Assembly: GCA_046725765.1 (NCBI GenBank)
Contig: JBKOZH010000013.1
Span: 1-47,199 of the forward strand
From: Candidatus Methylomirabilota bacterium
GTDB lineage: Bacteria > Methylomirabilota > Methylomirabilia > Rokubacteriales > CSP1-6
DNA: 47,199 nucleotides
Direction of reading: 5' to 3'
Notes under the pieces: generated by a model
Databases searched by the model: none
What the model was told of the DNA's origin: nothing
Seen by the model: the letters and a program-made list of their open reading frames with translations, nothing else
Part shown: positions 1-47,199 of the stretch, one piece after another
How positions within the stretch are numbered: the first letter of the stretch is position 1
Layout: each line of letters opens with the position of its first letter
Program-made: the position numbers and the translations under genes

Positions 1-371
1 AGAAGGCGCGCGAGTGGATGGACGAGGCCATCGCGCTCATCAAGCCCGGAGTGACGACGGACAAGATCGCGCGCGCGTTTCCCAAAGCGCAGGACATCGG
101 CTTCGAGAGCGAGATGGCCGCGTTCGGGCTGAATTTCTGCCACGGCATCGGGCTCGGCCTGCACGAGCGGCCGATCATCAGCCGGCTCAATTCGTTCGAC
201 GACCCCATGGAGCTTCAGGCGGGCATGATGTTCGCGGTCGAGACGTACTGCCCGGCCACCGACGGCACGTCGGCCGCGCGCATCGAGGAAGAAGTGATCG
301 TCACGCCGGGCGGGGCGCAGATCATCACCCTGTTCCCGGCCGACGAGCTGCCGATCGCCAACAAGTACTGA
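1..371 (+). CDS. M24-family metallopeptidase (Xaa-Pro aminopeptidase/creatinase-like), C-terminal fragment; 5' end lies outside the window
   Basis: The frame is open from the window edge to the TGA at 369-371. The translation (...GLNFCHGIGLGLHERPII...AARIEEEVIVTPGG...) looks like the pita-bread-fold C-terminus of M24 peptidases. Confidence 0.8.
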   Translation, partial: KAREWMDEAIALIKPGVTTDKIARAFPKAQDIGFESEMAAFGLNFCHGIGLGLHERPIISRLNSFDDPMELQAGMMFAVETYCPATDGTSAARIEEEVIVTPGGAQIITLFPADELPIANKY

Positions 372-378
372 GCCTGGC

Positions 379-1317
379 GTGGGTCGCCGTCCGTCCGCGA
401 GCGCCCGGCTCGAGTACGATCGGCGCGTGAATCGCGTCATCGACCACATTCGCGGGCATCTGGCCGAGCCGCTCACGCTCGACGAGCTCGCGCGGGTCGC
501 CGCGTTCTCACCCTTCCACTTCGATCGCGTCTTCAAGGCCGTCGCCGGCGAGACGCTGTTCGGATTCGTCCAGCGGGTGCGCGTCGACCGCGCGGCGTCC
601 GCGCTGCTCGCGCGGTGCGACGCCAGCGTGCTCGAGATCGCGCTGGATCACGGCTTCGCGTCGGCGGCGACGTTCGCGCGCGCCTTCCGGGCGCGCTTCG
701 GCATGTCCGCGACGCGCTGGCGGGCCGGCGGCGGCGCACGCTGGCGCGCCCGCCACGGCCGCAATCCGGGCAAACAGCTTCGCAACCTCCGCAAAGCAGG
801 TGGCCGGCGGGCGCGGAACACTCGTGAGAGAAAGGAGGGCGCCATGAGTGTTCGTGTCCAGCAGCAGCCTGCATATCACGTCGCCTATATGCGTTACGTC
901 GGGCCGTTCGGGCCGGGCGGCATTCCCGAGCTGTGGCAGCGCTTCAATCGCTGGCGAGCGGCCCACGATCTGTTTCGGCCGGACAGCCTCACGCTCGGCG
1001 TCACCAACGACGATCCGGGCATCAGCGGAGACAAGGCGCGTTACGACGCATGCGTCGTCGTCTCCCGCGAATTCGCGCCGGACCGGCTCGTGAACGTCAT
1101 GGACATTCCGGCTGGCACCTACGCCGTCGCAGACTTCGTCGGAACCGCGCACGACATCGTGCCGGCGTGGGAGCGGGTGTTCGCGGCCTGGCTGCCCGGC
1201 AGCGGCTATCAGCCGGGCGATCGCCCGTGCTACGAGCTCTATCGCGGCGATCCCACGGTGGACGGCGCGAAGGGCGGGTTCCGCTGCGACCTCTGCCTGC
1301 CGGTGCGTCCGCTCTGA
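379..1317 (+). CDS. AraC-family transcriptional regulator with C-terminal GyrI-like effector-binding domain
   Basis: 312-aa ORF with a GTG start. The N-terminus carries the AraC HTH signature (LTLDELARVAAFSPFHFDRVFK...IALDHGFASAATFARAFRARFGMS). The C-terminal ~150 aa look GyrI/SOUL-like (YHVAYMRYVGPF...YELY). Confidence 0.85.
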   Translation: MGRRPSASARLEYDRRVNRVIDHIRGHLAEPLTLDELARVAAFSPFHFDRVFKAVAGETLFGFVQRVRVDRAASALLARCDASVLEIALDHGFASAATFARAFRARFGMSATRWRAGGGARWRARHGRNPGKQLRNLRKAGGRRARNTRERKEGAMSVRVQQQPAYHVAYMRYVGPFGPGGIPELWQRFNRWRAAHDLFRPDSLTLGVTNDDPGISGDKARYDACVVVSREFAPDRLVNVMDIPAGTYAVADFVGTAHDIVPAWERVFAAWLPGSGYQPGDRPCYELYRGDPTVDGAKGGFRCDLCLPVRPL

Positions 1318-1350
1318 GACCGACGCTCGCCGTGACGCCCGGCCGCGCGG

Positions 1351-1356
1351 TAGAGT
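1351..1356 (+). promoter_or_regulatory. -10-like hexamer TAGAGT, 6 nt upstream of ATG 1363 (leaderless-type promoter)
   Basis: TAnnnT hexamer in ~70% GC DNA at a fixed distance from the start codon, with no SD. One of 12 such cases in the window. Confidence 0.4.
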
Positions 1357-1362
1357 CTGCCC

Positions 1363-1647
1363 ATGTCGCGCGACTGCATGCTCTGCCGCGCCGAGCGGAT
1401 CACGCCCTGGTTCCACGAAGACGACATCTGCTGGATCGCGGAATGCGAGATCTGCGAGACGCCGATGGTCGTCTGGCGCCAGCACGGCGTCGATCCGCCC
1501 AACGAGCATCTCTCCCACATGCTGGCGCATCTGAAAGACGTGGCACAGCGACAGATCGGCGAGCATTGGTTGGACCGGCACATGCGCAACATCCCCGACC
1601 ACTGGCATGCCCACGCGAGGCCGGCTGGCGGATTCTTCGGGCGGTAG
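1363..1647 (+). CDS. Small Cys-rich HIT-like (histidine-triad-like) protein
   Basis: 94 aa. It has an N-terminal CMLC resembling the CIFC of HIT proteins, a second CxxC (CEIC), and a C-terminal H-W-H-A-H-A motif that matches the HxHxHxx triad pattern. The sequence is divergent, so the function is uncertain. Confidence 0.55.
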   Translation: MSRDCMLCRAERITPWFHEDDICWIAECEICETPMVVWRQHGVDPPNEHLSHMLAHLKDVAQRQIGEHWLDRHMRNIPDHWHAHARPAGGFFGR

Positions 1648-1650
1648 AAT
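1645..1650 (+). promoter_or_regulatory. -10-like hexamer TAGAAT, 6 nt upstream of ATG 1657; it includes the TAG stop of the upstream gene
   Basis: Near-consensus -10 at leaderless spacing, with no SD. Confidence 0.4.
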
Positions 1651-1656
1651 CGACCC

Positions 1657-4074
1657 ATGGCCACGCCTGACCGCATCAGCTTCGGCCGCGACGGCTCGAC
1701 GGACCTCCAGACGGCGCTCGCCGGCGACATCGGCGGCGTTCCGTTCCGCACCGAGCTCTCGCTCAAGCCCGTCATCGATTTCTGGACGCGCATGGCGGGC
1801 AAGGACTCGGCAAAGGGCGCCGTCGCGCGCGTCATCACCGAAGAGGTCGCGAAGGTGCCCGAGCTGCTGGGGCCGCTGACCGACTGCGCAGTCATCGAGC
1901 GCCACGAGGACCTGCTGGATCTGCTCATGGCCGCCGCGTTCCCACCGGCGGGACGCGAGCGCGGCTACGGCGCCGCCATGGTCCCGTTCCAGCTGCACGG
2001 CTTCTATGCCACACCGCCGATGGAGCGGCTCTTGATGACCGAAGACTGGCGGCTCAAGGGCAGCGTCAACCTCGACGCCGAGATGGTCGGCGCCATGCGG
2101 CGCGCCTACGCCTACGCGCTGGTGCTCCAGCGCATGTACGGCATCGACCTCGAGCTCGACCAGCCCTTGACCCTGACCGTCCCCGACCCTGAGACGGGCC
2201 TGGACCGCCACTTCCGGCTGCTCTTCGACTGGACCTTTGTCGACGTCGAGGCCAAAGGTCCGCTGCCCGAGTTGCCTCCGGACATCTCCAGGCGCGTGCA
2301 GACCGACCTGCTCGGCGCTCAGGGGCTCGGCGACCTGCTGCCGTCGGATCGCTTCGTGCTCCGCGGCTTCACCATCCTCAAGGCCCTCGAGGTCACGGAC
2401 CAGGAGGTGCTGTCCGCGCTCAAGCGCGACCTCATCGACCGCGAGTCGATCGTCTCGAAGGAGCGCTTCTGTGGTGTCGAGGCTCGCCTTCGCACGCTGT
2501 TCCGCCGGCCCAACCTCAAGCTGGGTATCGGCGCCATCGACGGCGAGCGCGTGCTGATCCTCAACGACTTCTCGTCGCATGAGCACTCGTGCATCTTCGC
2601 GGACTCCGCGCACCACAAGGTCTCGGAGTTCGCCGGGACGGTCTACGCGCGCGCGGTGGAGAGCGGAAAGCCGATCATCATCGAGGATCTCGCCGCCATG
2701 CCGAACCGGACGCCCGTCGAGCGCTCCGTGCTCGCCTCGGGCGTCCGCACGCTGGTCGTCGCGCCGCTGCACTACCAGAACCGCGTGATCGGCACACTCG
2801 AGCTCGGCTCGCCGGAGCCCGACGACATCGACGCCGCGCACCTGCCGAAGCTGAACGAGGTGGTGCCGCTCTTCGCCATGGCCGTGCGGCGCAGCATGGA
2901 CGAGTTCAATGCGCGGGTGCAGACCGAGATCAAGGAGCGCTTCACCGCGATTCATCCGGTGGTGGAGTGGCGCTTCCGCAAGGCGGTGCTCGACGAGCTG
3001 GAGCGCAACGGAAATCCCGCCGCCGCCGAGCTGCAGCCGATCGTGTTCGAGAACGTCCACCCGCTCTACGCGCTCTCCGACATTCGCGGCTCGTCGGTGC
3101 AGCGCGAGCGCGCGATCCAGGCGGATCTCCTCAGCCAGCTGGCGCTCGCCCGCGAGGTCGTGGACGTCGCGTACAAGGCCCGCCGCCTGCCGGCGCTCGA
3201 CCAGCTGCGCTACCGCGTCGATCGGCACGCCGAGCAGATCCGCGACGGCGTCGCCGCCGGGGACGAGGTCGGGATCGTGTCATTTCTGAGGGCCGAGGTC
3301 GAATCCCTCTTCGACCACCTCGGCGCGTTCGGCGAGGCCGTGCGCGGCGCCATCGAGGCCTACCAGGGCGCGCTCGATCCGCGCCTCGGCGCGGTCTACG
3401 GTCAGCGCCGGGTGTTCGAGGAGAGCGTGACCCGCATCGCCGACATGATCTCGTCGTACCTGGATCTCGAGGAAGAAGCGGCCCAGGACATCTATCCGCA
3501 CTACTTCGAGAAGCAGAAGACCGACGGCGTGGATCACCAGATCTACGTGGGCGGTTCGCTGGTGGAGGACGGCCGCTTCGATCCGCTCTACCTCAAGAGC
3601 CTGCGGCTCTGGCAGCTGATGGTCACGTGCGGCGTCGCCGCGCGCGCCGACCGGCTGACGGCCGAGCTGCCGGTGCCGCTGCAGGTCACACATCTCGTGC
3701 TCGTGCAGCACGCGCCGATGTCAATCCGCTTCCGCTTCGATGAGAAGCGCTTCGACGTGGACGGCGCGTACGACATTCGCTACGAGATCGTGAAGAAGCG
3801 GATCGACAAGGCCGTGATCAAGGGCACGATGGAGCGCGTCACCCAGCCCGGCAAGCTCGCGATCGTGTACGGACAGGCGAGCGAGGCCGTGGAATATCGC
3901 GGCTACCTGGAGTATCTGCGCCACCTCGGCTACGTCACCGGCGAAGTGGAAGAGGTCGACCTCGAGGAGCTGCAGGGCGTCCACGGCCTGCACGCGCTGC
4001 GTGTGGCCGTCGCGACACGCGACCTGCCCGCCGAGCCGTTCGCCGCGCAGGCGTTTCGCACCGCCGCCCGCTGA
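1657..4074 (+). CDS. Large GAF-domain protein (805 aa) with uncharacterised N- and C-terminal regions
   Basis: Long ORF with coding-like composition. The central segment (...GTVYARAVESGKPIIIEDLAAMP...LVVAPLHYQNRVIGTLELGS...) looks like a GAF domain. I could not assign the flanking ~300-aa and ~350-aa regions. Confidence 0.75.
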   Translation: MATPDRISFGRDGSTDLQTALAGDIGGVPFRTELSLKPVIDFWTRMAGKDSAKGAVARVITEEVAKVPELLGPLTDCAVIERHEDLLDLLMAAAFPPAGRERGYGAAMVPFQLHGFYATPPMERLLMTEDWRLKGSVNLDAEMVGAMRRAYAYALVLQRMYGIDLELDQPLTLTVPDPETGLDRHFRLLFDWTFVDVEAKGPLPELPPDISRRVQTDLLGAQGLGDLLPSDRFVLRGFTILKALEVTDQEVLSALKRDLIDRESIVSKERFCGVEARLRTLFRRPNLKLGIGAIDGERVLILNDFSSHEHSCIFADSAHHKVSEFAGTVYARAVESGKPIIIEDLAAMPNRTPVERSVLASGVRTLVVAPLHYQNRVIGTLELGSPEPDDIDAAHLPKLNEVVPLFAMAVRRSMDEFNARVQTEIKERFTAIHPVVEWRFRKAVLDELERNGNPAAAELQPIVFENVHPLYALSDIRGSSVQRERAIQADLLSQLALAREVVDVAYKARRLPALDQLRYRVDRHAEQIRDGVAAGDEVGIVSFLRAEVESLFDHLGAFGEAVRGAIEAYQGALDPRLGAVYGQRRVFEESVTRIADMISSYLDLEEEAAQDIYPHYFEKQKTDGVDHQIYVGGSLVEDGRFDPLYLKSLRLWQLMVTCGVAARADRLTAELPVPLQVTHLVLVQHAPMSIRFRFDEKRFDVDGAYDIRYEIVKKRIDKAVIKGTMERVTQPGKLAIVYGQASEAVEYRGYLEYLRHLGYVTGEVEEVDLEELQGVHGLHALRVAVATRDLPAEPFAAQAFRTAAR

Positions 4075-4079
4075 GGCCG

Positions 4080-4712
4080 GTGGCGCGGATCGCCGGCGTT
4101 CTCTTCGACATCGGCGGCGTCGTCCAGGACTCGCCGCTGCACGCGATCGCGCGATACGAGCGCGACCACGGCCTGGCCGTCAACGCCATCAATCGTGCGG
4201 TCGTCGCCTCCGGTGAGACGGGCGCCTGGTCGCGCCTGGAGCGCGGGGAGCTGACACTGGACGCCTGGTGCTCGCCGTTCGAAGCCGACTGTCGCGCCCA
4301 CGGCGTGAGCGTCGACGGCAAGCGGCTCATGCAGTACATCGCCGAGGCCGGGCGCGAGCGCCCGCAGATGCTGCGTGCGATTGCGCGCCTGCGCGAGCAC
4401 GGACTGCGCGTCGGCGCGCTCACCAACAATTGGGTGCGGGACGACGTGCCCGCCGGCCCGCACCGCCTGCAGAGGCACTTCGACGTCGTGGTCGAATCGC
4501 AGGCCGTCGGCCTGCGCAAGCCCGATCCCCGGATCTACGAGCTCGCCTGCCGGCAGCTCGGGGTGATGCCGCCGGAGACCGCATTTCTCGACGACATCGG
4601 CGCCAATCTCAAATCGGCGCGCGCGCTCGGCATGCACACGATCAAGGTGGACGACCCGAGCGTCGCGCTGCGCGAGCTGTCCGCGCTCGTCGGGTTCGAC
4701 CTGCTCGGCTGA
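4080..4712 (+). CDS. HAD-superfamily hydrolase (epoxide-hydrolase-N-terminal-like phosphatase subfamily)
   Basis: 210 aa, GTG start 5 nt after the upstream stop. It has HAD motif I (VLFDIGGV), an LTNN motif and a C-terminal FLDDIGANL motif. Confidence 0.85.
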   Translation: MARIAGVLFDIGGVVQDSPLHAIARYERDHGLAVNAINRAVVASGETGAWSRLERGELTLDAWCSPFEADCRAHGVSVDGKRLMQYIAEAGRERPQMLRAIARLREHGLRVGALTNNWVRDDVPAGPHRLQRHFDVVVESQAVGLRKPDPRIYELACRQLGVMPPETAFLDDIGANLKSARALGMHTIKVDDPSVALRELSALVGFDLLG

Positions 4713-4735
4713 CCGGCGCCGGCGCGCGACGCGCG

Positions 4736-4741
4736 TATCAT
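4736..4741 (+). promoter_or_regulatory. -10-like hexamer TATCAT, 6 nt upstream of ATG 4748
   Basis: TAnnnT at leaderless spacing, with no SD. Confidence 0.4.
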
Positions 4742-4747
4742 GTCGCC

Positions 4748-5335
4748 ATGGCCAACCCGCGTGGACGGCTGCCCAAGGCGCGCCGCGAAGACCTGAACGA
4801 TCACCTGCGGCGCATGCTGGATCGCTGGTACGAGAACGCCTACAAGGACGACAACCTCTTCCTCACGATGGCGCGCCGTCCCGGGCTGCTGGACGCGACG
4901 TGGGGATTCATCCGCTACATCTACGGCGGCGGCTCGCGCGTCGAGCCCGAGCTCTTCGAGCTCGTCCGCGTGAAGCTCGCGTGGAACAACCGCTGCGTGC
5001 ACTGAAGCCTCGCGCGATCCTCCTCGGCCGTGAGCCGAGGCGCGACGGAAGCCCTGGTGGCCAAGCTCGCCGACTACGAGCACTCCGATCTCCCGGAGCG
5101 CACGAAGGCGGCGCTGCGACTGGCCGACCGGTTGACGGGCGAGCAGCCGACGGTGGATGAGGCGTTCTACGAAGAGCTTCGCGGACAGCTGAGCGACGAC
5201 GAGATCCTCGATCTCGGCATGACCATCGCGTTCGCGAGCGGCTGGCAGCGCTTCATCGAGGCGTTCGGGATCGTGCCGGACCGCTGGCGCGACGGCACAC
5301 CGCTCCCGTTCCACGCGCTGCACGAGCGCGACTGA
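4748..5335 (+). CDS. AhpD/carboxymuconolactone-decarboxylase-family protein with an in-frame TGA at 5003-5005 (candidate selenocysteine; otherwise a nonsense pseudogene)
   Basis: ORFs 4748-5005 and 5030-5335 share one frame and are separated only by a single TGA. The read-through product is 195 aa. The TGA replaces the second Cys of the family N-x-C-x-x-C motif (AWNNRCVH[TGA]SLAR...). The second ORF has no start signals of its own. Confidence 0.6.
5010..5045 (+). promoter_or_regulatory. SECIS-like stem-loop immediately downstream of the in-frame TGA
   Basis: CCUCGGC (5022-5028) pairs with GCCGAGG (5034-5040) as 7 Watson-Crick bp around the loop CGUGA. A lower stem pairs UCGCG (5010-5014) with CGCGA (5041-5045). 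The apical loop begins 23 nt after the UGA and contains GU. Confidence 0.45.
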
Positions 5336-5351
5336 AGCGCCGCGGGCTCAG

Positions 5352-6110
5352 TTAGAAGAGACGACGTCGAGTCGCGGCGAACGCGACGAACAGACCCGGT
5401 CCGAGCAGCAGCGCGGAGCCGGGCTCGGGGACCGCGGCCGGGGGCACGAAGCGAAAATCGTCGATCGCGAAGGCGTCGCCGCGCCGGCTGTTCGGACCGA
5501 TGTCGATGTACGCGATGTCCCCGCTCGGGCGGTTGAAGCCCACGAAGACTCCGGGCCCCGGCGTCGTGTGCGCCGCCGGGAAAAGTCCACCGTGGTACGT
5601 CGGCGGCAAGACTTCGCCGTTCTCCAGCACCAGAGTCTCGAGCAGCGCGCCTCCCGCACCGAACGCCGTGATCGTATACGTGCCCGGGGTTCCGGTTGGG
5701 GCGAAGAACTGGGTGTCGGAGAAGAAGAACTCGACGGACGACACAGGGAGCGAAAAGGTGGCCCGGATACCGGCGACGGTCGGGGACGGGAATCCGCCTT
5801 CCTGACTGCCCGTGAGCACACCCGAGCCGCTGCTGGAACCGTAGCCGAACAAAGTTGGCGAGTTGTCGATCTGAGGCCGCGACGTGCCATTCGGCAGGCT
5901 TGAATAGCTGCTGCCCCCGATCTGGCTGAACGTCACGCCCGAGAGCGTCCCGATCAGCGTGCCCTCGGCAAAGCCCTCGAACGTGAGCAACGTCCCGCCG
6001 GTGGTCTGGGGCGTGAAGCTCTGCAGCGGTGCCGCGTGCGCGCCGCCGTGAAGCGCGAGGAGCATGCCCGTCACGACGGCGAACATCGAGAGATGCCTCG
6101 TCTGCCTCAT
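5352..6110 (-). CDS. PEP-CTERM sorting-domain secreted protein
   Basis: The C-terminus VPEPGSALLLGPGLFVAFAATRRR is a canonical PEP-CTERM anchor. The N-terminus has a signal peptide. I prefer ATG 6110 (GAGGAG lies 10 nt upstream) over the GTG at 6128. Confidence 0.85.
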   Translation of the reverse strand: MRQTRHLSMFAVVTGMLLALHGGAHAAPLQSFTPQTTGGTLLTFEGFAEGTLIGTLSGVTFSQIGGSSYSSLPNGTSRPQIDNSPTLFGYGSSSGSGVLTGSQEGGFPSPTVAGIRATFSLPVSSVEFFFSDTQFFAPTGTPGTYTITAFGAGGALLETLVLENGEVLPPTYHGGLFPAAHTTPGPGVFVGFNRPSGDIAYIDIGPNSRRGDAFAIDDFRFVPPAAVPEPGSALLLGPGLFVAFAATRRRLF

Positions 6111-6172
6111 TGCCCGCAAGCTCCTCACTCAGCAGAGGCGCAGATTCAACGCAAGGGAAACCGCGCGAAGAG

Positions 6173-6188
6173 TGCAGCCGCAGTGCCA
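6173..6188 (-). promoter_or_regulatory. Sigma-54 (-24/-12) type promoter upstream of the PEP-CTERM gene
   Basis: The minus strand reads TGGCAC-TGCGG-CTGCA against the consensus TGGCAC-N5-TTGCW (one mismatch), about 60 nt upstream of ATG 6110. Confidence 0.45.
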
Positions 6189-6419
6189 AGCGTTTGGGCG
6201 CTCAAACTCGTTGGGAGATTCGTCAGTTAGCAGCTCGCCGCTTCGGCGATGCTCGCGAGCTGTAATCGTTTCCGACGGTAGACGGCGCCCGCGACGCGAT
6301 CCCTCGCGCACCCGCGGCTCATGAATCACCGCGCCGCGACGGCGAAAATCGCCAAATGCTGCGCGGCGGACCGGTGTAAGAACTTCCGACGCTGGTTCGC
6401 AGCGTCGGGGTATCGCGGT

Positions 6420-7688
6420 TCACACCGCGCGACTGACCTTGTCGCGGAGGAACTGGTCGATCTCGGCGGCATCGAAGCCAAGCTCGCCCAGGATCGCGCG
6501 CGTTTGGGACGCAAAGGCCGGCGTCGGTGCGCCCGGCTGAAAGCCGTCGCCGTCGAGCCGGACGGGCGGCGCCAGCACGCGCACGCGCCCGAGCACGGGA
6601 TGCGGCAGATCGTGGAAGAAGCCGTTGGCCCGCGCCTGCTCGTCATCGAACAGCTCGACAGAGAAGCGCACGGCCGCGCCAGGCACTCCCCGCGCGTCGA
6701 ACACGGCCTTCCACTCCGTCGCGGTGCGTGAGGCCATCACCGCCTCGCAGCGCGCGCCGAGCTCGGCGTAGTAGCGTTGCAGCGTCGCGCGATCGCCGGT
6801 CTTGGGTCCCTCGTCCTTCAGGCCGAGCACGTCCATGAACGTGCGCTGCAGGCCGGGGCTCACGCAAGCGACGCCGACGACGTCGTCCTTCGTGGCGTAG
6901 GTGCGGTAGTACACCTCGAGCATCGAGGGCGTCCGCGCCGACGCGACCGTCGCGTCCTGCTCCTCGAACGACCGGCCGGCCCGGCGCATGTGGGCGAGCT
7001 GCCCGCGCACATCGCCGTGCACCGGTCCGTCGATCGACTCGACGCGCACCATCGAGTTGTTTTGGGCCACGAGCGCCGCCATCATCAGCGCCGCGCTCAC
7101 CTCGCCGCCGCGGCCGGTGCGCTCGCGGCGCAGCAGCGCGGACGAGACGCCGAACGCAAGCGACAGCGCGCAGATGTAGTCGGCGACGGGCGCCTCGCCG
7201 CTCGCGGGCACGCCGTCGCGCACTTTTCCAAGGGACGCCATCAACCCCGTCCGCGCCTGCACGACGAGGTCCATCCCGGCCAGCTGCGCGTCCGGGCCGT
7301 GACGGCCGAAGGCGCTGACGTTTCCGACGACGAGCCGCGGGAAGCGCGGCGCGAGCGACGCGTAATCCAGGCCGAACTCCTCGGCCAGTCCCGGACGAAA
7401 ATTCGTCAACACCACATCGGCGCGCGCCAGCAGCGCGTCGATCACGGGCTTGGCGCGAGGGTGGCGCAGATCGAGCGGGAGCGAACGCTTGCCGCGGTTG
7501 CGCGACAGAAAGTGGCGCGTGTCGCCGCCCGGCAGCGGCGTGAGCTGCCGCACCGGATCTCCCTCGAGCGACTCGATCTTGATGACGCGCGCGCCGCCCT
7601 CGGCGAGCAGCTGCGCGCAGAACGGAACCGCGATGAACTGACCGAACTCGACGACCTCGATGTCGGCGAACGGGCGGGATGGGTCCAT
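6420..7688 (-). CDS. Family III CoA-transferase (CaiB/BaiF family)
   Basis: 422 aa. The N-terminus (IEVVEFGQFIAVPFCAQLLAEGGARVIKIE) is typical of CaiB/BaiF enzymes. Confidence 0.9.
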   Translation of the reverse strand: MDPSRPFADIEVVEFGQFIAVPFCAQLLAEGGARVIKIESLEGDPVRQLTPLPGGDTRHFLSRNRGKRSLPLDLRHPRAKPVIDALLARADVVLTNFRPGLAEEFGLDYASLAPRFPRLVVGNVSAFGRHGPDAQLAGMDLVVQARTGLMASLGKVRDGVPASGEAPVADYICALSLAFGVSSALLRRERTGRGGEVSAALMMAALVAQNNSMVRVESIDGPVHGDVRGQLAHMRRAGRSFEEQDATVASARTPSMLEVYYRTYATKDDVVGVACVSPGLQRTFMDVLGLKDEGPKTGDRATLQRYYAELGARCEAVMASRTATEWKAVFDARGVPGAAVRFSVELFDDEQARANGFFHDLPHPVLGRVRVLAPPVRLDGDGFQPGAPTPAFASQTRAILGELGFDAAEIDQFLRDKVSRAV

Positions 7689-7722
7689 GGCGGCGGCTAG
7701 CGTAGCACGCGGTCCCGTCTGC

Positions 7723-7728
7723 TATTCT
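7723..7728 (+). promoter_or_regulatory. -10-like hexamer TATTCT, 8 nt upstream of ATG 7737
   Basis: TAnnnT at leaderless spacing, with no SD, inside a 48-bp divergent intergenic region. Confidence 0.35.
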
Positions 7729-7736
7729 CTGGGGCC

Positions 7737-8825
7737 ATGACCTCAGGCCTCGAAGACCGCTTCCAGACACTGCACGAGATCGTCCGCGCCGCGAAGAACC
7801 GCCTGCCCGCCGGCGAGTGGGATTACCTCATGGGCGCGACGGAGACCGAGACCACGCTGCGGCGCAATCGCCTGGCGCTCGACTCGATCGCCTTCCGGCC
7901 GCGCGTGCTGCGCAACGTCTCGAAGGTCGATGCGACCTCGACGTTCCTCGGCCGGCCCGTGCGCATCCCCGTCATGTTCGCGCCGATCGGCTCGGTGGAG
8001 TCGTTCACGCCGGGCGGCGGCGCCACCGCCGCCGAGGCCTCCGCCGCATTCGGCGTCCCGCAGATGCTGTCGAGCGTGTGCAACCCCGGCCTCGAAGCCG
8101 TCGCCAAGGCCGCCGACAACTTCCGCATCTTCCAGCTCTACGTCCGCGGAGACGACGCCTTCGTGGACGACTGGGTGCGGCGCGCGGTCGGCAACGGCTA
8201 TGCCGCGTTCGCCATCACCGTCGACACCGCCTCCTACAGCCGGCGCGAGCGCGACCTGGCGCGGCGCTTCGTGAAGCCGTGGCGTCAGCGTGCGAGCGGG
8301 CACGACTTCCAGGCGGCGTTCTCGTGGGACCACATCAAGCGCTTCAAGGACACGCACACGATCCCGTTGATCCTCAAGGGCATCGCCACGGCGGAAGATG
8401 CGGCCCTCGCGTGCGAGCACGGCGTCGACGTGGTCTACGTCTCCAATCACGGGGGCCGGCAGCTCGACCACGGCCGCGGCTCGACCGACGTCCTGCCGGA
8501 AGTCGTGCGGGCGGTGGCCGGACGCGCGCGCGTCATCGTCGACGGGGCGTTCCAGCGCGGCACGGATGTGGTGAAGGCGATGGCGCTCGGCGCGGATCTG
8601 GTCGGGATGGGTCGCATGCCGTGCATCGGCCTCGCCGCCGCGGGCGCCGCCGGCTGCGTGCGCGTCATGGAGCTGCTCGAGGACGAGATCCGCATCGCGC
8701 TGGCGCTGCTCGGCGTCAGCAGCTGGAAGGAGCTGGACGCGTCCTATCTGCACCAGGGCGCGCCCGTCGTGGCCGTCCCCCGGGTGACGAGCGCCTTTCC
8801 GCTGCTGGACGAGCCCGGCTACTAG
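7737..8825 (+). CDS. FMN-dependent alpha-hydroxy-acid oxidase/dehydrogenase (glycolate oxidase / L-lactate dehydrogenase LldD family)
   Basis: 362 aa with the family motifs ...ITVDT..., ...ILKGI... and VSNHGGRQLD. Confidence 0.9.
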   Translation: MTSGLEDRFQTLHEIVRAAKNRLPAGEWDYLMGATETETTLRRNRLALDSIAFRPRVLRNVSKVDATSTFLGRPVRIPVMFAPIGSVESFTPGGGATAAEASAAFGVPQMLSSVCNPGLEAVAKAADNFRIFQLYVRGDDAFVDDWVRRAVGNGYAAFAITVDTASYSRRERDLARRFVKPWRQRASGHDFQAAFSWDHIKRFKDTHTIPLILKGIATAEDAALACEHGVDVVYVSNHGGRQLDHGRGSTDVLPEVVRAVAGRARVIVDGAFQRGTDVVKAMALGADLVGMGRMPCIGLAAAGAAGCVRVMELLEDEIRIALALLGVSSWKELDASYLHQGAPVVAVPRVTSAFPLLDEPGY

Positions 8826-8829
8826 CCGG

Positions 8830-10137
8830 CTACCACGGCAGGATCTCGGGGCGGAAGTCCTCGATCCGCTCCTTGACGACGAACACCGGGTCGATGCCGT
8901 AGAGCCGCCGCGCGTTGTCGCCGAGGAGCTTCTTCTGCACGGGCTGCGGCACGCCGAACTTCTCCATCGCCTCCAGCGCCTCCCACACGTCCTCGGCGTC
9001 GTGATGCGGATAGTCGGACGACCAGATCCCGACGTTCTCGTAGAGATCCCACATGCGGTAGACCGGCACCTCGTCGCTCTCGAACGCGATGAAGCAGCGG
9101 CGATAGAACGTGTCGTAGGGATCGGCGATCGTCCGTTCGCGGCCGCGCTGAAACGCATAGAGGTCGAGGAAGTTGCGGCTGCGTCCGAGCACCATCGGCA
9201 GCCACGTCGCGTTGGACTCGAGGACGGCGCACTTCAGGCGCGGAAACTTCTCGAGCCAGCCGGTCATGAGCACGGTGGTGAGCCACGTCATCGCCTCCAT
9301 GATGAAGCCCAGCGACTCGCTCGCATCGATGGTGGGCTCCATGGCGAAGACAACGTTGCTGACGAACTGGCCCGGTGAGTAGACGACCGCCTCGTCGGTG
9401 AAGAGCAGCCCGGTGCCGGCGCCGCGCGTCTGGGCGATGCGCTGCGCCCACTCGGACGTGAGCGCCTCCCGTGAGGGGAACGTGTGCATCGCGAGCACCA
9501 CGCCGAGCTCCTCGAACTCCCGCCAGAGCGGATCGAACTCCGGCAGCGTCGGATAGCGGCCGTTCCAGAAGCACGGACGCACGGCCGCCGCCTTGAAGCC
9601 CTTCTTCGCCACCCGGCGCAGCTCGGCGATCGAGTACTCGACGCTCTGGATCGGCAGCACCGCACACGGAAACAGACGCCGCCGGTCCGCGGCCGCATAG
9701 TCGTCGACCCAGTCGTTGTAGGCCGTGGCCAGCACGCGCGCGGCCTCGGCGTCGCGCACGAGCGCCAGCCGGACGAACCACGACGGAAACAGCATGACCT
9801 GGTCGGTGCCGAGCGCGTCCATGTCGCGCAACCGCGCGTGCGGGTCCCGGCAGCCCTTGAGGCGGCCGAAGCGCGCTTGCCACTCCTCGGTGCCGGGCGT
9901 CAGACGACCGACGTCTTTCTTGTCCCAGCGCGGCCAGCCGACCTCCGCCGCGTTCGCGCGCTCGCGCGACGCCGGCACCGCGCGGCCGTTGATCAGCAGC
10001 GTGTCGGTGTCGGTGTGGAAGTGAAACTGCGTCTTCACCCACGTACGCACATGTGCCGGCACGTACTCGTCCCAGATCTCGGGCGGCTCGACGATGTGGC
10101 TGTCGCAGTCGAAGACGGGGAACGACTTGGTGGCCAT
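8830..10137 (-). CDS. Amidohydrolase-2 family metal-dependent hydrolase/decarboxylase
   Basis: 435 aa. The N-terminus has VFDCDSHIVEP (HxH-type metal site) and the C-terminal region has SDYPHHD. GAGGAGG SD upstream. Confidence 0.85.
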   Translation of the reverse strand: MATKSFPVFDCDSHIVEPPEIWDEYVPAHVRTWVKTQFHFHTDTDTLLINGRAVPASRERANAAEVGWPRWDKKDVGRLTPGTEEWQARFGRLKGCRDPHARLRDMDALGTDQVMLFPSWFVRLALVRDAEAARVLATAYNDWVDDYAAADRRRLFPCAVLPIQSVEYSIAELRRVAKKGFKAAAVRPCFWNGRYPTLPEFDPLWREFEELGVVLAMHTFPSREALTSEWAQRIAQTRGAGTGLLFTDEAVVYSPGQFVSNVVFAMEPTIDASESLGFIMEAMTWLTTVLMTGWLEKFPRLKCAVLESNATWLPMVLGRSRNFLDLYAFQRGRERTIADPYDTFYRRCFIAFESDEVPVYRMWDLYENVGIWSSDYPHHDAEDVWEALEAMEKFGVPQPVQKKLLGDNARRLYGIDPVFVVKERIEDFRPEILPW

Positions 10138-10242
10138 CGGCGCCTCCTCGGCGGGTCGCGACCGGTCCGCGTGCCGCGGAGGCTATCACAAGCGCCGAGG
10201 GCGGCGGGGGCCCGCGGTACACTGGCGCGCGGAGGACAGGTC

Positions 10243-10740
10243 ATGACCACGCACGCGGGGCCGCGGGGACACGCCGTCGTCGTTCAACCCACCGAGGGAC
10301 CGTCGTACTGGCAGCCGGTGCCCGCCAACGGCCACGCCGATCCCAAGCTCACGCCCGATCTCACGCGCTTTCCGGCGCTGGCGATGGGCTATCAGACGAT
10401 CGCGCCCGGCGGCCGCGTGCGCGAGCACTCGCACGGCGATCAGATCGAGCTGCAGATCTGCTTCCGCGGCCGCGGCCACGTCGTCGTCGACGGCGCCAAG
10501 CACGCGCTCGTCCCGGGCACCGCGTGTTTTCTGGGCTACGACGTCAAGCACGAGATCGTGAACGACGGCGCCGAGGAGCTCGTGATGCTGTGGATGATCA
10601 CGCCGCACGGGCTGGAAGACTTCTTCAAGGCCATCGGCCGGCCTCGGACGGCGGGCGAGCCGGCGCCCGCGCCGTTTGCGCGTCCGGAGGACGTCGTCGC
10701 GGTCGAGCGCGCGATGGGGATGAACGACACGCGTGCGTAG
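10243..10740 (+). CDS. Cupin-domain protein
   Basis: 165 aa. ATG preceded by GGAGGA. Cupin motifs are present (EHSHGDQIELQICFRGRG...GTACFLGYDVKHEIVN). Confidence 0.8.
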   Translation: MTTHAGPRGHAVVVQPTEGPSYWQPVPANGHADPKLTPDLTRFPALAMGYQTIAPGGRVREHSHGDQIELQICFRGRGHVVVDGAKHALVPGTACFLGYDVKHEIVNDGAEELVMLWMITPHGLEDFFKAIGRPRTAGEPAPAPFARPEDVVAVERAMGMNDTRA

Positions 10741-11236
10741 CGCCATCGCAGCGGCGCTGATCCTGGCGGCCGTGGCCCCGGTGAGCGCCGCCGACGTCAC
10801 GCTGGTCGGCACCGACGGCCGCGCGGCGCTGTCCGAGGCCGAGCAGGACGAGATCAGCGCGGTCGTGAAGCGGGAGGCGGAGAGCTGCAGCATCAGCTCG
10901 GCTGTCTTTCCCGACATCTTCGTCGACCGTGACGCGGGCGCGGAATGGGTGACGCTGGAGGGCCGTCCGCACCTCTACGTGCGCTACGAGACGCCCGTCG
11001 TGATCCGGCGCGGCAGCCGGCAGGTCCTGGCCACCGAGGTGCTCACGGCGCTCGACAATCCGAAGTTCCCCCGCCAGCCGCTGACCCGACACGACGGCGT
11101 GGTGACGATGCACGCCAAGTGCTCGGGCGAGCACGGCATCGAGCTGATGTGTCTGCCCGCGCTGCGCCCGTATTTCGAGCCGGGAGTGCTCGACAACAAC
11201 TGCGCCGTCCTCGAGCGCGTCAGGCGGCCGTCCTAG
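10733..11236 (+). CDS. Hypothetical exported protein
   Basis: 167 aa. The GTG start overlaps the cupin gene's stop. N-terminal signal peptide MRSAIAAALILAAVAPVSAADV. I recognised no family. Confidence 0.5.
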   Translation: MRSAIAAALILAAVAPVSAADVTLVGTDGRAALSEAEQDEISAVVKREAESCSISSAVFPDIFVDRDAGAEWVTLEGRPHLYVRYETPVVIRRGSRQVLATEVLTALDNPKFPRQPLTRHDGVVTMHAKCSGEHGIELMCLPALRPYFEPGVLDNNCAVLERVRRPS

Positions 11237-11238
11237 CC

Positions 11239-12033
11239 ATGCCGACCGTCTCGATCGGCGACGCCGAGATCTATTACGAGGAGAAGGGCCAGGGGCCGCC
11301 GCTGATGCTGGTGCCCGGTCTTGCCGGCACGGGCGCCTTCTTCATCTCGCAGGTCCCGGAGTTCTCGCGTGACTTTCGCACGATCGTGCACGACCACCGC
11401 GGGGCGGGACGCAGCACGTACTCGCGCATCAGGTACTCGGTGGAGCAGATGGCGGATGACACGCTGCGACTGATGGATGTGCTCGGCGTGGACGCCGCGC
11501 ACTTCGTCGGCCACTCCACCGGCGGCGCCATCGGGCAGGTCATCGCGACCGAGCATCCCAAGCGCCTGCGGAGCCTCGTGCTGAGCGCGACATGGGCGGG
11601 TCCCGATCCGTACTTCCGGCGCCTATTCGAGAGTCGCAGGCAGACGCTGCTCGACTCGGGCGTGGAGGCGTATCTCAAAGCCTCTTCGCTGGTGCAGACG
11701 ACGCCGCGGTGGGTGAGCGAGAACGACGAGTTCCTCACCGAGCTGCACGCTGTCACCATTGCGAGCTCGGCGCCGGTCGAGATCATGGCCAGCCGGATCG
11801 ACGCGATCCTGAAGCACGATCGCCGGCACCGCCTGCGGCAGATCCGTGTGCCGACGCTCGTCATCGTCGCCCGCGACGACATGATCACGCCGGCGTTCTA
11901 CTCCGAGGAGCTCGCCTCGGCGATCCCCGGCGCCAAGCTGGTGGTGCTCGAGGGCGGCGGCCACTTCTCTCCGGCCATTCAGTCCACGCCCTACAACGCC
12001 GCCGTCGGCGCGTTCCTGCGCGCCCTGCGCTGA
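11239..12033 (+). CDS. Alpha/beta-fold hydrolase
   Basis: 264 aa with a nucleophile elbow GHSTGG and the HDHRGAGRS motif. The architecture is similar to RutD/MhpC-type hydrolases. Confidence 0.85.
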   Translation: MPTVSIGDAEIYYEEKGQGPPLMLVPGLAGTGAFFISQVPEFSRDFRTIVHDHRGAGRSTYSRIRYSVEQMADDTLRLMDVLGVDAAHFVGHSTGGAIGQVIATEHPKRLRSLVLSATWAGPDPYFRRLFESRRQTLLDSGVEAYLKASSLVQTTPRWVSENDEFLTELHAVTIASSAPVEIMASRIDAILKHDRRHRLRQIRVPTLVIVARDDMITPAFYSEELASAIPGAKLVVLEGGGHFSPAIQSTPYNAAVGAFLRALR

Positions 12034-12055
12034 CCCCCGTTCAGAGGAGACCTGC

Positions 12056-12484
12056 ATGAGGATTCCGGACGCGGTGCGGACCGTCGTCGACACCGCCCCC
12101 TTCGCGCATCTCACCACGCTCAACGCCGACGGCGGCCCGCAGATAACCGTCGTGTGGGTCGACATCGAGGGCGACGAGTTCGTCATCGGTCACATGGGCG
12201 AGCGACGGAAGACACGCAACGTCCGCCACGACCCGCGGGTGGCGCTCTCGATGCTCGCGACGACGATGAGCCCGATGGGCCTGCGCGAGTACGTCGTGGT
12301 GTACGGTCGCGCCCGCGTCACCGAGGGGGGCGCGGTGCCGCTGCTGCAGAAGCTCGCGCGGCGCTATCTCGGGCCCAACGTCGATTTTCCGCCGCCGCAG
12401 TTTCGCGAGCAGCCGGGCTTCATCACGCGGATCACGCCGGAGCGCTTCGGCGGCGTCGGCGTCTGGAACCCGCCCAAGCGCTGA
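12056..12484 (+). CDS. PPOX-class (pyridoxamine-5'-phosphate-oxidase-like) probable F420-dependent enzyme
   Basis: 142 aa. SD AGGAGA. The N-terminus (...FAHLTTLNADGGPQITVVWV...) is typical of this family. Confidence 0.8.
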   Translation: MRIPDAVRTVVDTAPFAHLTTLNADGGPQITVVWVDIEGDEFVIGHMGERRKTRNVRHDPRVALSMLATTMSPMGLREYVVVYGRARVTEGGAVPLLQKLARRYLGPNVDFPPPQFREQPGFITRITPERFGGVGVWNPPKR

Positions 12485-12515
12485 CGCCGAACCGCACGTC
12501 ATCGCCGGCGACGGC

Positions 12516-13865
12516 TCAGCGCAGCGCCGCGAAGACGCTCCGGGCCAGGCGCGGCAGCTCCGGATCGCGCGCGCCCATCAGCAACACCGTGTCGCCGGGG
12601 CGCGCCTCGCTGGCGACCCAGCGCACGACCGCCGGGTGGTCGGCCGCGTATGCACTGCTGACGTCCGCGGCCAGATCCCGGCTCGACAGATCGCGCGTGA
12701 CGGTCCCGCCCGCGTAGTAGATCTCCGCGTAGCAAAGACGATCGGCAGGGCGCAGCAGGCGAGGAAGCATCTCGCGGAGCTCGCCGCGCAGGAAGCGCGC
12801 GGGCCCGAACCCATGCGGCTGGAACACCGCGACGACGCGCGCCGCACCCGCCTGCGCGGTGGTCAGCGCCGCGCGAATCTTCTCCGCGTTGTGCGCGAAA
12901 TCGTCGATGACCCGGATGCCGGACGCCGTGATGCCGATCGTCTCGAAGCGCCGTGCCACGCCGGGAAAGCGCGGGAGCAGCGCCTCGACGTTCGCGCGCG
13001 CGACGCCCAGCTCGAGCGCGATGAGTGCGGCGGCCGCCGCGTTCTCGAGATTGTGCAGGCCCGGCTGCGGCACGTCGAGGGCGACGTCGAGGCCGCGCCA
13101 GCGCAGGAGGCCGGCCGCGCGCGCCGGCCCGAGCACCCGCGCCGTCACGGGGGCGGCGGCTCCACTCGCGACGCCGTAGGTCGTCGCCCCGACGTCGCGG
13201 CCGAGCGCCGCGGCCTCGGCACAGCGCGCGTTGACCAAGAGCCGCCCGCACTGCGCGGCGAAGGTCGCGAACTGCTTGCGCAGCGGCTCGAGCTCCGTGT
13301 GATCGCGGCTGATGTTGTGGATCAGTCCCAACGCTGGCTGATAGCCCACCAGCGTGCCGTCGGACTCGTCGGCCTCGGCCACCACGGCGCCGTCGACCGT
13401 CCCGGTCACCAGGCAGCCGCCGCCGCCCTCACCGACCAGCGCGGCGCCGCCGATGACGGCGGCCGGCGCAGCGGACTCGCGCGCCAGCCACGCGAGCATC
13501 CCCGTGATCGTGCTCTTGCCGCTGGTGCCGCTCACGGCGACACCGGGGCGGGCGGTGTTGACCATCTCCGCCAGCAGCGCGGGCCGCGCGATCGTCGTAA
13601 GCCCGAGCGCGCGCGCCGCGCTCATCTCAGGCGTGTCGGCTTCCACCGCCGTCGAGAAGACGAAGCGATCGATGCCCACGGTGATCGCGCGACCGTCGTG
13701 CGGGACGAGCTCGACGCCGGCCGCGCGCAGCGCATCGGCGGCCTCGCGGTTTCGGCCCACATCGAACGCGCGATCCGAGCCCTGCACGCTGTGCCCGCGG
13801 GCCCGCATCAACCGCGCCAGCGGGCTCATGCCCGCACCGCCCACGCCCGAGAAGTGATAGCGCAT
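12516..13865 (-). CDS. Mur-ligase-family protein (MurC/Mpl-like), stand-alone
   Basis: The start is set at MRYHFSGVGGAGMS... (ATG 13865), supported by a TACGAT box 6 nt upstream. P-loop GTSGKST. Mur ligase middle and C-terminal domains are present. Confidence 0.8.
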   Translation of the reverse strand: MRYHFSGVGGAGMSPLARLMRARGHSVQGSDRAFDVGRNREAADALRAAGVELVPHDGRAITVGIDRFVFSTAVEADTPEMSAARALGLTTIARPALLAEMVNTARPGVAVSGTSGKSTITGMLAWLARESAAPAAVIGGAALVGEGGGGCLVTGTVDGAVVAEADESDGTLVGYQPALGLIHNISRDHTELEPLRKQFATFAAQCGRLLVNARCAEAAALGRDVGATTYGVASGAAAPVTARVLGPARAAGLLRWRGLDVALDVPQPGLHNLENAAAAALIALELGVARANVEALLPRFPGVARRFETIGITASGIRVIDDFAHNAEKIRAALTTAQAGAARVVAVFQPHGFGPARFLRGELREMLPRLLRPADRLCYAEIYYAGGTVTRDLSSRDLAADVSSAYAADHPAVVRWVASEARPGDTVLLMGARDPELPRLARSVFAALR

Positions 13866-13871
13866 TGGCCC

Positions 13872-13877
13872 ATCGTA
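13872..13877 (-). promoter_or_regulatory. -10-like hexamer TACGAT (minus strand), 6 nt upstream of ATG 13865
   Basis: Leaderless spacing, with no SD. Confidence 0.4.
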
Positions 13878-13892
13878 CCGAGGAGGCCGCGC

Positions 13893-13898
13893 TACAAT
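13893..13898 (+). promoter_or_regulatory. -10 hexamer TACAAT, 9 nt upstream of ATG 13908
   Basis: Near-consensus -10 in a 42-bp divergent spacer. Confidence 0.4.
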
Positions 13899-13907
13899 CC
13901 AGAGGCG

Positions 13908-15617
13908 ATGACGGACGGTGCGCACGGCCTGGCCCGGGGACTGACGAACTACGGCGACGCCGACTTCTCGCTCTATCTGCGCCGCTCGTTCGCGACGTCC
14001 ATGGGGTACTCACGCGAGATGCTCGCACGCCCCGTCGTCGGTATCGCGCAGTCGGCGAGCGGCTTCAACAACTGCCATCGGCACTTTCCCGAGCTGATCG
14101 ACGCCGTCAAGCGCGGCGTCGTCGCCGCCGGCGGACTACCGCTGGACTTTCCCACGATCTCCCTCGGCGAAGTCTTCCTGTCGCCGACGAGCATGATGTT
14201 CCGCAATCTGATGTCGATCGACGTCGAGGAAATGATTCGCGCTCAGCCGATGGACTCCGTGGTGCTCGTCGGCGGCTGCGACAAGACGGTACCCGCCCAG
14301 CTCATGGGCGCGGCGTCGGCGGACGTCCCAGCCGTGCAGCTGCTCGCGGGGCCGATGATGCCCATGCCGTATCACGGCGAGCGCCTCGGCGCTTGCACCG
14401 ACTGCCGGCGGTTCTGGGCGAAGTACCGCGCCGGCGGGCTGAGCGCGACCGAGATTCAGGAGGTCGAAGGCAACCTGGCGACGACGGCCGGCACGTGCGC
14501 CGTGATGGGCACCGCATCGACGATGGCGTCGATCGCCGAGACGCTCGGCATGGCGCTGCCCGGCACGGCGGCCATCCCGGCGGTGCACGCCGATCGCCTG
14601 CGCGCGGCTGAGGCGAGCGGCCGCCAGGCCGTCGCGCTCGCGGCCGCGAAGCTGACGCCGTCGAAGATCATCACCGCGAAGTCCGTCGAGAACGCGCTGC
14701 GCGTGCTGCTCGCCATCGGCGGCTCGACGAACGCGATCATCCATCTCACCGCGATCGCGGGCCGCGTCGGCGTGCCGATCTCGCTCGAGCGTCTCAACGA
14801 GCTCAGCGACTCGACGCCCGTGCTGGTGGATCTCAAGCCCACGGGTCAGCACTACATGTCCGATCTGCACGCCGCCGGCGGCGTCGGCGCCGTGCTGCGC
14901 GAGCTCAAGCCGCTGCTGCACCTCGATTGCCTGACGGTCACCGGGGAGACGCTCGGCCAGCGTCTCGCTGGCGAGCCGGCGTGGGTCGACCGCGCCGTCG
15001 TGCGCGCGCTCGACGATCCCTATCAGAAGCAGGGCGGGCTCGTCGCGCTGTTCGGCTCGCTCGCGCCGAGCGGCGCCATCCTCAAGCGCTCCGCAGCGGA
15101 TCCCGCGCTGTTCGAGCGTGAGGCGCGCGCCGTCGTGTTCTCGTCGCTGGACGATCTCGCCGCGCGCGTCGACCGGGCGGACCTCGACGTCAGCGCCGAC
15201 GACTTCCTCGTGCTGCAGAACGCCGGGCCGAAGAGCGGCTACGCGATGCCGGAAGCCGGCTACCTACCGATTCCGGCCAAGCTTGCGAAGACCGGCGTGA
15301 AGGACATGGTCCGCATCTCCGACGCGCGGATGAGCGGGACCGCGTACGGCACGATCGTGCTGCACGTGTCACCCGAGGCCGCCGTCGGGGGGCCACTGGC
15401 GCTCGCGAAAACCGGCGACCGGATCCGCCTCAGCGTCGCGCGGCGCAGCATCGATCTGCTCGTCGACGAGGCAGAGCTGGGCCGTCGCCGTGCCGCGTGG
15501 CGGCCGCCCACGACGCCGCCGACGCGCGGCTACGCGAAGCTCTACATGCAGTCCGTGCTCCAGGCCGAGCACGGCTGCGATTTCGATTTTCTGAGACGAG
15601 AGGAGCCCCGAGCGTGA
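13908..15617 (+). CDS. IlvD/Edd-family dehydratase (sugar-acid/dihydroxy-acid dehydratase)
   Basis: 569 aa with the family motifs ...VLVGGCDKTVPA... and ...TAGTCAVMGTASTM... Confidence 0.9.
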   Translation: MTDGAHGLARGLTNYGDADFSLYLRRSFATSMGYSREMLARPVVGIAQSASGFNNCHRHFPELIDAVKRGVVAAGGLPLDFPTISLGEVFLSPTSMMFRNLMSIDVEEMIRAQPMDSVVLVGGCDKTVPAQLMGAASADVPAVQLLAGPMMPMPYHGERLGACTDCRRFWAKYRAGGLSATEIQEVEGNLATTAGTCAVMGTASTMASIAETLGMALPGTAAIPAVHADRLRAAEASGRQAVALAAAKLTPSKIITAKSVENALRVLLAIGGSTNAIIHLTAIAGRVGVPISLERLNELSDSTPVLVDLKPTGQHYMSDLHAAGGVGAVLRELKPLLHLDCLTVTGETLGQRLAGEPAWVDRAVVRALDDPYQKQGGLVALFGSLAPSGAILKRSAADPALFEREARAVVFSSLDDLAARVDRADLDVSADDFLVLQNAGPKSGYAMPEAGYLPIPAKLAKTGVKDMVRISDARMSGTAYGTIVLHVSPEAAVGGPLALAKTGDRIRLSVARRSIDLLVDEAELGRRRAAWRPPTTPPTRGYAKLYMQSVLQAEHGCDFDFLRREEPRA

Positions 15618-16534
15618 ATCGCAAGCGCATCACCGGCGTGCTGTCTCCGGTCGTCACCCCGTTCAAGCCCGACCTCTCACCCGACGCCGAAAAATTCGTT
15701 CGGCAGTGCCGGTGGCTGCTCGCGCAGAACGTCGGCCTCGCGGTGTTCGGGACGAACTCCGAGGCCAACTCGCTGGCGACCGAGGAGAAGATCGAGCTGC
15801 TCGATCGCCTCGTCGCTGCCGGACTCGATACCGGACGCATGATGCCGGGCACCGGCTGCTGTGCGCTGACCGATTCCGTGCGGCTCACGAAGCACGCGGT
15901 GAAGCTCGGCTGCGGCGGCGTGCTGATGCTGCCGCCGTTCTACTACAAGGGCGTGTCGGACGACGGCCTCTTCCGGAACTTCGCGGAGATCGTCGAACGC
16001 GTCGGTGATAGCGGGCTGCGGATTTACCTCTACCACATCCCCCCGGTGTCGAACGTGCCGATCACGCTCACGCTGATCGAGCGGCTGCTGAAGGCCTACC
16101 CCGGGGTCATCGCCGGCGCGAAGGACTCCGGCGGCGACTGGAACAACACCAAAGCGATGCTCGACCGTTTCGCGTCTGCGGGCTTCGACGTGTTCCCGGG
16201 CGCCGAGACGTTCCTGCTCGCCGGCATGCGGAACGGCGGCGCCGGCTGCATCAGCGCCACCGCCAACACGAACCCCGCGGCGATCGCGCGGCTCTACGAT
16301 ACCTGGCGCGACGCCGACGCCGACGCGCAGCAGAAGCGGCTGGACGAGATCCGCGGCACGTTCGCAAAGTATCCGATGATCCCCGCGCTCAAGGCCGCGA
16401 TCGCGCACTGGTCCGGCGTCGCCGAGTGGTCGACCGTGCGCCCGCCGCTCGTGGCGCTGACGAAAGAACAGTCCGCGTCGCTGGTGAAGGATCTCAAGGA
16501 GCGCAGCTTCGACATGCCCGGACTGCGCGGGTAG
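15614..16534 (+). CDS. DapA (dihydrodipicolinate synthase)-family lyase, probable 2-keto-3-deoxy-sugar-acid aldolase
   Basis: 306 aa. The GTG start overlaps the dehydratase stop (GTGA). AGGAG lies 8 nt upstream. Motifs: TPF..., GTNSEANSL, YHIP, and the K of AGAKDS. Confidence 0.85.
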   Translation: MNRKRITGVLSPVVTPFKPDLSPDAEKFVRQCRWLLAQNVGLAVFGTNSEANSLATEEKIELLDRLVAAGLDTGRMMPGTGCCALTDSVRLTKHAVKLGCGGVLMLPPFYYKGVSDDGLFRNFAEIVERVGDSGLRIYLYHIPPVSNVPITLTLIERLLKAYPGVIAGAKDSGGDWNNTKAMLDRFASAGFDVFPGAETFLLAGMRNGGAGCISATANTNPAAIARLYDTWRDADADAQQKRLDEIRGTFAKYPMIPALKAAIAHWSGVAEWSTVRPPLVALTKEQSASLVKDLKERSFDMPGLRG

Positions 16535-16537
16535 ACT
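16532..16537 (+). promoter_or_regulatory. -10-like hexamer TAGACT, 7 nt upstream of ATG 16545; it includes the upstream TAG stop
   Basis: TAnnnT at leaderless spacing, with no SD. Confidence 0.35.
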
Positions 16538-16544
16538 CGACCGC

Positions 16545-17564
16545 ATGGCCCTCGAGCATCCGTGGAAAGAGCCACCGGCGGCGGCGCAGACGATCGACGT
16601 CGCGCCGGGCGTGCGCTGGCTCCGCATGCCGCTGCCGTTCCAGCTCGACCACATCAACCTGTGGCTGCTCGCGGACGGCGATGGCTGGACGGCGGTCGAC
16701 ACCGGCGTCGCGCTGGCGCCGACGCGCGAGCGCTGGGAGCAGCTCTTCTCGCACGGCCTCGAGGGCAAGCCGATCCGGCGTGTGCTCGTCACGCACTTCC
16801 ATCCCGACCACATCGGCAATGCCTCGTGGCTGACCGAGCGCTGGACGGCCGACCTCTGGTGCACGCAGACCGAATGGCTGGCTGCGGAATACGCGCTGCG
16901 CAGCCGCGACGATGCGGACCTCGACCGGCGCGTCGCGCACTACCGGCGCCACGGCATCGCCGAGGAGCACACGGCGAAGATGCGCGCGCGCGGCAACCAC
17001 TACCCCGGCCTCGTCGGCGGCCTGCCGTTTCATTTCATGCCGATCGCCGACGCCGAGACGGTGACGGTCGACGGCCGGCGCTGGCGCGTGATTACCGCGC
17101 GCGGCCATTCGCCGGAGCACGCGTGTCTGTGGTGTGAAGACCTGCACGTGCTCATCGCCGGCGATCAGGTGCTGCCGAAGATCACGACCAACGTCAGCGT
17201 GTGGCCCGAGCGGCCGCGCGAGAACCCGCTGCGCTACTACCTCGACTCTCTCGCGCGCTTCTTGCGGCTGCCGGCGGACACGCTGGTGCTGCCCTCGCAC
17301 GGTTTGCCCTTCCGCGGGCTGCATCACCGCCTTTCGACGCTGGTGCAGCACCACGACGCGCGTCTGGCCGAAGCCGCCGACGCGCTCATCGAGCCCAAGA
17401 CCGGCGCCGAGCTGATCCCAGTGCTGTTCCGGCGCGAGCTCGACACGCACCAGCTCGGCTTCGCGATCGGCGAGACGCTCGCACACCTGAACTTCCTCGA
17501 GGCCGAGGGCCGCGCGGTGCGCGAGCTCGGCCGCGACGGCGTCGAGCGCTTCCACAAGCCCTGA
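16545..17564 (+). CDS. MBL-fold metallo-hydrolase
   Basis: 339 aa with the THFHPDH metal-binding motif. Confidence 0.85.
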   Translation: MALEHPWKEPPAAAQTIDVAPGVRWLRMPLPFQLDHINLWLLADGDGWTAVDTGVALAPTRERWEQLFSHGLEGKPIRRVLVTHFHPDHIGNASWLTERWTADLWCTQTEWLAAEYALRSRDDADLDRRVAHYRRHGIAEEHTAKMRARGNHYPGLVGGLPFHFMPIADAETVTVDGRRWRVITARGHSPEHACLWCEDLHVLIAGDQVLPKITTNVSVWPERPRENPLRYYLDSLARFLRLPADTLVLPSHGLPFRGLHHRLSTLVQHHDARLAEAADALIEPKTGAELIPVLFRRELDTHQLGFAIGETLAHLNFLEAEGRAVRELGRDGVERFHKP

Positions 17565-17623
17565 GCGGTCGCGGTCCAAAGAACGGGACCCGCACGGAGC
17601 CCGCGTCTCAACGAGGTGTTGAC

Positions 17624-17891
17624 ATGATCAATCTTGAAGGGGTCGTCGCCATCAAGTGGCAAGACGTTCCTGCCAGGGAGATCTCTCCCGGCATTCGAAA
17701 GCGGATCCTTTGGCAGGGGGGCAAATGGCGCCAAGGCGCAGATTCTTGAGATAGATGCGGGTGCGAAATTTACTCGCTTGGACGTCCACACTCCCGGACC
17801 CGAGGAAGTGTTACACAATCCCGCAGGGTCCGCGCATGTGCCTCAGTCAGAGTACGGCTGTGTGCTGTTCGTCTTTTTCCCCGAGGGATGA
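17624..17891 (+). pseudogene. Degraded ChrR-like cupin gene (frameshift in a G6 run, probable internal deletion)
   Basis: Frame A gives MINLEGVVAIKWQDVPAREISPGIRKRILWQG. Frame B continues ANGAKAQILEIDAGAKFTRLDVHTPGPEEVL-HNPAGSAHVPQSEYGCVLFV. The frame switch is at GGGGGG (17716-17721). About 18 aa of the cupin core appear to be missing after EEVL. Confidence 0.5.
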
Positions 17892-17977
17892 AAGACGAGC
17901 GACCGAACCGCGGCGCGTAGCCGATGTTAGGCGCTCGGCAGGAGACTCACGCCGATGCCGCTGGAAGGGGACTGGCA

Positions 17978-18469
17978 ATGCCCGCGAAGGGCGATCTGAA
18001 AGCGCTGATCCACGAGATCTTCACCGAGGAAGCCGCGCACATGGGTCTCGACGAGGCCGTCGCCGACTTTCCGGTGAAGCACATCAACGACAAGGCGCCG
18101 AACGTGCCGTTCAGCTTCTGGCACATCCTCGAGCACATCCGCATCGCACAGACCGACCTGCTCGAGTACGTGGAGAACGCCAAGCATCTCTCCCCCTCAT
18201 GGCCTGACGGTTACTGGCCCGCGCCGAACGCCACAACGGACGCCGCCGGATGGAAGAAAACGATCACGGCGATCAAGAAGGATCTCGACCGGATGGACAC
18301 GATGCTCGCCGATCCGCGCATCGACGTCTTCGCGCCGGTGCCGTTCGCGAACAACAAGTCGGTCGTCCGCTGTGCGTTCGTCGCGATCGACCACAACGCC
18401 TACCACCTCGGAGAGTTCGCGATTCTGCGACAGGTGATGCAGCTCTGGCCGAAGAACCGAAAGGGCTGA
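17978..18469 (+). CDS. DinB-family protein
   Basis: 163 aa from ATG 17978. It has a helical-bundle His pattern (FWHILEHIRIAQ...IDHNAYHLGEF). Confidence 0.8.
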   Translation: MPAKGDLKALIHEIFTEEAAHMGLDEAVADFPVKHINDKAPNVPFSFWHILEHIRIAQTDLLEYVENAKHLSPSWPDGYWPAPNATTDAAGWKKTITAIKKDLDRMDTMLADPRIDVFAPVPFANNKSVVRCAFVAIDHNAYHLGEFAILRQVMQLWPKNRKG

Positions 18470-18820
18470 GCGAGTCGCAGACCTCCCGCAGGTCGGTGGC
18501 ATTACGCGTGCATTACAAACGGACGACGACGCTGAGCACCGTGGGTACCGCCGGCAACGGCGGCTGACGGAAAAGGCGGCGTTACAGCGGGCGGGGCCAC
18601 GTACCACTCGGGCCTGGGTGAAAACCCAAGGAATCCGGGGTCGACGCCCCGCCCGTTGGCTTTTCAACGTCTACGAATCCGCAGCGCCCTGAGCTTCGGC
18701 GTTGGTCGTTTCCCGATTTCGGGGAGTCCAACCCGCCAATTTCAAGTAGCTCTTACGCACGGCGAGGCCAACTGGGGCCTGACCGCGGCCGCGCGGCAGG
18801 CCGACCGCCACTCCCGACGG

Positions 18821-18857
18821 TTGACAGAACCAACTTGATTAGTTGACTATTGTCAAC
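18821..18857 (+). promoter_or_regulatory. Sigma-70-type promoter with overlapping palindromic operator upstream of the MarR-GNAT gene
   Basis: TTGACA (18821-18826), an 18-nt spacer, then GACTAT (18845-18850). A perfect inverted repeat GTTGAC-TATT-GTCAAC (18842-18857) lies 17 nt before ATG 18874. A third GTTGAC copy is at 18820. Confidence 0.4.
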
Positions 18858-18873
18858 CATCTCGGGAGGGTCC

Positions 18874-19797
18874 ATGGCGAAGGCCGAGCTCGAGCGGCGC
18901 GTGTCCGCGGTGCGGCGGTTCAACCGCTTCTACACGTCCAAGATCGGCGTGCTGCAGTATCTCGGCGGCGATTTCTCGCTGGGCGAGGTGCGCGTGCTCT
19001 ACGAGCTCGCCCATCGCGCGGATCCGCCGACGGCCACCGAGCTCTGCCGCGAGCTCCGCGTCGACGCCGGCTACCTGAGCCGCCTGCTGCGCGGCTTCGA
19101 GCGCCGCCGGCTGATCACGCGCACCCGATCGGAGGCCGACGGCCGCCGCAGTCACCTGGCACTCACCGCGGCCGGCCGCGCAGCGTTCGCGCCGCTGGGC
19201 GCGCGCTCGCACGACGAGATCGTCGCCCTGCTCGCACCGCTCGGCGACGCCGATCAGCATCGGCTGGTCGAAGCGATGGACACCATCGAAGGCATCCTCG
19301 GCGGCGCGGACCGCACGCCGCCGTTCATGCTGCGCCCCCACCGTCCCGGCGACATGGGCTGGGTCGTTCAGCGACACGGCGCGGTCTACGCGGAGGAATT
19401 TGGCTGGGACGAGCGCTTCGAGGCGCTGGTGGCGGGGATCGTCGCGCGGTTCATCGAGCGCTACGATCCCAAACGCGAGCGCTGCTGGATCGCCGAGAAG
19501 GACGGCGAGCGGATCGGCTCGGTCTTCCTCGTGCGGCGCACGGCCACGACGGCGCAGCTGCGCCTGCTCCTCGTCGAGCCCAAGGCACGCGGGCTCGGCG
19601 TGGGCACGCGGCTGGTCGCGGAGTGCGAGCGGTTCGCACGCGAGGCTGGCTATCGCACGATCGTGCTCTGGACCAACAGCGTGCTGGCCGGCGCCCGCCG
19701 CATCTACGAAGCCGCGGGGTATCGCCTCACGCGCAAGGAGCGCCACACGAGCTTCGGCCACGACCTCGTGGGCGAGACCTGGAAGAAAAAGCTCTGA
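18874..19797 (+). CDS. Bifunctional MarR-family HTH regulator / GNAT N-acetyltransferase
   Basis: 307 aa. GGGAGGG SD. The N-terminus is a MarR winged helix (LGEVRVLYELA...TELCRELRVDAGYLSRLLRGFERRRLI). The C-terminus is a GNAT fold (LLLVEPKARGLGVGTRLV). Confidence 0.85.
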   Translation: MAKAELERRVSAVRRFNRFYTSKIGVLQYLGGDFSLGEVRVLYELAHRADPPTATELCRELRVDAGYLSRLLRGFERRRLITRTRSEADGRRSHLALTAAGRAAFAPLGARSHDEIVALLAPLGDADQHRLVEAMDTIEGILGGADRTPPFMLRPHRPGDMGWVVQRHGAVYAEEFGWDERFEALVAGIVARFIERYDPKRERCWIAEKDGERIGSVFLVRRTATTAQLRLLLVEPKARGLGVGTRLVAECERFAREAGYRTIVLWTNSVLAGARRIYEAAGYRLTRKERHTSFGHDLVGETWKKKL

Positions 19798-20675
19798 CGC
19801 GGCGGGCGCTCGCGACGGCGGCCGCCGCGGCCACGGGTGTGCAGGTCGGCTTGGCCATGGTCGCCACACGGTTCGTCGTGGATCAGACGGGTCCGGTGTC
19901 GCTGGCGCTGCTCCGTTACACGATCGGCGTGCTGATCCTGCTGCCGGCCGTGCTCGCCGCCGGGCGACCACGCCTCGCCGCGCGCGATATCACACCGATC
20001 GCGCTGCTCGGTGTCGTGCAGTTCGGCGTCCTGATCGCGCTCCTGAACTACGGCCTGCGCTTTATTCCATCCGCGCGCGCGGCGCTGATCTTCGCCACGG
20101 TCCCGCTGCTCACCATGGTGCTCGCCGCGCGGCTCGGTCACGAGCGCATTGGGGCCGTGAAGAGCGCCGGCGTGCTGCTGACCCTTGCCGGTGTCGCGCT
20201 CGCGCTGGGTGAGAAGGCCTGGCGCCAGGTCGATGACCCGCACGGCTGGCTCGGCGAAGCCGCGGTCTTCGGCGCCGCGCTCAGCGCCGCGGTCTGCAGC
20301 GTGCTCTATCGTCCGTACCTGCGCCGCTATCCCACGCTGCCGGTGAGCGCCCTCGCGATGCTGGCCTCCGTCATCTTTCTCGCCGTGCTGGCCATCGGCG
20401 AGGGGTTTTTCGCGGACTGGCCGCGATTCACCGGCGGCGGCTGGGCCGCCGTCGTCTTCATCGGCGTGAGCAGCGGCGTCGGCTACGTGCTCTGGCTTTG
20501 GGCGCTCGGCAACGCGCCGGCCACAGACGTGACGGTTTTTCTGGCTCTGAGTCCGTTCACCGCCGCGCTGCTCGGCGCGCTGGTGCTGGCCGAGTCGATC
20601 ACGCTGCCGGCGGTCGGCGGGCTCGTGTGTGTCGCGCTCGGCTTGTGGCTCGCGCATCGGCGAGCGCCGGGATAG
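19794..20675 (+). CDS. EamA/DMT-family transporter; the start is uncertain (apparent CTG start overlapping the upstream TGA)
   Basis: About 10 predicted TM helices with the two-EamA-repeat pattern. No in-frame ATG/GTG/TTG lies upstream of the first TM helix. The next canonical start (GTG 19839) would truncate TM1. Confidence 0.75.
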   Translation: MTRRALATAAAAATGVQVGLAMVATRFVVDQTGPVSLALLRYTIGVLILLPAVLAAGRPRLAARDITPIALLGVVQFGVLIALLNYGLRFIPSARAALIFATVPLLTMVLAARLGHERIGAVKSAGVLLTLAGVALALGEKAWRQVDDPHGWLGEAAVFGAALSAAVCSVLYRPYLRRYPTLPVSALAMLASVIFLAVLAIGEGFFADWPRFTGGGWAAVVFIGVSSGVGYVLWLWALGNAPATDVTVFLALSPFTAALLGALVLAESITLPAVGGLVCVALGLWLAHRRAPG

Positions 20676-20678
20676 GAT
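20673..20678 (+). promoter_or_regulatory. -10-like hexamer TAGGAT, 7 nt upstream of ATG 20686; it includes the upstream TAG stop
   Basis: TAnnnT at leaderless spacing, with no SD. Confidence 0.35.
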
Positions 20679-20685
20679 CGCGGCC

Positions 20686-21129
20686 ATGGAGCCGCTCGTC
20701 ACCTACCTTCACTACCTCGCCATCGTGCTGCTCGCGGGCTTCCTCGTTGCCGAGATGGCGGTGTGCCGGCCGTCGCTGGCGGCCGAACAGGTACGGCTGC
20801 TGCCGCGGCTCGACATCTTCTTCTTCGCCGGCGCGCTGCTGGCGCTGGCGACGGGGCTGCTTCGGTTGTTCTTCTACGCCAAGGGCGTCGGCTTTTACCT
20901 CCCCAACCCGTTTTTCCTGGCGAAGATGGCGCTCTACATTGCGATCGCGACGCTGTCGATCAAGCCGACGATGGCGTTCATACGCTGGCGGCGGACCCTG
21001 CTCGAGTCGGGCGCGCTGCCGCCGGCCGCGGAGATCGCGGCAGCGCGCCGGCTGATCCACGTCGAAGTCGTGCTGCTGGCGCTGATGCCGCTGATGGCCG
21101 TGCTGATGGCGCGCGGGATCGGCCGGTGA
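20686..21129 (+). CDS. Small integral membrane protein (DUF2214-like)
   Basis: 147 aa with four predicted TM helices. The family assignment is from memory only. Confidence 0.6.
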   Translation: MEPLVTYLHYLAIVLLAGFLVAEMAVCRPSLAAEQVRLLPRLDIFFFAGALLALATGLLRLFFYAKGVGFYLPNPFFLAKMALYIAIATLSIKPTMAFIRWRRTLLESGALPPAAEIAAARRLIHVEVVLLALMPLMAVLMARGIGR

Positions 21130-21136
21130 AAGGCGC

Positions 21137-22425
21137 TTAGAGCGCCGCCGTCCGAAAGCCGGCGAAGATGTTCCGTCGCTGAGCCTTGAAGAAGTTGCGC
21201 CACGTGGCGCGAATCAATCGCGAGCGCGTCGTCCAGCCGCCTTTGAGCACCTTCTTCTGACCAAAATGCGGCTCCGAATACTCCTTGTACGGGTCGCACA
21301 CGAAGCCCGGATACGGTTTGAACGTGTCCGCCACCCACTCCCACACGTTGCCGATCATCTGCCGACAGCCGACTGGACTGTCACCGGCCGCCAGCGCGCG
21401 CACGTCGAGCGTTCCACCGGCGTGGTAGTCGAGATTGGCACACTCGGGCGTGGGGAACGCATCGCCCCACGGGAACCGACGTTTGCATCGCGTGACGGGA
21501 TCGAGCGTGGCCGCCATCTCCCACTCGGCCTCCGTCGGCAGCCTGCGGCCCGCCCAGCGACAGAACGCCTCGGCCTCGTACCAGTTGACGTGGACGACGG
21601 GATGCCACGGCTCGAGCGGCACGAGCATCTCGAACCGTCGCTCGAACCACCGCCCCTCGTGGCATTGCCAGAAGAGCGGATGCTCGGCGCGCTGGCGGCG
21701 GCGCCAGTCCCAGCCGCGCCGGCCCCAGCACTCGCGGCGGCGATAGCCGCTGTCGTCGCCGCGATGCGGAACGGCGCGACCTCGACCGGATGCGCCCATT
21801 TTTCGTTGTCGAAGACGAACGGCTCGTCGGGATCGGCGCCGAGCATGAACGTCCCTCCCGGCACCGACACGTCATGAAGGCGAAAATCGGCGGCAACGTC
21901 CGACGCTGTGCATCGCCGACGCAGCCCCGCTGGCCGCGCATACCCGAGCGTTTGGAGGATAGCCGTGAGATTTTCGGCGTGCATGCCCTCGTGCTGAGCA
22001 GTCAGCGTATAGAAGTACGCGTCGGCCGCGGTCGGCTCGCGCGACCCGAGCCGCGTCACGCTCCGTTCCAAAACGTCCGTGATGTACTTCAGCGTCTCCG
22101 TGCGCGTCGGAAAGCGCAGCTCCCAGCGCTGTCTATAGGGGACGCAGAACGAGTCGTAGAGCTCGTCGGACCCGCGCAGCAGCGTGTCGACGCCGTCGAG
22201 CCGGCGTAGGAGCCAGTACTCCTGGAACCACCCGACGTGACCCATCTCCCAGATCGGTGGCTCGAGGAAGTGCCCGGCGGTGCCGAGCATCTCGGGATCG
22301 CTGAGACCCTCGAGCAGCGCGAGCTCGACGTGGCGGGCATCGAGCAGCGGCTCGAGTAAATCCTTTGATGTGCTGAGCGCCGCGGTGCGCATAGCCGTAT
22401 GCAACGCACTGTAGCGGCGTGGCAT
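21137..22425 (-). pseudogene. EgtB/OvoA-like sulfoxide-synthase paralog (DinB_2 + FGE-sulfatase domains), disrupted by a frameshifting internal deletion
   Basis: The N-terminal frame carries IWEMGHVGWFQEYW and QHEGMHAE (HxxxHxE). The C-terminal frame carries GYRRRECW...[25 protein letters not shown]...NVWEWV...RNFF. The frames switch near 21750-21765. About 13 codons that are present in the intact egtB copy ([13 protein letters not shown]) are missing here. Confidence 0.65.
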
Positions 22426-22490
22426 CGCCCCGCAAGCTCCGATAGCCCGGATTGCGCTCTGCCTATACGACGCCGATCGATACTCCGATG

Positions 22491-24446
22491 TCAGTCGCGA
22501 AGCGCGGCCACGATCGCGTCGACGTCATAGACGCAGCCGCCCCACGTCCCGCCGCCGGCCTGCTGCAGCGCGGCCCACAGCCGCGTGTCGTCCGCGATCT
22601 CCGGATCGGGCGACAGATCCGGTTGCGGCGCGCGTGCGGCGAGCACTCGCGCGCCCTCCTCGGGAGAGAACGTTCGGCCGCTCTCGCCGACGAGGTCGAT
22701 CGACCCCTCGAGCCGATGCCGATCGATCACGATGCGGATGCTGTCGCCGTCGCGCACCCGGCCGATCGGTCCACCCGCGAGGGCTTCGGGCCCGACGTGC
22801 CCAATGCAGGCGCCAGTCGAGACACCGGAGAAGCGCGCGTCGGTGATCACGGCCACGTGCTTGCCGAACGAGAGGTGCTTCAGCGCGGCCGTGATCTGGT
22901 AGATCTCCTCCATCCCCGCGCCGAGCGGGCCGCGACCGATCAACACCAGCACGTCGCCGGGCTTGATGCCGCCTGAACCAGGATTCTTGATCGCCGCGAT
23001 CGCGTCCTTCTCGCGGACGAACACGCGCGCCGGCCCGGTCTTTCGGTAGACGCCGTCGGCATCGACGACCGACGGATCGATCGCCGTCGATTTGATCACC
23101 GAACCCTCGGGCGCGAGGTTGCCGCGCGGGAACGTCACCGTGCTCGTCAACCCGCGGGCGCGCGCGCGATCGGGGTCCATGATGACGTCCTCGGGTGCGA
23201 CGCCGTCAGCGCGCCGCAGCTGCTCGCGCAGCACGCGACGGCGCTCGCTGCCCTCCCACCAGTCGAGCACGCGGCCGAGCGTTTCGCCGCTGGCGGTGAG
23301 CGCTCCTTCTTCGAGCAGGCCGAGGCGGCGCAGGTGCAGCATCACCTCCGGCACGCCGCCGGCGAGGAACGCGCGCACGGTCGGGTGCGGACCGTTCGGC
23401 AGCGTGTCGACCAGCCGCGGCACGCGGCGGTTGACCGCGATCCAGTCCTCGACGCTCGGCCGGCGCAGGCCTGCCGCGTGCGCGATGGCGGGCGTGTGCA
23501 GCAGCAGATTCGTCGAGCCGCCGAATGCGGCGTGCACGACCATGGCGTTGCGGATCGCCGCGTCGGTGACGATCGCCGACGCGGTGATACCGCGCGCGGC
23601 GAGACTCACGAGCGCGCGCGCGGAGCGCCGCGCCATGTCCGTCCAGATCGGCTGGCCCGACGGCGCCAGCGCCGAGTGCGGCAGCGACAAGCCGAGCGCC
23701 TCGCCGACCACCTGCGACGTCGCGGCGGTGCCGAGGAACTGACAACCGCCGCCCGGCGAGCCGCACGCGCGGCAGCCGAGGTCCTGCGCCTGCTCCAGCG
23801 TCAGCTCGCCATGGGCGAAGCGCGCACCGATGGACTGGACCTTGCCCGCGTCCTCGCCGTCGATCGGCGGCAGCGTCACGCCGCCCGGCACCAGCACGAC
23901 GGGCAGCGCGCGCATCGAGGCGAGCGTCATCATCATCGCGGGGAGGCCCTTGTCGCACGTCGCGATGCCGAGCACGCCCTTGCGCGTGGGCAGCGAGCGC
24001 ACGAGACGGCGCAGCACCATCGCCGCGTCGTTGCGATAGGCCAGGCTGTCCATCATCCCGACGGTTCCCTGCGTACGTCCATCGCACGGGTCCGAGCAGA
24101 ACGCGGCGAACGGCAGGCACTCCTGCGCGGCGAGCTCCTCGGCGGCTGCTTGCATGAGCAGGCCGATCTCCCAGTGTCCGGTGTGATAGCCGAGGGCGAT
24201 CGGACGGCCGTCCGCGGCGCGGATGCCGCCATTGGTACCAAGCATCAGGAACTGGGGCCGGCCGAGCTCGCGCGGATCCCACCCCATGCCCGCGTTCTGC
24301 GTGAGGCCGAAGACGTCGCCGCTCGGTCGCTCGAGCAGCATCTCCGCGGTGAGCGGCAGCCGCCCCGCCGGCCCGGAGCCGGCCGTGCGGACTTCGAATG
24401 TCGTGCGATCGGATTCGACGAGCGTCTGGAAGCCTGTTGCTTTCAT
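22491..24446 (-). CDS. YjhG/YagF-type D-xylonate (pentonate) dehydratase, IlvD/Edd family
   Basis: 651 aa and collinear with E. coli YjhG/YagF as I remember it ([15 protein letters not shown]...NAGMGW; [11 protein letters not shown]; GGCQFLGTA; [15 protein letters not shown]; [27 protein letters not shown]; GGTW.GC.YDV). Confidence 0.9.
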
Positions 24447-24508
24447 GGCCGCGAGGGTACCACCGCGGCGCCGGTCGCTGGCGCGACCGTTGCAAATCCG
24501 CCCTGCGG

Positions 24509-25747
24509 ATGCGCGAGGATTCCAGCCTGCTCGAACACTACCTGGACGTTAGGCGAGCTACCGAGCGGCTCTGCGAGCCGCTCGCGGTGGAAGACTACTG
24601 CGTGCAGGCCATGCCCGACGCGAGTCCGGCCAAGTGGCACCTCGCGCATGTGTCCTGGTTCTTCGAGACGTTCGTGCTGCGCGCGCGCGCAGCCGACTAC
24701 CGCCCACTCGACCCGCGTTACGCGGTGCTGTTCAACTCGTACTACAACGGCGTCGGGCCGCAGTTCGAGCGTCCCGCGCGCGGCACGCTCTCGCGGCCGA
24801 CCGTCGCGGACGTGTTCGCGTATCGCGCGCACGTCGACAAGGCCATGATGGCGGTGCTGGAGGACGGGAACGGTGTCGTCACCGTCGGGCCGGTGATCGA
24901 GCTCGGGCTGCATCACGAGCAGCAGCACCAGGAGCTGCTCGTGACCGATCTCAAGTACAACCTCGGCGCCAATCCGCTGCGCCCGGCGTATCGCACGCTC
25001 GCGCGGCCCCGCCGCGCGGCGGCGCCGCACACGTTCGTGGACTTCGAGGGCGGGGTCGTCGAGATCGGCCACGGAAGTGCCGACTTCGCGTTCGACAACG
25101 AGCGGCCGCGGCACCGCGTGGCGCTGGCACCCTACACGCTCGGCTCGCGGCTGATCACGAACGCGGAGTATCTGGAATTCGTCGAGGCCGGCGGTTATCG
25201 GCGGCCGGATCTCTGGCTGTCGGACGGCTGGCGCACCGTGCGCGAGCGCGACTGGCGCGCGCCGCTCTACTGGGAGCGCGTGGACGGCGCATGGCACGCA
25301 TACACGCTCGGCGGCGTCGCGCCGCTCGAGGCCCAGGCACCGGTCGCGCACGTCAGCTACTACGAAGCCGACGCGTACGCGCGTTGGCGGCACGCACGGC
25401 TGCCGACGGAGGCGGAGTGGGAGCATGCCGCCGCCGGCCAGCCCGTCGATGGCAACCTGCTCGACGACGCTGCCGACGACCCGCAGCCGCCAACGCACAC
25501 CGGTCTCGCGCAGCTCTTCGGCGACGTGTGGGAGTGGACGGCCAGCGCGTACCTGCCGTACCCTGGCTTCCGCCCGCTGGCCGGCTCGCTCGGCGAGTAC
25601 AACGGGAAATTCATGGTCAACCAGATGGTTCTTCGCGGCGGCTCGTGCGCAACGCCGCGCTCGCACATTCGCGCGAGCTACCGCAACTTCTTCCCGCCCG
25701 ACGCGCGCTGGCAGTTCTCGGGCATTCGCCTCGCGCGAGACCTGTGA
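24509..25747 (+). CDS. egtB: Ergothioneine biosynthesis sulfoxide synthase EgtB (hercynine oxygenase)
   Basis: 412 aa from ATG 24509. DinB_2 domain: [17 protein letters not shown] and [11 protein letters not shown]-sulfatase domain: [38 protein letters not shown]. Confidence 0.85.
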
Positions 25748-26742
25748 CGCGCTATCACGCCGACGTCCACGTCGACGACGACGCGCTCACCGCGGCGCTC
25801 GCCGCCGATGTCCGTCGCGGGCTCAGTGCACGGGAGAAGTGGCTGCCGCCGAAATACTTCTACGACGCAGCTGGGTCGGCGCTGTTCGAGCGCATCACGC
25901 ATCTGCCGGAATACTACCTCACGCGCGCCGAGCAGCGGCTGCTCGCAGCCCACGCCGCGGCGATCGTCGACGACGTTCGGCCCGAGGAGATCGTCGAGCT
26001 GGGCGCGGGCTCGCCGGCGAAACTGCGCATGCTGCTGGCCGCCCTGAACGGCAGTGGGCCGCTCGCGCGCTACGTCCCCGTCGACGTCGACGCGTCGATG
26101 CTCTCCGCGGCCGGCGACACGCTGCTCTCCCGAGGCGAGGTCAGCGAGGTCCACGCGGTCGTCGCCGACTTCGAGCGTCACCTGCGACGAATCCCGCCGC
26201 CGGCGGGGCGGCGGCTCGTGGCCTTCCTCGGCTCGACGATCGGCAACCTGCATCCGGCCGCCCGTCACACGCTGCTACGCGACGTCCGACGCTTGCTCGG
26301 CAGCAGCGATCGTCTGCTGCTCGGCGTCGATCTCGTCAAGTCGCCCTGCGCGCTTCACGCCGCCTACGACGACGCCGCCGGCGTCACCGCCGAGTTCAAC
26401 CGCAATATCCTCCGCGTGATCAATCGGCGGCTCGGCGCCGACTTCGACGTCGAGGCGTTCGGCCACTACGCGCGCTGGGATGCCGAGGCCGCTCGTGTGG
26501 AGATGCATCTCGTAGCGTCCACGGATCACACGGTGCGCGTGCGCGAGCTGAACATGACGGTGAGCTTTGAAGCTGGCGAGACGATCTGGACGGAGAGCGC
26601 GTACAAATTCACCCGCGCGTCGGTGGAGGCGATGCTCCGCGCCGCCGGGATGCGGCTCCACCGCTGGGACAGCGACGGCGCGTTCGCGCTGGCGCTCGCC
26701 GCTCCCATCCGCGCGGCGGCGGCGCTGCCGCGCGCCGCATGA
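25744..26742 (+). CDS. egtD: L-histidine N-alpha-methyltransferase EgtD
   Basis: 332 aa. The GTG overlaps the egtB stop (GTGA). Motifs: LPPKYFYDAAGSALFERIT.LPEYY.TR.E, ELGAGS..K, FLGSTIGN, TAEFN.N.L, E.S.KF. Confidence 0.9.
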   Translation: MTRYHADVHVDDDALTAALAADVRRGLSAREKWLPPKYFYDAAGSALFERITHLPEYYLTRAEQRLLAAHAAAIVDDVRPEEIVELGAGSPAKLRMLLAALNGSGPLARYVPVDVDASMLSAAGDTLLSRGEVSEVHAVVADFERHLRRIPPPAGRRLVAFLGSTIGNLHPAARHTLLRDVRRLLGSSDRLLLGVDLVKSPCALHAAYDDAAGVTAEFNRNILRVINRRLGADFDVEAFGHYARWDAEAARVEMHLVASTDHTVRVRELNMTVSFEAGETIWTESAYKFTRASVEAMLRAAGMRLHRWDSDGAFALALAAPIRAAAALPRAA

Positions 26743-27530
26743 CCGCGACCCCGCGCAGCCTTTACGTCCACGACGACCTGACCGCACTCACCGAGGACGA
26801 CCCCGACGCGGCAGCGCTGGCGCAGCGGCTGCTCGCGCTCGTTCGCCGCGACGCCCACGTGCGCGTACTCACGCTCGACGCCCAGCTGGACGCCGTCGTC
26901 CGCCAGGGCTCGCACACGCCGTTTGCGATCACGATTGGCATCGCGGCCGCCGGCGAGGCCGTGGCGCGCGCGCTGCACGCGCGCACGGGGTGGTTCCCTG
27001 CCGTGCGGCGCATCGAGGTCGCGCGCGAGGAGAACGCCGCCGGCAGCTACGATCTCAGCACCGGCGGAGCTGGCACTCTGGGCCACCAGTTGGCGTCGGT
27101 GGCCGGTGCCGCGTCCGTTGCCGTGGTCGACGACACGGTCTTCTCAGGGCTCACGCTCGAGGCGGTGCTGCGCGGGCTGCCGCGGGGCACGCTCGAGCGA
27201 ACGCAGGCCTTCTGCTTGCGCGGGGTCGCCGACAGCCTGCCGGCGCTGCGGCGACTCTGTCCGGTCACGGTCGGGTTCCTCGCGCCGGGACGGCTGCTGG
27301 ACGAGGTGAGCTTCATCAATGCCAGCGGCCTGGTGCGGCGCGGCGCCATCCGCCGCGTCGGACGTGCGCCGCTCGCGTTCTACGAGCGGCCCGAGTGGAT
27401 TCGCGCGTGGTTCCCGAGCACGGCCGACGAGGTCACCGCGTGCTGCGCCGAGCTGGCCGACGTCCTGATCAGGCGTCCTGGCGGCTGCGCGGCAGCCGAT
27501 CGACCGTCGCGTCCGCGATCGCGCGCGTGA
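26739..27530 (+). CDS. Phosphoribosyltransferase-fold protein of unknown specificity, translationally coupled to egtD
   Basis: 263 aa. The ATG overlaps the egtD stop (ATGA). It has a type-I PRTase PRPP-binding loop VAVVDDTVFSGLTL. The last ~20 codons overlap the convergent kinase gene and may be a non-functional tail. Confidence 0.6.
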   Translation: MTATPRSLYVHDDLTALTEDDPDAAALAQRLLALVRRDAHVRVLTLDAQLDAVVRQGSHTPFAITIGIAAAGEAVARALHARTGWFPAVRRIEVAREENAAGSYDLSTGGAGTLGHQLASVAGAASVAVVDDTVFSGLTLEAVLRGLPRGTLERTQAFCLRGVADSLPALRRLCPVTVGFLAPGRLLDEVSFINASGLVRRGAIRRVGRAPLAFYERPEWIRAWFPSTADEVTACCAELADVLIRRPGGCAAADRPSRPRSRA

Positions 27531-29712
27531 GCTGTTCGATCATCACAGGCTTGCACAAGAGGATGCGAACGCCCGCGGGCTTTTCGCCCTTGGCCTCCAT
27601 CAGGTCACCGAAGCCGGTGAGCATGATGATCGGCTTGTCGGGCGCCAGGCGTGCGATCGTCGCCGCCAGCTCGTCGCCGCCCATCTCGGGCATGGCGCGA
27701 TCGGTGATCACCATGTCGAACCACCCGGCCATGAATTTCTCGAGGCCCTCGACGCCGTTGTCCGCCGTCTCGACGGTGTGACCGACCGCCAGCAGCTGCT
27801 GCGAAATGGCCTTGCGCACGATCGGCTCGTCCTCGACGAACAGGATCCGGAGCCGGCGCGGCGCCTCGCGGGACTCGGGACCGCGCGCGTCGGTCGTCGC
27901 CGACGTGCCGGGCGGGAAGCGCATGACGATCGTCGTCCCGGCGCCGGGCCGGCTCGCGACGGCCAGCGTGCCGCCGTGCCGCTCGACGATCGCGTTGACA
28001 AGCGACAGCCCGAGCCCGCTGCCTTGCTGGCCCTTCGTCGAGAAGAACGGCTCGAGGCAGCGCCGCCGGACGTCGTCGCTCATGCCGAGTCCGGTGTCGG
28101 CGACATCGACGCAGACACCGCCACCCTCTCGCCGCGCCCGCACGGTGATCGTGCCGCCCCGCGGCAGCGCGTCCACAGCGTTGAAGATCAGATTGATGAG
28201 CGCCTCGCGCAGCTCGGACTCGTCGCCGAGCATCGGCGGCAGCGAGGCGGCGACCTCCGCCTGCATACGGATCGTCGCGCCCGCCGCGAGCGCCTGGCTC
28301 TTCCAGCGCGGCGCGGTCAGCGCGAGCGCCTCCTTGATGCACCGGTCGAGGTTCACGGGCGACAGGACCGCCTTCTCGGCGCGCTCGCGATAGAGCTCGC
28401 GCAGGCGTCGCACCACGGCCGCCGCGTCGCGCGCGGCGACGTTGATGAGACGCATGTACGTCTCGGCCTTGCCGGGATCCGGCGTCCGGGTGCCGTTTTG
28501 CAGCAGCAGCTCGCTGAAGCCGAGGATCGGCGCCAGCGTGTTGTTGAAGTCGTGCGCGATGCCGCTCGCCATCTGGCCGACCGCGCGAAGCCGCTCGTGC
28601 TGAAGGACTTGCTTCTGCGTGGCCTTGAGCTCGGCGAGCGTCTGCTCGAGCTCGGCGTGGCTCGCCTGCAGCGCCGACGCCGCGCGCTGGCGCTCCGTGA
28701 TGTCGTTGAAGCTCACGACGAGACCGGTGAGATGGTTACGCTCGATCATCGGCGTCGTGACGTAGTCGACGGGCAGCTCGCTGCCGTCAGCGCGCGTGAA
28801 CACGGCGTCGGTGGCCTGCCGCGCGCGGCCGTCCGCGAGCGGGGCGAAGATCGGCAGATCCGCCGGCGCGAGCGGCGTGCCGTCGGGTCCGAGCATGCTC
28901 AGGGTCTCGGCCACGGGACGGCCGACGGCGCGGCGCCCGTCGACGCAGAGCATCTCCGCCGCCGCCGGGTTGATGAACGTGATGCGGGCTGCGGTGTCGA
29001 CGCCGAAGATGCCTTCGCCCGCCGCCTCGAGGATCAGGGCCGTGCGCGCGGAGGCGCTCTCGTTGAAGCGCCACGCGATGACGCTGCCCACGCACGACGC
29101 GAGCACGAAGCCCGCGTGGATGCCGGCCCACCGCCACGGCGACTCGTAGGCGGCGGCGTGGTTGTACACCTCCATCGGCCACAGCACGCCGACGACGCCG
29201 TGGTGCACGGCCACGAACGCCACCGACAGCAAGTACGGAATCCAGTCCTGGCAGAGCGCGAGGAACGCCAGCATCACAAAGAAGTGGAAGTGCGCCTCGA
29301 TGTAGCCGCCCGAGAGGTGCACGAAGATCCCGGACGCGCTCATGAGCGCGAAGCCGACACACGTCGTCTGAAACGTGCGGCTCACGCGCGGCCAGCCCGC
29401 CAGCGCCGCGAAGAACGCCACGACGAGACCTTCGAGCGCCGTGTGCAGGATCGTCCCGTGCTCGATGAGCGCGTGCAGGCTCAGCTCCCACCGGTGACCG
29501 AGCACGGGGCCGGCCAGCACGATGGCGGCGGCGTGCAGCCACGCCAGCGTGAGCAGGAATCGGCGGCGGGTGCGCCACACGCTCTCGGGAAGCGATCCGC
29601 CCGACGGCACGACGGACCACGCGCGTTCGAGCAGATCGACGACGGTGTGCTGGCTCGGAATTGGTCGCACGTCCCCCTCGTGCAGGGACTGTAGGCAAGG
29701 AGGGTGCCGCAC
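27469..29712 (-). CDS. Hybrid sensor histidine kinase/response regulator (6-TM His-rich sensor, PAS, HisKA, HATPase_c, REC)
   Basis: 747 aa. H-box (IAHDFNN), G-boxes (DTGLGM, GSGLGLS), and a C-terminal receiver domain (ILFVEDE...VITDRAMPEMGG...LCKP). The start codon is uncertain. Confidence 0.85.
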   Translation of the reverse strand: MRHPPCLQSLHEGDVRPIPSQHTVVDLLERAWSVVPSGGSLPESVWRTRRRFLLTLAWLHAAAIVLAGPVLGHRWELSLHALIEHGTILHTALEGLVVAFFAALAGWPRVSRTFQTTCVGFALMSASGIFVHLSGGYIEAHFHFFVMLAFLALCQDWIPYLLSVAFVAVHHGVVGVLWPMEVYNHAAAYESPWRWAGIHAGFVLASCVGSVIAWRFNESASARTALILEAAGEGIFGVDTAARITFINPAAAEMLCVDGRRAVGRPVAETLSMLGPDGTPLAPADLPIFAPLADGRARQATDAVFTRADGSELPVDYVTTPMIERNHLTGLVVSFNDITERQRAASALQASHAELEQTLAELKATQKQVLQHERLRAVGQMASGIAHDFNNTLAPILGFSELLLQNGTRTPDPGKAETYMRLINVAARDAAAVVRRLRELYRERAEKAVLSPVNLDRCIKEALALTAPRWKSQALAAGATIRMQAEVAASLPPMLGDESELREALINLIFNAVDALPRGGTITVRARREGGGVCVDVADTGLGMSDDVRRRCLEPFFSTKGQQGSGLGLSLVNAIVERHGGTLAVASRPGAGTTIVMRFPPGTSATTDARGPESREAPRRLRILFVEDEPIVRKAISQQLLAVGHTVETADNGVEGLEKFMAGWFDMVITDRAMPEMGGDELAATIARLAPDKPIIMLTGFGDLMEAKGEKPAGVRILLCKPVMIEQLTRAIADATVDRLPRSRQDA

Positions 29713-29782
29713 CGGCGCGCCCAGGCTTTTCAGCGCGTTACGCGCGTGTTGCCGAGCGCGCCGGAGGGAAACTGATCAGGGA

Positions 29783-31864
29783 CTAGCCGAGGAACCCCTT
29801 GCCGGCGTCGGCGAGACGGTTGAGCAGTGGAGCAGGCGTCCAGAACGCGTCGCCGGTCTTCTTCTGGAACTCGAGCATCTTGTCGCGCAGCGCCTTGAGG
29901 CCGATCGAGTCGGCCCAGAACATCGGGCCGCCGCGATAGACGGGCCAGCCGTAGCCGTAGACCCAGATCACGTCGATGTCGCTGGCGCGGACCGCAATCT
30001 TCTCCTCGAGGATCTTGGCGCCCTCGTTCACCATCGGGTAGAGCAGCCGCTGGAGGATCTCCTCGTCGGAGATCGGCCGCCGCGTGATGCCCATCTCGGT
30101 GGAAACGTCGACGATGATCTTCTCCACGTCCGGATCGGGGCTCGGGTTGCGCTTGTCGTCGTACTTGTAATAGCCCGCGCCCGTCTTCTGGCCGAACCGT
30201 CCCAGCTCGCAGATGCGATCCGCCACCGGCGACTTCACGCCCCGGCCCTTGCGAATACGCCAGCCGACGTCGAGACCGGCGAGGTCGCCCATCGCGAACG
30301 GTCCCATCGGAAACCCGAAGTCGTACAGCACGCGGTCCACCTGGTGCGGCAGCGCGCCTTCGAGAATGAGCCGCTCGGCCTGGATGCCGCGCTGGTGCAG
30401 CATGCGGTTGCCGGCGAAGCCGTAGCAGACGCCGACGAGCACGGGCACCTTGTTGATGCGCCGGCCGATGGCCATGGCCGTCGCAATCGTCGTCTTCGAC
30501 GACTTGGCGCCGCGGACGTTTTCCAGCAGACGCATCACGTTGGCCGGGCTGAAGAAGTGCGTGCCGATCACGCTCTCCGGCCGGCGTGTCGCCGAGGCGA
30601 TCTCGTTGACGTCGAGCGTCGACGTGTTCGTCGCCAGCACGGCGTCGGGCTTGGCGATCTTGTCGATCTTGGCGAAGACCTCCTTCTTGATCGGCATCTC
30701 CTCGAACACCGCCTCGATCACGATGTCGGCATCGGCGAGTGCGTTGAAGTCGGTGGTGCCGGTGATCAGGCCCATGCGCTTGTCGACGTCGGCCATCGTC
30801 AGCCGCCCGCGGCTCGCCGTCGTCTCATAGTTCTTGCGGACGACGCCGAGCCCGCGGTCGAGCGCGTCCTTCGCGACCTCGACCACCGTGACCGGGATCC
30901 CGACGTTGGCGAAGTTCATCGCGATGCCGCCGCCCATCGTACCCGCGCCGATCACCGCGGCCTTCTTGATCTCCTTCGCCGGCGTGTCGGCCGGTACGTC
31001 GGGAACCTTGGCCGCCTCGCGCTCGGCGAAGAAGAAATAGCGCTGCGCCTTCGACTCCGCCGAGTTCAGCAGCTCGACGAACAGCTCGCGCTCGCGCTTG
31101 ATTCCCTGGTCGAACGGCAGGCTCACCGCGGCCTCGACGGCCTTGACGATGTTCTCGGGCGCACGGAAGCCGCGCGTCTGGCGCGCGACGGACTTGCGGA
31201 AGTTTGCGAAGACCTCCGCCTTGCCGCGCACGGCGGCGAGCTTGTCATCGAGGTCGCGGATCTTCTTCAGCGGGCGCTTCTCGTTCAGCACCTTCTCGGC
31301 AAACGCGACGCCGGCTGCCGTGAGGTCGCCCTGCACGATCTCGTCGACCAGTCCCGCGGCCAGCGCCTCCTCGGCGCGAATCGGATCTCCGCTGACCATC
31401 ATCGACAGCGCCTTCTCCACGCCGACCACGCGCGGCAGCCGCTGCGTTCCGCCGGCGCCGGGCAGCAGGCCGAGCTTCACCTCGGGGAGCCCGAAGCGTG
31501 CGTCCTTCACGCTGATCCGGTAATGGCACGTGAGCGTCACCTCGAGACCGCCGCCGAGCGCGGTGCCGTGGACGGCGGCGACGACGGGCTTCGGACTGGT
31601 TTCGATCAGATCGAGCACCGAGTGCAGGCTCGGCTCCGCCGGCGGCTTGCCGAACTCGGTGATGTCCGCGCCGGCGATGAACGTGCGACCCGCGCAGACG
31701 ATCACAATGGCCTGGACCGCCGAGTCGGCAATGGCCTGCTTCAGGCCCTGGGACAGCCCCTGTCGCACGTGCTGACTGAGCGCGTTGACGGGCGGATTGT
31801 TGACGGTCAGCACGGCCACGCGGCCGCGACGATCGAGGTCGATTGACTGGGTGACGGCTGTCAT
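29783..31864 (-). CDS. Bifunctional enoyl-CoA hydratase / 3-hydroxyacyl-CoA dehydrogenase (FadJ/FadB-like)
   Basis: 693 aa from ATG 31864 (GGGAGGG SD). The N-terminus is a crotonase fold (FIAGADI..., GGGLE). It also has the VIGAGTMGGGIA Rossmann motif and a C-terminal HCDH domain. Confidence 0.9.
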   Translation of the reverse strand: MTAVTQSIDLDRRGRVAVLTVNNPPVNALSQHVRQGLSQGLKQAIADSAVQAIVIVCAGRTFIAGADITEFGKPPAEPSLHSVLDLIETSPKPVVAAVHGTALGGGLEVTLTCHYRISVKDARFGLPEVKLGLLPGAGGTQRLPRVVGVEKALSMMVSGDPIRAEEALAAGLVDEIVQGDLTAAGVAFAEKVLNEKRPLKKIRDLDDKLAAVRGKAEVFANFRKSVARQTRGFRAPENIVKAVEAAVSLPFDQGIKRERELFVELLNSAESKAQRYFFFAEREAAKVPDVPADTPAKEIKKAAVIGAGTMGGGIAMNFANVGIPVTVVEVAKDALDRGLGVVRKNYETTASRGRLTMADVDKRMGLITGTTDFNALADADIVIEAVFEEMPIKKEVFAKIDKIAKPDAVLATNTSTLDVNEIASATRRPESVIGTHFFSPANVMRLLENVRGAKSSKTTIATAMAIGRRINKVPVLVGVCYGFAGNRMLHQRGIQAERLILEGALPHQVDRVLYDFGFPMGPFAMGDLAGLDVGWRIRKGRGVKSPVADRICELGRFGQKTGAGYYKYDDKRNPSPDPDVEKIIVDVSTEMGITRRPISDEEILQRLLYPMVNEGAKILEEKIAVRASDIDVIWVYGYGWPVYRGGPMFWADSIGLKALRDKMLEFQKKTGDAFWTPAPLLNRLADAGKGFLG

Positions 31865-31896
31865 GATTGGCCCTCCCGGGTGCGACTGCGAGCGAC

Positions 31897-31902
31897 TATA
31901 CT
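31897..31902 (+). promoter_or_regulatory. -10-like hexamer TATACT, 8 nt upstream of ATG 31911
   Basis: TAnnnT at leaderless spacing, with no SD, inside a 46-bp divergent spacer. Confidence 0.4.
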
Positions 31903-31910
31903 CCGAATCC

Positions 31911-33947
31911 ATGACGCCTACGACCGTCGAGCGCCCCAGCGTCTGTCCCCTCGATTGTCCCGACACGTGCAGCCTCAGCGTCACCGTCGACGCGGGCCGC
32001 ATCACGAAGATCCGCGGCTCGCGCGCCAACCCCTACACGGCCGGCGTGCTCTGCGCGAAGGTGCCCGAGTCGTATCCGGAGTTCGTCCACGGCCCCGGCC
32101 GCCTCACGACGCCGCTGCGTCGAGTCGGCAAGAAGGGCGAAGGGCGCTTCGAGCGCATCACGTGGGAGCAGGCGCTCGACGAGATCCACGCGCGCGTGTC
32201 GTCCGTCATCGCGGAGCACGGACCGCAGGCCGTGATGCCGCTGAACTATGGCGGGCCGCACGGCCTCCTCGCCGGCGGCTCGATGGACCTGCGCTTCTTT
32301 CATCGGCTGGGCGCCACGCTCCTCGACCGCGGGCCACTCTGCGGCGGCATTCGCAGCGAGGCGTGGGCGGGCACGTACGGCGCCGCACCCGGAATTCCGC
32401 CGGAGCAGGTCGAGGCGAGCCGGCTGATCATCGCGTGGGGCTACAACGTCACATGGTCGGGGCTGCATCTCACACCGATCATCGATCGCGCGCGCCGCAA
32501 CGGCGCGAAGCTCGTCGTCGTTGATCCCAAGCGGACGAAGATCGCCGAGCGCGCCGATCTGCATCTGCCGATCAAGCCCGGCACCGACGTCGTGCTCGCG
32601 TGGGCGATCGCCGCCGAGCTCGAACGACGCGGCGCCATCGACCGTGCCTTCGTCGAGCGGCACGTGTCCGGCTACGAGGAGTACATGGAGCGCGCGCGGC
32701 GCTGGACGCCGGCGGCCGCCGCACGCGAGTGCGGGCTCTCCCAGGCGGACGTCGAGCTGCTCGCGGAGTGGTATGCGAGTGTGTCGCCCGCCGCGATCGC
32801 TGTGGGCAATGGACTGGAGCGCAATCAGAACGGCGGCAGTGGCGTACGCGCGGTGTTCGCGCTGCCCGCCCTCGCCGGCAAGTTCGGCGTGCGGGGCGGC
32901 GGGCTCGTGAACTCGGCGCGCGCGGCATTTCCGCGCACGCCCGCCAAGCTGGCGCGGCCGGATCTCGTGCCGAAGGGCACGCGAACGCTGAACATCGTGG
33001 ACGTCGGTCGGCATCTGACCGATCCGGCGCTCTCGCCGCCGCTGAAGGCGATCTTCGTCTACAACCACAACCCGCTCGTGGTGCATCCCGATCAGAATCG
33101 GATGCGCCGCGGGCTCGCGCGCGAGGACCTGTTCGTCGTCGGCTCGGACGTGGTGATGACGGACAGCCTGGACTATGCCGACATCGTGCTGCCGGCGTGC
33201 AGCCACTTCGAGCACGACGATCTGTTCGCGGCGTACGGCACGCACTGGCTGCAGCGTGCGGAGCCCGTCATTCCGCCGCAGGGCGAGGCGCTACCCAACA
33301 CCGAGATCTTCCGGCGGCTGGCGGCGCGCTTTGGGTTCGATGATCCGGTCTTCCGCGCGAGCGACGCCGAGCTCATGGACGACGCGGTCGACGGCGCGGA
33401 CGCGCGGCTGGGCGGTGTGCAGCCGAGCCGCATCCCGCTCGATCGTGCGCTGCTGATGACATTCGACGGCGGCGAGGCGAACCTTTTCGCCAACGTCTTC
33501 CCGAAGACGGCGTCGGGCAAGGTGGAGCTCGCATCGCCCTATCTCGAAACCAAATACGGCGCGCGACTGCCCGACTATCGCCCGTTCACGTCCTCGTACC
33601 CGCTGATTCTCATCACGCCGGCGTCGGATAAGCGCACGACCTCGACGTTCGGCGGCTGCACCGCCAACGCCGAGACGCCGCCGCTCGAGATCCATCCCGA
33701 CGACGCGCGGGCGCGCGGGCTCTCCGACGGCATGCGCGTACGCGTGTGGAACGACCTCGGCGAGGTTCACCTGCCCGTGCGCGTCACGGACTCGGTGCCG
33801 CCCGGCGTCGTGTGCTCGCTCAAGGGCGCCTGGATGAAGACGAGCGACAACGGACAGACGGTGTCCGCGCTCGCACCCACGCACCACGCCGACATCTGCG
33901 GCGGCGCCTGCTACAACGACACGCGCGTCGAGGTGGCTCCCGCCTGA
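31911..33947 (+). CDS. Molybdopterin-dependent oxidoreductase (MopB superfamily) with N-terminal 4Fe-4S motif
   Basis: 678 aa. It has a CPLDCPDTC (CxxCxxxC) cluster motif, the MopB core and a C-terminal molybdopterin dinucleotide-binding domain (IHPDDA...G...V.V). Confidence 0.85.
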   Translation: MTPTTVERPSVCPLDCPDTCSLSVTVDAGRITKIRGSRANPYTAGVLCAKVPESYPEFVHGPGRLTTPLRRVGKKGEGRFERITWEQALDEIHARVSSVIAEHGPQAVMPLNYGGPHGLLAGGSMDLRFFHRLGATLLDRGPLCGGIRSEAWAGTYGAAPGIPPEQVEASRLIIAWGYNVTWSGLHLTPIIDRARRNGAKLVVVDPKRTKIAERADLHLPIKPGTDVVLAWAIAAELERRGAIDRAFVERHVSGYEEYMERARRWTPAAAARECGLSQADVELLAEWYASVSPAAIAVGNGLERNQNGGSGVRAVFALPALAGKFGVRGGGLVNSARAAFPRTPAKLARPDLVPKGTRTLNIVDVGRHLTDPALSPPLKAIFVYNHNPLVVHPDQNRMRRGLAREDLFVVGSDVVMTDSLDYADIVLPACSHFEHDDLFAAYGTHWLQRAEPVIPPQGEALPNTEIFRRLAARFGFDDPVFRASDAELMDDAVDGADARLGGVQPSRIPLDRALLMTFDGGEANLFANVFPKTASGKVELASPYLETKYGARLPDYRPFTSSYPLILITPASDKRTTSTFGGCTANAETPPLEIHPDDARARGLSDGMRVRVWNDLGEVHLPVRVTDSVPPGVVCSLKGAWMKTSDNGQTVSALAPTHHADICGGACYNDTRVEVAPA

Positions 33948-34828
33948 GCGGCGGTCCGCTCGTCGGCGGCGTCGAGACGGGCGGCACGCGCGTACGCTGT
34001 GTCGTCGCGACCGGACCCGACGACGTGCGCGCCGAGACGAGCGTGCCGACCACGACGCCGGCCGAGACGTTCGCCGCTGTCCTGGACTTCTTTCGCGCGC
34101 ACACGCCGGTCGCCGCGATCGGCATCGCGTGCTTCGGACCAATCGATCTGGATCGCGGATCCGCGACGTTCGGTCACATCGCGACGACGCCCAAGCCCGG
34201 CTGGGCCGGGGCAGACGTCGTCGGCGCGCTGCGCACACTGAACGTGCCGATCGTGTTCGACACCGACGTCAACGGCGCCGCACTCGGGGAGCATCGCTGG
34301 GGCGCCGGGCGCGGCGTCGACCCGTTCGTGTACGTGACGGTCGGGACCGGAATCGGTGGCGGCGCGATCGTCGCGGGCACTCCGTTGCACGGGCTGGTCC
34401 ATCCCGAGATGGGTCACATGCTGATTCCGCGCGATCCCGATGACGCGTTCGCCGGCGCGTGCCCGTATCACGGCTCGTGTCTCGAGGGCCTCGCCTCCGC
34501 CGTCGCCCTGCAGCGCCGCTGGGGTGCTGCGCCTGAAACGCTCCACGCCGAGCACGACGCGTGGCGTCTGCAGGCGCGCTATCTCGCGCTCGGCCTCGCC
34601 GCGATTACGGCGGTGCTGTCGCCGCCGCGTATCGGGCTCGGCGGCGGCGTGATGCGCGCGCCCGGGCTACTGGCCCGCGTGCGCGCCGAGCTCGCGACCG
34701 TCCTCGCCGGCTACGTGCGCACGCCGGAGATCGTGCCGCCGGCGCTTGGCGAACGGGCCGGTGTGCTCGGGGCCATTGCGCTGGGCCAAATGGCCCTCGA
34801 CGGACGTGAGTACAATAGCGCGCGATGA
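33944..34828 (+). CDS. ROK-family sugar kinase (fructokinase/Mak-like); apparent CTG start overlapping the upstream TGA
   Basis: The homology begins at LSGGPLVGGVETGGTRV (ATP-binding GGT motif) and includes the CPYHGSCLEG zinc motif. No canonical in-frame start lies upstream of the GGT motif. GAGGTGG lies 7 nt upstream of the CTG. Confidence 0.7.
   Translation: MSGGPLVGGVETGGTRVRCVVATGPDDVRAETSVPTTTPAETFAAVLDFFRAHTPVAAIGIACFGPIDLDRGSATFGHIATTPKPGWAGADVVGALRTLNVPIVFDTDVNGAALGEHRWGAGRGVDPFVYVTVGTGIGGGAIVAGTPLHGLVHPEMGHMLIPRDPDDAFAGACPYHGSCLEGLASAVALQRRWGAAPETLHAEHDAWRLQARYLALGLAAITAVLSPPRIGLGGGVMRAPGLLARVRAELATVLAGYVRTPEIVPPALGERAGVLGAIALGQMALDGREYNSAR
34811..34816 (+). promoter_or_regulatory. 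-10 hexamer TACAAT, 8 nt upstream of ATG 34825 (inside the 3' end of the ROK gene)
   Basis: Near-consensus (5/6) -10 at leaderless spacing. Confidence 0.4.
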
Positions 34829-36312
34829 AGGTCCTCCTGGTTCATCCAAGTCCGTTGATGTACTCGGAGATCTTCCTTCGGCTGGAGCCGATCGGCGTCG
34901 AGCGCGTGGCCGCCGCGGTGCGCGCCGCCGGCCACGACGTGCGTCTGGTCGACCTGCAGATCTTCAGCCACGCCGACTATTACCGCGAGCTGGCGGACTT
35001 CATTCCCCACGCCGTCGGCTTTTCGCTCAATTACCTCGCGAACGTGCCGGAGGTGCTCGACCTCGCGAAGGAGACGAAACGGCGGCGGCCCGGGTGCTTC
35101 ATCTTTGCGGGCGGGCACAGCGGCTCCTTCATCGCCGATGAGCTGCTCGAGCACGCCGACGGCGCGCTGGATGCGTTCGTGCGCGGCGAGGGCGAGGTCA
35201 TCACGCCGCGGCTGCTCGAAGCCGCCGGGGACCGTCGCCTGTCATCGCTGCCCGGCGTCGTAACGCTGGACGGCGCGGGGCCCGCACCGATGATGCTCAC
35301 GGACATCGACCACTTCCAGCCCGCGCGCGACCTGACGCGCCGGCGTCACAAGTACTTCATCGGCGTGCTCGATCCGTGCGCGTCCGCGGAACTGACGCGC
35401 GGCTGCCCGTGGGACTGCTCGTTCTGCAGCGCGTGGACGTTCTACGGACGCTCGTATCGCAAGGCGTCGCCGGAGGCGGCCGCCGAGGATCTCGCGCGCA
35501 TCGCGGAGCCCAACGTCTTCATCGTCGACGACGTCGCGTTCATCCATCCCGAGCATGGCTTCGCGATCGGCCGCGAGCTCGAGAAGCGCCGCGTGCAGAA
35601 GCAGTACTACCTGGAGACCCGCTGCGACGTGCTGGTGCGCAACCGCGAGGTGTTCGAGTATTGGAAGCGGCTCGGACTGCACTACATGTTCCTGGGCCTC
35701 GAGGCGCTCGACGAGGACGCCCTGCGGCTGCATCGCAAGCGCGTGACGCCGGGCGAGAATTTCAAGGCTCTCGAGGTTGCGCGCGAGATCGGATTCACGG
35801 TCGCCGTCAACATCATCGCGGACCCGGACTGGGACGAGCGGCGCTTCGCGATCGTCCGCGAGTGGGCGTTGTCGGTGCCCGAGATCGTGCACCTCACGGT
35901 CGCCACGCCCTACCCCGGCACGGAGATCTGGCACACGGACTCGCGCCGGCTGACGACGCTGGACTACCGGCTCTTCGACGTGCAGCACGCGGTGTTGCCC
36001 ACGCGCCTGCCGCTCAAACGGTTCTACGAAGAACTCGTCGCGACCCAGGCGGTCATCAACCGCAAGCACCTGGGATTCGCGGCGCTGCGCGAGGTGACGG
36101 GGCTGGCCACGCGCCTGGCCATGCGGGGCCAGACCAACTTTCTACGAATGTTGTGGAAGTTTGGCTCGGTCTACAACCGCGATCGGCAATACAGCGACCA
36201 CCTGCGTCCGGTGACGTACCAGATGCGGCCACCGACGCTGACGTCGATCAAGCCGCGTGCGCGAGACCTCTTCATCCACCGCACGGCGCCGGCCACGTCG
36301 GCCGGCGGTTAG
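34825..36312 (+). CDS. B12-binding-domain radical SAM enzyme (class B; possibly HpnR-like methylase)
   Basis: 495 aa. The ATG overlaps the ROK stop (ATGA). The N-terminus is a cobalamin-binding Rossmann domain. It has the radical-SAM motif CPWDCSFC (Cx3Cx2C). The HpnR resemblance is from memory only. Confidence 0.85.
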   Translation: MKVLLVHPSPLMYSEIFLRLEPIGVERVAAAVRAAGHDVRLVDLQIFSHADYYRELADFIPHAVGFSLNYLANVPEVLDLAKETKRRRPGCFIFAGGHSGSFIADELLEHADGALDAFVRGEGEVITPRLLEAAGDRRLSSLPGVVTLDGAGPAPMMLTDIDHFQPARDLTRRRHKYFIGVLDPCASAELTRGCPWDCSFCSAWTFYGRSYRKASPEAAAEDLARIAEPNVFIVDDVAFIHPEHGFAIGRELEKRRVQKQYYLETRCDVLVRNREVFEYWKRLGLHYMFLGLEALDEDALRLHRKRVTPGENFKALEVAREIGFTVAVNIIADPDWDERRFAIVREWALSVPEIVHLTVATPYPGTEIWHTDSRRLTTLDYRLFDVQHAVLPTRLPLKRFYEELVATQAVINRKHLGFAALREVTGLATRLAMRGQTNFLRMLWKFGSVYNRDRQYSDHLRPVTYQMRPPTLTSIKPRARDLFIHRTAPATSAGG

Positions 36313-36449
36313 CCCCCTCGGACTGTCCGGCAACGCTCGTCGCGCCCCGGCATCGAGGGGCCGATGATCTGGTTGGCGTGCGACTGCGGCGCCAGCATGG
36401 TCCGCCGCGCTGACGAGACGACGCACTTGTAGTTAGCGGTGAGCCGTCC

Positions 36450-36455
36450 TATCGT
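36450..36455 (+). promoter_or_regulatory. -10-like hexamer TATCGT, 6 nt upstream of ATG 36462
   Basis: TAnnnT at leaderless spacing. It supports ATG 36462 as the genuine start of the substrate-binding-protein gene. Confidence 0.35.
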
Positions 36456-36461
36456 CCCGGC

Positions 36462-37443
36462 ATGAACCGCCGCCGCTTCCTGCTCACCTCGCTGGCCGGT
36501 GTCCTCGCCGCGCCGCGCTCCGCCGAGGCGCAGCCGGCGACAGAAGGTCCCTCGGATCGCGGTCGTGTTGACCCTCTACGCTTCGCCGGAAGGCGCGCCT
36601 GAGGGGCTCAAGGACGGTCTGCGCGCGCTCGGCTACATCGAAGGACAGAACGTTGTGATCGACTGGCGATCGGTCGCGGGCAAGTACGACCAACTGGGTG
36701 CGCTCGTGACGGATCTGGTCCGGCTCAAGGTGGACGTCATCGTCGCCGACGTGACGCGTGCGGTCCTCGCGGCCAAGCAGGCGACCACGACCATCCCCAT
36801 CGTGTTTACGATCGCTGCCGATCCGGTGGGAAACGGGCTCGTGTCCAGCCTCGCCCACCCGGGAGGGAACGTCACAGGATGCTCGATCCTACTGCCCGAC
36901 ATCAGCGCGAAGCGGTTGCAACTTCTCACCGAAGCCGCCCCTGCGGTCTCGCGCGTCGCCGTGCTCTGGAATCCAGGTACTCCCTATCACAAGACCCTGT
37001 TGAAAGAGGTTGAAGGCGCGGCACCGTCGCTGCGCTTGCAGCCCGTGCCCATCGCGGCGCAGGACCCCGGCGAGTTCGAAGGAGCCTTCGCCGCAATGGC
37101 AAAATCGCACGTGAACGCCCTGTTCATCGCCGATGACCCGGTGTTCGCGATTTCCCGAACGCTGCTCCTTAAGCTCGCGACCAAGTACCGATTGCCAACG
37201 ATCTCTGCAAATCGGGACGACATCACGGCCGGTGGTCTCATGTCGTACGGGCCGAGGTGGTCGGAACGTTTTCGGACCGCAGCAACGTTCGTGGATAAGA
37301 TCCTCAGGGGGGCGAAGCCGGCCGATCTCCCCGTGGATCAGGCCGTCAAACTGGAATTGGTCATCAACGTCAAGACCGCCAAGGCGCTCGGCCTCACCAT
37401 CCCCTCGTCGCTGCTGCTGCGGGCGGATCACGTCATCGAGTGA
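36462..37443 (+). CDS. ABC-transporter substrate-binding protein (PF04392-type); the Tat/Sec signal peptide and the mature domain are in different frames (frameshift near 36535-36541)
   Basis: Frame 0 gives MNRRRFLLTSLAGVLAAPRSAEAQPA.... Frame +1 (track ORF 36499-37443) gives QKVPRIAVVL...DVIVADVT...TIPIVF...HPGGNVTG.... Family members normally read ...AEAQ..GKVPRIGVL in a single frame. Confidence 0.7.
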
Positions 37444-37504
37444 GCAGATCAGAGGAAACCCGCCGGCCGGTGCGAGCACGATAAGTGTTGAACGGGTGAT
37501 CGAG

Positions 37505-37531
37505 GAGCGCCCCGGGTCCCCCGGGGCGCTC
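37505..37531. terminator. GC-rich hairpin between convergent genes (probable factor-independent terminator without a U-tract)
   Basis: GAGCGCCCCGGG-TCC-CCCGGGGCGCTC, a perfect 12-bp inverted repeat. Confidence 0.45.
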
Positions 37532-37545
37532 CGAGCGGTGGGGGG

Positions 37546-37573
37546 CGTGGGGGCCATTTCGGGGCCCCCCACG
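37546..37573. terminator. Second GC-rich hairpin, immediately downstream of the ilvE stop (minus strand)
   Basis: CGTGGGGGCC...GGCCCCCCACG, about a 10-bp stem with one bulge. It ends 1 nt from the stop codon at 37575-37577. Confidence 0.4.
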
Positions 37574-37574
37574 T

Positions 37575-38507
37575 TCACCGGTTCGCGGCGACGGCCGCGG
37601 CCATCTCCTTGTAGACCGGCGTGCGCCACTCCGGATGGCGCTTGTCGATGCCGCGCACCAGATCCATGTAGGCGCGGCTGAGCTTCTTGGTGATCGGGCC
37701 GACCTCACCGGTGCCCAGCGGGAAGCGATCGATCGACAGGATCGGCGTGATCTCGTAGCCGCTGCCGCAGAAGAACGCCTCGTCCGCGACATAGAGCTCG
37801 GTGCGCGCGATCTCGCGCTCCTGCACCTCGAGCCCCAGATCGGGAATGACGTCCTGCAAGAGCGTGATCCGCGTGATCGACTCGAGAATGTCCGCGGTGA
37901 GCGGCGGTGTGAGCAGCACGCCGCGCCGGACCATGAAGAACGTCGCGCCGGTGCCCTCGGCCACCATGCCCGCCTGGTTGAGCAGGATCGGCGAGTCGTA
38001 GCCGTCCGCCTTGGCCTGCAGCGTCGCCAGGCGTCCGTTCTGGTAGTTCGAGCCGGACTTCAGTCGGATGGGAATCGCGTTATCGTTGGTCCGCCGCCAC
38101 GACGACACGCAGCAGCGCAGGCCGGTCGGCGCGCTCGGCCGACGCCGCGGGTTGATGTACAGGCCCGTCGGCGTGGTGGCGTCGAGGCCCGTGCCCAGCA
38201 CGTACGCGACGAGGTGCATGTGGATGTCTTCGCGCACTTCGTTGGCGCGGATCACCTCGCGCACGGCCTCGTAGAGGTCCACGTCGCTGTAGGGCACGCT
38301 GAAGCGCATCATCTTCATCGACTCGCGCAGGCGCGCGAAGTGCTCGGCCAGCCGAAAGCCGTACATCTCGCCGTCGGTGGCGTTCCAGTACGCGCGCAGG
38401 CCCTCGAAGACGTTCGTCGCATAGAAGACCGCCGCGCTGTTGACCGGCAGGACGGCCTGCTCGCCGGGCACCACCTTGCCGTTCATCCAGATCTTGAAGT
38501 CGGCCAT
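37575..38507 (-). CDS. ilvE: Branched-chain amino acid aminotransferase (class IV PLP enzyme)
   Basis: 310 aa with motifs FEG.RAY, ...K...NY..., EGTG.N.F and ILE.ITR. Confidence 0.9.
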   Translation of the reverse strand: MADFKIWMNGKVVPGEQAVLPVNSAAVFYATNVFEGLRAYWNATDGEMYGFRLAEHFARLRESMKMMRFSVPYSDVDLYEAVREVIRANEVREDIHMHLVAYVLGTGLDATTPTGLYINPRRRPSAPTGLRCCVSSWRRTNDNAIPIRLKSGSNYQNGRLATLQAKADGYDSPILLNQAGMVAEGTGATFFMVRRGVLLTPPLTADILESITRITLLQDVIPDLGLEVQEREIARTELYVADEAFFCGSGYEITPILSIDRFPLGTGEVGPITKKLSRAYMDLVRGIDKRHPEWRTPVYKEMAAAVAANR

Positions 38508-38595
38508 GTCGGATCCTTTCAGCGGCTCGGAATGTCTCGCTCGGGCATTGTAACCCGCCTGCCGACGACGCTGGCGCGAGCGGAGCGGCGCGCGC

Positions 38596-40545
38596 CTAGG
38601 CGCGGGCGCGCCGGCGCTGGCTCACGTAGTCGACGACCAGGTATTCGCCGAGCCGGTCCGGCGTCGCGAAGAACGCGCGCCCGCGATTGATCCGCGCCAT
38701 CTGCTCGACGAACGAGGTCAGCCAGGGGCTGCGCTCGAGCATGAACGTGTTGATGGTGATCCGCTCGCGCGTGCAGCGCTGGACCTCCTTCAGCGTCTCC
38801 TGCACCGTGCGTTGCGTCGGCGGATAGCTGAAGTCGGCCACCCCGCCCTCGAGGTGCGCGGTCGGCTCGCCGTCGGTGACCATGAGAATCTGCCGGTTGC
38901 CGCCGGCGTGGCGCGCAAGGAGCCGCCGCGAGAGCATGAAGCCCGCGTGCATGTTCGTGCCCATGTTCCACTCGCTCCACGACAGGGTCGGCAGCTGCTG
39001 CGCGGTGAACTCCCGCGCGTAGAGCGAGAAGCCGACGATGTAGAGCGCATCGCGGGGGAACTGGCTGCGGATCAGCGCGGAGAGGGCCAGCGCGACTTTC
39101 TTGGCGGGCAGGAAGTAGCCGTTGTTGAGCATCGAGCGGCTCATGTCGAGCATCACGACCGTGGCCGCCTGCGTGCGAAGCTCGGTGCGGATGACCGCGA
39201 AGTCGTCGGGCACGAGCCGCACCGGCGTGCCGGGCCCGCGGCGCGCGACCGCGCGCATCACCGTCTCCTTCAGGTCGAGCAGGAACGGATCGCCGAACTC
39301 GTAGAGCTTGCTCTCGTCCGTCTGATCGCCGCCCGCGCCGCGCCGGTCCATCTGGTGGCCACCGAAGCGGTCGCGCTTGAGGCGCGCGAAGATGTCGCGC
39401 AGCGCCTTGTCCGCGATCTTTCGGATGGCGCGTGCGGTGAGCTTGAGGTTGTCGTCCTCACCCTCGAGATACCCGGCGTCCTTCAGTCGCTTGGCGATTT
39501 CTTGTAGCCGCTCGAGGTCGCGTCGCGCCTCCTCGCCGGCGAGCTTGCCGACCTGGGCGGGGTCGAGGCGGTCGAGATCCTCCAGCGACCGCGTGCCGCG
39601 GACCTCCCGCTCCAGCGCGTCGAGCTGCTGCATCTCCTCCATGAGGCGCATCGCCTCCTCGAGGCCGACCTGCTCATTGCCGCGGAAGGGATACCGCTGC
39701 GCCATCTCGTCGAGCGGCAGCAGCTCCGAGAGGTGCATGCCGAGCTGCCGCATGGCCGCCTCGAGGCGCTCGTCCTGCAAGAAGAGCGAGCGCATCATCT
39801 CGTCCAGCTGCGCGCGCTGCTCGGGTGAGAGCGACTGCATCAGCGATTGCATCGCGGCCATGCGCTGGCCGATCTGCTCCAGCAGGTCGTCGAGGCTCTC
39901 GGCGCCCGGGAACTGGTTGCCCCACTTCTGCTTGAACTTGTCGAAGTCCGGCTCGCCGCCCTCGGCCTTCTCGCGCAGCATGCGATTGAGGTCCTGGATC
40001 ATCTCGCGCATGCGCTTGAGGTCGTCCGGGGTCATGTTGCCGAGCGCGTTCTTCATGCCCTGCATGAACGGCTGCATGGCTTGCGCGCGCAGCGAGGCGA
40101 GCAGGTCCTGGAACTTCTTCTCGGCGTCGGCGTCGTGGAAGTCGTAGTTCTGCAGCTCGCGCAACCGTCCGGCCGCATCGGGCGGGATCTGCTCGAGCGC
40201 CTGACGGCGGCGCTCGCGCTCGCGGCCTTGCAAGTCGCGCTCGATGCCCGCGCGCTCGGTCTTGACCACGTCGTCGAGCTTCTTGGCGATGTCCTCGAGG
40301 CTCGAACCGAGGTCGTAGCGGCTGAGTCGCTGCTGACGCTGCTGGCGCAGCCGATCGAGCAGATCTTTCAGCCCCGGCATGCGCGTGCCATCGGGCGGCC
40401 GCATGCCCTGCTGGAGCAGCCGCTGGAGCGCGGATTTCAGATCGCCGTAGCCGAGGACGTCGTCCGCGATCTCGTCGAGCACGTCGTCGGCGTCGAGATC
40501 GGGGATCGCCTGCGTGCCGTCCCAGCGCGAGTAGCGGTGCAGCAC
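38596..40545 (-). CDS. VWA-domain protein (partner of the upstream AAA+ ATPase)
   Basis: 649 aa, GTG start 1 nt after the ATPase stop. The middle is a long coiled/charged region. The C-terminus is a von Willebrand A domain (VVMLDMSRSM... with MIDAS-like DxSxS). Confidence 0.85.
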   Translation of the reverse strand: MLHRYSRWDGTQAIPDLDADDVLDEIADDVLGYGDLKSALQRLLQQGMRPPDGTRMPGLKDLLDRLRQQRQQRLSRYDLGSSLEDIAKKLDDVVKTERAGIERDLQGRERERRRQALEQIPPDAAGRLRELQNYDFHDADAEKKFQDLLASLRAQAMQPFMQGMKNALGNMTPDDLKRMREMIQDLNRMLREKAEGGEPDFDKFKQKWGNQFPGAESLDDLLEQIGQRMAAMQSLMQSLSPEQRAQLDEMMRSLFLQDERLEAAMRQLGMHLSELLPLDEMAQRYPFRGNEQVGLEEAMRLMEEMQQLDALEREVRGTRSLEDLDRLDPAQVGKLAGEEARRDLERLQEIAKRLKDAGYLEGEDDNLKLTARAIRKIADKALRDIFARLKRDRFGGHQMDRRGAGGDQTDESKLYEFGDPFLLDLKETVMRAVARRGPGTPVRLVPDDFAVIRTELRTQAATVVMLDMSRSMLNNGYFLPAKKVALALSALIRSQFPRDALYIVGFSLYAREFTAQQLPTLSWSEWNMGTNMHAGFMLSRRLLARHAGGNRQILMVTDGEPTAHLEGGVADFSYPPTQRTVQETLKEVQRCTRERITINTFMLERSPWLTSFVEQMARINRGRAFFATPDRLGEYLVVDYVSQRRRARA

Positions 40546-40546
40546 G

Positions 40547-41947
40547 TCAGCTCCGGTACCTGGTCTGTCCGGGCTGCGAGTCCTTGTTGAGCTTCTTGCT
40601 CAGATGCAGGCCCTCGAGCACGAACTCCACCGCGGAGGCGAGCCCGGCCGCGGACGCGGCGTCCGCGTTCAGCTTGTGCACGGCCGCGCGCAGCGCCGGC
40701 GTCTTCTCGGCCTGCCGGACGTACTCGGCGGACGGCATCGCGTCGGAGACCTGGACGGTGAGACCGCCCTGGAACGCGGCGACCACCGGGTCGAGCTCCA
40801 CGGGCGTGAGCGAGCGACTGAACACGTTGAGCACCGCGCGCTGGACGAGCTTGCCGAGGACTTTGTCTTCGCTCGTGTCGCCAAGCGTCTCGAGCTCGAT
40901 CTTGCCGGCCGTGGACGCCACCAGCGCGCCTAGATCGCTCACGCGCGGCGCGGCGTCGGCCTCGCCCAGGCGGATGGCCCGCTTGAGCGCGCTGGAGACG
41001 AGGTTCTCGTAGTTGCAGATGCTCACGCGCACCGACACCCCCGAGCGCTGGCTGATCTCCGTCGCCTTGCGCGCCAGGTGCGTGAGCTCGGCGACCACCT
41101 GCTTCATGTACTCGGGCGTCGTCGTGCGCACGCCGTCGGCGGCGAACGCCGTGCGCTCGGCCTCCATGATCGCGATCTCGTCGCTGACGCGTCGCGGATA
41201 GTGCGTGCGAATCTGTGAGCCGAAGCGATCCTTGAGCGGCGTGATGATGCGCCCGCGGTTGGTGTAGTCCTCGGGGTTGGCGCTGGCGACGACGTAGACG
41301 TCGATCGGCAGCCGCACCTTGTAGCCGCGAATCTGCACATCGCGCTCTTCCATGATGTTGAGCAGACCGACCTGGATGCGCTCGGCCAGGTCCGGCAGCT
41401 CGTTGAGCGCAAAGATGCCGCGATGCGTCCGCGGCAGGAGTCCGTAATGGATCGTGAGCTCATCGGCGAGATAGCGGCCCTCGGCCACCTTGATCGGATC
41501 CACCTCGCCGATCAGGTCGGCGATCGTGATGTCGGGCGTGGCGAGCTTCTCGCCATAGCGCCGGTCGCGCGGCAGCCACGCGACCTCCGCCGCGTCGCAG
41601 CGCTCGGCCACACGCGCGCGGCACGCCGCGCAGATGGGCGCGAGCGGATCGTCGTTGATCTCGCAGCCGGCGAGGATCGGCACGAATTCGTCGAGCAGGC
41701 CGGTGAGCAGGCGTGCGATGCGCGTCTTCGCCTGGCCGCGCTCGCCGAGCAGCACGAGGTCCTGGCCGCTCAGCACGGCGTTTTCGATCTGCGGAACGAC
41801 CGTGTCGTCGTAGCCGACGATGCCGGGCAGGAACGACTCGCCGCGGCGCAGCCGCGCGACGAGGTTGTCGCGCATCTCCTGCTTCACCGACTTCGAGACG
41901 TAACCGCGGCTGCGGAGCTCTCCGACCGTGCGCGCTTGGGTCATCAC
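40547..41947 (-). CDS. AAA+ ATPase of the Mg-chelatase-subunit-I/MoxR-like type (often mis-annotated as a sigma-54 interaction-domain protein)
   Basis: About 465 aa. Walker A-like motif ([10 protein letters not shown]), Walker B (IFALNELPD), and RF..Q. The start is GTG 41947 or ATG 41944. Confidence 0.85.
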
Positions 41948-41959
41948 GATGTCGGGGCC

Positions 41960-41988
41960 ACTATGCTGTGCGTGGCGATGGGTGTCAA
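41960..41988 (-). promoter_or_regulatory. Sigma-70-type promoter of the AAA+/VWA operon
   Basis: The minus strand reads TTGACA, a 17-nt spacer, then CATAGT. The -10 ends 12-15 nt upstream of the start codons, so the leader is very short. Confidence 0.45.
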
Positions 41989-42042
41989 GGCGCGCACAGG
42001 CCGGTCGCGCGCGGGACTACAATGAGTCCGGAGGTCACCGCC

Positions 42043-42696
42043 ATGTGGGGCTCGCACAAGATCACGATGCCGACGAAAGAGACGGCGCTGCCCGGGCGCG
42101 CCGAACGTATGCCCGTGCCCGCCAAGCATCACGTGCACGAGCGGCCGCTCACGCCGCCGTTTCCGGCCGGCATGCAGAAAGCGCTCTTCGGTCTCGGCTG
42201 CTTCTGGGGCGCGGAGAAGGCGTTCTGGCTCACCCCGGGCGTGTTCACGACCGCCGTCGGGTACGCCGGCGGCTTCACGCCGAACCCGACGTACGAGGAA
42301 GTCTGCAGCGGACGCACGGGTCACAACGAGGTCGTGCTCGTCGTCGTCGATCCGGCTGTCGTCTCGTACGAGGCGCTGCTGAAGGTGTTCTGGGAGGCGC
42401 ACGATCCGACGCAGGGTATGCGACAGGGCAACGACGTCGGCACGCAGTACCGCTCGGGTATCTACGTGTTCGACGCCGAGCAGCGCCGCATCGCAGAGTC
42501 CTCACGCGAGGCGTACCAGCGCGCGCTGAGCGCGGTTGGGCACGGGCGCATCACCACCGAGATCGTCGACGCGCCGGAGTTCTACTACGCCGAGGGTTAT
42601 CACCAGCAGTACCTCAGCAAGAACCCGTGGGGGTATTGCGGCGACGGCGGCACCGGCGTGGCGTGTCCCACGGGCATCGCGGCGGCGCACGCGTGA
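42043..42696 (+). CDS. msrA: Peptide-methionine (S)-S-oxide reductase MsrA
   Basis: Collinear with E. coli MsrA ([57 protein letters not shown]). I prefer the start at MWGSHK... (GGAGG lies 8 nt upstream). An alternative ATG is at 42022. Confidence 0.9.
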
Positions 42697-42702
42697 GCGA
42701 GC

Positions 42703-43833
42703 ATGAGCGACACACCCTTTAAGCAGGGGGGCTACGCCCCCCTGGCACCCCCGGCCGCGGGCGACTGGCCGACCGCGACACCCGCCGAAGCGGGGCTCGA
42801 TGCGCGCCGGCTCGACGAGGCGATCGCCTACCATCGCGCGCACGAGACGCGCTGGCGCCGCGACTTCATCACCGACCGCGGCGTCTTCGTCGGCGTCGCC
42901 GACGAGTCCGACAGCGCGGGCGGCGTACTCGGGCCGATCCGGCCGCGCGGCGGACCGAGCGGCATGATCGTCCGCGGCGGCCGCCTCGTCGCCGAGTGGG
43001 GCGAGACCGAGCGTGTGGAGATGTCGTTCAGCATCGCCAAGAGCTACCTGGCGGCGCTGGCGGGAGTGGCCGTCGCGCGCGGCCTGATCCGGAGCATCGA
43101 CGAGCGTGTGAGCGACACCGCGCGCGACGACGCGTTCGCGTCCGAGCAGAACCGAACGATCACCTGGCGTCACCTGCTGCAGCAGACCAGCGAGTGGTCG
43201 GGCACCCTGTTCGGCAAGCCCGACACGATCGATCACAACCGCGACCTCGGTAAGGCCGACTTCGGGCAGAGCGACAAAGGCGTGCCGCGGCCGATGCAGC
43301 CGCCCGGCACGCTGTGGGAATACAACGACGTCCGCGTGAACCGGCTCAGCCTGTCGCTGCTGCAGCTCTTTCGACGTCCGCTGCCGGACGTGCTGCGCGA
43401 GGGGATCCTGACGCCGATCGGCGCATCCGCGACGTGGGAGTGGCGGCCCTACGACAACGCGTGGGTCGACGTCGACGGCGTGCGGATGCCGTCCGTACCA
43501 GGCGGCTCACACTGGGGCGGCGGGCTCTGGATGTCGGCGCGCGACCACGCGCGCTTCGGCCTGCTGCACCTCGGCCGCGGCCGCTGGGGCGACGCGCAGA
43601 TCCTGCCGGCCGCGTGGATCGAGGAGTGCCGCCGGCCGTGCCCGCTCAACGCGGAGTACGGTCTCTTGTGGTGGCTGAACGTCGGCAGACCAGGGACCTG
43701 GGCAGCGCGCGGCGCCGGCAGCAGCCTGATCTGGATCGATCCCGACGACGATCTCGTCGCGGTCGTGCGCTGGATCGACAAGCCGCACATCCAGGGCTTC
43801 CTCGAGCGGCTGCTCGCGGCGGTCGTCCACTGA
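42703..43833 (+). CDS. Serine hydrolase of the beta-lactamase/transpeptidase-like fold
   Basis: 376 aa with a candidate S-x-x-K nucleophile motif (FSIAKS). Overall it resembles class-C-like esterases/amidases. Confidence 0.7.
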   Translation: MSDTPFKQGGYAPLAPPAAGDWPTATPAEAGLDARRLDEAIAYHRAHETRWRRDFITDRGVFVGVADESDSAGGVLGPIRPRGGPSGMIVRGGRLVAEWGETERVEMSFSIAKSYLAALAGVAVARGLIRSIDERVSDTARDDAFASEQNRTITWRHLLQQTSEWSGTLFGKPDTIDHNRDLGKADFGQSDKGVPRPMQPPGTLWEYNDVRVNRLSLSLLQLFRRPLPDVLREGILTPIGASATWEWRPYDNAWVDVDGVRMPSVPGGSHWGGGLWMSARDHARFGLLHLGRGRWGDAQILPAAWIEECRRPCPLNAEYGLLWWLNVGRPGTWAARGAGSSLIWIDPDDDLVAVVRWIDKPHIQGFLERLLAAVVH

Positions 43834-44498
43834 GCCGAGTCCTGCCCGCCATCGAGCTGGAGACGGCACGCCCGGCGACGGCGTCCGTCATCTGGCTGCA
43901 CGGCCTCGGCGCCGACGGCCACGACTTCGAGCCCATCGTGCCCGAACTGGATCTGCCGGACGCGTTGCCCGTGCGCTTCGTGTTCCCGCACGCGCCGATG
44001 CAGGCCGTCACGATCAACGGCGGCGCGGTCATGCGGGCCTGGTACGACGTCTATGGCCTCGACGGAGAGCGCCGCGAGGATGCGGCGGGGGTGCGCGCCT
44101 CGCAGGGGCGCGTCGAGGACCTCATCGCGCGCGAGAAGGCACGCGGCATCCCCACTGCGCGCATCGTGCTGGCCGGCTTCTCGCAGGGCGGAGCAATCGC
44201 GCTCCAAACGGGGCTGCGCCACGCCGAGCGGCTGGCGGGGATCATGGCGCTGTCCACGTACCTGCCGCTCGCCACGACGCTGGCGGCCGAGGCGAGCCCG
44301 GTCAACCGCGGGCTGCCGATCTTCATGGCGCACGGCAGCGGCGACCCGCTGATCCCGATCGAGCGCGCGCTCGCGTCGCGACGGCTGCTCGAGGCCGCCG
44401 GCTACGCCGTCGAGTGGCGCGACTACCCGATGGAGCACGCGGTCTGCGCGCAGGAGATCGCCGACATCTCGGCCTGGCTCGTGCGCGTCTTGCGCTAG
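43830..44498 (+). CDS. Carboxylesterase/phospholipase-family alpha/beta hydrolase (carboxylesterase II-like); apparent CTG start overlapping the upstream TGA
   Basis: Collinear with Pseudomonas carboxylesterase II from the first residues (…[14 protein letters not shown]…, GFSQGG, ...H.V). No canonical in-frame start lies before the [11 protein letters not shown] block. Confidence 0.75.
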   Translation: [222 protein letters not shown]

Positions 44499-45265
44499 GC
44501 GCGCGCCTCGACCACCAGGTGCTGCAGCGCGCGGCCGATCGGGCCGCGCACGTCGTGCAACCGTGTATCGGTGAGACCGACGCCGTTGCCTTCGTAAATC
44601 GACAGCGAGTCCATGCCGACCCACTCGCCGTGCAGCGGACGGTGCACGCTGACCGACAGGTCGGCGTTGATCGCGGTGACGAGTTTGTGCTCGATGGCCG
44701 CGCTGACGCCGCTGCTGGAGTCGGCCGCGATCAGCACGCGCTCGAGCGGCGACGTGTCGGTGTCGGCCACGAGCGGGATCCGCTGGCGCATCCACGCCGC
44801 CACGCGGCCGCTGCCCCAGTCACCGCGGACGAGCCGCGTCTCCATCATGGCGTGATAGCTCACCGTCTCGTTGAAGAATGGAAACTCGAACGGCCGGCCG
44901 TCCTCCGGCGGCGGCAACGACGGATCGTTCGCCGGGGACGCCACGTCGACGAGTGACGGGCGCACCAGCGCCGCGACCGCCTGCGCGACCGGCCGCTCGC
45001 CGTGCAGCAGCCGCGCGACGAGGCGCTGCACCTTCGTGCCAGCGCGCACCGTCTCGACGCGCACCGCGAGCCGATCGATCGGCACCGGCAGCAAGAAATC
45101 GACGGTCACGCGTGCGATCACGAAGTCCGGCGCGGCTGCGGCAATCGCACGGGCCAGCAGCGCCGACGGCGGGCCGCCGTGCTGGTGCCGCGCGCTCCAC
45201 GGCCCGCGTGTGTGGACGGTCGCGACGAACGTCTCGCCGTCGCACACGTAGAATGCGTCGCTCAT
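44495..45265 (-). CDS. Thioesterase-superfamily (acyl-CoA thioesterase-like, double hot-dog) protein
   Basis: 256 aa with N-terminal ...GPWSARHQHGGPPSALLARA... typical of the family. A leaderless-type TAGCAT box lies upstream. Confidence 0.7.
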   Translation of the reverse strand: MSDAFYVCDGETFVATVHTRGPWSARHQHGGPPSALLARAIAAAAPDFVIARVTVDFLLPVPIDRLAVRVETVRAGTKVQRLVARLLHGERPVAQAVAALVRPSLVDVASPANDPSLPPPEDGRPFEFPFFNETVSYHAMMETRLVRGDWGSGRVAAWMRQRIPLVADTDTSPLERVLIAADSSSGVSAAIEHKLVTAINADLSVSVHRPLHGEWVGMDSLSIYEGNGVGLTDTRLHDVRGPIGRALQHLVVEARA

Positions 45266-45271
45266 GCGCGC

Positions 45272-45277
45272 ATGCTA
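45272..45277 (-). promoter_or_regulatory. -10-like hexamer TAGCAT (minus strand), 6 nt upstream of ATG 45265
   Basis: TAnnnT at leaderless spacing. Its TAG is also the in-frame stop that bounds the ORF. Confidence 0.4.
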
Positions 45278-45295
45278 CCGCACGCCGGCGCCGCG

Positions 45296-45625
45296 TCAGG
45301 CCGCTTCGGTCTCCTCGCCGGCCTGCAGCCGCCCGACGTGCTGCCGCACCCACGCCGCGCCGCCGTCGCTCGCGGTGAGCCCAGCGAGCAGGTCGGCCAG
45401 CCCCTCGATGAGCTCGCGTAGCCGTTCGGGCAGCGACGCGTCGTAGCCGCAGAGGCGGGCCACGAACGCCTCGCGCTCGGATTCCGGCAACCGGGCCACC
45501 GCCGGCATCAGCTCCTGTAGCCAGTCGTCGACGGACGTGAGATCCGCGAGCAGCACGGTCCCGTGCTGAATGGTCGCGGTCACCCGCTCGCGCACGCGGA
45601 CCAGGTCGGCTTCCGGGATCGCCAT
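45296..45625 (-). CDS. Hypothetical small acidic protein
   Basis: 109 aa from ATG 45625. GAGGAGG SD directly after the upstream stop. I recognised no family. Confidence 0.5.
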   Translation of the reverse strand: MAIPEADLVRVRERVTATIQHGTVLLADLTSVDDWLQELMPAVARLPESEREAFVARLCGYDASLPERLRELIEGLADLLAGLTASDGGAAWVRQHVGRLQAGEETEAA

Positions 45626-45635
45626 CGGCGCCTCC

Positions 45636-46421
45636 TCAGCCGAGCCTTTGCACGATCCGGTCCAACAACTCGTCGGGACTGTTGACGTGCACGAAGTGGC
45701 TCGCGCCCGCGATCGTGTCGACGGCGCACCCCGCGGCGCTGAGCCGGGCCGCGTCCGCATCTGACACGTGATCGGACGCGCCGCCGCGGATGACGTGCAC
45801 GGCGCACGGGCGGCGCCGTTCGACCGCCGGCCACAGATCCTCGGCGCCGATCTCGTTGTAGAGCGCGCTGAGCGACGGTCGATCGATACGCCACCGGTAG
45901 GTGTCGCCCTCGTGCGCGAGGTTGAGCAGCAGCCAGTCGATGGCCTCGGGCGCGAGCCCGGCCTTCCGGAACCACGCGCGGAAGGTTTTGCGATCGGGCG
46001 CCGTGTCGGGCGCGTCGGTCAGCGCCCTGACGATCGTCGCCACTTCGCCGCCCGGAGGGCGCGGCGACGGCGTGACGTCGACCAGCGCGAGGTGAGCCAG
46101 CGCGCGCGGCTCCAGCAGGGCGGCGCGCAGACCGACGCGTCCGCCGAGCGAGTGGCCGATCAGCGTCCACGGCGGCGGCGTGTCGAGCGCGTGCGCGGTG
46201 TCCAGCACGTCGCGCGCGATGGTCGCGACGTCGGGGCGCGGCGGCAGCGGCGGCGAATCGCCGTGCCCGGTGAGGTCGAATGTGTACGCGCTGTACTCCG
46301 AACGCCGACGCGTCAGGCCGCGCGCGAGGGTCGCGAGGTTGCGCCCGGAGCCGAGGAAGCCATGCAGCAGGAAGAGCGCGCGGGGGCCGTTGCCCGTGCG
46401 CGTATGCGCCAGGACGCTCAT
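45636..46421 (-). CDS. Alpha/beta-fold hydrolase
   Basis: 261 aa with LHGFLGSG and the nucleophile elbow GHSLGG. The ATG overlaps the sucB stop (ATGA). Confidence 0.8.
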
Positions 46422-47199
46422 ACCTCGAGCACCATGCGCGCGGGATCCTCGAGCGCTTCCTTCACCCGCACGAGGAAAGTCACTGCCTGCTCGCCGTCGA
46501 CGAGGCGGTGATCGTAGGAGAGCGCCACGTACATCATCGGTCGGATCACGACCTGGCCGTCGCGGGCGACGGGCCGGTCCTCGATCTTGTGCATGCCGAG
46601 AATCCCGGACTGTGGCGGATTGAGGATCGGCGTCGACAGCAGCGAGCCGAACACGCCGCCGTTGGTGATCGTGAACGTTCCGCCCGAGAGGTCGCCCGGC
46701 GCCAGCTTACCGTCCCGCGCGCGACGCGCGACGTCGCCGATCGCTTTCTCGAGCGCCGCCAGGCTCTGGCCGTCGGCGTCGCGCACCACCGGAACCACCA
46801 GCCCGCGCGGCGTGCTGACGGCGATCCCGAGATGAATGCGGCGCGACTTCACGATGTCGGTGCCGTCGATGCGCGCGTTCAGAATCGGCACCTCGCGCAG
46901 GCCGTGGATCACCGCGCGCGCGAACAGCGACATGAGCCCCAGGTCGACGCCGTGCCGCGTCTTGAAGCGCTCGCGGTGGCGCGCGCGCAGCGCCATCAGC
47001 TCGCCGAGGTCGACCTCGTTGAACGTGGTGAGGATGGCGGCCGTCCGCTGCGCCTCGACGAGCCGCGCGGCGATCGTGCGGCGCAGCTGACTCATCGGCT
47101 CGCGCTCGACGTCCTCCTCGCGCGCGGCCGGGCCGCGGCCGTCGCCGTCGTGTGGCGCCGCCGGCCGCGAGACCTCGGCGCCGCGCGACGGGTCCGTCC
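46418..47199 (-). CDS. sucB: Dihydrolipoyllysine-residue succinyltransferase (2-oxoglutarate dehydrogenase E2), C-terminal catalytic domain; 5' part lies outside the window
   Basis: Collinear with E. coli SucB ([56 protein letters not shown]). The ORF is open to the window edge. Confidence 0.85.

Follow-up and report, generated by a model that had tools for sequence, protein, structure and literature searches.

The mechanistic archetype of the AhpD superfamily is the AhpD of M. tuberculosis (1knc, 1gu9), whose CxxC centre uses its second cysteine as nucleophile toward oxidised AhpC while the first cysteine resolves the intermediate. Selenocysteine (Sec) versions of such proteins, with a CxxU centre, have been known since 2005. 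An AhpD-like (COG2128) and a CMD-domain (PF02627) selenoprotein family, both with CxxU, were described from the Sargasso Sea (PMC1088965); in the GOS data AhpD-like 1 ranked as the fourth-largest of 51 prokaryotic selenoprotein families, with 299 selenoproteins (PMC2398784); several AhpD-related Sec families figure in the current lists given in a review (PMC13188914), and the database BSepDB has an AhpD-like family page (PMC13326102). TIGR01926 is the model cited for 'AhpD-like protein' selenoproteins, and NF053654, NF041238 and NF041047 likewise describe AhpD-superfamily families with Sec forms. The solved AhpD-core proteins closest to the gene described here, namely 2prr, 2pfx, 3c1l ('peroxidase-related'), 6k40 (D. 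radiodurans AhpD) and 2o4d/7xw1 (P. aeruginosa PA0269/AhpD), are all Cys proteins of the form C-x-Y-C-x-x-x-H, and most are without an assigned substrate. That the CMD fold supports chemistry beyond peroxide reduction is shown by the tetrabromopyrrole debrominase Bmp8 (6ohi, 6ohj), whose entry names speak of a dehalogenase and of a crystallised C82A mutant, so that Cys82 is probably important for its activity. In bacteria, the hairpin that marks a UGA for Sec insertion (bSECIS) is defined in the Fig. 2 legend of PMC13188914 by an upper stem of 4-16 bp closed by a 3-9 nt apical loop, which lies 16-37 nt past the UGA and has a G within its first two positions, usually followed by G or U; the minimum free energy is at most -7.5 kcal/mol. 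As to the phylum concerned, the same review reports 63 as the number of selenoprotein genes predicted in one Methylomirabilota MAG, and Methylomirabilota are among the phyla with Sec-containing hydrogenases (PMC13582414).

We analysed a 47,199-nucleotide stretch of Methylomirabilota DNA (hereafter the window), in which an earlier note had proposed a candidate selenoprotein gene of the AhpD/CMD family. That note had also named AhpD-like proteins as being listed among bacterial selenoproteins, which the CxxU families of PMC1088965 and PMC2398784 bear out. We conclude, with a probability of roughly 90%, that the gene is intact, encodes a selenoprotein and contains a functional SECIS element; this reading of the sequence is supported by the Cys column of its homologs, by the conservation of the TGA and by comparative data on the hairpin. 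The features to which the text refers are the following.

4748-5335, forward strand: predicted AhpD-like (CMD superfamily) coding sequence of 195 aa, a single frame with an internal TGA read through and the true stop at TGA 5333-5335.
4735-4740, forward strand: TATCAT, a possible -10 box lying 7 nt 5' of the start codon, suggesting a leaderless-type arrangement.
4994-5005, forward strand: putative redox motif C83-V84-H85-U86 (TGC GTG CAC TGA), at the CxxC column of homologs.
5003-5005, forward strand: in-frame UGA, predicted selenocysteine codon (TGA in 67/67 informative orthologous loci, TGC in 6/6 Cys-form loci).
5006-5020, forward strand: linker codons +1 to +5 (S-L-A-R-S) between the UGA and the upper stem, the amino acid being kept in 28/28 sequences.
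5022-5040, forward strand: core of the SECIS-like hairpin, with a 7-bp upper stem (5022-5028/5034-5040) and the apical loop CGUGA (5029-5033), recognised by bSECIS criteria, pairing and synonymous constraint.
5008-5048, forward strand: lower stem around this core (5008-5014 with 5041-5048), less conserved, 88.7% of cells paired.

The ORFs at 4748-5005 and 5030-5335 lie in a common frame in which the TGA at 5003-5005 is the sole interruption, and the coordinates and the 195-aa length of the read-through product given for them previously were all correct. The peptide around this TGA reads LAWNNRCVH-stop-SLARSSSAVSRGATEALV (also LAWNNRCVH-stop-SLARSSSAVSRGATE). The start at ATG 4748 (MANPRG) agrees with a MAN[DE]RG start in the orthologs. 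The TATCAT box noted ahead of the first ORF is present, and a TATNAT box recurs 7-8 nt 5' of the start codon in about ten loci (including L001-L004, L009, L010, L024, L042 and L061), its place being taken in other orthologs by a GGAGG-type Shine-Dalgarno (SD) sequence; from this arrangement the mRNA may be leaderless in some genomes. The second ORF was said to lack an SD sequence of its own, and indeed none precedes position 5030. TGA was also rightly described as the usual stop codon here: it ends 21/31 of the genes called within the window, so a genome-wide reassignment of TGA does not apply.

When read through, the product belongs to the AhpD superfamily but lies at the margin of the existing family models. 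As a single sequence it matched the Pfam CMD family with 22.8 bits (E = 9e-5), just under the gathering score of 23. The best NCBIfam matches were NF053654 'YciW-related (seleno)protein' (46.9 bits, residues 37-175) and TIGR01926 'peroxidase-related enzyme' (46.3 bits). The former has a cutoff of 310 bits, which orthologs of the window protein also missed with 17-48 bits, and the latter one of 81.8 bits, which five orthologs missed with 29-47 bits; no cutoff of a curated NCBIfam model was reached by the window protein or by eight read-through orthologs drawn from both of the subfamilies (A and B) described below. Since the scores are far under the curated cutoffs of NF053654, NF041238 and NF041047, we place the protein in a separate family inside the AhpD superfamily.

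A profile built from the window protein and 24 full-length homologs was searched against the PDB sequences and matched 13 AhpD/CMD entries, the best being 2prr (E = 1e-15, profile positions 14-178); PA0269, D. radiodurans AhpD and the Bmp8 debrominase (2e-8) were also matched, the closest solved relatives spanning E = 1e-15 to 1e-8 and the AhpD-core proteins listed above sharing about 20-27% identity with the window protein. In these alignments C83 and U86 fall on the CxxC of the solved members, the TGA column coinciding with its second Cys (CLYC and CAYC, in the contexts NQCLYC and INGCAYC). The earlier note had further described the family spacing C..C...H...A...G as kept past the stop. The Ala at +8 and the Gly at +12 were borne out and match the spacing of PA0269 (CAYCVNMHANDARKAG) in the profile alignment, whereas the canonical His at +4 (C-x-x-C-x-x-x-H) is absent, being replaced by Arg in the Sec forms and by Thr, Lys or Gln in the Cys forms; the window protein has a His at -1 instead. 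A structure model was made for P0001, a Cys homolog 70% identical to the window protein. This AlphaFold model (pLDDT 87, pTM 0.84) is all-helical, carries the CxxC motif at the N-terminus of the helix 84-88, and found 2prr, 2pfx, 3c1l and 6k40 as its best PDB matches with Foldseek (TM 0.73-0.80), an AhpD-core fold for the window protein being supported by way of this modelled homolog. Bmp8 is more remote (model TM 0.70, about 18% identity), and M. tuberculosis AhpD, which has the CxxC centre and the same superfamily fold, is only a distant structural match (Foldseek E about 2, TM about 0.4). Unlike in the latter, the His/Glu proton relay is not conserved, and the gene has no neighbouring ahpC, lipoamide or Lpd partner.

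The TGA occupies the place of a residue that Cys-type homologs do not vary. Full-length Cys homologs recovered by protein search are 46-70% identical to the window protein, and among 24 of them C86 never varies, and C83 and H85 hardly ever do; JGI names such homologs 'alkylhydroperoxidase family enzyme'. The claim that the TGA sits at the second Cys of the family CxxC therefore holds both for this invariant column and for the solved structures, and lack of a conserved Cys in this column, which had been named as a point against Sec, is not what the homologs display. At 70-87% identity, the nearest database entries are only halves of the protein: the N-terminal ones stop exactly at ...KLAWNNRCVH and the C-terminal ones begin with M/VSRGATE, a pattern that arises from gene callers stopping at a conserved in-frame stop codon. 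Scanning GTDB with each species represented by one genome, we recovered 70 loci, three of which were cut by contig ends. The aligned codon was TGA in 65 loci, where it is followed by S-[LSV]-[AVT]-[RK]-S, and likewise in L042 and L061, two copies from one MAG that carry an additional frameshift farther downstream; in total TGA was found in 67/67 informative loci, and TAA, TAG or a sense codon in none. Most of these belong to Rokubacteria/Methylomirabilota, and the nearest loci all come from MAGs of Candidatus Rokubacteria/Rokuibacteriota/Methylomirabilota, in agreement with the origin of the window. More distant TGA loci bear the labels Acidimicrobiia, Dehalococcoidia, Entotheonellaceae, Eisenbacteria, Verrucomicrobiia and Deferrimicrobiaceae, and mis-binning may lie behind some of these.

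Selection past the TGA was followed by comparing 28 close orthologs codon by codon. At codons +2 to +5 (L, A, R, S) the amino acid is kept in all 28 and the third positions vary freely, with an entropy of 0.6-1.85 bits. Fixed amino acids combined with free third positions indicate purifying selection on the protein in this very frame, which argues against both a pseudogene and termination followed by restart. The earlier statement that homology runs straight across the stop is thus upheld by the purely synonymous changes in the linker and by the homology of the orthologs, which continues beyond it.

Immediately beyond the linker, CCUCGGC (5022-5028) pairs with GCCGAGG (5034-5040), and the loop CGUGA enclosed by them begins 23 nt past the UGA. 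A check against a SECIS model had been suggested, and the hairpin agrees with the bSECIS model in every respect, having a 5-nt loop with G in position 2 followed by U, a 7-bp stem, a distance of 23 nt and a free energy of -12.2 kcal/mol; in total, 58/66 sequences passed the model. It is, however, a permissive one: among random TGA sites in this window, with its 70% GC, 14.6% also pass, and an energy of -12 kcal/mol or below is attained by 2.2%. The 60-nt fold compared with shuffled sequences gave z = -0.35, a stability unremarkable for 70%-GC DNA. Of the strong SECIS-like hairpin announced by the earlier note, the coordinates, the geometry and the GU loop consequently stand and the strength does not, and since neither the stability is exceptional nor the SECIS model strict, the significance of the hairpin rests on comparative data. 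Rfam had no family for it, either over the whole window at gathering thresholds or over 4960-5100 at permissive thresholds.

These comparative data separate two subfamilies, which share a 7-bp stem and a G-U loop about 20-24 nt past the UGA but differ in the sequence of the stem. Subfamily A (the window and L001-L029) has a CCUCGGC/GCCGRGG stem with a CGUGA or GUG loop, and subfamily B a GCGCAUC/GAUGCGC stem with a GUU loop. In 29 sequences of subfamily A, 100% of the cells of the upper stem are paired, with U:G and U:A pairs and one A:U double change among them. In subfamily B 93% are paired and 15 cells bear compensatory changes (G:C to U:A and C:G to U:A), a level of compensation matched by 0/500 shuffles, and slid registers pair only 12-53%; four subfamily B sequences that seemed unpaired have 7-bp hairpins of their own in a shifted register. 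The lower stem (within which 5010-5014 face 5041-5045) has one pair doubly changed and several pairs broken in some sequences. Third-position entropy over the hairpin codons +6 to +12 falls to about 0.18 bits, as against 1.09 (sd 0.32) in the rest of the gene, and such near-frozen third positions point to a constraint at the RNA level added to that on the protein. In the six genes of the Cys form the codon is TGC in 6/6 and the in-register hairpin is intact in 0/6, with 1-4/7 pairs formed in register A and 0-6/7 in register B. In one of them, L078, 6/7 pairs of the B type remain whereas the loop G is gone, and its sequence suggests a remnant of a change from Sec to Cys. The hairpin is accordingly found to satisfy the bSECIS model, to be conserved with covariation where the codon is TGA, and to be disrupted in the six Cys forms.

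A UGA could be recoded in another way, by near-cognate read-through that inserts, for instance, Trp or Cys and is stimulated by the hairpin. Some database translations do have Gly at this codon (the 'src' proteins P0030, P0032 and P0034), which would speak for such an insertion. Against such an insertion, the position is that of the invariant redox Cys, forming the classic Cys/Sec pair; the spacing of the hairpin and its G-U loop are as in SelB-type SECIS elements; and TGA is the main ordinary stop in this DNA. Moreover, the gene belongs with an established selenoprotein family in a phylum reported as Sec-rich, as far as the accounts in PMC2398784 and PMC13188914 go. Read-through with another amino acid is without positive support and we consider it very unlikely.

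Searches for the machinery itself gave no match nearby: ARAGORN found no tRNA-Sec in the window or in 60 loci, and tblastn with E. coli SelA, SelB and SelD found no selA, selB or selD in the 47-kb window or in the flanks of the orthologous loci, about 1 Mb in all. Genes of the sel system need not be linked to the selenoprotein genes that they serve. Linkage not being expected, we do not count their absence from the window and flanks against Sec.

Alternatively, the gene could be split, translation stopping at the TGA and restarting at GTG 5030 to yield chains of 85 and 101 aa that together form one AhpD-like domain, with the hairpin serving another role such as pausing or coupling. Most orthologs do have an in-frame GTG or ATG nine codons past the TGA, and gene callers use it. 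This start codon lies within the hairpin, which accounts for its conservation, and no SD sequence stands ahead of it. From the TGA to the GTG, eight codons keep their amino acids and vary synonymously, which indicates translation in this frame, and a stop at the TGA would remove the catalytic second Cys that no Cys homolog lacks. Taken with its alternative role for the hairpin, a split gene is barely plausible.

A pseudogene, created by a recent TGC/TGT-to-TGA nonsense mutation in a Cys-type AhpD-like gene, would need a single base change from the TGC that the Cys forms use, and the two frameshifted copies of one MAG could be taken as signs of decay. These copies are the exception, however; disabling mutations in relatives, which had been named as a sign against Sec, form no general pattern. 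The same TGA persists in all informative loci, the proteins of which share only 43-60% identity in the most diverged cases, the linker codons vary synonymously only, and the downstream half is under purifying selection (C-terminal halves 65-85% identical, with 42 invariant columns among 16 halves). Conservation of the TGA among orthologs effectively refutes decay, and we give it scarcely any credence. A sequencing or assembly error at 5003-5005 masking a true TGC or TGT is of negligible probability, as the same TGA recurs in independent assemblies from many projects and sequencing platforms and co-occurs with a hairpin that TGC forms do not preserve.

Returning to the selenoprotein reading, the working of the gene can be proposed from the standard bacterial pathway and by analogy with AhpD. 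The hairpin at 5022-5040 would recruit SelB with Sec-tRNA(Sec), so that UGA 5003-5005 would be decoded as selenocysteine. The product would be a 195-aa, all-helical thiol-selenol oxidoreductase with an AhpD-core/CMD fold and the centre C83-V-H-U86. Sec86, at the place of the second Cys, would be the nucleophile and might attack a peroxide, a sulfenic acid or the disulfide of a partner protein; Cys83 would then resolve the intermediate to a selenenylsulfide, which an external thiol reductant would reduce again. Sec insertion, the roles of the residues and the class of substrate are all inferred, the latter two by analogy.

The surroundings do not narrow down the substrate. The neighbouring genes encode a GAF-domain protein, a HAD hydrolase and a CoA-transferase, an arrangement common only to the nearest Rokubacteria loci; synteny pointed to no functional partner and no ahpC occurs within the window. 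Pfam likewise revealed no selenium-related genes among those called in the window, which have ordinary metabolic and regulatory functions, and the window, with 70% GC, is uniform in base composition throughout. A scan by GC3 for further in-frame TGAs of this kind along the window brought up nothing but antisense frames and neighbouring genes that share a frame. The MsrA gene at 41968-42693 is of the Cys type (GCFWG), the TGA at 31773 near a molybdopterin oxidoreductase lies upstream of the real start of that gene, and a minus-strand candidate at 34176 runs antisense to a ROK-family kinase; all were rejected.

Set against AhpD-like 1 (COG2128/TIGR01926), the gene has the same AhpD-core fold, a CxxU centre with Sec predicted at the second position, common Cys homologs, and a SECIS-like hairpin directly 3' of the UGA with a G in its small apical loop. 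It differs in its C-V-H-U centre with a His at -1 and none at +4, in its TIGR01926 score (46.3 against a cutoff of 81.8 bits) and in its origin, AhpD-like 1 being known from marine plankton and the clade of the window gene from soil and groundwater Rokubacteria/Methylomirabilota. The hairpin follows the bacterial SECIS consensus of the bSECISearch model, which its two subfamilies realise with two stem sequences. By this analogy the gene is a further member of the same superfamily, with the same predicted working, as the AhpD-like CxxU selenoproteins already described. It is possible, if somewhat doubtful, that it stands for a distinct AhpD-like selenoprotein clade for which there is no curated model, characterised by C-V-H-U, two SECIS stems, a spread over several phyla and split annotations. 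This clade could act on a substrate other than that of classical AhpD, and in Bmp8 the fold serves dehalogenation as well, although nothing here points to halogenated substrates.

The window gene neither opens a new mechanism nor settles a long-standing question. Its correct annotation is one 195-aa selenoprotein instead of two fragments, and the same correction applies to dozens of public records of Rokubacteria, Acidimicrobiia and other MAGs; as both the window protein and the eight orthologs escape every curated NCBIfam model, its division into two will persist in automated annotation. SECIS evolution and the exchange of Sec and Cys can usefully be studied on its two SECIS variants together with the six Cys forms, and the gene adds a well-supported case for the use of selenocysteine in Methylomirabilota/Rokubacteria.

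Public gene calls, NCBI MAG records included (database proteins P0035-P0120; orthologous loci L001-L070), split the AhpD-like selenoprotein gene into an N-terminal fragment ending in NNRCVH, the residues just before the TGA, and a C-terminal fragment beginning with M/VSRGATE. Some N-terminal fragments, such as P0046 and P0063, carry long extensions upstream of the MAN[DE]RG start, and these extensions are probably spurious. The TGA is rendered as Gly in database proteins P0030, P0032 and P0034 (source 'src'; CVHGSLARSSSAVSRGATE), which suggests translation under a genetic code that assigns TGA to an amino acid. The same three proteins also show mismatches of the sort expected from error-prone sequence. 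Two copies of the gene were found in MAG MFD10007.bin.2.20, at ~9719-10292 of locus L042 and ~1616-2189 of locus L061. Both retain the TGA and each displays a +1 frameshift downstream of it, at sites that differ between the copies; these frameshifts could be assembly errors or real decay of the duplicated copies.

A promoter-like motif was located just upstream of the gene in the window:

4735-4740, plus strand: TATNAT box, 7-8 nt upstream of the start codon

The motif occurs at this same distance of 7-8 nt in about ten loci (upstream regions of L001-L004, L009, L010, L024, L042 and L061), even where the upstream gene differs between loci, and is replaced by a GGAGG-type SD in the remaining orthologs. 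Judging from these upstream sequences, some genomes may express the gene from a leaderless mRNA and others from one with an SD.

The neighbours of the gene and the other genes considered in the window are as follows:

1657-4074, plus strand: 805-aa protein, sole Pfam match a central GAF domain
5352-6128, minus strand: 258-aa protein, no Pfam match
12636-15614, plus strand: ILVD/EDD paralog 1 (dihydroxy-acid/6-phosphogluconate dehydratase)
17924-18466, plus strand: DinB_2-only gene
21140-21799, minus strand: FGE-sulfatase-only gene, apart from the Egt-like pair
22494-24446, minus strand: ILVD/EDD paralog 2 (dihydroxy-acid/6-phosphogluconate dehydratase)
24398-26739, plus strand: EgtB-like gene (DinB_2 + FGE-sulfatase) and adjoining EgtD-like Methyltransf_33 histidine methyltransferase
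32046-33944, plus strand: molybdopterin oxidoreductase, starting at MTPTTVERPSVCPLDC
36499-37443, plus strand: 314-aa ORF that failed the GC3 (third-codon-position G+C) filter of gene calling
41968-42693, plus strand: MsrA, Cys-type, GCFWG

Among the Rokubacteria loci, those nearest to the window (L001-L005, L009) encode the GAF protein in synteny, at 79-88% identity. The 258-aa protein ends in VPEPGSALLLGPGLFVAFAATRRRLF, which resembles a PEP-CTERM sorting signal, and was not detected beside the AhpD-like gene at any other locus (tblastn, E threshold 1e-10). Domains of the 993-aa ILVD/EDD paralog 1 are confined to residues 465-981, so that its start was probably over-called; alternatively, the ~1.4 kb at 12.6-14.0 kb may contain an unannotated feature. 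The EgtB-like and EgtD-like genes are an ergothioneine-type biosynthesis pair, and the 314-aa ORF, inspected by eye, resembles an ABC-transporter substrate-binding protein.

The MsrA and molybdopterin oxidoreductase families include selenoproteins elsewhere. The MsrA of the window is a Cys form, with the motif GCFWG. The molybdopterin oxidoreductase contains no internal stop, and the same-frame TGA at 31773 was rejected as its Sec codon, being located upstream of the gene start.

A Cys-form homolog, P0043 (L078:351-953), carries TGC as the corresponding codon. In the SECIS stem of subfamily B, one of the two stem sequences of the family, this gene keeps 6/7 pairs around a CCU loop devoid of G. 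The hairpin looks like a decaying SECIS after Sec-to-Cys replacement.
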